A DNA stretch of 26,621 nucleotides from Candidatus Methylomirabilota bacterium (lineage in GTDB: Bacteria > Patescibacteriota > Doudnabacteria > UBA920 > O2-02-FULL-48-8). The translations under genes were made by a program, and so were the position numbers. The notes under the pieces are model-generated. The model saw only the letters and a program-made list of their open reading frames with translations. It was not told the origin of the DNA and did no database searches. Positions within the stretch are counted from its first letter, which is position 1. Every line of letters starts with the position of its first letter. Below are positions 1 to 26,621 of the stretch, in pieces. The stretch is from the NCBI GenBank assembly GCA_035495465.1, contig DATJFX010000008.1, forward strand, positions 1-26,621. Reading direction: 5' to 3'.

Positions 1-396
1 TCCGCTGCCGGCCAATGTTTTCAGATCGACTTGCTTTGATGTTCCGTCGTTCCAAGCAACAGTTACGACAATTTCTTTCATTCCCGTAAATCCCGAATAA
101 TCACTAATTGTATAATTGGCTGCGCCGGATGGAATCAAGCTTAACTGCGAATCGGAAAAAGTGTTCGATGGGGGTAAACTAGCAAAAGGCGTATTCCGCA
201 ATATTTCCATTTGGGTATTTGCGACGTGGTACGCAATATCTTCATACCTCTGTTTCCGGCTGATAGCTACGGTATTTAAAGCGGCTACATAAAAAACCAG
301 CAGAACGGAAAGCAAAAACATAGTAATCACAACTTCAATTAAGGACATGCCTGAATCGGAATTTATCGATTTTAATTTTGATTTTTCAGTTTTCAT
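1..396 (-). CDS. Type IV pilin-like protein with class III signal peptide (runs off the window edge)
   Basis: Manual translation from ATG at 396: MKTEKSKLKSINSDSG|MSLIEVVITMFLLSVLLVFYVAAL... This is a prepilin G|MxxxE motif followed by a hydrophobic helix, directly downstream of pilC. Not in the ORF track because it is truncated. Confidence 0.9.
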   Translation of the reverse strand, partial: MKTEKSKLKSINSDSGMSLIEVVITMFLLSVLLVFYVAALNTVAISRKQRYEDIAYHVANTQMEILRNTPFASLPPSNTFSDSQLSLIPSGAANYTISDYSGFTGMKEIVVTVAWNDGTSKQVDLKTLAGSG

Positions 397-397
397 A

Positions 398-1612
398 CTA
401 GTTGATACTTTGAGTAATACTGTAAATCGGAGTAATTAAAGCTAAGGCTAAAAATCCTACCACGACACCGATCACCATCATCATGACCGGCTCTAAAATC
501 GAAGAAAGATTTTTCATAGTCTGGTCAACCTCGGATTCGTAAAAATTGGCAACTTCAGTCAGCACGGCTTCTGTGGTACCTGACTCTTCTCCCACTTCCA
601 TCATTTGAATTACTAAATTTGAAAACAATTTCGGCTCTTTTTTAAAGGCTGAAGTTAACGGTGCGCCCATTTTTACTTTCGAGCCTGCATCAGCGATCAC
701 CCGCTGATAATAAATATTACCCACCACGTGCGAAGAAACTTCTAAGGCTTCCACAATCGACATGCCGCTCCGGATCAGCGAAGCAAACACGCGGACAAAT
801 CTCGCCAAATTAATCTTAATCACGATCGTAGAAATCACCGGCGTATATAAAATCACTTTATGTAAAACCGTCCGGCCCATATCGCTCCGCCGCCAGACAA
901 TAAATCCAAAAATCAAGCCGATAAACCCGAGCATGACTAAGATTCCATAATGGGCAAAGATATTCACCACAAAAATCACGACTCGAGTTGTGAGGGGCAG
1001 GGCAACGTTCGCTTCGGTAAAAGTTGCGGTAAGTTTCGGCAGAACAAATGTGAACATTAAAAATCCGACAATTACCAAAGCTCCCATAACAATTATGGGA
1101 TAAGTTAAAGAACCTTTGGCTTTCGACATCAAGTCATAGTCTCTCTGCATTTGTTCCGCCAGATAAGTCAGGTTTTGATCGAGATTTCCCGAAACCTCCC
1201 CGACCCGCACCATGGACACGAAAATTGCAGAAAAAACATCCGGATATTTCGCTAAAGAATCTGCTAAGGCTGTGCCGCCTTCCACCATGCGCGAAATATC
1301 CGCCACGACTTTTGCAAATTTCGGATTCGGAGTTTGGACTGCGATGACCTTCAACGCACGGGATAACGGCAAGCCGGCTTTAATCATCACGCTGAGATTT
1401 TTTATAAAAGTGATTTTATCCAGTAATTTAATTTTATGGATAAAATCAAAAGACGCCTTCCAGTTTAATCCTGCGCTCGCAATGCGAATAGAAACTGGGA
1501 TCAAACCTTGGGCGCGTAAAGCATCCACAACTGTGCGTTGATTTGCTCCAGCCATGACATCCTTTTGGAGCGTTCCGGCTTTAGTTCGGGCTGTATACTG
1601 AAAATTAGGCAT
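398..1612 (-). CDS. pilC: Type IV pilus inner-membrane platform protein PilC (T2SS F family)
   Basis: Two T2SSF repeats (NLSVMIKAGLPL...GEVSGNLD...YPII; FASLIRSGMSI...GEESG...LEP), adjacent to pilB. Confidence 0.95.
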   Translation of the reverse strand: MPNFQYTARTKAGTLQKDVMAGANQRTVVDALRAQGLIPVSIRIASAGLNWKASFDFIHKIKLLDKITFIKNLSVMIKAGLPLSRALKVIAVQTPNPKFAKVVADISRMVEGGTALADSLAKYPDVFSAIFVSMVRVGEVSGNLDQNLTYLAEQMQRDYDLMSKAKGSLTYPIIVMGALVIVGFLMFTFVLPKLTATFTEANVALPLTTRVVIFVVNIFAHYGILVMLGFIGLIFGFIVWRRSDMGRTVLHKVILYTPVISTIVIKINLARFVRVFASLIRSGMSIVEALEVSSHVVGNIYYQRVIADAGSKVKMGAPLTSAFKKEPKLFSNLVIQMMEVGEESGTTEAVLTEVANFYESEVDQTMKNLSSILEPVMMMVIGVVVGFLALALITPIYSITQSIN

Positions 1613-1614
1613 GT

Positions 1615-3366
1615 TTACTGATCTTTACTCACTCTCACCACTTCCTCAATTGTAGTGCGGCCTTGCAGGCATTTAATAAATCCGTCCTGCCACATCATGA
1701 TCATACCTTCCTCAATTGCTTTGTCCTGGATCTGGGAAGTCGGCGCGCGTTTCATGATTAATTCTTGAATCGGAACCGAGACTTCCAAAACTTCGAAAAT
1801 TCCTTTTCGTCCGCGATAGCCGGTATTGCCGCACTTGTCGCAGCCGTGTCCTTTATAAAAAGTCAGTTCTGTCAAACTCTTGGTTTTCGCTTCCGCCACT
1901 TTTTCCTGGACTAAAATTTTAATTAAATGTTCTAAATTATATTCCTTGCGCAATGTCTCCTCGAAATCTTTGTCGATTTTGTATTCTTCCTTGCAATCCT
2001 GGCAGATCTGTCGCGTAAGACGCTGACCGATCACGGCATTCACGGTGGAGGCGATCAAATACGGCTCCACACCAATATCTAAAAGCCGAGGCAGGGCGCC
2101 TGCCGAGTTGTTTGTATGTAAAGTAGATAACACCACGTGGCCAGTCAGGGCCGCGTGAACTGCTTCTTCCGCGGTTTCGCCGTCGCGGATTTCTCCGATC
2201 ATAATGACATTCGGATCTTGCCGCAAAAGTGCGCGGAGGCCCATGGCAAAGGTCAGGCCGATCTTGGGGTTGACTTGCGTCTGGTTGATGCCAGGAATGC
2301 GGTATTCGATCGGATCTTCAATCGTTGAAATATTTACCGCTTTGGTATTCAACATGGATAAAACCGTATAAAGAGTCGTGGATTTTCCGCTGCCAGTCGG
2401 TCCAGTAACTAAGAGCGCGCCATGCGGTTTTTTTACGTTCCGCATAATCACGTCGTAGTTATGATGCACAAATCCCAGTTCTTCCAAAGTCAAAGCTTTT
2501 GCTGACTCGTCTAACAGACGGATCACGACTTTTTCGCCGTCAAATACCGGAATGGTAGAAACACGGAATGAGATATTATATTCATCTTTCTGGATTTTAA
2601 ACCGGCCATCCTGAGGCAGACGATGTTCATCAATTTTCAAACTGCTGACGACTTTTATGCGCGCAATCAATGCCGGTTGAATCACTTTTGGCAGAGTCAT
2701 CACGTCATGTAAAACTCCGTCAATTCGATATCTGACCATCACTTCTTTTTCCTGAGGCTCAATATGAATATCTGAGGCTTTTTCAAATATCGCGTATTCC
2801 AATAAAGTATCCACCACGCGCACCACAGGAATCTCTTCAGCCATTTCTTTCAGTTTTTCGGTAACCGTGGCTGGCTCTCCCCCTTTTTCATCTTTTTCCT
2901 GCTTGGAAACGATTTTTGCAAATTCCGCCTCCAAACTTGTATGGTATTGTTTCAGTCCGTACTCTAAAGACCCTTTGCTGATTAAAAAAGGAATAACAAT
3001 TAAGTCCGTTTTTTTCTTAATAGCATCCCGTGTTTCTAGATCGTCCGGATCCACCATACCTAAGCTTAATTTATCTTGGTCTTTGGCAAAGGCCACGACT
3101 TGGTGGCGCCTGGCAATCGGCTCTGGCACTAACAACAAGACATCTTTGGGGATTTGGCCCTTATCTTTTAGGTCCACGGGCTGCACATCATAAAACCCCG
3201 CGGCAATGGTATTTAGCTTTTCTTCATCCGCGATTTTTTTATCGATTATCAGATCTTCTACTGGCTGTCTTTTCTTTTTCGCTTCTTCTGAAAGTGCAGT
3301 CCAATTGGCCGCCGTGACGATTTTTTTTGAAATCAGAGCTTTTCTTAATTGATCTGGATCAAACAT
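1615..3366 (-). CDS. pilB: Type IV pilus assembly ATPase PilB (GspE/PulE family)
   Basis: ASDIHIEP, RLPQDGR, Walker A GPTGSGKSTT, TIEDPIE, LRQDPNVIMIGEIRD, TGHVVLSTLHTN, and a CxxC...CxxC zinc motif. Confidence 0.96.
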   Translation of the reverse strand: MFDPDQLRKALISKKIVTAANWTALSEEAKKKRQPVEDLIIDKKIADEEKLNTIAAGFYDVQPVDLKDKGQIPKDVLLLVPEPIARRHQVVAFAKDQDKLSLGMVDPDDLETRDAIKKKTDLIVIPFLISKGSLEYGLKQYHTSLEAEFAKIVSKQEKDEKGGEPATVTEKLKEMAEEIPVVRVVDTLLEYAIFEKASDIHIEPQEKEVMVRYRIDGVLHDVMTLPKVIQPALIARIKVVSSLKIDEHRLPQDGRFKIQKDEYNISFRVSTIPVFDGEKVVIRLLDESAKALTLEELGFVHHNYDVIMRNVKKPHGALLVTGPTGSGKSTTLYTVLSMLNTKAVNISTIEDPIEYRIPGINQTQVNPKIGLTFAMGLRALLRQDPNVIMIGEIRDGETAEEAVHAALTGHVVLSTLHTNNSAGALPRLLDIGVEPYLIASTVNAVIGQRLTRQICQDCKEEYKIDKDFEETLRKEYNLEHLIKILVQEKVAEAKTKSLTELTFYKGHGCDKCGNTGYRGRKGIFEVLEVSVPIQELIMKRAPTSQIQDKAIEEGMIMMWQDGFIKCLQGRTTIEEVVRVSKDQ

Positions 3367-3414
3367 TGGTTTTTTTCTTGATTTTTGATTTCTAAGGCCT
3401 TAAAAAGTATGATT

Positions 3415-3443
3415 ATTATATCACAAAACACCAAAAACGTCAA
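3415..3443 (-). promoter_or_regulatory. Sigma70-type promoter for pilB-pilC-pilin
   Basis: TTGACG-N17-TATAAT on the minus strand, about 50 nt upstream of the pilB start. Confidence 0.75.
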
Positions 3444-3487
3444 AATCAGACGTTTTAAGTATTCATTTATATTCTACCTCCAAAAAT

Positions 3488-4189
3488 CTACTGTGCTGTT
3501 TGTAATTTTTTAATTTCTGCATCATAATCCGCCTTACCCGCAGGATCTACTTCGCCGGCTTTCTGCCACTCCACAATCGCCGCATCTTTCTGACCCAGAT
3601 ATTCTAAGTATCGCCCATAGGCTCTGACTACTTCTATAGCATTGCCGGTTTTCGTGAGCGCTTCATTATACAAATCCGTTAAATTCTTTTTCGGATCTTT
3701 CTGGCCCCAAATCCCGATATAAGTCAGCCAATACTGGGGATTTGTGCCATCTATGTCCACGGCCTTGCTCATGGCCACTACAGCCCGGTCATAGTCTTTG
3801 GAATCATTGTAAATATTCGCGTAAGTATACCAGACCTGATCTGGATAAGTATAATCCCCCTTTTCGTCCACTATTTTATCCAATGCAGCCATGGCATCTT
3901 TGTCTCGGCCCAAGGCATACCGTCGTACTGCCAACCGATAGTAAAAATCGTAACGATTCTGCGGATCCGCGGGTAGGCTGTTCTCTTGGGCTTCCAAACT
4001 GGCAACTTCCGCTTCCAGTTTCTGGCGATCCCCAGGCGTTAAGATCCGAAGCACGTCATTACCCGCCAGTTCATTGCCGCCCAAACTCCCAGATTTGCTT
4101 TTACCGAAATAACCTAAACCAATAAGAAAAATCAAAATTACGACCACTGCGACTAAACCAATTTTAGTTTGTTTGTTTAATGTAATCAT
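3488..4189 (-). CDS. Membrane-anchored tetratricopeptide-repeat protein
   Basis: N-terminal hydrophobic helix (IGLVAVVVILIFLIGLG) followed by TPR-like helix pairs (A..A..KA..IDxxNxxYW). Confidence 0.8.
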   Translation of the reverse strand: MITLNKQTKIGLVAVVVILIFLIGLGYFGKSKSGSLGGNELAGNDVLRILTPGDRQKLEAEVASLEAQENSLPADPQNRYDFYYRLAVRRYALGRDKDAMAALDKIVDEKGDYTYPDQVWYTYANIYNDSKDYDRAVVAMSKAVDIDGTNPQYWLTYIGIWGQKDPKKNLTDLYNEALTKTGNAIEVVRAYGRYLEYLGQKDAAIVEWQKAGEVDPAGKADYDAEIKKLQTAQ

Positions 4190-4228
4190 ACAGAGTTTAA
4201 CGCACCGACAAATAAAATATTACATCCC

Positions 4229-5536
4229 CTATCGCCCGCGCAAAGTTAGCAGATTAAAGACGGTTTTGGCAATAATCTCCAAATCGAACAAAATCGATTG
4301 ATATTTAATATAATATAGATCGTATTCCAGCTTCAGTTTACTTTCTTCCAAATTTCCGGCATAAACATTCAGCTGCGCCCAACCCGTGAGGCCAGGTTTT
4401 ACGATATGCCGCTCCTCATAAAAAGGAATGTCAGCTTTTAGCTGATTGACAATCCCCACTTGCTCGGGTCTAGGACCGATAACGCTCATATTGCCGCGTA
4501 GGAGGTTGATACATTGTGGTAATTCATCCAGCCTGCTTATGCGTAAAAATTTCCCCATGGCCGTAATTCGCGCATCATTTTTCTGAGTCCATTGGTTCGA
4601 AAAATCTCCGGAAACCATGGTTCGATATTTATAAATTGTAAAAATCTGTTCATCTAAACCTATTCTTTGTTGCTTGAAAATAATTGGCCCTTTAGAAGTA
4701 AGTTTTATGCCTACCGCTATGAATGGAAAAGTTATAAGAAAAACCAGAAAAATTATGAATCCGATCAACAAATCAAAAATATTTTTTACTATAGTAAAAA
4801 ATATTTTTCCTCTATATGCGATATTGCGCAAAAACCATATTTCGTCCAACGAAGGAATATAAATTCGCCTAAGTAAGCTTTCATAAAAATCATTATGATT
4901 AAAAAGCTGGATACCTTTCTTCCGCAAATTAAAAATTGTTTCGGTTAAGGATTTATTGCTATGCAGATTATCCGGGAAAATAACCACTCCTGACCGGGCA
5001 GGAAGATTTGCCAACTCTTTTTCACTGATATGTCCCATTACCCTGAAACCTAAATAAGAATGCTTAGTAATTTCTTCTTCCAGATACTTTAGTTCTTCAT
5101 TGAAGGAAAATAGATATACTGGCTGGATAAACCTGCTGAAAATCGCGATTTTGAGAATTAAATTCCAAACTAAGACCAATATAAAGGTTATTCCCACATC
5201 AACCAATAAAAATCTTCGCGGCGTCAAAATTAAGTGGGGCTGGAAATAAAAATAGCCGATTGCGATCAATAAATTGACGACCATGGCCGAGACTAGATTA
5301 AAAAATAAGGTAGTATAACGGCGAAAAGTCTCCCGATCGAAAAGTCGAAAACTAAAAAAAGTGATCATCCAAAAAACGTAGATGATACTAAAATGTAAGT
5401 AATGTAATTTTTGCGCAGCCAAAGACAGACCCTTCGGATACCAGATATGCATGGTAAGCCACAGGCTCAGATAAAATAATATTAAAATAGGCAAAATTAT
5501 CAACCAGAAACTGACTGCTCGTTTATAATTGAGCAT
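4229..5536 (-). CDS. Initiating polyprenyl-phosphate sugar-1-phosphate transferase (WbaP/WcaJ-type bacterial sugar transferase)
   Basis: N-terminal TM helices plus a C-terminal Bac_transf domain: F.Q.RIG...F.IYKYRTM, LRISRLDELPQ..N...G.MS.IGPRP, KPGLTGWAQ, YDLYYI. Confidence 0.93.
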   Translation of the reverse strand: MLNYKRAVSFWLIILPILILFYLSLWLTMHIWYPKGLSLAAQKLHYLHFSIIYVFWMITFFSFRLFDRETFRRYTTLFFNLVSAMVVNLLIAIGYFYFQPHLILTPRRFLLVDVGITFILVLVWNLILKIAIFSRFIQPVYLFSFNEELKYLEEEITKHSYLGFRVMGHISEKELANLPARSGVVIFPDNLHSNKSLTETIFNLRKKGIQLFNHNDFYESLLRRIYIPSLDEIWFLRNIAYRGKIFFTIVKNIFDLLIGFIIFLVFLITFPFIAVGIKLTSKGPIIFKQQRIGLDEQIFTIYKYRTMVSGDFSNQWTQKNDARITAMGKFLRISRLDELPQCINLLRGNMSVIGPRPEQVGIVNQLKADIPFYEERHIVKPGLTGWAQLNVYAGNLEESKLKLEYDLYYIKYQSILFDLEIIAKTVFNLLTLRGR

Positions 5537-5563
5537 ACTATTGGCAGTTAAATTAATCTCCCG

Positions 5564-6565
5564 CTATACTGCTGTCTTGCTTCCTTCTGCAGTTTTAACT
5601 TTTTGACTAGATAACTGATTAACCACCCAGTCATATGTTTTTTTCATTCCATCTTTCAACGGTGCATCTGGAGCCCATCCTAGCTTTTGTCGAATAAGGG
5701 TATTATCGGAATTCCTACCCCGGACGCCGAGCGGACCTTCTATATGTTTTATAGATAATTTTTTGCCAGCAATTTCCATAGTTATTTCGGCAAGTTGATT
5801 TATGCTGACCATCTCTTCGGAGCCGATATTTACAGGTCCATCAAAATCTTGAGATGCCATAAGACGCATTACCGCTTCTACGCATTGATCGACATATAGA
5901 AAAGAACGGGTTTGCTTTCCATCTCCCCAAATTTCAATCGTGCCGCCATCCGGCGCTTCTGCTACTTTACGAGCAATTGCAGCGGGGGCCTTCTCTTTGC
6001 CGCCTGTATAAGTTCCTTCGGGACCAAAAATACCATGAAAACGGGCAATCTTAGCTTTTATGCCATATTCCCTGGAAAAAGCTTGATAAACTCGTTCGCT
6101 GAATAATTTTTCAAATCCATAGTCGCTGTCGGGATGCGCCGGATAGACTGAATCTTCTTTGCAATTTGGATTGTTCGGATCTTCTTGATTTTCAACTGGG
6201 TAAACACAGGCGCTGGACGCATAAAAGACCTTGCCCATTTTCCATCTTGCTGCATATTCGCAAGCGTATAAATTAATCATGGCAGAATTATGCAGAATAT
6301 CTGCGTCATATTTGCCAGAAAAAAGATAGCCAGCGCCACCCATATCAGCCGCGAGTTGATACATTTCATCAAATCCATCGCATTCTAATTTCTGCCATGT
6401 TTCAGGCATGCGAAGGTCGCCAATTACAAATTTATCTGCTGCAGTCTGATTAAATTCCGGATATTTTAAATCGACTCCGATAACAAAACTGCCTTCCGAT
6501 TTGAGTCGCTTTACTAAATGATGGCCGATAAATCCGCCAGCCCCGCAGACCAATATTTTTTTCAT
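5564..6565 (-). CDS. GDP-mannose 3,5-epimerase-like extended SDR (NAD-dependent epimerase)
   Basis: GAGGFIG, LAADMGGAGY, SSACVYP, YGFEK, GGKEKAPAA, IWGDGKQTRSF and GVRGRNSDN are hallmark motifs of the GME subfamily. Confidence 0.9.
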   Translation of the reverse strand: MKKILVCGAGGFIGHHLVKRLKSEGSFVIGVDLKYPEFNQTAADKFVIGDLRMPETWQKLECDGFDEMYQLAADMGGAGYLFSGKYDADILHNSAMINLYACEYAARWKMGKVFYASSACVYPVENQEDPNNPNCKEDSVYPAHPDSDYGFEKLFSERVYQAFSREYGIKAKIARFHGIFGPEGTYTGGKEKAPAAIARKVAEAPDGGTIEIWGDGKQTRSFLYVDQCVEAVMRLMASQDFDGPVNIGSEEMVSINQLAEITMEIAGKKLSIKHIEGPLGVRGRNSDNTLIRQKLGWAPDAPLKDGMKKTYDWVVNQLSSQKVKTAEGSKTAV

Positions 6566-6608
6566 TTTTATTCCTCAATAAAAAATCAATAATAAACGCC
6601 TAGTAATA

Positions 6609-7349
6609 TTAACTTTTTCTTAAGTATTGCGCAAGTTTAATCAAAATTTTGGGAATGAAAATTGCTAGAGGATTAACCTTCAGTCCATTTAGTTCCCATG
6701 CCTTATAACATTCCAGGTTGCCCTTCAGACTTAAATTGCTTTGCCCGCCCACCCGCATTTTCAAAAATACTTCAGGAACATAAAAAGTGGAAATCTTGTT
6801 GACCTCCAAAAATCTCAAAAATAATTCATAGTCCGCGGCAATTTTAAGATCCTCACGAAAATATCCATATTTTTCGAAAACTTCTTTTCGAACAAAGGAT
6901 GCGAAATGCGGCATTTGCCAACCTTTCCGATAATCTCCATCTTTATATGCCGAGGAGCGCCAATAACGTATTATTTTATCAGGATTGTCTTTGCTGACAT
7001 AAAGCAAATCCCCCCAACAAATTTCCACATCCTTAGCCAAGACAGTCTCGACAGCCTTTTCTACAACTTCGTTATTGGCATAAATATCGTCCGCACCGAG
7101 CCAGCCTATTAGCTCACCGCTAGCCATTTTTATACCCTTATTCAAAGCATCAAAAACTCCCCTGTCTTTTTCGGAAATAAATTTAATTTTTGATCCGAAG
7201 CTTTCCAGCACTCTAACTGTACCGTCTTTGGACCCGCCATCAATTACGATGCACTCAATATCCGAATGCTTTTGGGATAGTACAGAATTAATCGCCTCTC
7301 CGACGATTGATTGACGATTATAGACTGGGATTATGATTGAAACTTTCAT
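6609..7349 (-). CDS. Glycosyltransferase family 2 (WcaE/WfgS-like)
   Basis: MKVSIIIPVYN, IDGGSKDGT, DALNKGI, GADD, ADYEL. Start trimmed to the ATG at 7349, which overlaps the end of the upstream gene. Confidence 0.9.
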   Translation of the reverse strand: MKVSIIIPVYNRQSIVGEAINSVLSQKHSDIECIVIDGGSKDGTVRVLESFGSKIKFISEKDRGVFDALNKGIKMASGELIGWLGADDIYANNEVVEKAVETVLAKDVEICWGDLLYVSKDNPDKIIRYWRSSAYKDGDYRKGWQMPHFASFVRKEVFEKYGYFREDLKIAADYELFLRFLEVNKISTFYVPEVFLKMRVGGQSNLSLKGNLECYKAWELNGLKVNPLAIFIPKILIKLAQYLRKS

Positions 7350-8619
7350 TTTTATTAGATGCAAAATATAAATGTATTCCCAATAGTAAGCCTGCAAGCG
7401 GGTTTGCAATAGCGCCAAAAATAAATAAGGAAACGAAGGCCGTCATAAAACTTATAATTAATGCGCCTCGGTACTCACGGCCATAAATAATACTTTTACC
7501 GATTATATATAAAATTATACCGATGAGAATAAAGCCGACTATGCCGAGTTCATATATTGTTTGTGAAAAACCACCTTCGATGCGCCCGCCCCAGACCCCA
7601 TGGCCGCCGGTTAATTTATCAAGCCAAGAAGGAAGAGCTTCAGTGCTTTTTGTACCTAGTCCAAATCCTATGCCATAAGTTTTAAAAATTCCACCATATA
7701 ACGCTAGTACAGGATTACCCAATCTATTGGTAACACTGGTATCATCTGCCAATGCTGAAGGCTCAGTTACTGAAGTTTGGAGTAATGCCCCACTTCTGCT
7801 TTGATTTAGACTCTTATTGAACAAAAATAAACTCACAACGATAAGAGATAATACCAAAACAGTGGCTTGGACCTTTTTTTCTCTGGAATTACTTTTTATA
7901 ACAAGCAATTCTATTCCTTTGCCCAATAAGAATAACAACAACATCATTAAACCTACTCCTGAATAAGACATCACAATCTGAGTCAATAATACTATCACGA
8001 TACCAATATACGACGCTGGACTGTATTTTTTTTGCTTGTATAAAAATTCATTGAGAATTAAAAAATAGATGCACATTGTAGCATAAAACGCAGGCTCAGG
8101 AGCAAATGAAGTAAAACCCGGAGCAAAATATTTGAATCCACGAAAACCGCCGGTTGCAAATCTATGCAGAAGAGGCGCAAATATCCCAAACCCAAAAAAT
8201 ACCTGATCTATTGCTCCGATAAACCATGCGCCAACAGCGCCAATAAAAAATGTTCCTGGAATATCTTGCCAAAACTTAAACCCAAAATAGGTCAGGATAA
8301 TCAAGGAAAAATACCCAAAAATAGACCGAAGACCTAAAACGAAATCCGCATCCTTCAAAAAAAATAAATGCACGAAAAAAACAATCCCTGTATAGATAAA
8401 AATTATTCCTAACATTTTCAGAGGGCCGGGAATATTGCGAAAGAATTTTTCTCGTTGCTCATAACAAATAACTAAGAGAAGCAGTAATGCAAATACTAAA
8501 GCCCATGGCTGAGTATCAGATGGAGTATGAATGGGAGAAATATACGGAAAAAAAACAGCTATTAACGCCAAAGTAATTAAAACTATTTTTGTCTTAGAAA
8601 CCCAAATATCTGAAATCAT
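7318..8619 (-). CDS. Polytopic membrane protein, O-antigen polymerase (Wzy)-like
   Basis: About 10-12 hydrophobic segments, FAPEPAFYA motif and G.G.G motif, inside a glycan locus. Start trimmed to the ATG at 8619 (ATGA coupling with the upstream stop). Confidence 0.65.
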   Translation of the reverse strand: MISDIWVSKTKIVLITLALIAVFFPYISPIHTPSDTQPWALVFALLLLLVICYEQREKFFRNIPGPLKMLGIIFIYTGIVFFVHLFFLKDADFVLGLRSIFGYFSLIILTYFGFKFWQDIPGTFFIGAVGAWFIGAIDQVFFGFGIFAPLLHRFATGGFRGFKYFAPGFTSFAPEPAFYATMCIYFLILNEFLYKQKKYSPASYIGIVIVLLTQIVMSYSGVGLMMLLLFLLGKGIELLVIKSNSREKKVQATVLVLSLIVVSLFLFNKSLNQSRSGALLQTSVTEPSALADDTSVTNRLGNPVLALYGGIFKTYGIGFGLGTKSTEALPSWLDKLTGGHGVWGGRIEGGFSQTIYELGIVGFILIGIILYIIGKSIIYGREYRGALIISFMTAFVSLFIFGAIANPLAGLLLGIHLYFASNKNESFNHNPSL

Positions 8620-9542
8620 TGTTTGATTTGTAATGCCAAAAAAGTAATCCGCCGGTAAGTTTTCACTCCTAAAAAAGATGCTAGGAGCAGTATAACATGC
8701 TTTGGATTCCACCAATTCATTCGAAATGCCTTTTCTAGATATCTTCTACCTCGGACCAGATCCCCATAAAACAAAAGACGATGCCCCAACTTAGCATAGT
8801 GTACTTCGAGAATATTTTTTTTCTCTGGAGTTATTTTATATTTACGCCACAACGCTTCGTAGCCCTGCACTAATCGATCAGTGTTAACAGAGAGAGAGTC
8901 TGCATATCCTTCGTAGTAGTTGATAAGTGGTTCTGGAACAACATCTACTGAATATTTTGTTGCAATTCTCGTCCACATCTCCCAGTCTTCCAGGGAGGTA
9001 AAATCCGGGTCAAAATATCCAACTTGATCAAAACAAACTTTACGTACCATAACTCTCGATGATCCTCCTATTGGGTTTTCCGTGAGTTGAGTGTCAAAAA
9101 TATTTCCTTTTTTACGAGCTAAGCGAATCCTTCTCTCGCCAGTAGCAATATTAATAAAAAACGCACCTGTATACACAAGTCCAGTAGATTCGATATTGGC
9201 CGCAAAAACATCCAGTTGTTTTTCAAGCTTCGCAGGCAGCCATTCATCATCGCTATCCAGAAAAGCGATAAATTTCCCTCGTGCTTTGCGGATTCCTAAA
9301 TTACGCGCTTCACACATCCCGACATTTTTTTCTAATTTCAAGTAAATAATTCGCGGATCAGTCAGCAGGGATTTAATTATTTGATGGGTATTATCTTTGG
9401 AACCATCATCAACTATGATCATTTCCCAATTTTTAAATGATTGATTTAGTACACTCTGGATTGCACGCATGATTAAACGCTCCCGATTATATGTAGGAAT
9501 AATTACGGAAACTTCTGGGTTTTGGGTCTGATTATTTTCCAT
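8616..9542 (-). CDS. Glycosyltransferase family 2
   Basis: VSVIIPTYNR, VDDGSKD, ARNLGI, FLDSDDEW, EDWEMW. Start trimmed to the ATG at 9542. Confidence 0.92.
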   Translation of the reverse strand: MENNQTQNPEVSVIIPTYNRERLIMRAIQSVLNQSFKNWEMIIVDDGSKDNTHQIIKSLLTDPRIIYLKLEKNVGMCEARNLGIRKARGKFIAFLDSDDEWLPAKLEKQLDVFAANIESTGLVYTGAFFINIATGERRIRLARKKGNIFDTQLTENPIGGSSRVMVRKVCFDQVGYFDPDFTSLEDWEMWTRIATKYSVDVVPEPLINYYEGYADSLSVNTDRLVQGYEALWRKYKITPEKKNILEVHYAKLGHRLLFYGDLVRGRRYLEKAFRMNWWNPKHVILLLASFLGVKTYRRITFLALQIKQ

Positions 9543-10650
9543 TGATTTTTTCTGTGAAAACATTCAAATATTCTTCGGTTACTTTTTCAATCGTAAATCT
9601 TTCGGCTCCTTTTTGCAGAAAATCCGAAGACGGAGGTTGAACCAAAGTTTCTAAAATTGCCGTGGATAAATTTATAAAATCGCCAACCCCAACCAGTTTA
9701 CCGTATTTGCCATTTTCTAAGATCTCCCTTGGCCCATGCGGGCAATCTGTCGAAACTGCCGGCGTTCCTAAGGCAATTGCTTCAGCCAGGACATTGCCAA
9801 ACCCTTCCCAGGCGGATGACAGTATAAATAAGCTCGCGCGCTTAAGATATGAATAAGGATTATTCGAAAAACCGAGCAATACAAAATCAGATGTTATACC
9901 TAATTCTTGAGATAATCGGATAAGCGCTTCCCTGTCCGGACCTTCGCCCAGAATGGCCAGGCGCATATTTTTTTCTTTTCTGGCTAGAGCAAAGGCGCGT
10001 AATAAAGTGAAAAAATCTTTCTGAGCGACTAACCGGCCGATTCCTAATACTATCGGCACTTCTTTTTGGCGAAACCATTCATGAGGCGGTTCTTGCTGCG
10101 ACATTTCCAAAATTTTTGGCGAAACTACGGGATTATAAATTACCTTAATCTTTCCTTTATTCACGCCAAAACTGACTAAATCCTCCGCGACTCCTAAAGA
10201 TGCCGCGTGTGCCACGTCCGCAAAGTTATATAAGCGATAAATAAACTTCCTTAAAATCCTTTTAATCAAGCCTTTAGGCCCATCAGACGTAACAGTTACT
10301 TGAGTGCTGACCAACAGCTTAATTTTTTCTCTGGAAGATAATTTGCCGGCAATACAAATTAGATTCGTTGGCGTTGCCAGTGAGATAATCCCATCAGCTT
10401 TAGAATTTTTTAAATAATTATAGTATTTAAAAAATGCTTGGTAATAATTTTTTGCTCCAAACTCGATGACCTTAACTCCGGAAGGGATTTCAGAAGCAAG
10501 AGTACCATAACCCTTACGAAGAAGCACCAAATCAACACTAATTTGGCGCGCCAAAAAACCTTCACATAAATTTATCATTGCTCGCTCCATGCCCCCATCG
10601 CCAAAAAATGGCAATACAATCGTAAGCTTATCTATATTTCTTGTCATCAT
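9532..10650 (-). CDS. Glycosyltransferase family 4 (GT-B)
   Basis: GGMERA, GRLVAQKDF, GEGP, SAWEGFGNVLAEAIALGTP, TDCPHGPREIL. Confidence 0.93.
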   Translation of the reverse strand: MMTRNIDKLTIVLPFFGDGGMERAMINLCEGFLARQISVDLVLLRKGYGTLASEIPSGVKVIEFGAKNYYQAFFKYYNYLKNSKADGIISLATPTNLICIAGKLSSREKIKLLVSTQVTVTSDGPKGLIKRILRKFIYRLYNFADVAHAASLGVAEDLVSFGVNKGKIKVIYNPVVSPKILEMSQQEPPHEWFRQKEVPIVLGIGRLVAQKDFFTLLRAFALARKEKNMRLAILGEGPDREALIRLSQELGITSDFVLLGFSNNPYSYLKRASLFILSSAWEGFGNVLAEAIALGTPAVSTDCPHGPREILENGKYGKLVGVGDFINLSTAILETLVQPPSSDFLQKGAERFTIEKVTEEYLNVFTEKINGK

Positions 10651-12773
10651 TGTAGTGTCTTGAGAAACTCTTCTACCTCATCTTTCGCTTCAGGCTTGAG
10701 CTCGAGTATTTTTAAGGCAGTAAGCCTGGCGTTTTCCTTATCTCCAGATTCAGCGTAAACTGCCGCCAACTCTGAATAAAGCTGAGGGTCAGATGGATTG
10801 ATTTTAATCTCTCCTTGATATAGAAAAATAACCTTATTATAATCTCTTTTAGCATTAAAATTTCTTATCAATGTATTCAGTATCTGAAACAAATCTGATT
10901 TATTATTACCATCTTTCTGCCAAGCAGAATTTGGATCCGCTGGCACAATTGAGAAAATCTTCGTCAGATCACTATCAATTCCAGCGTAGTCATTATGGAG
11001 TAATTTCAATTTAACCGAAAGCAATAAAAACTCAACCCGACTCGGGACTAATTCTATCGCCTTGTTCAGCGCATCTTCCGATTTACTGACGTACTCTGAA
11101 TAATCTTGGTTCGCCTTGTGTGCCACGGATGCGCGGTAATAATATAAATTTGCGAGTTTAAACCAATACCGGGGATTGTTTTTTATTTCTTCTGTAGCTT
11201 TTACCATTACTGATATGGAGCTATCTAACAAACTCTCTGAAGCAGAGGCGTCTACATTTTTTCCTCCAGCACTCTGTTCGGCAATGGTCCCATAATAAAA
11301 ACCTTTATCAGCTAATTGAACAGTCGGCTTATCAATTGCCTCAACTTTATCCATATATGATTGAATCGAATCGGGACTGGCACTATTTATGGCTTTAGCC
11401 GTATAAAAATTTGCCAGCATGGGGAGCCAATTCCCTGCGTAAGCGACGTAAAGCATTAATAAGCCTGAGATCACTAGTCCGATTTTTGCGATTCCAAAAG
11501 TCTTGGGAATATTTTTATCAATCGATGGTTTGGAATCTTTGAGTGAGTATGACCCTATTAACGCCAATAAAATGACAAAAAATAATAATGAAGAGACAGT
11601 ATCAAATGAAAAAAAATCTTGCGTTATATAGGCTGTGAGACCTGCAATCAAAAATGAAAACCCATACAAATCAATTCTTTTGCCACGGAAAGCGTCATAC
11701 AAAATTTTTATGGCACTTACCAAAATCCCGAGATAAGCCAAGAATCCCAAAATACCCGTGGTTGTCAAAATTTCCAAAAAATAATTATGGGGCTTATCAA
11801 ACCATCCGGGAGTATATTTATAAAGCTGAGGGTCAAAATATTTATCCGCGATCACATAATAATTTTCCGGCCCCACGCCTAGAATTGGTGCGTGCGCAAA
11901 ACCTTTAAGCGCGATCTTCCACTCCACAACCCTAGCCCGTGAATCATTATCTCCGAAATGCAGTCGAGTTACAGCTAGTCCGGCGGCAATTGCAAATAAC
12001 ACGATAATACTAGCCAATATATGGATCCGAAAACGTCTCAGAAAATTGTTCTCACTGAAAATCAAATACACAATCCCCCCGACGAATATTCCGGCTGCCA
12101 ATCCAACATATACTGCTCGCGTTTTAGTTAAATAAACTATTACAAGCTCTAGCACCGCTAAGAATGATAATAATATTTTCCAACCGCGTCTTTTTTCTGT
12201 AATCGCTTGGAGCATCGTTACAAAAATAGGAATTGTGAGAAATGCAGCAAATGTAATAGGATTACCAAATAATCCTGAGATTCTTGACGACGAATCCGGA
12301 TCATTAAAAAAGCCGGGTAAACCTATAGCCAGCCAGAGGGCATACAAACACGCTATTGCGACTGCGGCGATTGATACAGACTTAATTTTCCCTGCTAACT
12401 CCGGCTTGATCTGGAATAGCAATATCAAATAAAAATAAAACAAAACAAAATGCGCCAGATTAAAAATTCCAGTGGCCCGGATCGGAATACCCCAGAAACT
12501 CTGGGACGGATTGACTCCGAAAATTCCCGAGATTACGCTCAGCAAAAAATATGCGATTACTGAAATCGTCAACCAATTGCCAAAATCCGGCCGAAACTTT
12601 CGGCTCGACAGAATCAAATATAAATAAAAAGGCAACGCCGCCTCAATCAAGAGTTGAAAATAAAGCGCCTTGGTGCTTTCAAAAGGATAAACCAAACTCC
12701 GCGAAAAAACCAAGGCGCTAAAACACGCCAAGCTTGCTAACCAGAATAATATTTTTTCGGATTTTTTTTCCAT
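10647..12773 (-). CDS. O-antigen ligase (Wzy_C)-family membrane protein with C-terminal TPR region
   Basis: About 12 TM segments, RISGLFGNP, TKTRA, SRARVVEW...PILGVGPEN...DKPHNYFLE, then helical TPR-like repeats. Confidence 0.85.
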   Translation of the reverse strand: MEKKSEKILFWLASLACFSALVFSRSLVYPFESTKALYFQLLIEAALPFYLYLILSSRKFRPDFGNWLTISVIAYFLLSVISGIFGVNPSQSFWGIPIRATGIFNLAHFVLFYFYLILLFQIKPELAGKIKSVSIAAVAIACLYALWLAIGLPGFFNDPDSSSRISGLFGNPITFAAFLTIPIFVTMLQAITEKRRGWKILLSFLAVLELVIVYLTKTRAVYVGLAAGIFVGGIVYLIFSENNFLRRFRIHILASIIVLFAIAAGLAVTRLHFGDNDSRARVVEWKIALKGFAHAPILGVGPENYYVIADKYFDPQLYKYTPGWFDKPHNYFLEILTTTGILGFLAYLGILVSAIKILYDAFRGKRIDLYGFSFLIAGLTAYITQDFFSFDTVSSLLFFVILLALIGSYSLKDSKPSIDKNIPKTFGIAKIGLVISGLLMLYVAYAGNWLPMLANFYTAKAINSASPDSIQSYMDKVEAIDKPTVQLADKGFYYGTIAEQSAGGKNVDASASESLLDSSISVMVKATEEIKNNPRYWFKLANLYYYRASVAHKANQDYSEYVSKSEDALNKAIELVPSRVEFLLLSVKLKLLHNDYAGIDSDLTKIFSIVPADPNSAWQKDGNNKSDLFQILNTLIRNFNAKRDYNKVIFLYQGEIKINPSDPQLYSELAAVYAESGDKENARLTALKILELKPEAKDEVEEFLKTLQ

Positions 12774-12838
12774 GGGCTGAAGTTTATCTTTCTCTAATAT
12801 CTACTTTAACATGTTATTAACAATCTATAAAGCAAACA

Positions 12839-12864
12839 AAAACCCGCCCTTACGGGCGGGTTTT
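12839..12864 (-). terminator. Intrinsic terminator after the S-layer-like gene
   Basis: AAAACCCGCCC-GTAA-GGGCGGGTTTT on the minus strand, with a GNRA loop and U tract. Confidence 0.85.
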
Positions 12865-12906
12865 GCATCTTACGTTTAAACGAAGATTTCTATTCTTTTT
12901 GGGAGA

Positions 12907-14859
12907 TTAGAAATTCTGGGTCTTGACGTTGGATACTGCTGTAGAGTCAACGTTAGTGATTTGCAATTGTACAAATCCGGCAGTTGAGTTGAACTTCACA
13001 GACAAGGTGCAGCGTTCAGTATCACCAGAAGTGATAGTAAACGATGCAGGTGAACCAGTAGCAGTCATGTCTACGCAACTTACGATACCATCGGTACCGC
13101 CAGATTGTGTAGCACCTGTTAAGGTCCAGTTGATATCACCTGCGCCAGTGGCTGCAGTGCTTTGGTCTTCTTTGATAGTTACATCATCGCTGCCGATGGC
13201 TGTTACGTCAAAAGTAAGACTGATGGTTCCATCAACGCTGTTTGAAGCGTCTTCAGCTGTGAAGTGGTCGGATACAAATTGTACTCCGGCACCTGTGCTG
13301 ATGAATGTTTGTGCATTACCAGCGGCTGAACCATCGACATCGCTGTCGAGGAAGGTATCACCATTGTCATCAACCAAGCTATCACTGAAGTCAGCCCAAT
13401 CAACGGTCAAACTATCACCTTCGGTGAAGTTGTCGATATCGTTGATAGTAGCGTATACACGGTAGGTGCTGGTTGAATCAGCATCAACAGTTTCGTCAGT
13501 ATCCAAGTTGAAGGTAAGGGTACCTGTGTCTCCATCTGCAATGCTTGGAGCATCAGCAGTTGCTAAGGTAGTTGAACCTTTCTTCAATTGGAATTCAGAA
13601 GCTATAGAATCAGAAGTGTCTCCAACAGGGCTTAGATCAAAGTCAACTGTATCGAAGGTCATTGAAGAACCTACGGTTTTGACTTTGAATTCGAGCAACA
13701 AGACATTCTTGGTGGTCGAGGTGTCGGATACTTCTACTGTGTTGGTGTCTGGGTTCGAAGAACCGCGAGAAACCGTTACAGTAACATCACCCTGATCTGC
13801 GATAGTTTCAAAGTGGAATGAGCTATCTGGATCAGTTGTATCGGTGATGATAGCACCCTGAGCATCCATAAATCGGATGCTTGGAGCATCAATGTTCCAA
13901 GTGTTGTTGGAAGCACCGAGGTCTAAGCTGTCGATGTTGGATAGGGCGTTAACAGTAACATAGAAGGTTTCTTTGTTACCTGATCCTTCGCGAACGATAG
14001 CATCGCTATCAAGAGAAATGCTCTTGGAATAGGTTGTACCATCTTTGGTGAAGTCTGAGGCATCTGCAGAACCAACTTTGTTAGAACCTTCGTAAACAGA
14101 AACTGAATCAACATAGTGATCAAGTCTGTTTGAACCATCTGAATCAGTTTGCTGCAATGATACCTTTACGCTCTTTACTGCGATATCAGAATCAGAAGCT
14201 TCAACTTTGAAGCCCAAGACTTTGACATTGCTGGCGCCTTCTGCAACTGAGGTTTCCACATCAGTTGAAGTTGAGGTAACAGTTGCATCACCTGCTCCGC
14301 CGTTCAAAGTGGTGGAACCGGAACTAGAACCAGTAGTACATGCTACGGTCTTAGGGGCTACCATTGAATGAGGGATAGAGCTGGAAGATGTGCTTGCTGT
14401 AATGTTTGCACCGACTGGAAGATCAGCAAAAGTGTTTGCTGGAGCTTCTTTGACGTTTGCAAAGATAAATCCGAGGTCAGTGAAAACTTGACCTGAGACG
14501 AATGGGCGCTTTTCACCACCGACTACTAAGTAGACCAATGGATCTGATGGACCCTTAAGAAGGGTGCCTTCGCCGTAAACCATGACTGGACCGACTGGCA
14601 AAGCGATGTCTTCAGAAGAAGCGGCAACAACTTGCAAGAAGTTGTAACCATTTGTGGTGAAGACGGCTTCGGACGTGAAACCACGTCGGGAATTGTTGGT
14701 GATTAACCAAACAGTGCCACCAGAGAGGACCAAACAACCATCAGAATGAACTGCAGCTGAAGCTACGAGTGGAAGAGCAGCGATGCTGCCGGCCCAAACG
14801 ATTGTAGAAGCGGCTAAGCCGATTGCTACTGCTTTGCGTGCTTTAGAAGATAATTGCAT
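12907..14859 (-). CDS. Secreted acidic surface/S-layer-like protein (650 aa)
   Basis: Sec signal peptide ending ...ASA/AVH. Two ~58-aa N-terminal repeats, then an Asp/Ser/Thr-rich beta-rich body. Has an SD (AGGAG), its own promoter and its own terminator. Confidence 0.7.
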   Translation of the reverse strand: MQLSSKARKAVAIGLAASTIVWAGSIAALPLVASAAVHSDGCLVLSGGTVWLITNNSRRGFTSEAVFTTNGYNFLQVVAASSEDIALPVGPVMVYGEGTLLKGPSDPLVYLVVGGEKRPFVSGQVFTDLGFIFANVKEAPANTFADLPVGANITASTSSSSIPHSMVAPKTVACTTGSSSGSTTLNGGAGDATVTSTSTDVETSVAEGASNVKVLGFKVEASDSDIAVKSVKVSLQQTDSDGSNRLDHYVDSVSVYEGSNKVGSADASDFTKDGTTYSKSISLDSDAIVREGSGNKETFYVTVNALSNIDSLDLGASNNTWNIDAPSIRFMDAQGAIITDTTDPDSSFHFETIADQGDVTVTVSRGSSNPDTNTVEVSDTSTTKNVLLLEFKVKTVGSSMTFDTVDFDLSPVGDTSDSIASEFQLKKGSTTLATADAPSIADGDTGTLTFNLDTDETVDADSTSTYRVYATINDIDNFTEGDSLTVDWADFSDSLVDDNGDTFLDSDVDGSAAGNAQTFISTGAGVQFVSDHFTAEDASNSVDGTISLTFDVTAIGSDDVTIKEDQSTAATGAGDINWTLTGATQSGGTDGIVSCVDMTATGSPASFTITSGDTERCTLSVKFNSTAGFVQLQITNVDSTAVSNVKTQNF

Positions 14860-15229
14860 TGTATTCTCCTGTTTATAAAATCATCAGCGGATTAATTATT
14901 CATATGAGACAATCAATACGCCGGACAATTAAATAAACATTGTTTAATATTACGGAACTATCCTAAATAGGACGTATTAACTGTTAAAAATTAATAACAA
15001 AGACCGACCAGGCTATACTTTCGTAAAAACCACAGTGTCTTTAAAACAGTTAAGAGTTCCAATTGCTAAGACGCACGTTTATCCAGCTTGTTACAAGATG
15101 GATAAACCCTCAAGAAATCTCACAAATCGCCAAAAAACTCATAAAAAACACCACAATACACTTATATTGAGGTTGTTTGTTTAGGCTATTTATTTGATGA
15201 TCTTGGGTGATATTTCATTGAGTATCCAC

Positions 15230-15258
15230 ATTATAAACTAAACTTCGATTTTTGTCAA
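15230..15258 (-). promoter_or_regulatory. Consensus sigma70 promoter for the S-layer-like gene
   Basis: Perfect TTGACA-N17-TATAAT, implying a 5' UTR of about 365 nt. Confidence 0.85.
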
Positions 15259-15334
15259 GCTAATAATTTCCTAACGCATTTCTTATCTGGTTTGATAATA
15301 AGCCCTTTTTTTGATAAGATTGCATCTGAATCCG

Positions 15335-15408
15335 GCGGGATTTGTATAATGGTAGTACGAGACCCTTCCAAGGTCTAGGCACCGGTCCGATTCCGGTATC
15401 CCGCTCCA
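15335..15408 (+). tRNA. tRNA-Gly(TCC)
   Basis: GCGGGAT/ATCCCGC acceptor stem, AGACC-CTTCCAA-GGTCT anticodon arm, ACCGG/CCGGT T stem, encoded CCA. Confidence 0.95.
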
Positions 15409-15536
15409 AAAAAAACGTCACTAAAAGAACTTAAATATTATCCACAGGTAAATTGATAGGCGTGGATAGTTAGATATTTTTATCAACACTATTGTGAATA
15501 TCGGCCTTTTTCTATATACTTACCTGGTTGCGACGA

Positions 15537-15610
15537 CGGGGTGTCGTATACCGGTAGTACGTCTGCTTTGGGAGCAGATAGACTGGGTTCAATTCCCAGC
15601 ACCCCGACCA
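15537..15610 (+). tRNA. tRNA-Pro(TGG)
   Basis: CGGGGTG/CACCCCG acceptor stem, TCTGC-TTTGGGA-GCAGA anticodon arm, CTGGG-TTCAATT-CCCAG T arm, encoded CCA. Confidence 0.96.
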
Positions 15611-15650
15611 AGAAGAAACTTTAACTATTAACTTGTAATTTACAACTCTA

Positions 15651-15851
15651 ATGGCAGTCCCTAAAAAACATAAGACAAGGTCAGGCAGAAATCAACGCAG
15701 ATCCCACGATCACCTGAAAGCATCGAGCCTTTCTGTATGTAAAAATTGTAATTTCCCTGTTCGTCCTCATGAAGTTTGCCAAAACTGCGGTTTTTACAAA
15801 GGCCGGCAAGTGATAAAAATGAAGAACCCGAAATCCAAAGCCAGGAAGTAA
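15651..15851 (+). CDS. rpmF: 50S ribosomal protein bL32 (zinc-ribbon form)
   Basis: MAVPKKHKTRSGRNQRRSH...CKNC...PHEVCQNCGFYKGRQV. Confidence 0.96.
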   Translation: MAVPKKHKTRSGRNQRRSHDHLKASSLSVCKNCNFPVRPHEVCQNCGFYKGRQVIKMKNPKSKARK

Positions 15852-15878
15852 AAATTAGAATTAAATTTAAAACTTTCC

Positions 15879-16346
15879 ATGGCAAATCGGCATTTGTCCA
15901 GAACAGTTGCGATGCAATCCCTCTATGAGTGGGACTTTAATGATCGCCATGGCGCCTTGCTGACAGTGGCCGAACGCAATGTCAAACAGTTTGCGCCGGG
16001 ATTGGAAGACACGGGATTTATCTTTGATTTGATTAAAGGCGTAAATAAAAACCTCCCGGAAATCGATAAAGTCATAGTCCAAACCGCCCCGGAATGGCCA
16101 TTGGATCAGATCACTGTGATTGATCGCAATATTTTGCGCCTGGGCATTTATGAACTGCTATTTGCGAAAAAAGTTCCGCCGAAAGTCGCGATCAATGAGG
16201 CGGTGGAACTCGGCAAAGCTTTTGGCGGCGAATCCAGCGGAAAATTTGTAAATGGTGTACTCGGCACTTTATATAAACAACTACCCGAGGAAGAACGTTT
16301 AGCTGGAGAGACCCCACAAGCTGAAAAAACTTCTAAGCAAGAATAA
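15879..16346 (+). CDS. nusB: Transcription antitermination factor NusB
   Basis: [43 protein letters not shown]...FVNGVLG. Confidence 0.96.
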
Positions 16347-16361
16347 ATTTTAATAACCTAC

Positions 16362-16637
16362 ATGAATAAACAAGAACTAATTGACGCACTGAGCTTAAAG
16401 CTCAATCTGGGTAAAACTGAAGCCGAAAACACACTCCATGGCTTTGTGGAAGTAATCACTGAAACCTTAAAAGCCGGTCAGGAAGTAAACATCTCTGGAT
16501 TCGGTTCTTTCGTAGTCACTCCCCGTTCCGCTAGGATGGGCGTAAATCCCCAAAACCCTACGGAAAAAATCCAAATCCCAGCCACCAAAGTTCCGAAATT
16601 CCGCGCCGGTAAAAACCTAAAAGAAGCAGTTAGATAA
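16362..16637 (+). CDS. hup: DNA-binding protein HU
   Basis: MNKQELI...GFGSF...R.GVNPQ...IPATKVPKFRAGKNLKEAV. Confidence 0.95.
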   Translation: MNKQELIDALSLKLNLGKTEAENTLHGFVEVITETLKAGQEVNISGFGSFVVTPRSARMGVNPQNPTEKIQIPATKVPKFRAGKNLKEAVR

Positions 16638-16644
16638 TCTTATT

Positions 16645-16676
16645 TGCCACTTTTCTTTCTAGAAAGAAAAGTGGCA
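16645..16676. repeat. 32-bp perfect palindrome downstream of hup
   Basis: TGCCACTTTTCTTTCT|AGAAAGAAAAGTGGCA. Confidence 0.9.
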
Positions 16677-16689
16677 GGAAAAGAAAGTC

Positions 16690-16777
16690 GGAAATTTGCC
16701 GGACTCGGAACGTGTTACGCTTGTCGACAAGGACCAATCTAACCGGATTTTAGTCGCTCGGACAGCGGCAAATTTCC
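16690..16777. other. Element D: stem-enclosed structured intergenic segment (candidate ncRNA)
   Basis: 12-bp perfect stem GGAAATTTGCCG/CGGCAAATTTCC enclosing 64 nt that contain small hairpins, followed by a terminator. Confidence 0.45.
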
Positions 16778-16784
16778 ATAATTT

Positions 16785-16807
16785 AAAACCCCTATTATAG
16801 GGGTTTT
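16785..16807. terminator. Bidirectional intrinsic terminator
   Basis: AAAACCCCTAT-T-ATAGGGGTTTT, between the convergent hup block and the small-gene island. Confidence 0.75.
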
Positions 16808-16820
16808 ATTTCTTATATTT

Positions 16821-16925
16821 AGGCGAAGGCAGTTGCTTGGAGGAGATTTGCGAGGCCCTTCCAATGGCCGAGCACATAGTCCGCCCGAAGCGGACGTCTC
16901 CGAGAAGCAGCTGCCTTCGCCTTTT
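16821..16925 (+). ncRNA. Structured element A1 (candidate novel ~102-nt ncRNA, copy 1)
   Basis: Homologous to 20168-20271 with at least 7 compensatory base-pair changes. Has a U.G pair and tandem G.A pairs on the + strand and a 3' U tract. Confidence 0.7.
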
Positions 16926-17016
16926 CTCTCAACTGTCGGCGAACAGGAGATTCAATCATTTTTTTCAAAATTATTGAATTCGCCGACAGATGAGAGAGCG
17001 GGAATGACAGTTGCTG

Positions 17017-17268
17017 TCACTCCCGCTTATGAAACGCCGCGACGTTATTTACGTTTTGGCGTTCTTGGGCAGGGGCCTGATGGGCCCTTTCTTCTGCCCG
17101 TAACCGGCGCTGATGCCGGCGAATTTGGCGCCGATAGCTCAACACAATTGGCACACCCATCGCCAGCCCAAAGAGAACAGTGGCACTCGCCTCCAATGTC
17201 TTCTGAGGGCTCATATAGAACCCCAAGCACCAGAGGAGGGCGACAACCAAGGTCAGCCATGATTTCAT
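17017..17268 (-). CDS. Small two-TM membrane protein with basic C-terminal tail (83 aa)
   Basis: MKSWLTLVVALLWCLGF... with SD GGGAG and ATGA coupling to the upstream gene. The longer ORF-track start (17460) was rejected. Confidence 0.75.
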   Translation of the reverse strand: MKSWLTLVVALLWCLGFYMSPQKTLEASATVLFGLAMGVPIVLSYRRQIRRHQRRLRAEERAHQAPAQERQNVNNVAAFHKRE

Positions 17269-17471
17269 GCCACTCCCCTGTGGATGGCTGTGAACACCGC
17301 CCAGATGACGCCTCCGCCGAAAATCATGGCGGTGACGCAAACCTGCCAGATGAGTTCGTCCAGGTTTTCGGACAGCCACTTGGCGGCCGGCCCGTCCTTG
17401 AGACGGATCACGACCGCGAACTTGCTTGACTCGATCTTTTTTTCCACCACGGGCGTCCAAACTACGGTCAT
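17265..17471 (-). CDS. Small hypothetical protein with C-terminal TM helix (68 aa)
   Basis: SD GAGGTG 5 nt before the ATG; hydrophobic C-terminus. Confidence 0.75.
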   Translation of the reverse strand: MTVVWTPVVEKKIESSKFAVVIRLKDGPAAKWLSENLDELIWQVCVTAMIFGGGVIWAVFTAIHRGVA

Positions 17472-17541
17472 AATATCACCTCATTCACCCTCGCCTTTCG
17501 GCTGGGCGATACACGAGTTGACGACGACTATATCCGACTTG

Positions 17542-17631
17542 CCCGTCTCTTAACTCGAACCCTAACATTATGTAAACATTTGTTCAAGCTAACAGACGGG
17601 AGGAGGACAACTTCTTGCAAGTCATCCTCCC
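17542..17631 (-). other. Element C: two abutting hairpins between gene modules, carrying the shared leader motif
   Basis: GGGAGGATGAC/GTCCTCCTCCC, then CCCGTCT..TTAGCTTGAAC/GTTCGAGTTAA..AGACGGG. The G.U pairs favour the minus strand. Confidence 0.55.
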
Positions 17632-17638
17632 TATCTTT

Positions 17639-17887
17639 TCATTGTGCTCCTCCTTGTGAAGCATGCTCTGGTTTCTTGCCCGTGATCCGCAACGTGGGAC
17701 CTTTCGGTCCGATCATCATCACGCGCGCTTCTCCGCGCCGCAGAAACTGGATCGCGAGCGTGTCGGGATAGGGATATCCCAGATCTTCGACGATCCGATC
17801 CCGGATCTGCTCCTTCGACTCCGAACCGTTGATGATGGCCAGGACCCGATCTTGCACGATTGCGACGGAGAGATCTCTGTACTTCAT
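17639..17887 (-). CDS. Small hypothetical protein (82 aa)
   Basis: ATG overlaps the upstream stop, with GGAGG upstream and protein-like composition. Confidence 0.75.
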   Translation of the reverse strand: MKYRDLSVAIVQDRVLAIINGSESKEQIRDRIVEDLGYPYPDTLAIQFLRRGEARVMMIGPKGPTLRITGKKPEHASQGGAQ

Positions 17888-18075
17888 TTTTCCTCCAGGA
17901 TGGCGAGTTCCTGACGAAACTCCTCACACACATAGATTAGAATCCCGAGTTCGTCCGCCTGCTGTTCCACCGTGAGCAGATCGGAATGACCCAACTTCTC
18001 GATGGCCAGCTGCAACGCCGCGATCTTCCTCTTGAGCAATGCTTTCCTGTATTCTCGCCTTTTTCTTCCAAACAT
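17884..18075 (-). CDS. Small helical/coiled-coil hypothetical protein (63 aa)
   Basis: SD GGAGGTG 4 nt before the ATG; heptad-like Leu/Ile pattern. Confidence 0.75.
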   Translation of the reverse strand: MFGRKRREYRKALLKRKIAALQLAIEKLGHSDLLTVEQQADELGILIYVCEEFRQELAILEEK

Positions 18076-18110
18076 TCTTCACCTCCGCCTTTCGGCTGAA
18101 AAAAAGAACT

Positions 18111-18401
18111 TCACTTGGCGCAGTCAGGAATTGAGCCGCCGTCTTCGTAACGGCGTTCAATCTCACTGGCACAGATCCCAAATGGAATCAGAATTTCTTG
18201 GACCTTATCCAGATCCAGGAAACCTGAAGCCTTGGCTTGCTCGCGCAGAGCCTGAGTGGCATGGTCAGCGCGATCTGAATTGCGCTGTCTCGCCTGGCTA
18301 AACACGCGATCCCGCGATCCGCTACGCTGGACCAGCAGGATTAATATCATCAAGGTCCCCAATCCGAGGACCGCCAGGATCTTTCTTCTATTTTCACTCA
18401 T
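18111..18401 (-). CDS. Small bitopic membrane protein (96 aa)
   Basis: RRK followed by hydrophobic ILAVLGLGTLMILILLV; SD GGAGG. Confidence 0.75.
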   Translation of the reverse strand: MSENRRKILAVLGLGTLMILILLVQRSGSRDRVFSQARQRNSDRADHATQALREQAKASGFLDLDKVQEILIPFGICASEIERRYEDGGSIPDCAK

Positions 18402-18420
18402 CGATCCTCCGATCGAGTTT

Positions 18421-18529
18421 AAGGGAACATTCCCTTCCTAAATATTCTATCCTTAGAAAACTTAGGAAGGGAGGGAGTTTTAAGGGTTTACCAATCAAGG
18501 TGTCCAATAAAACTCTCCATCTTCTACTT
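18421..18529 (+). repeat. Structured repeat B1 (core 18465-18529)
   Basis: 65-nt core matches 19367-19431 at 64/65 positions; the 5' stem is conserved in structure. Confidence 0.9.
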
Positions 18530-18536
18530 ACTCCTC

Positions 18537-18803
18537 CTACTTCTTCCAATCCTTGCACCCACCCGGCACGACCGCCATAGAGGTTCCCTGATAGATCATG
18601 CTGGTGTAGATCAGGTTCCCCGAAAGCATGTCACAGGTGGCGACAATCGACCCAGTGCCCATGGTCGGAACCTCGTATCTATAGACCTTGGGCGCCGACT
18701 GCTCGACATACGCTTGTGTGTCGGTCGGCGCAGTACTGCAGGCCGACGTTAATCCAAGACATATTGCGATGCCACTAACCTTTTTCCAATTCCAACGGAA
18801 CAT
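18537..18803 (-). CDS. Small predicted lipoprotein (88 aa)
   Basis: Basic N-terminus, hydrophobic stretch, lipobox-like LTSA|C; SD GGAGGTG. Confidence 0.7.
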   Translation of the reverse strand: MFRWNWKKVSGIAICLGLTSACSTAPTDTQAYVEQSAPKVYRYEVPTMGTGSIVATCDMLSGNLIYTSMIYQGTSMAVVPGGCKDWKK

Positions 18804-18843
18804 CTCTCACCTCCGCGCTTCCGCGCTGGAAAAAGCAGAAAAT

Positions 18844-19029
18844 CTACTGAAAGAACCGCATGAACCAGCTGGAGATCGCTCCCCATTTGGCCCACACAAT
18901 CGCCGAGACGAACCCCAGCATTCCGAGGTTCATCATCACGCCCACAGCAAGGACGAATGACTGAGTGTCCTCACGCAGATACTTCTGCAACGGGCTCAAT
19001 CCCGTTTCGTTCGGATCAGGGATGTGCAT
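18844..19029 (-). CDS. Small single-TM protein (~61 aa)
   Basis: SD AAGGAG; hydrophobic FVLAVGVMMNLGMLGFVSAIVW. The start could be 19029 or 19032. Confidence 0.75.
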   Translation of the reverse strand: MHIPDPNETGLSPLQKYLREDTQSFVLAVGVMMNLGMLGFVSAIVWAKWGAISSWFMRFFQ

Positions 19030-19065
19030 CATCAACTCCTTGCGCCTAGGCGCTGGAAAAGGAAA

Positions 19066-19299
19066 TTAGTGCCTGCCGCGGCCACCGGGCCAGAGTGGCC
19101 CGAGCATCCGTCGGAAGGCATAGATGACGATCCCCAGCAACAACGCCGGGCCGATGATCGACGAGACAAAGTTCTCGATCTTACTGAGAACCATGTAACG
19201 GAAATCCTCGGACAGAACCATCATCGCCACGAGGACGATGAGGACCGTGCGTAGTGCCCGCTGCGGCGAACCGAAGAAAAACTCAATCCAAGCCTGCAT
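19066..19299 (-). CDS. Small two-TM membrane protein (77 aa)
   Basis: SD AAGGAGG 4 nt before the ATG; two hydrophobic helices, each flanked by Arg. Confidence 0.8.
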   Translation of the reverse strand: MQAWIEFFFGSPQRALRTVLIVLVAMMVLSEDFRYMVLSKIENFVSSIIGPALLLGIVIYAFRRMLGPLWPGGRGRH

Positions 19300-19319
19300 G
19301 AGGCCTCCTTAGGTATATC

Positions 19320-19431
19320 AGGGAAACCATTTCCCTTCCGATAAGATCTAAATTTTAAATCTCATTGGAAGGGAGGGAGTTTTAAGGATTTACCAATCAA
19401 GGTGTCCAATAAAACTCTCCATCTTCTACTT
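19320..19431 (+). repeat. Structured repeat B2 (core 19367-19431)
   Basis: Second copy of B1, in the same position immediately after a module's last stop codon. Confidence 0.9.
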
Positions 19432-19625
19432 TACTTCCTCCTGGTAATCTCTCTTGCTCTTGGCGGTGGCACCACGAACTCCACTTCGAGACCGAGTCCA
19501 GTGGCGTGGCTGACAATCAGCTTGCCGATCGCCTCATCGGATGTACGACCAGCCTCCCACTTGCCCTTTTGATTTGCCAAGCAGGCATGCCAGTCATCTG
19601 AGCGCTTGGTCACAACGATTTTCAT
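19431..19625 (-). CDS. Small protein with possible HicB/UPF0150-like fold (64 aa)
   Basis: SD GGAGGTG. WHACLANQKGKWEAGRTSDEAIGKL resembles the HicB pattern y.a....G....G.T.eEA..nl. Confidence 0.5.
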   Translation of the reverse strand: MKIVVTKRSDDWHACLANQKGKWEAGRTSDEAIGKLIVSHATGLGLEVEFVVPPPRAREITRRK

Positions 19626-19653
19626 CTTACACCTCCGCCAAGTGTTGGAACTC

Positions 19654-19791
19654 TTACTTCTGGAAAATGCTTCGGCACTCGTAGAATGCCTTCCAGCATT
19701 CCTTGCCGATCCAGGCGGACACCGGGTTCCGTGGGCGAAAAATCATCAACCACACCATAACCCCGATAAACACGATCTGGAAATAAGCCAT
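19654..19791 (-). CDS. 45-aa hydrophobic peptide (below the ORF-track cutoff)
   Basis: Manual translation MAYFQIVFIGVMVWLMIFRPRNPVSAWIGKECWKAFYECRSIFQK*. SD GAGGTG; fills the gap between its neighbours. Confidence 0.75.
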   Translation of the reverse strand: MAYFQIVFIGVMVWLMIFRPRNPVSAWIGKECWKAFYECRSIFQK

Positions 19792-19828
19792 CTTTCACCT
19801 CTTGCCCATTGGGCTGAAAACGAACTTG

Positions 19829-20023
19829 TTACTTCGCCAACTTGTCGAGAGTCCGGGAGTCGATCTCGATGGGCTGAATCCAGATCTCACGTCTGACCCC
19901 GGCCGCTTTGTGAAGCTGCTGGGTAGTCGGCAGAAGCGCCTCGGCGACGTCTTGATGCAGGTACACGGTCGAGCTCGCCAACTCTTGAAGATTGTTGGCA
20001 TAAACCATAACGTAACCTTTCAT
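19829..20023 (-). CDS. Small hypothetical protein (64 aa), first gene of the island
   Basis: SD AAGGAG before the ATG at 20023 (MKGYVMVY...). Confidence 0.7.
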   Translation of the reverse strand: MKGYVMVYANNLQELASSTVYLHQDVAEALLPTTQQLHKAAGVRREIWIQPIEIDSRTLDKLAK

Positions 20024-20167
20024 GACTATCTCCTTGAAAACTGTGGGAAGCAACTTGCTTCCACAACCCTGAACACTTAGGTAAACTTTAGAGCAACAAT
20101 ATTTCTCTGTGTTACAACATTAAGTATTCAGAATAGTAGAAACAATTTTTCACTTTCTCTTCTCTTT

Positions 20168-20271
20168 AGGTGAGGCCTGCTGCTTCGAAGAGAATTGCGA
20201 GGACCTTCCAATGTCCGAGCTCTTAGTCGCCCTCAGGCGACGTCTCTGAGAAGCAGCAGGCCGAACCTTTT
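20168..20271 (+). ncRNA. Structured element A2 (candidate novel ncRNA, copy 2)
   Basis: Covarying homolog of A1, with three tandem G.A motifs on the + strand and a 3' U tract. Confidence 0.7.
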
Positions 20272-20472
20272 CCTTCCACAATTCTGGAAGCTTATCCAAC
20301 TGCTGGGGCGCAATTATATAATTTCGCCGCTTAGTCGGACAACCCTCCCAGAACTCTGGAAACAAAATAGCTCCCTTTCAGGAGCTATAGGTAAAATGTA
20401 TGTGAAATTTGCTACGTGCCCATTCGGTCCTGAACGAATAGGTACGACTATTCATTTTTTAAACAACTCATA

Positions 20473-20501
20473 AGTATACTCCTAAAAACCGATCTTGTCA
20501 A
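20473..20501 (-). promoter_or_regulatory. Sigma70-type promoter P1 driving the small-gene island
   Basis: TTGACA-N17-TATACT. Confidence 0.85.
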
Positions 20502-20511
20502 TAGATAACCC

Positions 20512-20540
20512 AAAAAAGAGGCTTAGGTTAGCCTCTTTTT
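20512..20540 (-). terminator. Intrinsic terminator of groES-groEL-GxxExxY
   Basis: AAAAAGAGGCT-AACCTA-AGCCTCTTTTTT. Confidence 0.85.
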
Positions 20541-20580
20541 GCCGCTAATATACACGAATACTGAACGAATTTACACTAAT
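20541..20580. repeat. Left imperfect inverted repeat of the GxxExxY element
   Basis: GCCGC-TAAT-nn-ACAC-GAAT-ACTGAA-CGAAT-nn-ACAC-TAAT, matching the reverse complement of 20983-21028. Confidence 0.75.
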
Positions 20581-20978
20581 TTGAAAGGTTTTCGATTATT
20601 GGTAAAAATAACTCTTTTTACCATAAGTTGAGAAGAAGCAAAATTTATTAGATAAGCTAGCTCGTATTCACTATTTCGTAAATAATCATAAAGACGTTTC
20701 AGCTCCTCATTTGATACAAATTTTTCAGCCTTTAGCTCAACTATAATTTTATCGTCAACAATAAAGTCAGGCCGATAAAGCCCGACTTTTTGTCCATCTT
20801 TTGGAGAATAAATATTTACACTTGGCTCTTTTACGAACTGAATTTTACGACGCCCGAATTCTTGAACCAACGCAGTTTGATATAATTTTTCTTTATGCCC
20901 CGGACCGAAATCTTTCCGCACTTCAATAGCCGCCCCATGAATCAAATACGATAATTCCTTATGTAATAATTCAGCCAT
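20571..20978 (-). CDS. GxxExxY protein (PD-(D/E)XK-like putative nuclease)
   Basis: FGPGHKEKLY (GxxExxY), RPDFIVDDKIIVELKA, YL...LINF. Confidence 0.93.
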   Translation of the reverse strand: MAELLHKELSYLIHGAAIEVRKDFGPGHKEKLYQTALVQEFGRRKIQFVKEPSVNIYSPKDGQKVGLYRPDFIVDDKIIVELKAEKFVSNEELKRLYDYLRNSEYELAYLINFASSQLMVKRVIFTNNRKPFKLV

Positions 20979-20982
20979 CCAA

Positions 20983-21028
20983 GTTCGTGTTCGTGTCTAT
21001 TAGTTTAATATTAGTGTCGATTCGCGGC
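20983..21028. repeat. Right imperfect inverted repeat of the GxxExxY element
   Basis: Reverse complement is GCCGC-GAAT-nn-ACAC-TAAT-ATTAAA-CTAAT-nn-ACAC-GAAC. Confidence 0.75.
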
Positions 21029-21029
21029 C

Positions 21030-22700
<1,671 letters not shown>

Positions 22701-22973
22701 TTATTGTACTATCCCGAGGATGTCCTCGTCTTTTAAAAATTTATGTTCGACCCTATCGATTTCTACATCATCACCAGCGTATTTACCAAACATTACTTTC
22801 TGTCCGACTTTCAAATTTAGTTTTCCAATTTTTTCCCCTGTTCCAATCGCAACTACCTCTCCTAAAGCTTTCTCTTTATCTTCTGAAGTGGCGATGACAA
22901 TACCCGATTTGGTGGTGTTCTCTATTTTACTGGGCTTAACCAAGATGCGGTCGCCCACTGGTTTAATATCCAT
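22701..22973 (-). CDS. groES: Co-chaperonin GroES
   Basis: IKPVGDRILV, TKSGIVI, GEVVAIGTG, VGQKVMFGKYAG, EDILGIV. Confidence 0.98.
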   Translation of the reverse strand: MDIKPVGDRILVKPSKIENTTKSGIVIATSEDKEKALGEVVAIGTGEKIGKLNLKVGQKVMFGKYAGDDVEIDRVEHKFLKDEDILGIVQ

Positions 22974-23029
22974 ATATTCCTTTCGGTTAAAAAAATGTCC
23001 GTTCGGACATTTTGTTTTTGCTACAACTT

Positions 23030-23058
23030 ATTATAAAATTTTTTTCAGTCCCTGACAA
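23030..23058 (-). promoter_or_regulatory. groESL promoter
   Basis: TTGTCA-N17-TATAAT. Confidence 0.75.
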
Positions 23059-23074
23059 GGCCCCTAAAATGACG

Positions 23075-23101
23075 AAAACCGGCAACGCAAGCGCTGCCGG
23101 T
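23075..23101 (-). terminator. Terminator of the 119-aa orphan gene
   Basis: ACCGGCA..TGCCGGT stem followed by a T run on the minus strand. Confidence 0.65.
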
Positions 23102-23110
23102 TTGTGTACC

Positions 23111-23470
23111 CTACCACCGAGGTTCTCGGCGATAGGTTTGAGCGATCTGGTCGCTCATCTCCGCAACAATCGCCGTGGCGGCGATATCGCGAAGAATCGT
23201 CCGGCCTCCGTCATACTTACTGACGTAGGCCCCACAGTGCACCTCATAGAGCGAGGTACGACTGCGGTCCGACCGAACATTCGCCAAACCACTGGCGATG
23301 ATCAGTCCCAGCGTCTGTGGGCGCAACTTCCGCACACGTCGATGAACAACGTTTGCGGCTTGCTCCCAAAGATACTGAGCCGCAGGCTCGGTGAAGCCAT
23401 GCTCACGGATGAGATCCGCGGCAATGCGCTGCACGAGCTTCGGACGAGACGACGGGTTGGTGTTGGTCAT
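23111..23470 (-). CDS. Hypothetical protein (119 aa), GC-rich orphan
   Basis: SD AAGGAG, own promoter and terminator; no family recognised. Confidence 0.75.
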   Translation of the reverse strand: MTNTNPSSRPKLVQRIAADLIREHGFTEPAAQYLWEQAANVVHRRVRKLRPQTLGLIIASGLANVRSDRSRTSLYEVHCGAYVSKYDGGRTILRDIAATAIVAEMSDQIAQTYRREPRW

Positions 23471-23694
23471 GGGACACTCCTTCTCTGACGGCCAGCCGCA
23501 AGGATCAACCTATCAGCGACATGCTGATAAGCTCCTTACTGCTCGAACTGATGAACAATTGTGTTAACTTTAGACAAACAACATTTAATGGGTTAACTTC
23601 AACTACTCACAGTGGAGCGTTTTCAGCTAGTCTTTCAGGGTATTCCGTGACCTTCACGGTTTTTTAAACTTCCTCCATTTTTCACGAACTCCAA

Positions 23695-23723
23695 AGTATA
23701 AATTAAAAAGCCTTGGTTGTCAA
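23695..23723 (-). promoter_or_regulatory. Sigma70-type promoter P2 (twin of P1)
   Basis: TTGACA-N17-TATACT. The -35 box lies inside the AAGCCTTG/CAAGGCTT-T5 terminator hairpin of the upstream gene. Confidence 0.85.
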
Positions 23724-23729
23724 GGCTTA

Positions 23730-23760
23730 GACTGCCACGCCCGCTTCGCGGGCTCGCAGA
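23730..23760. repeat. REP-like palindromic element
   Basis: GACTGCCACGCCCGC-TTC-GCGGGCTCGCAGA, with a GCGAAGC mini-hairpin on the minus strand. Confidence 0.55.
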
Positions 23761-23767
23761 TACTATA

Positions 23768-24748
23768 TTATTTAGTTTCTATTATTCTCTTAAATCGCTC
23801 AGCTATCTCGGCGCGGACGTCGTAGCCATGGAGTTTGAGCATGGAAGAGTTGGCAATCGTAGTCGAAGTAAGGCCGCGATTTTCTGCGAGTTTAAAGGTA
23901 TGGTTGATATGGATGCGCCTGAAAAATGGTTCAGCTAAGCTCACGGGTAACCAAAGTAAAACTTCCAAAATATATTTGATACTCAAAACTATAAAGGAAG
24001 GCTTTTTGGCGGAAGCAAACCTTTGAGTTGGCTCGAAATTTGGAAAAGCTTGGGTCAGCCAAGGATTTTTCTGCATCAATTGCCAATATGCCTGGCTCCC
24101 CACCACCGGACGCATATTCGCCAGCCAAAAATCAAAATATGGATCCTCAGGTTTCAGCTTTAAAGATTCAAATTCTAAATTATCTGTGGTGGTATAAAAC
24201 CCAAAACAAAACCGATCCTTAATCTTCTGCCGAGTTTTATACACTCCTAAACTCCGAAATAATACAATAATTAATGACCTAACAAAATAAAGGCGATTTG
24301 GCTTCGTGATGACGAAAAAATCAATATCTGAATCCGCATCAGATGTACCCAGCGACAAACTATTGATCACTGAGATATTCCGAACAAACGGCAATACAGC
24401 TAGCCAATTAAAATATCGGTCAATTTTCTCCCATTTTTTTATGAGTTCTAATTGATTGGCCTGGTAAGTGGCGGCATTCCATGATTTCAGAGAATATAGG
24501 TTATCTTTTTGCAAAACTTGGCCACTGACAACTAAATTCCCTAAAGTTTCAGTTACCTGGGGGAGGCTTACGAACTCGCCGTATAAAAGTTCGTGAACGC
24601 GTCTACTGGAGAGCGGTAATTCATACAAAGAAAAAAACGCTAACGTCTTTAGCACTGCTTGTTCTAATTTCACTTGAGTTTTAGTTTCGGCCGACGCTTC
24701 GGTCGGCCCCCCGACCGAGTTATCGCGTCGGGGCAATATTTCCGGCAT
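23768..24748 (-). CDS. Hypothetical protein with Pol-beta-like nucleotidyltransferase motif
   Basis: INSLSLGTSDADSDIDFFVI (h[NG]S-x9-DxD). The start may instead be the GTG at 24673. Confidence 0.65.
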   Translation of the reverse strand: MPEILPRRDNSVGGPTEASAETKTQVKLEQAVLKTLAFFSLYELPLSSRRVHELLYGEFVSLPQVTETLGNLVVSGQVLQKDNLYSLKSWNAATYQANQLELIKKWEKIDRYFNWLAVLPFVRNISVINSLSLGTSDADSDIDFFVITKPNRLYFVRSLIIVLFRSLGVYKTRQKIKDRFCFGFYTTTDNLEFESLKLKPEDPYFDFWLANMRPVVGSQAYWQLMQKNPWLTQAFPNFEPTQRFASAKKPSFIVLSIKYILEVLLWLPVSLAEPFFRRIHINHTFKLAENRGLTSTTIANSSMLKLHGYDVRAEIAERFKRIIETK

Positions 24749-25073
24749 CTATTTCCTTCCATGTATCATTATAATCATCCCATTTGTAAGCTTTAATTTT
24801 GTGCGAAAATTCTGTGTCAGAAAATTTATACTCTACTCGGGCCGATTTGCCTTGTTGGTGAGAATAAATTTCTTTTTTGTCCAAAACCACGGGTTTGGAC
24901 TCCCGAGTAAGTTTGATTTTACCCAAAGGCGTAGGAAAAATTAAAATTTCAACTTTGCCTGAAACCACCGGCCCATCCCCGGTTTCCATAATCAAATCCT
25001 CAAAGCCTTCTTCTTCAACTTTGAACTTGCGGTGCAATTCTTCTTTTAACGCTTCCCACTTGTCGTCTTGCAT
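24720..25073 (-). CDS. Hypothetical protein (117 aa)
   Basis: Uninterrupted ORF with host-like composition in operon-like spacing. Confidence 0.75.
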   Translation of the reverse strand: MQDDKWEALKEELHRKFKVEEEGFEDLIMETGDGPVVSGKVEILIFPTPLGKIKLTRESKPVVLDKKEIYSHQQGKSARVEYKFSDTEFSHKIKAYKWDDYNDTWKEIDAGNIAPTR

Positions 25074-25081
25074 GTTAACTT

Positions 25082-25474
25082 CTATTCTTCTTCTCCCCTT
25101 GCGGGAGAAGATGTCCGACTTCGTCGGACAGATGAGGGGTTAAAAAGTGCGTTAAATATTTTTTCCTTTACTATCGACAAATGATTAGTGATATCATCGT
25201 TCCAAAACCTCAATACCTTAAACCCAGACTTTTCGAGATAATCTTGTCTTATTTTATCTTTTAATTTCTGGGAATCGGAATTATGAGTACCACCATCTAA
25301 TTCTATTACTAATCGTTTTTTTAGGCAACAAAAATCAACAATATATTGATCTATGGCAACCTGTCGACGAAATTTAAAATTACCAAACCGCCGCCCTTGC
25401 AATAAGAACCAAAGTATCTTTTCTTCAGGGGTTGATTGTTTTCTTAAATTTCTTGCAAAGGCTTGATCTTGCAT
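25082..25474 (-). CDS. DUF559 / Vsr-like endonuclease domain protein
   Basis: ARNLRKQSTPEEKILW, KFRRQ, YIVDFCC, LVIELDGGTH, D..R..YLEKSGFKVLRFWN. Start trimmed to the ATG at 25474. Confidence 0.93.
   Translation of the reverse strand: MQDQAFARNLRKQSTPEEKILWFLLQGRRFGNFKFRRQVAIDQYIVDFCCLKKRLVIELDGGTHNSDSQKLKDKIRQDYLEKSGFKVLRFWNDDITNHLSIVKEKIFNALFNPSSVRRSRTSSPARGEEE
25089..25140 (-). repeat. Double-hairpin repeat, left flank of the DUF559 gene
   Basis: CCCCTCATC-TGTCCGAC/GTCGGACA-TCTTCTCCC/GGGAGAAGA. Confidence 0.8.
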
Positions 25475-25480
25475 AAATAG

Positions 25481-25535
25481 CACCCTCACCTGTCTCCGCA
25501 TTTGCGGAGACATCCTCTCCCGTCAAGGGAGAGGA
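25481..25535 (+). repeat. Double-hairpin repeat, right flank of the DUF559 gene (inverted relative to the left)
   Basis: CACCCTCACC-TGTCTCCGC/GCGGAGACA-TCCTCTCCC/GGGAGAGGA. Confidence 0.8.
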
Positions 25536-25547
25536 AAAATTGAAAAC

Positions 25548-26465
25548 TTATTTCTGACAAAATGGACAATATGAGCTCGTACGACCCCCTAATTTTAAAC
25601 TTTTAATAACTCTACCACAAACTTTACATTTCTCCCCAGCGCGGCCATAAACCATGTGAATTTTCCCATATGTGCCCCAATCCCCCGAAGGCCTGACAAA
25701 ATCTCCGACGGATGAACCATGATGATGGACTGCGTCTGTTAAAACTTTTTTTATACCCTTAAATAAAAGCTTGCGTTCTTTAGAATTTAAAGTTTTAACC
25801 AAGCGCATGGGCCGAACTTTTGCGTAAAACATTATTTCATCCGAATAAATATTGCCGATCCCCGCAATTAAATTCGGATCAAGTAAAAATTGCTTAAGCT
25901 TTGCTTTTGGCCTTTTCTTTAAAATCGACTCGAAAACTTCCAAAGTAAATTTATCGTCCAGCGGTTCTGGTCCGTACTCCGCAAGTTCCGGAACATGCGG
26001 CAGCTCTTTATCGGAAACCAATTTCAAATACCCAAACTGACGAAAGTCATTGTAAAAAAGTCTGGAGCCGTCAGTAAACTCAAAAATCACATGCGTGGAT
26101 TTGGCTGGCAGACGAACTGGAATGGTATTCTGAATATTTAAAAGTTTAACTTGCTTGTCTAAATATTTTTTACCTAGAAAAATTAGTTGGCCGGTCATTT
26201 TCAGATGAACTAGAATGGCATATTTGCCAGCTAAATCCATAATAATCATTTTCGCCCGGCGAGAAACATCTGTGAATTTTTTGTGCTTTAAAGTTTTCGC
26301 AAAAGCTTTAGCAGCCTCTTCTGAAGGCTTGCGAAGATTCGACAAAGTCCCCGGACCCATGGCGACCATTTTCGGCATCAGGATTCGGACTTCCTTGATA
26401 ACTTTATTTCTCAGTAGCGGCCGCAGTTCCCTGACTACTGTTTCGACTTCGGGTAGCTCTGGCAT
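25548..26465 (-). CDS. mutM: Formamidopyrimidine-DNA glycosylase
   Basis: MPELPEVET N-terminus, RRAK, HLKMTG, D.RQFG, LGPEP-like YGPEP, AGIGNIYSDE, and a C-terminal CxxC..CxxC finger. Confidence 0.97.
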   Translation of the reverse strand: MPELPEVETVVRELRPLLRNKVIKEVRILMPKMVAMGPGTLSNLRKPSEEAAKAFAKTLKHKKFTDVSRRAKMIIMDLAGKYAILVHLKMTGQLIFLGKKYLDKQVKLLNIQNTIPVRLPAKSTHVIFEFTDGSRLFYNDFRQFGYLKLVSDKELPHVPELAEYGPEPLDDKFTLEVFESILKKRPKAKLKQFLLDPNLIAGIGNIYSDEIMFYAKVRPMRLVKTLNSKERKLLFKGIKKVLTDAVHHHGSSVGDFVRPSGDWGTYGKIHMVYGRAGEKCKVCGRVIKSLKLGGRTSSYCPFCQK

Positions 26466-26487
26466 GGGGTAATTATAGCAAAAACAA

Positions 26488-26514
26488 AAACAGTCCCGAT
26501 AATCGGGACTGTTT
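26488..26514. terminator. Terminator hairpin
   Basis: AAACAGTCCCGAT-A-ATCGGGACTGTTT. Confidence 0.75.
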
Positions 26515-26526
26515 AAAATTTTATAG

Positions 26527-26621
26527 CTAATGATACAGGGTATGTTTGGTGTAGGATGGTTTGTGTTTCAGAAGTTCTTTATCCGTAAACCATACTGCTA
26601 CTTCGGTTTTAGCTTCTTCTA
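26527..26621 (-). CDS. ndk: 3' end of a gene, probably nucleoside diphosphate kinase (partial)
   Basis: Manual translation ...EEAKTEVAVWFTDKELLKHKPSYTKHTLYH* resembles the NDK C-terminal E.A..EI.LWF...EL. Only 30 aa are visible. Confidence 0.5.
   Translation of the reverse strand, partial: EEAKTEVAVWFTDKELLKHKPSYTKHTLYH

Follow-up and report, generated by a model that had tools for sequence, protein, structure and literature searches.

A family-wide locus of changing small genes and conserved hairpins behind groEL in Candidatus Doudnabacteria

Layout of the locus

The window analysed here, a stretch of 26,621 nucleotides from an uncultured member of Candidatus Doudnabacteria (CPR), contains 11 small GC-rich orphan ORFs of 45-96 aa, which lie just after groEL and behind one strong promoter. 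On the minus strand they are arranged as a leader, repeat A2, g1-g3 (64, 45 and 64 aa), element B2, g4-g6 (77, 63 and 88 aa), element B1, g7-g9 (96, 63 and 82 aa), region C, g10-g11 (68 and 83 aa), repeat A1 and a terminator running from 16808 to 16784. The promoter, gene order, A and B repeats, hairpins and terminator had all been described in an initial annotation of this DNA, and each was re-found by us. In the order of transcription from P1 the features are the following:

20512-20540, minus strand: intrinsic-terminator-like hairpin and U-run, read from the sequence, closing the groESL/PDDEXK_3 unit directly upstream of P1
20473-20501, minus strand: promoter P1, TTGACA-17-TATACT, sigma-70-type, 11/12 consensus match
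20367-20388, minus strand: small leader hairpin resembling an attenuator or terminator, with a U-run, immediately 5' of D1
20262-20369, minus strand: D1, first copy of the extended hairpin D (CM R2, 78.5 bits; z -6.4 against shuffles)
20167-20268, minus strand: A2, copy of the three-way-junction repeat A, abutting D1 (CM R1, 109.8 bits; z -5.8)
20047-20149, minus strand: D2, second D copy, of the subtype with TTCTGAAT...TTCAG arms (CM R2, 77 bits; z -3.7)
19829-20023, minus strand: g1, 64 aa, soluble orphan; SD AAGGAG; GC3 0.72
19654-19791, minus strand: g2, 45 aa, N-terminal TM helix, 2 Cys; SD GAGGTGA
19431-19625, minus strand: g3, 64 aa, soluble; the arrays of relatives G002 and G014 have weak homologues
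19329-19431, minus strand: B2, two-hairpin module (z -4.2)
19066-19299, minus strand: g4, 77 aa, two TM helices, basic C-terminus
18844-19035, minus strand: g5, 63 aa, or 61 aa if started at the second ATG; TM helix
18537-18803, minus strand: g6, 88 aa, lipobox-type signal peptide ending ..LTSAC, 4 Cys
18428-18529, minus strand: B1, second copy of the two-hairpin module (z -3.6)
18111-18401, minus strand: g7, 96 aa, N-terminal signal-anchor
17884-18075, minus strand: g8, 63 aa, coiled-coil-like and basic, with a stop codon that overlaps the start of g9 (ATGA)
17639-17887, minus strand: g9, 82 aa, soluble, of a small rare family
17480-17635, minus strand: region C, two strong hairpins and a mini-hairpin before the g10 SD (z -5.8)
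17265-17471, minus strand: g10, 68 aa, C-terminal TM helix
17017-17268, minus strand: g11, 83 aa, final array gene, a membrane protein whose basic tail ends in ..HKRE
16925-16997, minus strand: T, conserved terminal hairpin between g11 and A1, closing the array (z -8.1)
16820-16922, minus strand: A1, second local A copy, after T (CM R1, 110.6 bits; z -6.3)
16784-16808, both strands: bidirectional intrinsic terminator, common to the convergent hup gene

The position of P1 behind groEL is kept across the family, the region 20533-20266 shows conservation at the DNA level in more than 10 family genomes, and the leader hairpin has 81% identity with the equivalent place in relative G007. A second promoter-like site inside D1 (20342-20313) makes more than one transcript possible, and promoter-like sites on the plus strand are found only at 20570-20609, upstream of P1. 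As originally observed, GC content is raised in the island, at 0.50-0.57 versus about 0.40 in the flanks.

Coding potential and affinities of the small genes

None of the 11 proteins gave a significant match in Pfam, PHROGs, PADLOC or NCBIfam, with g1 showing no family matches at all in these collections and g4 recovering weak Pfam matches only (T4SS_pilin, E 0.06). The absence of significant Pfam and PHROG matches agrees with the earlier statement that no integrase, replicase, capsid or Zot ATPase gene is present. Over the 11 ORFs GC1/GC2/GC3 amounts to 0.55/0.41/0.68, a pattern which supports their being coding; because of this pattern we take g2 to be the 45-aa frame (GC3 0.76) and not the overlapping 58-aa frame (GC3 0.33) called in a JGI assembly. 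Coding is also backed by the SD sites and by protein-level homologues of g3, g4, g9 and g11. SD complementarity of at least 5 nt is seen in 9/11 island genes (10 if g5 uses its second ATG) as against 7/22 flanking ORFs, and matches of 6-8 nt occur in seven island genes versus one 6-nt match in the flanks, which bears out the original remark that these sites are stronger than those of the neighbors. They are exposed and placed 4-6 nt from the start codon. The length of 61 aa first assigned to g5 holds from the second ATG, the full frame having 63 aa.

Homologues of g4 are found in the arrays of G005 and G014, and that of g11 is the last array gene of G007 (tblastn E 5e-6); on contig L105, which is independent of this assembly, g11 has likewise been annotated as a gene. 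The g9 family has two true homologues among 1.8 billion representatives, both within small-gene arrays. The AF2 model of g9 combines two helices and three strands (pLDDT 84.5) and gave no fold match, the search of the PDB being without any TM above 0.4. For g7, tblastn returned no match in phages. TM-like segments are seen in six products (g2, g4, g5, g7, g10 and g11) and a lipobox in one (g6), the same tally as in the initial annotation, and about half of the array genes are predicted to encode membrane, anchored or lipoprotein-type products.

Hairpins D, B and T and region C

All structured elements of the locus fold far better than shuffled sequences (z about -3.5 to -8.1), and D1 (-47.9 kcal/mol), D2 and T are predicted to form extended stems of 20-35 bp. 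The D hairpin, of about 100 nt, is confined to this locus type and present in 1-7 copies per genome in 17/17 high-quality family genomes; half of its copies sit 15-50 nt before an ORF start, and D2 ends 24 nt before the start codon of g1. The D family alignment shows compensatory changes in 11/15 pairs along with many G-U pairs, and its subtypes have the look of orthologues in different genera more than of recent copies, the D2 subtype having copies in 6 other genera. What had been called a hairpin-rich leader does contain hairpins, but the two copies of this family-wide element within it had gone unrecognised. T had been overlooked altogether: it occurs once per array in 13/19 loci, is confined to Doudnabacteria among 185,579 species genomes, and displays compensatory changes in 10/17 pairs, with G-U outnumbering A-C by 22 to 4. 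The B module, which pairs SD-like purine arms with anti-SD-like pyrimidine arms, is duplicated in this genome (98% identity between B1 and B2 over 65 nt), and its second hairpin recurs in relatives and on contig L106. Region C is single-copy, with no second copy in this genome or in the arrays of relatives. On the sense strand, and there only, G-U is far above A-C in D, B and T, and these many G-U pairs, together with the compensatory changes, indicate that the three fold in the mRNA.

At gathering score Rfam 15 gives two tRNAs only in the window and no match to any of the elements A, B, C, D and T; with E relaxed to 5, the region 16600-20600 yields chance miRNA-type matches only, far below threshold. 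No hammerhead ribozyme was found at this locus.

A genome-wide structured repeat beside the array

Element A, which is without an Rfam family, forms a three-way junction of about 103 nt with two conserved GCUCGG...CCUCGC internal loops. This genome has 11 copies, and 10-11 of the 24 family genomes have 1-11 each, usually placed directly downstream of a stop codon or a tRNA gene (often 3-9 nt past the latter), mostly away from arrays and in several cases at orthologous sites in different genera. In the alignment 96% of cells are paired, compensatory changes affect 30/33 pairs, wobble pairs are almost lacking, and the outer stem is the most variable part. Identity between A1 and A2 is 77-80%; A2 occupies the space from D1 to D2, and relative G010 has the same abutment of D followed by A. 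Given that A is genome- and family-wide and lies mostly outside arrays, it is not a module boundary of the array system but a separate genome-wide structured repeat that happens to flank the array here. The initial proposal of structured RNA at each module boundary stands for the conserved D, B and T, and is not supported for A or for the single-copy C.

Like REP/BIME, ERIC and Correia-type repeats, A is dispersed, about 100 nt long, located in operon intergenic spacers, co-oriented with transcription and marked by compensatory changes; it differs from them in its three-way junction, its orthologous sites, the near absence of wobble pairs and the lack of an associated RAYT or transposase. Many dispersed intergenic copies and a conserved hairpin structure are also what is expected of REP/BIME elements or MITEs. 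A transposase-linked version of either was rejected on the lack of Y1_Tnp, the variable outer stem and the orthology of copies between genera: Y1_Tnp is absent from the A-rich genomes, and no RAYT or transposase tracks with A. The earlier caution that the repeats might be ordinary genome-wide REP-like elements applies, then, to A only, and there in part; D, the B module and T are array-specific and family-wide.

A fixed frame around changing genes

The locus is found at the same place in every good family genome, between conserved boundaries of its own (P1/D and T), and that of the present genome is its version of a family-wide operon directly behind groEL. In relatives a single strand carries groEL-array-(LTD protein)-rpmF-nusB-hup, in that order; among genomes with groEL and hup on one contig, the groEL-array-rpmF-nusB-hup layout was seen in 12. 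In this genome groEL and P1 are separated by a PDDEXK_3 gene, and what lies downstream of the array is not rpmF but the hup block, inverted. Assembly chimera is ruled out by the identical gene order on a 14.9-kb contig from a different JGI sample; a third sample supplies a 1347-nt contig with 100% identity to the locus, which speaks further against it. It had been asked whether gene content varies while hup and groEL stay syntenic; this is so for the content and for groEL, but the hup block is inverted here.

In same-genus pairs D and T are 78-84% identical (groEL 74-77%) and there are no shared ORFs, with arrays of 2.4 versus 7.9 kb. Conservation of D, B and T extends across genera; nearly all the intervening genes differ, even within a genus. 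Genes of similar size may have diverged rapidly in place instead of being replaced. The view of the locus as organised and cassette-like, encoding small proteins that reside in the membrane or are exported, is sustained, since content varies and the boundary elements and groEL stay.

Alternative explanations

The closest likeness is to sedentary chromosomal integrons and to CALINs, i.e. clusters of attC sites lacking an integrase. By analogy, the locus could be an integron-like platform without a classical integrase. D, B and T, perhaps also A, would then be structured recombination sites formed when single-stranded DNA folds, and P1 the resident promoter behind which gene units bounded by hairpins are taken up, cut out and reordered. 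Such systems share with the locus one strong resident promoter, a run of small orphan ORFs that all point one way and are foreign in composition, imperfect palindromes (about 100 nt) with conserved structure between the ORFs, and content wholly different between related species with the repeats retained; the g9 homologue on contig L106, standing behind a B-type hairpin in a neighborhood unlike this locus, also fits. However, an attC site carries R''/R' boxes at the ends of a 57-141-nt imperfect palindrome 3' of the cassette ORF, whereas the ends of D, B, T and A are without R'' (RYYYAAC) or R' (GTTRRRY) boxes, such box pairs number 0 on either strand of 16781-20560 (0.6 expected in shuffles), and D lies 5' of ORFs. 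Neither intI nor attI is present: no integrase adjoins the array, the sole Phage_integrase-domain gene of this genome being on contig C61, and most family genomes have a single conserved Xer-like tyrosine recombinase far from groEL. Neither the Y1 transposase nor PDDEXK_3 tracks with the hairpin elements. In addition, the repeats are of at least three kinds, their abundance of G-U on the sense strand only fits folding of RNA and not of DNA, the apparent between-genus orthology of D subtypes speaks against recent copying, and the locus keeps a constant position behind groEL within a single CPR family. Taken together, we consider an integron-like platform unlikely.

Small membrane proteins, including holin-like two-TM products (g4 and g11), GC-rich composition and strong SD sites would also suit a decayed prophage, satellite or integrated plasmid, for instance an inovirus-like one, with the direct A repeats on both sides as attachment sites; indeed, 4/11 A copies in this genome abut GC-rich patches (5.6% expected). 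Against this, the locus has a constant site and boundaries of its own in every good family genome, and lacks replication, integration and structural genes and any PHROG match. The suspicion that its proteins would match known prophage or plasmid modules found no blastn or tblastn match among phage records (50,697) or plasmid records (72,556), and viral contigs contain neither a T element nor a relative of g4. A1 and A2 are each complete and internally compensated, not att hybrids, and A occurs mostly away from arrays and at orthologous sites. Such an origin is very improbable. We give as little credence to stacked toxin-antitoxin-like units, as originally suggested, be they type I with RNA antitoxins from the structured elements or small type II pairs. 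Several products do resemble type I toxins in their 45-83 aa and one or two TM helices, and the pairing of SD-like with anti-SD-like tracts in the B and C hairpins recalls SD sequestration; yet the array genes have strong, exposed SD sites, there are no antisense promoter-like sites within the gene array, and PADLOC, Pfam and NCBIfam give no toxin-antitoxin matches. Furthermore, the hairpins are kept while the adjoining genes change, the reverse of a co-evolving toxin/antitoxin pair.

A probable hypervariable operon of envelope proteins

The likeliest reading, to which we assign a probability of roughly 60%, is that the family-wide locus is an operon that codes for envelope proteins, is hypervariable in content and is punctuated at the RNA level. 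P1 would give rise to one long mRNA across the array, in which the long imperfect hairpins may act as RNase III-type processing sites and as structures that protect 3' ends or tune translation, so that the transcript would be divided into modules, each with its own stability and its own translation. The analogy is with the early operons of T7-like phages, punctuated by RNase III (sites R0.3-R1.3), which likewise have a strong promoter, many small genes with strong RBS and long imperfect hairpins between gene groups, and where cleavage would leave stable 3' hairpins. Unlike these, the present locus is chromosomal and family-wide, has no phage genes and unrelated hairpin sequences, and cleavage is here a proposal. 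RNase III is encoded in 22/24 family genomes; it was not found in this 82%-complete assembly.

The encoded proteins may function at the cell envelope, serving in contact with the host or in the exclusion of phages, and be subject to diversifying turnover. Genes would be gained from a foreign pool rich in GC, entering by recombination at the conserved hairpins or between them, and a foreign composition of the array genes is supported by their GC3 of 0.68 versus 0.38-0.48 in host genes. The design of such an operon would be cassette-like and yet not that of an integron, the hairpins being common to the whole family while the genes differ from species to species.

Architecture and coding potential of the array

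The locus is a bounded, promoter-led and unidirectional array. It occupies a 3.4-kb stretch of the window, from 16.8 to 20.5 kb, with a GC content of 0.50-0.57, as against approximately 0.40 in the flanks. Its components are arranged as follows.

Components of the array, in array order (window coordinates)
20540-20512, minus strand: terminator hairpin, directly upstream of P1
20501-20473, minus strand: promoter P1, TTGACA-17-TATACT, near-consensus (11/12 match)
20388-20367, minus strand: small hairpin with a U-run, after P1
minus strand: eleven ORFs of 45-96 aa (g1-g11, numbered from the P1 side), with structured non-coding stretches in between
16808-16784: bidirectional terminator, common to the array and the convergent hup gene

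Complementarity of at least 5 nt to the anti-Shine-Dalgarno (anti-SD) sequence is seen in 9 of the 11 array ORFs, typically as GGAGGTGA placed 4-6 nt 5' of the ATG, and g5 becomes the tenth such ORF when it is read from its second ATG; only 7 of 22 flanking ORFs have a match of this length, and their matches are shorter. The GC content at the three codon positions of the array is 0.55/0.41/0.68, with a third-position GC (GC3) of 0.38-0.48 in host genes, and this pattern supports the array ORFs as coding. The same measure decides the frame of g2: the public gene call (JGI assembly) is a 58-aa frame opening with GTG (19622-19798, minus strand) with a GC3 of 0.33, whereas the frame at 19791-19654 encoding a 45-aa TM peptide has a GC3 of 0.76, indicating that the latter is the right one. 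TM-like segments are present in six products, and g6 carries a lipobox-type signal peptide. Thus, the initial annotation described the locus well as small ORFs behind a strong promoter, richer in GC and in strong SD sites than its neighbors, and with six TM products and one lipobox. A 14.9-kb contig from another sample has the same gene order and a 1347-nt contig from a third sample is identical to the locus, showing that it is no chimera. When variation was sought for a dN/dS estimate, the sole retrievable independent contig was 100% identical.

Turnover of the array genes across the family

In 12 genomes with groEL and hup on one contig, groES-groEL, an intervening 4-10 kb and rpmF-nusB-hup follow one another on one strand, and the DNA between groEL and rpmF is GC-rich and packed with SD-led ORFs of 35-200 aa. 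In two same-genus pairs the groEL DNA is 74-77% identical and the array hairpins D and T are 78-84% identical, with no ORF in common; in one of these pairs the arrays measure 2.4 and 7.9 kb. These comparisons show a wholesale turnover of genes, whose codon usage is foreign.

The tRNA/rpmF-nusB-hup block of the relatives lies 3' of the array on the same strand as groEL, but in this genome it is inverted (15335-16637; relatives compared, L079-L083) and adjoins A1, one of two copies of a dispersed repeat in the window, so that the 3' boundary of the array is a rearrangement point. Of the pattern that the initial annotation proposed to test, varying content with groEL and hup syntenic, the variation and the position behind groEL stand, but the synteny of hup does not hold here. 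On the other side of the inverted block is a gene for a 650-aa surface protein (12907-14859), whereas the LTD surface-protein gene that relatives have 3' of the array does not occur at that position here. Between groEL and P1 lies a PDDEXK_3 nuclease gene of the GxxExxY type (20571-20978, minus strand), with a counterpart at this very position in one other family genome, G006, where it has an internal TGA stop; in relatives other than G006 only about 330 nt separate groEL from the first D.

Conserved hairpins within the array

In contrast to the genes, the non-coding parts of the array are conserved at the DNA level across genera. D, about 100 nt long, is an extended hairpin with compensatory changes in 11 of 15 modelled pairs and many U-G and G-U pairs. 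Its covariance model matches at the groEL-downstream locus only, with 1-7 copies per genome in 17/17 high-quality genomes; the two copies in the window lie on either side of A2, the second copy of the dispersed repeat, and in half of all copies an ORF starts 15-50 nt beyond the end of D. CIRCE or promoter identities for D were rejected, since its alignment, on reading, lacks consistent boxes. The B module, present in at least seven relatives, has seven compensated pairs and 23 G-U against no A-C mispairs. T closes the array as a single copy in 13 of 19 loci, with ten compensated pairs and 22 G-U against four A-C. A T-specific pattern was found solely in Doudnabacteria among 185,579 species genomes, on 17 metagenome contigs and on no viral contig; the 17 metagenome contigs encode no homologue of the window's proteins. 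The intergenic structured stretch C was found in this genome only. Folding scores (z, against shuffled sequences) of all the elements are between -3.5 and -8. The alignments of D, B and T show RNA structures kept on the sense strand across the family.

Element A and other GC-rich patches

A1 (16922-16820) and A2 (20268-20167) are copies of a repeat of about 103 nt, which adopts a three-way-junction fold with two conserved GCUCGG...CCUCGC internal loops and matches no Rfam family. Eight copies served to build a covariance model, which detects the repeat 11 times in this 562-kb genome, on nine contigs, and 1-11 times in 10-11 of 24 other family genomes, but never in 121 genomes from the other families of the class, so that A is confined to Doudnabacteria; longer variants of 128-130 nt also exist. 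Pairing holds for 96% of cells across 48 distinct copies, and compensatory changes are seen in 30 of the 33 pairs; all shuffle and slide controls lie far below the observed covariation. Wobble pairs hardly occur, and the rare mispairs on the gene-sense strand (A-C 25, G-U 8) are biased in favor of the antisense strand, the opposite of the array-specific hairpins. In 38 of 46 cases the element is oriented like the gene upstream of it, and it often starts 0-10 nt past the stop codon. About eight copies begin 3-9 nt past a tRNA gene, usually one for tRNA-Pro, and some of the sites are orthologous between genera. It is conceivable, though improbable, that A represents a novel class of structured elements working on the antisense or DNA strand beside tRNA and mRNA 3' ends.

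The initial annotation had treated A as a module-boundary element. In this genome 4 of the 11 copies do lie beside GC-rich patches (5.6% expected), and the abutment of D1 by A recurs in another family genome, G010. However, in relatives this genome-wide repeat is mostly found between housekeeping genes, as in tuf|A|rpsJ; A is thus an element in its own right and no boundary device of the array. A1 and A2 were also rejected as att sites, both being complete and self-compensated.

Elsewhere in this genome, which has a GC content of 42%, there are many further short patches of higher GC (0.52-0.64) that carry orphan small ORFs led by SD sites. Several of them are located at the ends of contigs and some adjoin A copies; C54 and C63 may represent opposite ends of one more patch flanked by A.

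Element A copies outside the window and GC-rich patches, by contig of this genome
C6, 2830: element A
C18, 4550-5680: GC-rich patch
C24, 1-700: GC-rich patch
C24, 6597: element A
C24, 7254: element A
C26, 1643: element A
C26, 1750-2470: GC-rich patch
C40, 8480: element A
C45, 1-750: GC-rich patch
C47, 9452: element A
C49, 7750-8580: GC-rich patch
C54, 1-460: GC-rich patch at contig end
C54, 464: element A
C56, 4350-5430: GC-rich patch
C63, 5734: element A
C63, 5836-6580: GC-rich patch at contig end
C67, 12963: element A

Within the window, a second GC-rich orphan gene (23111-23470, minus strand, 119 aa) lies upstream of groES with a strong SD (AAGGAG), its own terminator and a promoter at 23695-23723, whose boxes are those of P1 (TTGACA-17-TATACT); its leader has a short motif in common with D2.

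Affinities of the array proteins and alternative identities

Searches with the 11 proteins against Pfam, PHROGs, PADLOC and NCBIfam recovered nothing significant. Among 20 larger ORFs from the arrays of relatives the sole library match inside an array was to DUF3228, the others (a NusB fragment and two LTD proteins) falling in the conserved flanking genes. Eight of ten array proteins looked up in a protein collection were present, each in a cluster without members outside the locus; g2 and g5 are absent from it under the start codons used here. A search of 5.8 billion proteins with g4 returned only itself, and no array protein has a paralogue in the genome or among the others. Weak homologues in the arrays of other genera were detected for g3, g4 and g11 only. 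When 1.8 billion representatives were searched exhaustively with g9 by HMMER, two true relatives emerged. They lie on metagenome contigs (a 1170-nt contig of ENA ERZ4903055 and a 6315-nt JGI contig of sample 3300078620), each in an array of small orphan genes (4-14) that all point the same way, and one of the two is preceded by a B-type hairpin. On the ENA contig this hairpin is followed by a U-tract, a GC-closed mini-hairpin and an SD, a stereotyped initiation module matching that upstream of g5, g6, g8 and g10. TPR-type 'homologues' of g9 were dismissed as compositional artefacts, and its confident structural model (pLDDT 84.5) matched no PDB fold with a TM score above 0.4.

Several known kinds of locus were weighed against these features. 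An array of small genes with intervening structured elements calls to mind an integron, but attC boxes are absent from the array, and neither tyrosine recombinases, Y1 transposases nor PDDEXK_3 nucleases show a phyletic correlation with A or the hairpins. A phage or plasmid origin was rejected as phage and plasmid records offer no match at the DNA level; at the protein level, where g7 was compared with phage records and g4 with viral contigs, there was no match either. A defence system finds no backing in PHROGs, PADLOC or NCBIfam. The stacked type I toxin-antitoxin-like units put forward initially, and toxin-antitoxin systems in general, are disfavored by the lack of antisense promoter-like sites within the gene array. 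A full-text search of the literature found no description of the locus.

Proposed mechanism and biological implications

The array would be expressed as a single polycistronic transcript, in which the long imperfect stems may act as punctuation for processing and stability, with RNase III-type cleavage leaving protective 3' hairpins. A gene for RNase III is present in 22 of 24 family genomes, but none was detected in the assembly of this one, which is 82% complete. In the B and C hairpins SD-like tracts are paired with anti-SD-like ones, and these hairpins may modulate translation. The array products, of which half are membrane-bound or exported, are likely to function at the envelope and to be under diversifying selection. 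It is conceivable, though improbable (roughly a 15% chance), that the locus is a new gene-cassette exchange platform without integron integrases, with D, B and T serving both as mRNA punctuation and as homology or structure anchors for the capture and swapping of foreign small genes behind a fixed promoter.

A, D, B and T represent four undescribed families of structured RNA or DNA with strong covariation, and are precise markers for pulling such arrays out of metagenomes. Should the hairpins mediate turnover, they would constitute a second way of building cassette arrays, unrelated to integrons; if they do not, the locus would be a clean natural case of an RNA-punctuated polycistronic operon in an uncultured lineage. 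CPR bacteria have tiny, strongly streamlined genomes, yet every good Doudnabacteria genome devotes 2-10 kb behind groEL to fast-changing orphan small proteins, framed by non-coding hairpins that are better conserved than the neighboring essential genes. The retention of a variable array with conserved hairpins in streamlined genomes points to a selected function of the RNA elements and of the variability itself, the latter with host attachment and immunity to phage or to competitors as candidates. If the exchange platform is real, an ultra-small episymbiont would gain a dedicated and rapidly renewable repertoire of envelope proteins.

Follow-up and report, generated by a model that had tools for sequence, protein, structure and literature searches.

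A family of ~100-nt palindromic three-way-junction repeats oriented with replication in one family of Candidatus Doudnabacteria

CPR genomes rank with the smallest and most streamlined on record and are regarded as poor in repetitive and mobile DNA. The intergenic elements of other genomes include MITEs of the ERIC, Correia, BOX and RUP type, which measure ~100-130 bp, carry terminal inverted repeats, are co-transcribed with their neighbors and fold as RNA; they have target-site duplications (e.g., TA) and DDE-type partners.

Orientation is coupled to replication in REP and IS200/IS605 elements (PMC5027513, PMC3333891), which implies a single-stranded DNA (ssDNA) stage, and under the IS200/IS605 paradigm it is the lagging-strand template that bears the hairpins (PMC5027513). 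Sedentary chromosomal integrons are reported to have the folding strand of attC antisense to the ORF and on the leading-strand template (PMC5371416).

The repeat analyzed here represents a previously undescribed family of noncoding, palindromic three-way-junction repeats of ~100 nt that was found, among the genomes searched, in one Doudnabacteria family only; literature searches on RNAs and repeats of CPR or Doudnabacteria yielded nothing relevant to it.

Two copies of the repeat in the window

Copies A1 and A2, both located in the window (the whole 26,621-nt stretch of DNA that was analyzed), are homologous and alignable end to end, with a mean column identity of 88% as given by the aligner (Table 1). 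They share a three-way junction (z of approximately -7.6; none of 200 shuffled sequences folded equally well), and the compensatory changes listed in a preliminary description of this DNA are present. Folding was more favorable on the + strand (minimum free energies of -65.1 kcal/mol for A1 and -59.4 kcal/mol for A2) than on the - strand (-56.9 and -53.9 kcal/mol, respectively). We refer to the strand carrying the tandem G.A motifs, which at A1 and A2 is the + strand of the preliminary description, as the GA strand. By synteny, the copy downstream of groEL in genome G010 is the ortholog of A2, and compensatory changes separate the two.

Table 1. Positions of the two repeat copies, the parts of A1 and neighboring features in the window.
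Feature	Position	Strand	Basis or remark
Copy A1 of repeat	16821..16922	+ (GA strand on +)	Fold; covariance model 105.1 bits, E 1e-27
A1 P1	16821-16838 with 16905-16922	+	Fold
A1 3x3 internal loop with G.A, adjoining P2	16839-16841/16902-16904	+	Fold
A1 P2	16842-16847 with 16896-16901	+	Fold
A1 P3 hairpin with tandem G.A	16849-16874	+	Fold
A1 junction CAUA	16875-16878	+	Fold
A1 P4 hairpin	16879-16895	+	Fold
Copy A2 of repeat, three tandem G.A loops	20168..20268	+ (GA strand on +)	Covariance model 107.5 bits
Terminator-like hairpin of nusB-HU unit	16784..16808	+	Directly upstream of A1; context, outside repeat
About 10 small orphan ORFs between A1 and A2	17017..20001	-	Context
Promoter-like site TTGTCC-18-TATAAT	20313..20342	-	~40 nt upstream of complement of A2
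Promoter-like site TTGACA-17-TATACT	20473..20501	-	11/12 consensus matches; would transcribe complement of A2 into island genes

The preliminary description had been unable to place the element in an RNA family, and Rfam 15 likewise offered none. Specifically, two tRNAs were the sole matches in the window at Rfam 15 gathering thresholds, the best sub-threshold match to A1 at permissive thresholds was mir-1451 (22.6 bits versus a gathering score of 85, E 0.14), and the Rfam covariance models, including those of ribozymes and sRNAs, left the repeat unmatched on either strand. The CUUCCAAU loop, taken to be invariant, is the same in A1 and A2 alone and varies across the family (variants CUCUCAAU, UCUUAUAU, UUUCCAAU, GUUCCGCC and others). 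The two tandem G.A motifs reported are present, but most copies, including A2, possess a third at the base of the outer stem, where A1 has Watson-Crick pairs. Two other readings were rejected: mimicry of tRNA by the CUUCCAA loop, because the loop is variable across the family, and a seemingly covarying outer stem produced by insertion into existing terminator loops, because this variable helix has conserved motifs to its left and right.

A1 and A2 had been described as bracketing an island of genes. They are two of 11 copies in the genome, a number at which chance alone would give ~0.65 pairs spaced within 3.3 kb, so that the arrangement is without significance. NusB and HU were identified at the nusB-HU unit near A1. 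A Pfam search of the orphan ORF block returned no family, the only weak sub-threshold match being LapA_dom on a 147-aa ORF (17017-17460), and DNA contigs overlapping the A1-A2 region, which are fragmentary in coverage, contained neither joints nor deletion forms. Both - strand promoter-like sites would, if used, transcribe the complement of A2 within the island leader, and no promoter-like site was found on the + strand near A1 or A2.

Family distribution, covariation and insertion sites

Of 25 genomes from one Candidatus Doudnabacteria family (CPR/Patescibacteria), 14 contain the repeat according to the covariance model, with 67 copies in total and the 11 of the source genome (0.56 Mb) at the upper end of a range that starts at 0 among close relatives; genomes of ~0.6-1 Mb in the family hold up to 8-11. 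No copies were found in 36 genomes from other families of the same order or in a phylum-wide sample of 150 Patescibacteria genomes (0/186 in all). A metagenome scan yielded only nine further matches, several of which share identical scores and are therefore possibly duplicate records, and none of four pattern matches from an IMG/VR phage search was confirmed by the covariance model.

On the GA strand, the repeat is a discrete unit, AGCGAGG...CCCGAGCG, of about 97-105 nt. Covariation, which the preliminary description had proposed to check with a covariance model and collected homologs, proved very strong: 96.7% of cells in the copy alignment are paired and both sides have changed in 30 of 32 pairs, values matched by 0 of 500 shuffles. 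The junction nucleotides AAUUG, YUUAG and CGU are conserved, and the G.A/A.G loops are symmetric (2x2) and lie inside continuous helices, with Watson-Crick pairs replacing the tandem G.A in some copies. Stems of the GA strand contain 54 G.U/U.G versus 17 A.C/C.A pairs, and this strand exceeds its complement in stability in 63 of 65 copies; it is the strand with the best-preserved structure.

These characteristics (tandem G.A, the excess of G.U over A.C, stability, covariation and conserved junction nucleotides) are those that favor the reading of the preliminary description, namely that transcription of the GA strand yields a structured small RNA with an effect on the flanking genes, be it as a cis-antisense regulator or as a self-cleaving ribozyme. 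However, in the 60 nt upstream of the 67 copies a -10/-35 signal at a conserved position is missing, and neither a terminator nor a U tract is consistently present, such that the proposed preference for + strand folding stands but the 3' U tract adduced for it is not a family feature. The missing + strand promoter-like sites at A1 and A2, the unmatched Rfam models, the loss of tandem G.A from some copies, the uneven copy number together with a recent burst, and an orientation tied to replication (both below) also speak against such an RNA. What had been taken for a pair of dedicated cis-antisense RNA genes is a dispersed repeat, and on these sequence features the antisense-RNA or ribozyme reading appears unsupported and, in our estimation, very unlikely.

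The repeat has multiplied within genomes. Six copies in G020, at unrelated loci, are 90-97% identical, and when aligned with their flanks similarity begins and ends sharply at the termini of the unit, the flanks having no motif in common. We attribute these copies to a recent burst, although gene conversion rather than new insertion could be part of the cause of their near identity. The orthologous site behind nrdJ is empty in four genomes (TAA-ttt-ATG) and occupied by the repeat in three, and at least five genomes hold there a relative with identical termini and a different core; three different types occur within one genus, and an extra outer stem is formed from the gene end. Target-site duplications were not detected beyond chance, and split or autonomous copies, with arms parted by a gene, were not found in G000 or G021.

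Copies occupy intergenic spacers, where they typically follow a stop codon or tRNA CCA end of the opposite strand at a distance of 0-20 nt. Specifically, the downstream gene is on the opposite strand in 52 of 66 copies, 32 of these being within 20 nt of its stop codon, and seven copies are located 3-10 nt past a tRNA. Among copies between co-oriented genes, 40 of 49 are antisense in the GA orientation, so that the mRNA bears the complement, and in the sense direction a purine-rich tract and the next ATG nearly always follow the repeat. Orthologous operon sites are occupied across genera, e.g., at nrdJ, ahead of dnaK, past groEL and behind tRNA-Pro, and many orthologous copies in different genera retain a perfect structure through compensatory changes, which suggests long-term constraint or repeated replacement at one site rather than simple selfish decay.

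This placement, with a stop codon or tRNA 3' end on one side and the purine-rich ribosome-binding tract of the following gene on the other, would suit a host-exapted RNA element on the complementary strand, namely a REP/ERIC-like signal for the processing or stability of mRNAs or tRNA trailers, which is compatible with a mobile origin. The antisense bias, the purine-rich tract, the kept operon sites and the promoter-like sites upstream of A2 all agree with it. Yet on the sense strand the conserved 2x2 loops turn into U.C/C.U, A.C mismatches outnumber wobble pairs threefold, and stability is the lower of the two strands in all but two of the 65 copies. Moreover, the repeat has no U tract and is not, therefore, an intrinsic terminator, and replication prevails over transcription where the two directions conflict (below). 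We regard this exapted complement RNA as rather unlikely.

Replication polarity and the search for a partner enzyme

In the complete genome G021, where ori lies near 620 kb and ter near 150 kb according to cumulative GC skew, all eight copies have the GA strand as the lagging strand; in G022 this holds for eight of ten. Overall, 16 of the 18 copies with assignable replichores follow the rule and two break it. At two of these eight G022 loci (C2:37291 and C2:109381), the flanking genes run head-on to replication, so that orientation there agrees with a replication rule and contradicts a transcription rule. In the GA orientation, 63 of 67 copies have a negative local GC skew, and GC3 skew is negative at eight of nine loci with genes running the same way as the GA strand. 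The orientation of the repeat is locked to replication, with the better-folding strand being the lagging strand, i.e., on the leading-strand template. Because orientation follows DNA replication, the repeat has more the appearance of a small mobile element at the DNA level than of a gene for an antisense RNA.

We consider it most likely, with a probability of roughly 55%, that the repeat is a nonautonomous structured mobile DNA element with folded ssDNA as its active form. A putative enzyme would recognize the conserved terminal helix and the 2x2 G.A/A.G loop within it, insertion or retention would be specific to the replication strand, and the transcribed strand at most loci would be the complement, a passive passenger in operon mRNAs, leaders and tRNA trailers. 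The sequence itself does not distinguish ssDNA from RNA, as G.U/G.T wobbles and tandem G.A are stable in both. Several observations count against a mobile ssDNA element: the long-kept orthologous copies with perfect structure, a strand placement opposite to the IS200/IS605 paradigm, the two exceptions to the orientation rule, and the failure to find a mobilizing enzyme, which has to be read with the 82% completeness of the G000 and G020 assemblies in mind.

The transposase, reverse transcriptase and resolvase families searched were absent from, or uncorrelated with the repeat in, the high-copy genomes and were rejected as partners. Y1_Tnp (PF01797) was not found in G000, G014, G020, G021, G022, G008 or G010 (4-11 copies each). 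In the first five of these, neither rve nor DDE_Tnp_1 was found, nor was an IS110-type enzyme apart from one sub-threshold match in G021; reverse transcriptase (RVT) was present in G014 only, and resolvase was absent from G000 and G020. Counts of PD-(D/E)XK_3 were out of step with repeat counts, and this family was also rejected. DUF559 was present in 14 of 14 genomes with the repeat versus three of 11 without; however, DUF559 genes bear their own, different inverted repeats and the association may be phylogenetic, so it was not accepted as the partner.

The sole recombinase found among the families tested in G000, G020 and G021 was a single conserved tyrosine recombinase of the Xer type, with two or three tyrosine recombinases present in G014 and G022. 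A lone enzyme of this kind, or another recombinase, might use the repeat as a structure-specific single-stranded recombination site, comparable to the attC bottom strand or the folded CTX-phage attP; on the leading-strand template folding would be rare, and so would loss. Such a site would account for a structure and terminal helix conserved around a variable core, as in attC, for the position directly behind ORF stops, the folding strand being antisense to the ORF and on the leading-strand template as in sedentary chromosomal integrons, and for core types that replace each other at one site. Its termini, though, do not contain the R-box consensus RYYYAAC/GTTRRRY, no second, IntI-like integrase was found in the three single-recombinase genomes, the copies are scattered among housekeeping genes rather than in cassette arrays, and no cassette-like presence and absence was seen for adjacent genes. 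We judge a recombination site quite improbable.

Returning to the mobile ssDNA element, a more specific and tentative proposal, which we hold to be possible but doubtful, is that it represents an undescribed class of CPR mobile elements coupled to replication and defined by structure, namely a three-way junction of ~100-nt ssDNA that would be recognized by its tandem-G.A terminal helix, would enter or persist on the nascent lagging strand (leading-strand template), and would be served by an enzyme unrelated to HUH/Y1, DDE, IS110 or integron integrases. Candidates for this enzyme may be the lone Xer-like recombinase or small nucleases abundant in these genomes (DUF559). A repeat with bursts, sharp ends, fork-set polarity, no target duplication and no recognizable transposase points to an unrecognized mobilization mechanism or ssDNA function, and the alignment of 67 copies and its covariance model provide a handle for annotating it and seeking the partner protein. 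It also carries a warning that perfect covariation, tandem G.A and a lack of Rfam matches are not enough to call an RNA gene; genomic polarity with respect to replication can tell DNA-level from RNA-level elements.

Comparison with described systems

Like the three-way-junction ribozymes and riboswitches of Rfam, Y RNA and k-turn RNAs, the repeat has tandem G.A pairs of the sheared type and a three-way junction whose nucleotides are conserved. Unlike them, it has no hammerhead, twister or similar core sequence, and its symmetric 2x2 loops do not have the 3-nt bulge that adjoins the tandem G.A of k-turns bound by L7Ae. It resembles the ERIC, Correia, BOX and RUP MITEs in its intergenic location, ~100-nt scale and terminal inverted repeats, and would likewise be co-transcribed with its neighbors and fold as RNA, but differs in having no target-site duplication, in stems that diverge between copies with full compensation, and in that searches of the five high-copy genomes gave neither rve nor DDE_Tnp_1.

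Integron attC sites are similar in that structure is more conserved than sequence, the terminal helix has obligatory non-Watson-Crick features, and the center is variable and sometimes branched; they too lie directly 3' of ORFs, with the folded strand antisense to the ORF on the leading-strand template. The repeat, in contrast, has no R''/R' (R/L) boxes, IntI or cassette arrays, and its copies are located between housekeeping genes and after tRNAs.

A match to a REP family, named in the preliminary description as an outcome that would refute it, was not obtained as such, although the finding comes close to that family. REPs are hairpins of 20-40 nt, and their 5' GTAG or conserved GT(A/G)G is missing from the three-way junction of ~100 nt described here, which terminates in AGCGAGG/CCCGAGCG; no cognate Y1 (HUH) transposase was found in the high-copy genomes. 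The repeat also has no conserved target tetranucleotide, as the motif-free flanks of the six burst copies illustrate, and the more stable of its strands, which tolerates wobbles, lies on the leading-strand template rather than on the lagging-strand template as in IS200/IS605. What it shares with REP/BIME elements and their RAYT (TnpA-REP), and with palindromes derived from IS200/IS605, is its nature as a noncoding, extragenic, imperfect palindrome at gene 3' ends and within operons, with variable copy number, no target-site duplication and an orientation coupled to replication (16/18).

Structure of the repeat and its folding strand

The two copies of the repeat in the window, A1 and A2, could be aligned over their full length with a mean column identity of 88% (aligner figure), and shared a three-way junction made up of a long outer stem, a second helix reached via a G.A-containing internal loop, and two hairpins, one with tandem G.A pairs and the other GC-rich. 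Minimum free energies were -65.1 kcal/mol for A1 and -59.4 kcal/mol for A2 (z ~-7.6; 0/200 shuffles as stable), and in both the - strand was less stable than the + strand by 5-8 kcal/mol. Rfam 15 matches in the window comprised a tRNA-Gly and a tRNA-Pro and nothing else, and the best match in a permissive scan of A1 was a microRNA model (E 0.14). The repeat is absent from Rfam and from the literature searched for described CPR or Doudnabacteria RNAs or repeats.

Copies of the repeat in the window
Feature	Position	Strand	Basis
Repeat copy A1	16821-16922	+	Full-length alignment to A2 and fold
Repeat copy A2	20168-20268	+	Full-length alignment to A1 and fold

Standard pairs made up 96.7% of pair cells in an alignment of 67 copies from one family of Candidatus Doudnabacteria (CPR/Patescibacteria), and both sides had changed in 30 of the 32 pairs (586 cells). 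Neither any of 500 shuffles nor slid structures approached the observed values. The conserved termini, 5'-AGCGAGG and CCGAGCG-3', pair into a helix that contains a 2x2 G.A/A.G loop, and the GAGG/CCGA motif recurs family-wide in the second helix and the first hairpin. The junction strands AAUUG, YUUAG, and CGU are conserved across the family as well. Free variation is seen in the 7-8-bp helix that separates the first and second G.A motifs and in the stems and loops of both hairpins, and in some copies tandem G.A pairs are swapped for Watson-Crick pairs, as at the base of A1. Additionally, a 40-nt "solo" hairpin in another family genome, G010 (L046:1501-1540; G010:C6:51625-51664), is nothing more than the outer stem, with the G.A motif at its base, closed by a short loop, which would fit a deletion of the repeat core.

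Folded with RNA parameters, 63 of 65 copies were more stable on the strand that bears the tandem G.A motifs (hereafter the GA strand; + in both A1 and A2), and DNA parameters raised this to 64. Stems of the GA strand held 54 G.U/U.G cells versus 17 A.C/C.A; on its complement, the conserved loops would read U.C/C.U. Replication normally leaves the leading strand with an excess of C-to-T changes, which would shift the wobble count the opposite way, so the asymmetry looks selected. G.U wobbles and tandem G.A pairs are as stable in single-stranded DNA as in RNA. The preliminary description had proposed two homologous, covarying copies folding on the + strand and matching no known RNA family, and each part held: alignment, shared junction, and folding energy agreed on the first, stability and the excess of G.U over A.C on the strand, and the Rfam scans on the last, while covariation now extends to 67 copies.

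Distribution and gene context

The genome that holds the window (G000; 562,515 bases on 70 contigs, 82% complete, 42% GC) is bacterial by its NusB, HU, GroEL, and Fpg. A profile search with A1 and A2 found 11 copies on nine of its contigs, and a covariance model of the repeat (R1) recovered exactly the same 11. Across the family, R1 placed the repeat in 14 of 25 genomes at 1-11 copies apiece, and found it in 0 of 36 genomes from other families of the same order and 0 of 150 in a further phylum-wide sample. When 185,579 species genomes were scanned with an exact pattern, true matches were confined to this same Doudnabacteria family, under records labelled Candidatus Doudnabacteria, "Patescibacteria group", and uncultured Saccharibacteria (the last probably mislabelled). 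No pattern match in viral contigs was upheld by the covariance model; metagenomes added nine matches, several with equal scores and possibly duplicate records.

At 11 copies per 0.56 Mb, chance alone would give ~0.65 pairs spaced 3.3 kb or less (our own arithmetic) and two were observed, so the earlier proposal that A1 and A2 bracket the island, the block of small ORFs between them, carries no weight, and the repeat is a dispersed one. Those ORFs had no Pfam matches except a weak, sub-threshold LapA_dom in the 147-aa ORF at 17017-17460. A1 lies directly beyond the nusB-HU terminator hairpin. The promoter-like sites near A2, TTGACA-17-TATACT (20501-20473) and TTGTCC-18-TATAAT (20342-20313), are both on the - strand and would carry the A2 complement into the island transcript. 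The ~330-nt leader surrounding A2 (window 20090-20420 versus L021:509-840) is ~70-80% identical between G000 and G010, and includes a hairpin, CUUCCAGAAUUGUGGAAG, adjoining the repeat and a terminator-like hairpin on the - strand (20367-20388).

The gene downstream of the repeat, in GA orientation, lay on the opposite strand in 52 of 66 copies, with its stop codon within 20 nt of the repeat in 32 of those 52. Both flanking genes were antisense to the GA strand in 40 copies; other contexts were convergent (12), co-oriented with the GA strand (nine), and divergent (five). Read in gene direction, the usual order was stop codon, repeat complement, purine-rich tract, and next ATG. Seven copies lay 3-10 nt past the CCA end of an opposite-strand tRNA (Pro-GGG, Pro-CGG, Arg-CCU, or Thr-GGU), and two more followed a partial tRNA-Pro 3' fragment, itself 21-150 nt behind a complete tRNA-Pro. 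These fragments are immediately before the repeat at L102:2935-3000 (G007) and L097:6331-6352 (G022); the G007 fragment matches the 3' half of the window tRNA-Pro(UGG) and not that of G007 itself, which suggests transfer or rearrangement at tRNA-Pro loci. In G000 (L017:6519-7358; contig C24), a single locus holds tRNA-Pro(CGG), a repeat, a 142-aa gene, tRNA-Arg(CCU), and a second repeat, the copies being 94% identical, and G001 and G021 share this gene set and carry just the first copy.

Position profiles of the GA-strand flanks (60 nt on the 5' side, 40 nt on the 3' side) showed neither a -10/-35 signal nor a consistent U tract; the flanks were only T-rich and G-poor, reflecting stop codons and ribosome-binding tracts on the other strand. 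Since GA-strand promoter and terminator signals were absent and promoter-like sites near A2 were on the - strand only, an independent antisense RNA gene is not indicated, nor is the pair of cis-antisense RNAs or ribozymes round the island put forward in the preliminary description supported. An RNA role may still belong to either strand, and copies have long been kept at orthologous operon sites, which would allow for a co-transcribed complement exapted for mRNA or tRNA-trailer processing.

Replication orientation and turnover

Read in GA orientation, 63 of the 67 copies had flanks with negative local GC skew. In G021, a single contig of 964 kb, cumulative GC skew reached its minimum at ~620 kb and its maximum at ~150 kb, gene-strand bias switched at the same turning points, and the GA strand was the lagging strand in 8/8 copies. 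On G022 C1 (skew maximum ~310 kb), five of six copies conformed, the exception lying 24 kb from the turning point, and on C2 (skew minimum ~90 kb) three of four did. The C2 copies at 37 and 109 kb, whose flanking genes are co-directional with the GA strand and head-on to replication, still fit the replication rule, and third-codon-position skew had the same direction in eight of the nine loci of the whole data set with flanking genes so placed. Replication thus predicts repeat polarity better than transcription, which argues for a DNA-level process. Also on C2, two 95%-identical inverted copies (L097:3001-3108 and 6219-6326; G022:C2:109381-112706) surround a 3.1-kb segment, so that one necessarily breaks the orientation rule; cumulative GC skew dips locally there.

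Nearest-neighbour analysis exposed six copies at unrelated loci in G020 with 90-97% mutual identity and far less likeness to same-locus copies of other genera. When the 60-nt flanks were included in the alignment, their similarity ran from (A)GCGAGG to CCCGAGCG, the flanks were unrelated, and no target duplication was visible; a family-wide search for target-site duplications gave a chance distribution. Only one of the 67 copies (L070:2985-3125; G014:C16) shows a clear duplication: it is flanked by a 10-nt direct repeat, AGTAGATTAT, which duplicates the overlap of the upstream stop codon with the downstream start codon.

One orthologous site, immediately after the class II ribonucleotide reductase gene (nrdJ), was compared across 20 genomes of the family (L110-L129). 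It was empty in four (TAA-ttt-ATG of the next gene), held the repeat in three, and in at least five held a "type 2" relative, missed by R1, with the same termini (CGCTCGG...CCTCGC, sense strand) and a different branched core. Elsewhere it held further structured inserts, or in one genome a plain hairpin only, and a single genus had three different types there. In many of these genomes the final 8-12 nt of the gene (stop codon included) pair with a sequence just past the insert, placing the insert within the loop of a larger hairpin. At the G000 site (C59, ~6310-6500; L113) this pairing is a 12-nt perfect inverted repeat, AGTAAATGTTAA/TTAACATTTACT. In a DNA palindrome, perfect compensation can arise without selection via template switching between the arms (quasi-palindrome correction), which would also account for outer stems made from gene ends.

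Many copies were syntenic across genera, including those behind groEL (A2 and its G010 orthologue), upstream of dnaK, and at the tRNA-Pro-CGG site, and A2 and its orthologue differed by compensated changes in all four helices. Taken with turnover at nrdJ and the G020 burst, the family thus has long-established copies that stay in place alongside turnover and one or more recent bursts.

Candidate partner enzymes and known systems

On the best-supported reading, this is a structured mobile DNA repeat that is non-autonomous. It would act as single-stranded DNA with the GA strand folded, recognition may occur at the terminal G.A helix, and insertion or retention may be coupled to the replication fork; the single-stranded intermediate is an inference from replication orientation, as any particular enzyme would be. 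No Y1/HUH transposase was found in the high-copy genomes, no IS110-type, rve, or DDE_Tnp_1 transposase in the five of them tested, and no resolvase in G000 or G020; reverse transcriptase occurred in G014 only. G000, G020, and G021 each had one conserved Xer-like tyrosine recombinase. Split copies enclosing a gene were absent from G000 and G021.

Counts of a PD-(D/E)XK_3 nuclease did not follow the repeat. DUF559 (Vsr-like) nuclease genes were present in 14/14 genomes with the repeat and 3/11 without (hypergeometric P ~1.5e-4, our own arithmetic, which ignores phylogeny); they are enclosed by their own, different hairpin-bearing inverted repeats, so the link is only a lead. Such loci lie at 25082-25513 in the window (flanks 25060-25120 and 25480-25540) and at L088:3950-4400 in G020, where the inverted repeats are GCGTTAGGATT...AATCCTAACGC.

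What emerges is a structured repeat, unusual and specific to CPR bacteria, whose polarity is locked to replication and whose mobilising enzyme was not found among the families tested. It resembles REP/RAYT and IS200/IS605-derived elements (PMC5027513) in lacking duplication, in its extragenic location, and in replication coupling, but differs in size, architecture, the absence of a Y1 enzyme, and a folding strand on the leading-strand template. Although it has no R boxes, IntI, or arrays, it shares that strand placement with integron attC bottom strands in sedentary chromosomal integrons (PMC5371416), and, like attC sites, it lies directly behind ORFs and keeps structure more than sequence.

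Follow-up and report, generated by a model that had tools for sequence, protein, structure and literature searches.

Why do small genes that resemble neither each other nor anything else begin with the same arrangement of a pyrimidine tract, a tiny hairpin and a strong ribosome site? The window, a 26,621 nt stretch (positions 1 to 26,621 of contig DATJFX010000008.1), belongs to a Candidatus Doudnabacteria (CPR) genome (562 kb, 82% complete) and carries an island of such genes on its minus strand. The initial annotation had described five gene starts there as a module of U tract, CA, GC-closed mini-hairpin, Shine-Dalgarno sequence (SD) and ATG, with varying stems and an architecture fixed in front of five unrelated genes. 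All five sites read as described (Table 1). Hairpin and SD are present in each of them and the U tract in four, so that the fixed architecture holds except for the tract, which is missing at the start at 17471. The 13-mer CAGCCGAAAGGCG is indeed common to the sites at 18075 and 17471. In addition, we found a degenerate sixth module, before gene C, which the initial annotation had missed. On the minus strand the U run stands 5' of the hairpin; on the plus strand the hairpin is followed by TGAAAAA. A scan placed neither promoter-like nor terminator-like sites at the modules, and because no terminator-like site coincides with any of them, the module is not a terminator, as had been proposed.

Table 1. 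Features of the island and its surroundings. Positions are those of the window; R1 (bits) is the score with covariance model R1.
Feature	Positions	Strand	R1 (bits)	Upstream sequence and tract	Hairpin	SD	Spacer and start
Orphan island, 11 small same-strand orphan ORFs (A-K) of 45-96 aa	16934..20157	-
Dispersed ~120-nt repeat, two copies bracketing the island	16811-16933 and 20158-20279
Full-length leader before gene A	20021..20149	-		Conserved ~95-nt element with long inverted repeat (20149-20055), then hairpin GTGGAAGCAAGTTGCTTCCCAC; after it AGTTTTCA	No mini-hairpin	AAGGAG, directly against AGTTTTCA	ATG 20023
Module B with leader-tail remnant	19789..19850	-	37.1	GTTGGCGAAGTAAC, the end of gene A (stop TAA 19831-19829), then AAGTTCGTTTTCA; tract TTTTCA	GCCC-AAT-GGGC (19814-19804)	AA+GAGGTG (GAGGTG 19801-19796)	AAAG, ATG 19791
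Degenerate sixth module, before gene C	19623..19660	-		GAAGTAA (stop of B, 19656-19654), GAGTTC	CCAA-CAC-TTGG (19648-19638), then one C	GGAGGTG (19636-19630)	ATG 19625
Module E	19027..19069	-	34.1	Stop TAA of D, then TTTCCTTTTCCA; tract TTTTCCA	GCGC-CTAG-GCGC (19053-19042)	AAGGAG (19041-19036)	TTG, ATG 19032; second ATG 19029
Module F	18801..18842	-	40.4	Stop TAG of E, then ATTTTCTGCTTTTTCCA; tract TTTTTCCA	GCGC-GGAA-GCGC (18826-18815)	GGAGGTG (18814-18808)	AGAG, ATG 18803
Module H	18073..18114	-	31.3	CCAAGTGA (stop of G), then AGTTCTTTTTTTCA; tract TTTTTTTCA	GCC-GAAA-GGC (18096-18087)	GGAGGTG (18086-18080)	AAGA, ATG 18075
Module J, atypical, without U tract	17469..17518	-		CGCCCA (tract CCCA)	GCC-GAAA-GGC (17502-17493)	SD1 GAGGGTG; SD2 GAGGTG (17482-17477)	ATG 17471 (from SD2)

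Five combinations of hairpin, SD and start lie on the minus strand of the island (3123 nt) and none on its plus strand; in the strict form, with a T tract, the counts are four and zero. In 3000 first-order Markov simulations the corresponding means were 0.22 and 0.003, and no simulation reached five. Across both strands of the whole genome (1.125 Mb) we counted 17 hairpin-SD-start sites, and the T tract was found only in the four of the island. The initial annotation had proposed comparing small orphan ORFs with core genes and shuffled controls: the motif is limited to the orphan ORFs of this one island and is missing before core genes and in the simulations. Our analysis confirmed that the look-alike gene starts are true copies of one reusable cassette, non-random and, in this genome, restricted to the island.

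All modules lie inside the hypervariable island, which has groES-groEL upstream and nusB at its far end. Its GC content is 54% (about 49-59%) versus 42% for the genome, and its products are mostly small membrane, lipoprotein or secreted proteins; ORF F, downstream of module F, is a predicted lipoprotein. Neither Pfam nor PHROGs returned anything significant for the island ORFs of the window, Pfam had no match for those of relatives, and tblastn of the former against the relatives' islands gave none. ORF F, the one island ORF searched among 5.8e9 proteins, matched only itself. At the protein level, we also located the island in a second assembly, on a contig of JGI sample 3300045391, where independent gene calls exactly matched 9 of the 11 island ORFs, with other starts for A and B and with K uncalled. 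A phage origin was rejected after a blastn comparison with 50,697 phage records gave no match. Integrase domains were absent from the 20 larger window ORFs and the scanned island ORFs, and no scanned ORF in or adjoining the island encodes a recombinase or integrase. An integron cassette array was also dismissed: no integrase was found among these ORFs, and the junction hairpins are 10-13 nt long and stand against the next SD, unlike attC, an imperfect inverted repeat of 55-140 nt behind each ORF. At gathering score, the Rfam covariance models matched two tRNAs only in the window and no module, which speaks against membership in an Rfam family; a permissive scan of 16600-20600 yielded generic hairpin (miRNA-precursor) noise only. 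The modules are too small for a ribozyme, and Rfam ribozyme models had no match in the island.

We then looked at the relatives, whose copies were first found with a descriptor demanding a perfect stem. Of the 24 other genomes in this family of Candidatus Doudnabacteria, 9 matched covariance model R1 (E<=0.01), with the cassette in their syntenic islands; among 121 genomes of the order's other families there was a single, weak match. Every match above 30 bits sits in an island downstream of groEL. A GCGC..GCGC..GAGGT pattern search in 146 genomes of the order returned about as many matches as its reversed-pattern control, and the only matches with the full architecture were those in the islands of the family. 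The statement that the module precedes five unrelated genes can be widened to 17 mutually dissimilar downstream ORFs in 11 genomes. The cassette was kept across about ten genera while the adjoining coding sequences diverged beyond recognition. CPR bacteria are uncultured, and their hypervariable orphan genes are prime candidates for host interaction. A portable cassette tags this gene pool across about ten genera and offers a sequence handle for locating it.

In relatives, most modules come after a leader instead of an ORF, and the sequence ...CCCAGARTTGTGGAAGYAAC(AG)AAGTTCTTTT-hairpin-SD is found in eight of them. In the window, the junction A>B can be aligned with the leader tails of relatives G006, G002 and G013. 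Judged by these alignments, the cassette is the SD-proximal tail of a conserved leader, multiple copies of which stand at the head of orphan-gene units. The suggestion that the module might be a relic cassette-junction motif thereby gained real support, the modules being homologous to the 3' tail of this leader. In the window, the rest of the leader is lost, but the tract has remained four to six times, together with an intact hairpin and a perfect SD; three upstream genes terminate within the leader-derived GAAGTAA motif. The full cassette reads (GAAG-TAA/TGA) - AGTTC - U run - (C)A - GC-clamped hairpin of 3-5 bp - SD - AUG, with an SD of 6-8 nt that is complementary to the 16S 3' tail (GGAGGTGA type) and lies 4-7 nt from the AUG. 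Before gene A and several genes of relatives, the U/C run abuts the SD without a hairpin; the hairpin is therefore dispensable in some units.

The ribosome site sets the island apart from its host. An SD precedes all 11 island genes and comprises at least 5 nt in 8 of them, versus even a 4-nt SD core in 13% of the long host ORFs (background 6%) and a strong SD in 5%. These figures indicate a two-tier translation regime, with core genes that lack an SD and island genes driven by one. The 16S tail of a relative ends GATCACCTCCTTTCT. Both GGAGGTGA (modules F and H) and GGAGGTG (module C) are complementary to ...UCACCUCC of the 16S tail of relative G021, which was used for this comparison as the genome's own 16S is not in the assembly. 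Such extended complementarity to the 16S 3' end also characterizes 5' stabilizers of the STAB-SD type. The STAB-SD of B. thuringiensis cry3A and the aprE leader are examples that we take to be comparable.

What had been noted about varying stems stood in part. The window contains three stem types, and different stems keep their complementarity (GCCC/GGGC, CACC/GGTG, CGGA/TCCG). However, relatives mostly have GCGC, and the covariation count of the apical stem was not significant; slid controls paired equally well. Structural covariation is without statistical support because the apical stems are mostly identical. The loops are highly variable (AAT, CTAG, CATGA, TTAAGT and others, with GAAA or GGAA in four modules). 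Protein recruitment, one of the functions initially suggested, is unsupported because the loops vary too much, and a CsrA-type site (GGA in the loop plus SD) was dropped since only one loop has GGA.

The explanation we favour, tentatively and at somewhat less than even confidence, is that the cassette is a self-contained RNA expression unit that joins a strong, insulated ribosome site to a probable point of processing and 5' protection. Every orphan cistron would be given a maximal SD, whereas most of the host's own genes do without one. The closed mini-hairpin and the U run before it may place this SD in fixed local surroundings, shielded from the GC-rich coding RNA on either side. Under Bacillus-type decay (RNase Y, J), the U run just 5' of the hairpin would be the likely zone of endonucleolytic cleavage, and the hairpin with the ribosome-occupied SD could shield the 5' end that the cut gives to the downstream cistron. 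Against the 5' exonuclease RNase J, two protections are known, a hairpin and a very strong SD. As with Firmicutes 5' stabilizers, the downstream fragment of the cassette would begin with both. We infer all of this RNA-level activity, that is cleavage, stabilization and the effect on translation, from sequence. If correct, the cassette would also be a compact natural design of an insulated ribosome site, one that lends itself to trials in Bacillus-type hosts.

The processing or stabilizing signal considered initially appears compatible with the predicted enzyme repertoire. Searches of near-complete relatives detected RNase Y in all 4 genomes examined for it, RNase J in all 5 and RNase III in all 4, but neither RNase E/G nor Rho in any of 5. 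The enzymes needed are thus present in this family of Doudnabacteria, with RNase Y found in relatives only and not in this 82%-complete genome. In B. subtilis, RNase Y sites are AU-rich and poorly structured, with U at -2/-3 and often a structure just downstream, and the enzyme favours G|A at the cut (PMC11780869). In S. aureus, the sae site is specified by a duplex downstream of it and confers stability on the downstream fragment (PMC5449607). The cassette resembles such operon-maturation sites (cggR-gapA, saePQRS) in placing an AU- or U-rich stretch, in the cassette a predicted weakly structured one, closely before a structure (PMC5449607, PMC11780869). In contrast to the 24-bp duplex of sae (PMC5449607), its stem has only 3-5 bp, marginal as an exonuclease block. 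Moreover, the window modules read UUUCA instead of G|A, and UUUUGA occurs in two relatives only. Known RNase Y sites are not repeated, stereotyped cassettes.

Could the tract act on the SD directly? In this reading, which we consider doubtful, the pyrimidine tract would join with the SD through G-U, A-U and C-G pairs and so become the 5' arm of a longer helix, nucleated by the GC clamp. Such a helix would form a weak translational attenuator of the fourU type, opened by the ribosome that terminates upstream and thus coupling translation. The four U-tract modules of the window begin 12-17 nt after the upstream stop codon, where the remaining internal junctions of the island are ATGA overlaps, and for 11 of 15 modules RNAfold folded the tract onto the SD side. 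The module J tract CGCCC lies opposite GGGUG with a single G facing a single U, and in module H GUUCUUU lies opposite GAAGAAU. However, tracts in their native order gave less stable folds than shuffles of matched composition (mean z +0.56; Stouffer Z +2.36). In these predictions tract-SD pairing therefore looks like a by-product of composition and not optimized, selection for it is not supported by the shuffles, and the tract looks as if it were kept weakly structured. When 50 nt of context were included, the tract had its partner upstream in 4 of 18 modules and an ambiguous one in several more, and predicted SD accessibility varied between 0.03 and 0.75. Furthermore, a leader precedes most modules of relatives where the model expects an ORF, and the hairpin-less units have the same U run against the SD, unable to pair. 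In the fourU RNA thermometer of Salmonella agsA, a U run pairs the SD by weak U-G and U-A pairs in a hairpin. The U run of the cassette is able to do the same, but its pairing is no better than that of shuffled tracts and inconsistent between copies, and the organism comes from groundwater without an obvious temperature cue.

The expression-unit reading also has to be weighed against explanations that start from descent. The modules might simply be what is left of duplicated leaders, passed on without any function except that of carrying an ordinary SD; such a reading would agree with their leader-tail homology, the non-significant covariation and the lack of evidence for tuned pairing. We hold this for improbable: the cassette outlasted its unrecognizable neighbours in about ten genera, and the window has lost the remaining leader yet keeps tract, hairpin and SD several times. 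It is unlikely, too, that the leader tail of ~35-60 bp serves chiefly as a DNA-level homology patch for swapping orphan genes, with RNA features secondary. Islands of different genera hold entirely different genes, yet the junction is still there. In two genomes of the same genus, homology covers the leader and ends at tract and hairpin, with different hairpins and genes beyond; three window genes end within GAAGTAA, as noted above, and 5 of 11 island ORFs close with AAG-stop. There is a precedent in the PeSL (promoter-early stem-loop) cassettes of T4-type phages, conserved regulatory motifs that flank small orphan ORFs in hyperplastic regions and outlast gene exchange (PMC2839356, PMC4122927). 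PeSL, however, consist of an early promoter and a terminator-type stem-loop, and the module, defined by its ribosome site, has neither. A swapping patch leaves the kept complementarity of different stems unexplained, the scanned ORFs in or beside the island offer no recombinase or integrase, and the compared genomes, even within a genus, are too diverged to display an actual exchange.

Very improbable in our view is a Nus-factor site, in which AGTTCTTTT would be boxA-like and the GNRA-type mini-hairpin boxB-like, for NusB/S10 antitermination or a steric, suhB-like repression of the adjacent ribosome site. GTTCTTT corresponds to positions 1-7 of the gamma-proteobacterial boxA consensus GYTCTTTAANA, and the boxA of E. 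coli suhB lies 6 nt from its SD (PMC5725501); the GAAA and GGAA loops and the nearby nusB would also fit. Positions 8-11 of this gamma-proteobacterial consensus are unmatched, however (TTTT, TTGA or GTTT in the modules), the loops vary widely, and none of 5 genomes yielded the RNA-binding domain of Rho. G021, G007 and G012 have CGCCAGTT(T/C) in common in their 16S leaders, without the module motif, the rRNA spacers of relatives contain GRTCTTT only, and leader-tail homology already explains the motif. As improbable as the functionless relic, we think, is that the cassette forms the output end of a three-part RNA switch, part of an expression system that is specific to the lineage and serves fast-evolving orphan genes. 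The U/C tract would have two alternative partners, the genuine SD (GGAGGTG) on the far side of the clamp hairpin and GTGGAAG, a sequence in the leader tail that resembles an SD. Whether the next orphan gene is translated would then depend on the upstream ribosome terminating or on a factor that acts on the conserved ~95-nt leader. In the window, the GTGGAAG look-alike incorporates the upstream gene's stop codon. If this were true, a hypervariable set of small secreted and membrane proteins would have an SD-dependent translation channel of its own in a CPR bacterium that is otherwise SD-poor.

Described elements of similar layout are the start-associated sequences (SAS) of Cluster K mycobacteriophages, 13-bp sequences (GGGATAGGAGCCC) located 3-8 nt before gene starts, with or without 17-bp inverted repeats (PMC3203893). 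The phage genomes contain 11-19 copies, for which the authors suspected a role in translation (PMC3203893). Like the cassette, SAS are stereotyped ribosome-site sequences in one orientation just before some unrelated, mostly non-structural genes, and about half of the sites (extended SAS, ESAS) are directly preceded by inverted repeats whose spacer varies (PMC3203893). The likeness is architectural only, as the SAS sequence is absent from the modules. Unlike SAS, the cassette resides in a chromosomal island of a CPR bacterium, has a GC hairpin of 3-5 bp and a U run, and descends from a longer leader. The hairpin of module B also contains a mini-ORF (AUG GGC AAG AGG UGA). In module J, SD1 lies beside the hairpin and serves a 2-codon ORF, ATG AGG TGA (17484-17476), and SD2 serves the real start.

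The orphan ORFs of the window lie in a GC-rich island (about 16.9-20.2 kb; ~49-59% GC, with flanks of 30-45%) downstream of groES-groEL, in a Doudnabacteria source genome (Patescibacteria/CPR) that is 82% complete and has 42% GC. The island's 11 ORFs (45-96 aa) are tightly packed on the minus strand and are here called genes A to K in order of transcription. JGI's independent gene prediction for a second contig, from sample 3300045391, matched nine of the 11 exactly, gave A and B other starts and left K uncalled. None of the 11 had a significant Pfam or PHROG match, and for ORF F no homologue was found among 5.8e9 proteins. Several other genera of the family carry equivalent GC-rich orphan islands at the same place, between groEL and nusB. 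A consensus promoter (TTGACA-N17-TATACT) was found upstream of the island at 20501-20473. Two structured repeats of ~120 nt, without a match in Rfam, bracket the island. Neither is confined to this locus: other contigs of the source genome carry at least six further copies, and copies were also found in many family genomes.

The initial annotation had described five stereotyped translation starts in the island, each with a U run, CA, a GC-closed mini-hairpin, a Shine-Dalgarno sequence (SD) and ATG. Reading of the minus strand confirmed the sequences at all five; four sites have the full architecture, and the fifth is atypical in having no T run. The four full modules consist of the T run, (C)CA and an all-G/C stem of 3-4 bp with a 3-4-nt loop, followed by the SD within 0-2 nt and by ATG 3-4 nt past the SD. 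In the wider module set, 6-11 nt separate the SD core from the start. The fifth site has two SDs: the one next to the hairpin belongs to a two-codon ORF (ATG AGG TGA), the other to the real start at 17471.

Features of the island and their coordinates in the window
Feature	Position	Strand	Description
Full modules with T run	hairpin starts 19814, 19053, 18826, 18096	-	
Fifth, atypical module	hairpin 17502	-	GCC-GAAA-GGC, identical to that of the fourth module; no T run
Sixth, degenerate copy	before gene at 19625	-	AGTTC, CCAA-CAC-TTGG, GGAGGTG
Leader copy	20149-20055	-	precedes gene A
65-nt repeat	18430-18529 and 19331-19431	-	98% identical; precedes genes D and G
Bracketing ~120-nt repeats	16811-16933 and 20158-20279		77% identical; 26-bp outer stem around two small hairpins
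Stop codons of AAG-stop type	19829-19831, 19654-19656, 19431-19433, 18537-18539, 18111-18113		

A descriptor search with random controls placed the module above simulated expectation and confined its T-tract form to the island. Five sites with hairpin, SD and start were detected on the island minus strand, four of them with a T tract, and none on the plus strand; in 3,000 first-order Markov simulations of the island the two forms averaged 0.22 and 0.003 sites, respectively. Across both strands of the 562-kb genome there were 17 sites with hairpin, SD and start, and only the four in the island had the T tract. Thus, the module is more than chance, and its observation is solid.

The same architecture is present in the islands of relatives. 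We built a covariance model from 13 module copies and ran it over whole genomes. At E<=0.01 it matched in nine of 24 other family genomes besides the source genome, and outside the family it gave one borderline match in 121 genomes from the five other families of the order, a distribution to be read with the caveat that the training set consisted of family sequences. All matches above 30 bits were copies in groEL-downstream islands, and these whole-genome runs returned no comparable match elsewhere in those genomes. The downstream genes are unrelated, as had been proposed: no similarity was detectable among 17 module-led ORFs in 11 genomes, and many of these ORFs begin with a signal-peptide-like or lipobox-like segment. 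Neither a terminator nor a promoter was predicted at the modules, in line with the earlier statement that they are not terminators. The cassette is conserved and portable, and it is tied to a single gene pool.

Core genes of the host make little use of SDs. Outside the island (window 1-16800 and 20300-26621), 21 starts of core genes were examined: a single one has a strong SD, and the majority lack an SD. Core genes here include those for PilB/PilC, glycosyltransferases, NusB, HU and Fpg. Genome-wide, among ORFs of 200 aa or more, a 4-nt SD core precedes the first ATG in 13% (versus 6% in a control window) and a strong SD in 5%. In contrast, all 11 island genes (16934-20157) have an SD, three of them the 7-nt GGAGGTG, which is complementary to the 16S tail GATCACCTCCTTTCT as read in a relative. 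Thus, the cassette supplies a signal that host genes largely do without. The contrast between core and island genes suggests that the genome has two regimes of translation initiation. In one relative the 16S rRNA gene (G007:C11:1887-5013) spans 3.1 kb versus a 1.5-kb model and contains large insertions, which are known from rRNA genes of CPR bacteria.

The module can be traced to a leader of ~95 nt that is conserved across at least eight genera and occurs in one to several copies per island, always before orphan genes. It contains a long inverted repeat (ACTATTCTGAATACTTAA ... CTAAGTATTCAGAGTTGT) and has no Rfam match; its possible roles are those of an operator or a structured 5' UTR. In eight relatives its end, ...CCCAGARTTGTGGAAGYAAC(AG)AAGTTCTTTT, lies directly 5' of the module, followed by GC hairpin and SD. 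In the window, the A>B junction GTTGGCGAAGTAACAAGTTCGTTTTCA aligns to the leader tail, with the stop codon of gene A inside a GAAGTAA motif, and GAAGTRA-AGTTC is likewise found at the B>C and G>H junctions. These alignments indicate that the intercistronic modules are trimmed leader tails, which explains the conserved AGTTC. Five of the 11 island ORFs end in Lys-stop within a GAAGTAA-like motif similar to the leader tail (GTGGAAGTAA), as though the junction supplied the stop codon of an incoming ORF. Between two genomes of the same genus, homology spans the leader and ends at the tract and hairpin; their hairpins (CACC/GGTG versus CGGA/TCCG) and the genes that follow differ. A type III hammerhead ribozyme candidate without counterpart in the window's island was found just 5' of an island leader in another genome (L015:5313-5368, plus strand). 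Its core (CUGAUGAG...CGAAA) is intact, and three stems are present. A 400-nt search gave it 38 bits (E 7.7e-7) against RF00008, which falls short of that family's gathering score, 48.5.

The leader-tail homology gives substance to one option of the initial annotation, a relic cassette junction. We regard a recombination junction like the PeSLs of T4-type phages as rather unlikely to be the module's role; such a junction is compatible with a function at the RNA level. That the module is a neutral relic seems improbable to us. For a hairpin that occludes the SD or couples translation speaks the pairing of pyrimidine tract and SD in 11 of 15 modules (RNAfold). However, the native order of the 14-nt tract folds less stably than its permutations (mean z +0.56, Stouffer +2.36). 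When 50 nt of context are included, the tract pairs with the SD side in ~10 of 18 modules and with upstream purines in four, and the predicted accessibility of the SD varies between 0.03 and 0.75. At gene A and several genes of relatives, the same U/C run abuts the SD directly, so that pairing is impossible. Given the permutation result, the variable partners and these hairpin-less units, occlusion is possible and the folding models give no sign of selection for it; we consider this role unlikely. The apical stems were said to vary, and GCCC/GGGC, GCGC/GCGC, GCC/GGC, GCGCC/GGCGC, CACC/GGTG, CGCG/CGCG and CGGA/TCCG do occur. Most are GCGC, however, and in a model-fitted alignment the covariation count was indistinguishable from that of shuffled or slid controls. 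In addition, it was a perfect-stem descriptor that had detected the first copies in relatives.

We tentatively favour an RNA-level expression cassette. It would keep a maximal SD in an insulated local context, the U run would be a probable cleavage zone, and the hairpin and bound ribosome would protect the 5' end. RNase J is blocked by 5' hairpins and by ribosome-bound strong SDs. Judged from gene content, RNA decay in the genomes examined is of the Bacillus type: RNase J was found in 5/5 genomes, RNase Y and RNase III each in 4/4 near-complete relatives, alongside a four-domain S1 protein. The RNA-binding domain of Rho and the catalytic domain of RNase E/G were found in none of five Doudnabacteria genomes, four of them at least 95% complete. 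In Bacillus-type decay, RNase Y cleaves RNA that is AU-rich and has little structure, in many cases immediately 5' of a structured element (PMC11780869; PMC5449607). That the native tract has less structure than its permutations fits a zone of single-stranded entry or cleavage. A Nus site appears very improbable. GTTCTTT equals positions 1-7 of the boxA consensus GYTCTTTAANA (PMC5725501), but the motif is accounted for by leader homology and absent from the 16S leaders and spacers of relatives, the hairpin loops vary, and Rho was not found.

Among published concepts, the nearest are the SAS/ESAS of Cluster K mycobacteriophages, stereotyped start-associated sequences before a subset of unrelated genes, with upstream inverted repeats and a still unknown function (PMC3203893). 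PeSLs resemble the module in forming conserved junctions around orphan ORFs but are promoter-terminator composites (PMC2839356, PMC4122927). By sequence or composition, the module belongs to neither class. The present case is syntenic and extends across the family, and its minimal cassette is defined.

Within the 65-nt repeat lies a 10-codon ORF (MESFIGHLDW-stop), the same in both copies and equipped with an SD of its own; a CCCTCCCTTCC...GGAAGGGA hairpin comes after it. The arrangement resembles a leader-peptide device. Hairpins of the GGAAGGGAAAT.GTTTCCC type are also present ahead of SDs in relatives (L049 12677, L056 7563, L058 13093). About half of the mini-hairpins, in the window (19796-19810, 17476-17484) and in relatives, have an AUG at the junction of loop and 3' stem, which is either meaningful or a by-product of A/U-rich loops ahead of G-starting stems. 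Such AUGs open ORFs of 2-7 codons that end at a UGA inside or just past the SD; gene B, for example, is preceded by AUG GGC AAG AGG UGA and gene J by AUG AGG UGA.

Follow-up and report, generated by a model that had tools for sequence, protein, structure and literature searches.

The near-identical 65-nt repeat in the window, by which we mean the whole 26,621-nt stretch of DNA analysed here, is the variable half of a two-hairpin RNA element (element B) that separates groups of tiny genes. Element B is an RNA motif supported by covariation and restricted to a single order-level clade, and it matches no catalogued RNA family in Rfam 15: at gathering thresholds the only matches in the window were two tRNAs, with none at B, and a scan of positions 16700-20600 at a permissive E-value gave sub-threshold miRNA-hairpin noise, the best of it scoring 23 bits against a cut-off of 55.5 bits. 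With a covariation-supported structure held at a fixed position and orientation relative to genes, the element has the marks of a generic structured cis-regulatory RNA.

Architecture of the element in the window

A repeat search of the window placed the two copies of the 65-nt core at 18465-18529 and 19367-19431, spaced 902 bp apart and identical at 64 of 65 positions (98%), and whole-genome BLAST returned just these two copies, B1 and B2, from the window's genome (G000; 562 kb, 82% complete). The repeat had been picked out in a sequence-only reading of the window, and it held up genome-wide. Independent unitigs from soil metagenome runs end at the repeat cores, matching the expectation for a true repeat, and the exact core had no match in metagenome contigs. 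If two 1-nt indels are allowed, the similarity of B1 and B2 continues for about 12 nt upstream in the mRNA sense (AGGAGGA-GTAA-GTAGAAG), which in B2 form the last four codons of gene 19431-19625; beyond these ~12 nt we found no long duplication running into flanking coding sequence, the outcome that the sequence-only reading had named as counting against it.

The minus strand carries all genes of the array and the cores fall in the intercistronic spacers 18402-18536 and 19300-19430, so that each element B sits between one gene's stop codon and the SD of the next gene. A structured element at module junctions, as originally proposed, is supported; its cores, however, had been assigned to the end of the last gene of each three-gene module, where they really lie in stop-to-SD spacers between minus-strand genes, and the three-gene modules themselves emerge only once two ORFs are re-framed, to 19829-20023 and 19654-19791.

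Read in the mRNA sense, the conserved unit runs from a variable hairpin 2 through a CYCCCUUCC pyrimidine (Y) tract, hairpin 1 and a purine (R) tract, GGAAGGGAA, often to a hairpin 3, and on to the SD and ATG. Hairpin 2 is stable and free in sequence, lies immediately 3' of the upstream stop codon, and is present and abuts the Y-tract in ~40 of 43 copies. Hairpin 1 is AU-rich and 18-35 bp long, its outer stem being formed by the Y-tract paired with the R-tract, while hairpin 3, which is found as such or as a variant 3' of the R-tract in ~26 of 43 copies, is a short alternative (GGGAA-n-UUCCC) that competes for the same G's as the hairpin 1 outer stem. The SD and start of the next gene come 10-40 nt after these parts.

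Element B1 (18402..18536, minus strand) fills the spacer between 18537-18803 and 18111-18401, minus-strand genes that, in the ORF layout, encode an 88-aa lipoprotein-like protein and a protein of 96 aa; its sense fold has an energy of -49.5 kcal/mol (z -4.4) and it matches covariance model R2 at 56.4 bits. Hairpin 2 (18473..18518) makes up the bulk of the identical core and is variable between genomes, and the 65-nt identity block ends at the pyrimidine tract CUCCCUUCC (18465..18473), which serves both as the hairpin 2 junction and as the 5' strand of the hairpin-1 outer stem. Hairpin 1 (CCCUUCC-UAAGUUUUCUA...UAGAAUAUUUA-GGAAGGG, 18432..18471) is conserved across the family and order, as judged from BLAST matches (in G021 and G007), matches to models R1 and R2, and covariation. 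It is followed on the minus strand by the purine tract GGAAGGGAA (18430-18438), the alternative hairpin 3 GGGAAUGUUCCC (18423-18434) and an SD mini-hairpin, CGAUC-GGAG-GAUCG, seen in the sequence at 18402..18415, which abuts the ATG at 18401.

Element B2 (19300..19430, minus strand) is built in the same order between the minus-strand genes 19431-19625 (64 aa) and 19066-19299 (77 aa, FFxGTPQR two-TM family), with a sense fold of -49.0 kcal/mol (z -6.05) and an R2 match of 59 bits. Its hairpin 2 (19375..19420), which is the 64/65 identical core, and its pyrimidine tract CUCCCUUCC (19367..19375) lead into a hairpin 1 (19333..19373) whose outer stem is as in B1 and whose inner stem differs, AUGAGAUUUAA/UUAGAUCUUAU, with G.U pairs on the sense strand. 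Next on the minus strand come the purine tract GGAAGGGAA (19331-19339) and, as the alternative, hairpin 3, GGGAAAUGGUUUCCC (19321-19335), but the MFE fold has GGUUUCC bound to GGAGGCC of the SD region and not in hairpin 3; the SD of gene 19066-19299 itself (AGGAGG) lies at 19304..19309, also on the minus strand.

The folds beat shuffles on both strands (z -4.1 to -6.1), and the pairings of the sequence-only reading are present: GGAGUUUUA with UAAAACUCU, UUCCCUUCC with GGAAGGGA (closing over inner hairpins that differ between the copies), GGGAA as a competing partner, and the SD hairpin of B1. Its mutually exclusive pairing (GGAAGGG/CCCUUCC or GGGAA/UUCCC) recurs in other genomes, in ~26 of 43 scorable copies. 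The region that it had described as differing between the two copies belongs to the conserved hairpin 1. Hairpin 2 of B1 also holds a minus-strand mini-ORF, MESFIGHLDW (18488-18520), which recurs in B2 (19390-19422); we rejected it as a leader peptide, as it is absent from hairpin 2 of most other genomes, with a similar 7-codon mini-ORF only in G010, and its SD spacing is 12-14 nt.

Conservation and covariation among relatives

Covariance models detected 1-6 same-strand copies, in arrays of 2-6 where multiple, in 17 of the 24 genomes of the family, and copies in 12 of 121 genomes of sister families. Nearly all copies are in the GC-rich groESL-nusB interval. With hardly an exception they point the same way as the genes, and they sit downstream of a stop codon and ahead of a start with an SD. 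No copies were detectable in two family genomes that do have a GC-rich groEL-nusB interval, and 1 Mb of nusB loci from other Patescibacteria gave none except for one marginal match. A search with the hairpin 1 19-mer returned 12 loci, only one of which (L187) is a true array.

Counting copies genome-wide and in relatives was a check suggested in the sequence-only reading: the 65-nt core occurs twice in G000 and is conserved in no other genome, whereas the two-hairpin element recurs in 17 of the 24 family genomes. The core, on which that reading had placed its emphasis, is in fact the least conserved part of element B, and the 64/65 identity of the window copies reflects a recent within-genome duplication or gene conversion of the hairpin-2 module, not selection on sequence. 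The argument that near-identity among unrelated genes speaks for mobility of the repeat falls with this, since the identity goes back to such a within-genome event.

Conservation between genomes resides instead in hairpin 1. In alignment A3 (29 copies from 16 genomes), 86.9% of its cells are paired against 73.7% after shuffling, with 77 against 30 double-change cells, and none of 500 shuffles scored as high. In alignment A4 (33 copies, sister families included), 92.1% are paired against 71.6%, double-change cells number 118 against 36.9, and 17 of the 18 pairs have changed on both sides; slid controls for A4 gave 41-62% paired. Hairpin 1 also favours the mRNA strand, not the + strand, because G.U cells in the 33 copies number 81 on the window minus strand, which is the gene-sense one, and the A.C cells that the + strand would read as G.U number just 17. 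Pairing by strand is 92.1% in the gene sense and 81.2% on the + strand, and sense-strand folds were more stable in all four spacers tested. The + strand had been named as the structured one in the sequence-only reading, an assignment that the conserved hairpin reverses. Folded single-stranded DNA, with G.T in place of G.U, would account for these pairs equally well.

The putative small-gene operon and a proposed role

Both elements lie in an inferred polycistronic operon of ~10 small genes (16790..20501, minus strand; GC 0.50-0.58) between groESL/PDDEXK_3 and HU-nusB. Upstream of the array is its best sigma70-like promoter (20501-20473, 11 of 12 matches), and a bidirectional terminator lies near 16784-16808. 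Neither a sigma70 promoter (-35/-10 hexamers at 16-18 nt spacing) nor a Rho-independent terminator (GC-rich hairpin plus U-tract) was found at B on either strand, hairpin 2 being followed by CUCCCUUCC, and the strong promoter precedes the whole array, so that B would be internal to a transcript. Pfam gave nothing at E<0.03 for ten small ORFs, and a word-based homologue search with the 77-aa protein returned only itself, its family being found by an exhaustive profile search. A phage or plasmid origin of the island was rejected, as blastn against 50,697 phage and 72,556 plasmid records gave no match. A look-up of the identical HU gave only the same layout in another sample, and there was therefore no strain-level variation to compare.

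We infer that the array is transcribed as one mRNA, which is cleaved and translationally gated at B, and we tentatively favour, at a probability a little short of an even balance, the reading of B as an intercistronic mRNA element for processing or stability and for translational gating. Element B would be a cis-acting structured segment of the minus-strand polycistronic mRNA, and a 'punctuation' motif specific to the lineage of Doudnabacteria-like Patescibacteria. Hairpin 1, which is long, and hairpin 2, which abuts it, would together act as an intercistronic processing and stability signal, in which a cut by an endonuclease such as RNase III would leave hairpin-protected ends. In addition, the Y-tract is similar to the 3' tail of 16S rRNA (in one family member that tail is CACCUCCUUUCUAAGG, similar to the Y-tract with UAAG added) and the R-tract is similar to an SD. 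Y:R pairing, against which hairpin 3 and the real SD would compete, may gate translation of the downstream module.

RNase III is encoded in 17 of 17 high-quality family genomes and was not found in the 82%-complete G000, and the 18-35 bp of hairpin 1 compare with the ~20 bp or more of dsRNA needed for an RNase III signal, cleavage itself being a proposal. The closest likeness on this side is to the RNase III signals of phage T7 early mRNA (R0.3-R1.3), in which, as in B, several similar hairpins of 60-100 nt separate the cistrons of one transcript and the long stems, mostly A-U and G.U, span about two helical turns; the Doudnabacteria-like family encodes RNase III. An obligatory second hairpin sets B apart from the T7 signals, as do its conserved pyrimidine and purine tracts, for which RNase III has no need; B is also chromosomal, lineage-wide and non-phage, and is only predicted to be cleaved. 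SD-sequestering switches and thermometers (ROSE, fourU and anti-SD mimics) share with B alternative pairings and a pyrimidine tract like the 16S 3' tail that pairs with an SD-like purine tract, whereas the real downstream SD of B lies outside hairpin 1, and B is not known to respond to a ligand or to temperature.

A pure processing or stability role does not explain the conserved sequences of the Y and R tracts, the confinement of copies to one hypervariable locus, or the way in which hairpin 2 and hairpin 1 assort independently, breaking at the Y-tract. The solo copy in G007, behind which no gene follows, also speaks against the RNA reading, as do the two family genomes in which no copies were detectable. 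CsrA was rejected as a GGA-binding partner (no CsrA gene in G000), as were tRNA-like punctuation, a ribozyme and a sigma54 or sigma32 promoter, for which inspection revealed no consensus and Rfam gave no support.

Alternative explanations and significance

The sequence-only reading had posed the choice between a functional RNA and a recombination site, and both are still live. In the main rival explanation, which we regard as doubtful, B elements are cassette-junction recombination sites, whose Y-tract and hairpin are recognised by a recombinase as folded ssDNA or duplex, or which serve as plain homology patches; modules would enter, leave and change places within the groESL-nusB array in a manner functionally analogous to integron attC sites and CALINs. 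The interval is indeed hypervariable, with only 8 small families shared among ~200 small ORFs from 18 loci. Genomes of the same genus with flanks 74-77% identical have almost nothing in common inside it, and a close relative (L174) combines an unchanged promoter and leader with a different gene order. The arrays keep to one strand, with 1-3 genes in each unit. GC is 0.50-0.65 in cassette genes, compared with 0.38-0.41 in B and 0.40-0.48 in the flanks. Modules combine independently of one another, and in G000, G021 and G007 the blocks of identity have an end at the Y-tract.

Integron attC arrays and CALINs resemble the B arrays in their same-orientation, small, mostly orphan promoterless genes separated by imperfect palindromes, in a conserved outer stem around an interior of variable length, and in fast gene turnover, and a CALIN does not require an adjoining integron integrase (IntI, a tyrosine recombinase). 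In contrast, B arrays have no IntI and no R''/R' core sequences, are fixed between groESL and nusB, and carry 1-3 genes per unit. The window ORFs scanned and the surroundings of the arrays examined contained no integrase or other recombinase, and G000 (82% complete) has a single PF00589 gene, on another contig (C61), and no serine recombinase or Y1 transposase. The 33 aligned copies have a CYCCCUUCC/GGAAGGGAA closing stem and no RYYYAAC/GTTRRRY core sites, and the structural bias, 81 to 17 in G.U cells, favours the coding-sense strand; in integrons it is the bottom strand that is used. DNA contigs of four runs over the region contained no excision, circle or deletion joints, breaking only at the repeat cores, but this counts for little, since rare variants are lost from contigs. 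The fixed distance to the next SD and ATG and the conserved hairpin 3 are better explained at the RNA level.

It is tempting to combine the two readings, such that the Y-tract/double-hairpin elements are junctions of an undescribed Patescibacteria gene-cassette system, independent of an integrase or using an unknown recombinase, that rebuilds the GC-rich array downstream of groESL and gives each new module an mRNA expression or processing signal; we consider this combination improbable. The array in such a system would be one of tiny membrane and secreted protein genes.

Similarly improbable is a selfish or neutral origin, with B as a palindromic repeat of the REP/BIME, ERIC, BOX or MITE kind that has spread in transcribed spacers and is tolerated there, with modules reshuffled by gene conversion. 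Like B, the REP/BIME, ERIC, Correia (NEMIS) and pneumococcal BOX elements are modular palindromes of intercistronic spacers; they are transcribed, as B would be, and can alter mRNA stability or translation, and BOX and BIME are mosaics of exchangeable modules, as are hairpin 2 and hairpin 1. The near-perfect identity within a genome would also fit, as would a solo copy in G007, which lies outside the array with no downstream gene and adjoins rsmI beside a diverged duplicate of the gene's 3' end. Those elements, however, are dispersed in tens to hundreds of copies and mostly species-specific, whereas B has very few copies (2 in G000, 1-6 elsewhere), almost all in one syntenic locus, and a structure kept with compensatory changes across genera and families. 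Its orientation and spacing relative to genes are strict, no RAYT/Y1 transposase (PF01797) was found in the 82%-complete G000, and the copies inspected showed no terminal inverted repeats or target duplications.

Least credible of all is the version of the sequence-only reading, a + strand (antisense) small RNA or antisense terminator made from the core and regulating the minus-strand genes: the core hairpin of the window is indeed slightly more stable on the + strand (-15.1/-14.3 against -12.9/-13.7 kcal/mol), its single A/G difference is, as stated, G.U-neutral only there, and one G021 hairpin 2 is followed by a T-rich run on that strand, but hairpin 2 has no strand bias over 50 copies (means of -15.85 and -15.47 kcal/mol; 50 G.U pairs on each), so that the one A/G change is not evidence for such an RNA, and hairpin 1 favours the sense strand, the + strand has no promoter or terminator consensus at B, and no other genome conserves the core sequence.

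Patescibacteria (CPR) are mostly uncultured episymbionts with reduced genomes, and to our knowledge almost nothing has been established about their regulation. Element B marks a single locus, adjoining the chaperonin genes, in which genes for small membrane or secreted proteins turn over far faster than the flanking housekeeping genes. Under either reading, models R1 and R2 and alignment A4 provide a searchable handle for such arrays, and the Y:R stem and hairpin 3 offer concrete mutations to probe. If B controls processing or translation for each module, a minimal genome would have in it a compact and portable signal for expression; if, instead, B is a recombination junction, it would represent a new route to cassette diversity outside integrons.

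The repeats of element B and their setting in the window

Element B is present twice in the window, as B1 and B2, with 65-nt cores (18465-18529 and 19367-19431) that are identical at 64 of 65 positions and spaced 902 bp apart, confirming the near-identical structured repeat described in a sequence-only reading. BLAST of the entire 562-kb, 70-contig assembly detected no third copy of the core, giving a genome-wide count of two. Allowing two single-base indels, the similarity continues for ~12 nt beyond the core (AGGAGGA-GTAA-GTAGAAG), in B2 taking in the final four codons of the gene upstream; the duplication reaching far into coding sequence that the same reading had weighed against a functional element is not seen. 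Unitigs from soil-metagenome runs have their ends at the repeat cores, which is how a genuine repeat should behave, and none of them contains a joint skipping the 900 bp between B1 and B2.

Every plausible gene of the region is on the minus strand, and the repeats therefore lie within two long intercistronic spacers (B1, 18402-18536; B2, 19300-19430; both minus strand). An independent gene call on an identical contig from another sample yields the same small genes. Two of the ORFs listed for "module 1" are probably in the wrong frame. These longest ORFs, 19795-20001 and 19622-19798, which a public gene caller also predicts, are Arg/Ser/Pro-rich, and the SD-led alternatives 19829-20023 (64 aa) and 19654-19791 (45 aa, hydrophobic) better match the stereotyped hairpin-SD-ATG spacing. 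An identical 10-codon mini-ORF, MESFIGHLDW, is present in the core hairpin (hairpin 2) of both copies (18488-18520 and 19390-19422, minus strand), with AGGAGG 12-14 nt upstream, and is probably a coincidence; the copy in a relative, G010, has a similar AGGAGGAG and a short ORF upstream.

The genome is small and CPR-sized; judged by nusB, its closest relatives are MAGs that carry the label Candidatus Doudnabacteria or Patescibacteria. The repeat-bearing stretch (~3.6 kb, GC 0.52-0.55 versus ~0.40 in its surroundings) has groES-groEL with a PD-(D/E)XK gene at one end and HU-nusB at the opposite end, and holds ~10 genes of 45-96 codons, none with a Pfam match. A strong sigma70-like promoter (20501-20473, 11/12 matches) is found upstream of the array and a terminator (16784-16808) at its far end, with neither promoter-like nor terminator-like sites at B on either strand; we therefore infer a single polycistronic minus-strand transcript to which B1 and B2 are internal. 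HU-nusB (15879-16637) is inverted relative to groEL and the array in the window, whereas groEL, array, nusB and HU are co-directed in other family genomes. A repeated unit, TTCTGGGAGGG...GGGAAATTATA(T/C)AATTTGCCC, occurs at 20300-20360 (minus strand) with a promoter-like TTGTCC-18-TATAAT (20342-20313), and three times in the close relative L174 (661-740, 790-850, 1335-1400), once directly after a B-like element; it is possibly an internal promoter cassette.

Architecture, distribution and hypervariable neighbourhood

In the mRNA sense, every copy follows the order stop codon, hairpin 2 (free sequence), pyrimidine tract CYCCCUUCC (Y-tract), hairpin 1 (AU-rich, variable in length) and GGAAGGGAA, after which GGGAA-n-UUCCC (hairpin 3) often follows, then 10-40 nt, an SD and a start. 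When B1 was compared by BLAST with 40 relatives, the 65-nt core was unmatched and the adjoining hairpin, 18430-18475, was matched twice in G021, at sites separated by 691 bp, and also in G007. The stem of the matched hairpin shows a compensatory change, and other hairpins take the place of the core. A covariance model of five copies (R1) found matches in 15 of 24 family genomes, and its rebuilt version of 29 copies (R2) in 17 of 24, typically as same-strand arrays of 2-6 copies at spacings of 300-1500 bp, as well as in 12 of 121 genomes of sister families. In a specificity control covering the nusB loci of 78 other Patescibacteria (1 Mb), R2 gave one marginal match (L165, 24.1 bits), and the only strong matches were two family-member loci also within the 80-locus set. 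A weak R2 match (23.8 bits) at 16621-16687 (minus strand), a polypyrimidine/polypurine hairpin over the HU stop and terminator region, may represent a degenerate B-like element where the array ends.

A 19-mer pattern search of metagenome contigs, combined with R2, added one further four-copy array (L187 9831-12119). Two hairpin-1 types alternate there, CCCUUCC.../GGAAGGG and CUUCGCUCC.../GGAGUGAAG, both with the inner tip AAUCCGCCAGCUGGCGGAU, which is found in G010 too. A solo B-like copy in G007 (L009 4985-5260, contig C13) has no downstream gene; rsmI flanks it on one side, and on the other is a remnant ~75% identical to the 3' end of rsmI. This arrangement resembles the footprint left by an insertion or a replacement.

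In nearly all family genomes, B copies occupy the interval from groES-groEL through the array to nusB-HU (window 16638-20570; L008, L066, L068-L073, L076, L077), where GC is 0.50-0.65 throughout and 0.40-0.48 in the flanks; the interval is still GC-rich in two family genomes without detectable B. The small SD-led ORFs of 18 loci, some 200 in all, share only eight small families (blastp E<1e-4), and same-genus genomes with groEL and nusB 74-77% identical in DNA have almost nothing in common in between. L174, a metagenome contig from a close relative, keeps the promoter and the leader; its first gene is homologous to the window's 77-aa gene (19066-19299, minus strand), and behind it come B-like elements and genes that differ from those of the window. 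The 77-aa protein, an apparent orphan in a word-based search, is a member of a family whose ~49 representatives combine an N-terminal FFxGTPQR motif with two TM helices and a tail that is basic and GG-rich; weak similarity to T4SS pilin/TrbC is seen in a few (best E 3.9e-4).

Covariation and strand preference of hairpin 1

Two alignments were used to test hairpin 1 over its proximal stem of 18 bp. In A3 (29 copies, 16 genomes), 86.9% of cells were paired versus a shuffled mean of 73.7%, and in A4 (33 copies, sister families included), 92.1% versus 71.6%, with 0/500 shuffles as high in either; double-change cells numbered 77 versus 30 and 118 versus 36.9, respectively. Both sides changed in 17 of the 18 pairs in A4, and slid registers were 41-62% paired. 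The outer stem, formed by the Y-tract and a purine tract (R-tract), also covaries (for example, UUCC/GGAA to UCUC/GAGA, UGCC/GGCA, CGCUCC/GGAGUG and CCCUCC/GGAGGG), despite a strong preference for its commonest form.

Hairpin 1 is 92.1% paired on the gene-sense strand, with 81 G.U cells, versus 81.2% on the opposite strand, where 17 A.C cells would read G.U. Although it was the sense strand on which the models were built, each match's strand also agrees with gene orientation. Hairpin 2 abuts the Y-tract in ~40 of 43 copies and has no strand bias (mean -15.85 versus -15.47 kcal/mol; 50 versus 50 G.U pairs). In the window its plus-strand form is marginally better, and the earlier argument for the plus strand thus traces to one substitution in the non-conserved module, while the conserved module favours the mRNA strand.

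A possible RNA-level role for element B

We tentatively favour a role for element B at the RNA level, given its fixed orientation and fixed spacing to the next start, the wobble pairs on the sense strand, a conserved alternative pairing, the lack of promoter or terminator at B, the presence of RNase III in the family, and the similarity between the 16S 3' tail and the Y-tract followed by UAAG. Hairpin 3 and the Y-tract are predicted to compete for GGG of the R-tract, and in the predicted B2 fold the UUUCC strand can sequester the SD instead. The 16S tail CACCUCCUUUCUAAGG (L175 2940-2965, the G021 16S 3' end) resembles the Y-tract and hairpin-1 start (CCUCUUCCUAAG / CUCCCUUCCUAAG), so the Y:R stem may be an SD/anti-SD mimic; the R-tract could form ~8-10 bp with this tail.

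The main rival, a cassette-junction recombination site, would suit the array form, the hypervariable interval, the differing GC of cassettes and junctions, and the assortment of modules. Near-identity blocks within genomes begin or end at the Y-tract, comprising hairpin 2 and Y-tract in the window's genome, Y-tract, hairpin 1 and 5' UTR in G021 (62 nt at 100%), and Y-tract and hairpin 1 in G007 (65/71). These boundaries show that copies recombined or underwent gene conversion, and the three informative pairs are compatible with site-specific or homologous exchange. We nevertheless consider such a site unlikely, as a recombinase is absent at every array examined, attC core sites are absent, the strand bias argues otherwise, and the window's genome has a single tyrosine recombinase, located elsewhere, with no serine recombinase or Y1 transposase found. 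A selfish REP/BOX-like repeat is more doubtful still, given the low copy number, confinement to a single locus and deep covariation, and an antisense sRNA, opposed by the strand evidence, is highly improbable.

Element B matches no family in Rfam 15, and we found nothing on it in the literature on CPR gene cassettes or RNA motifs. We regard it as an intercistronic structured element of a kind already known, with a minority chance of something more unusual; what is new is the motif definition, the covariation and strand statistics, the family and order distribution, and the locus synteny. If element B does act at the RNA level, it would serve as an intercistronic processing and stability signal that leaves ends protected by hairpins, and its Y-tract, R-tract and hairpin 3 would form a switch gating the downstream SD.
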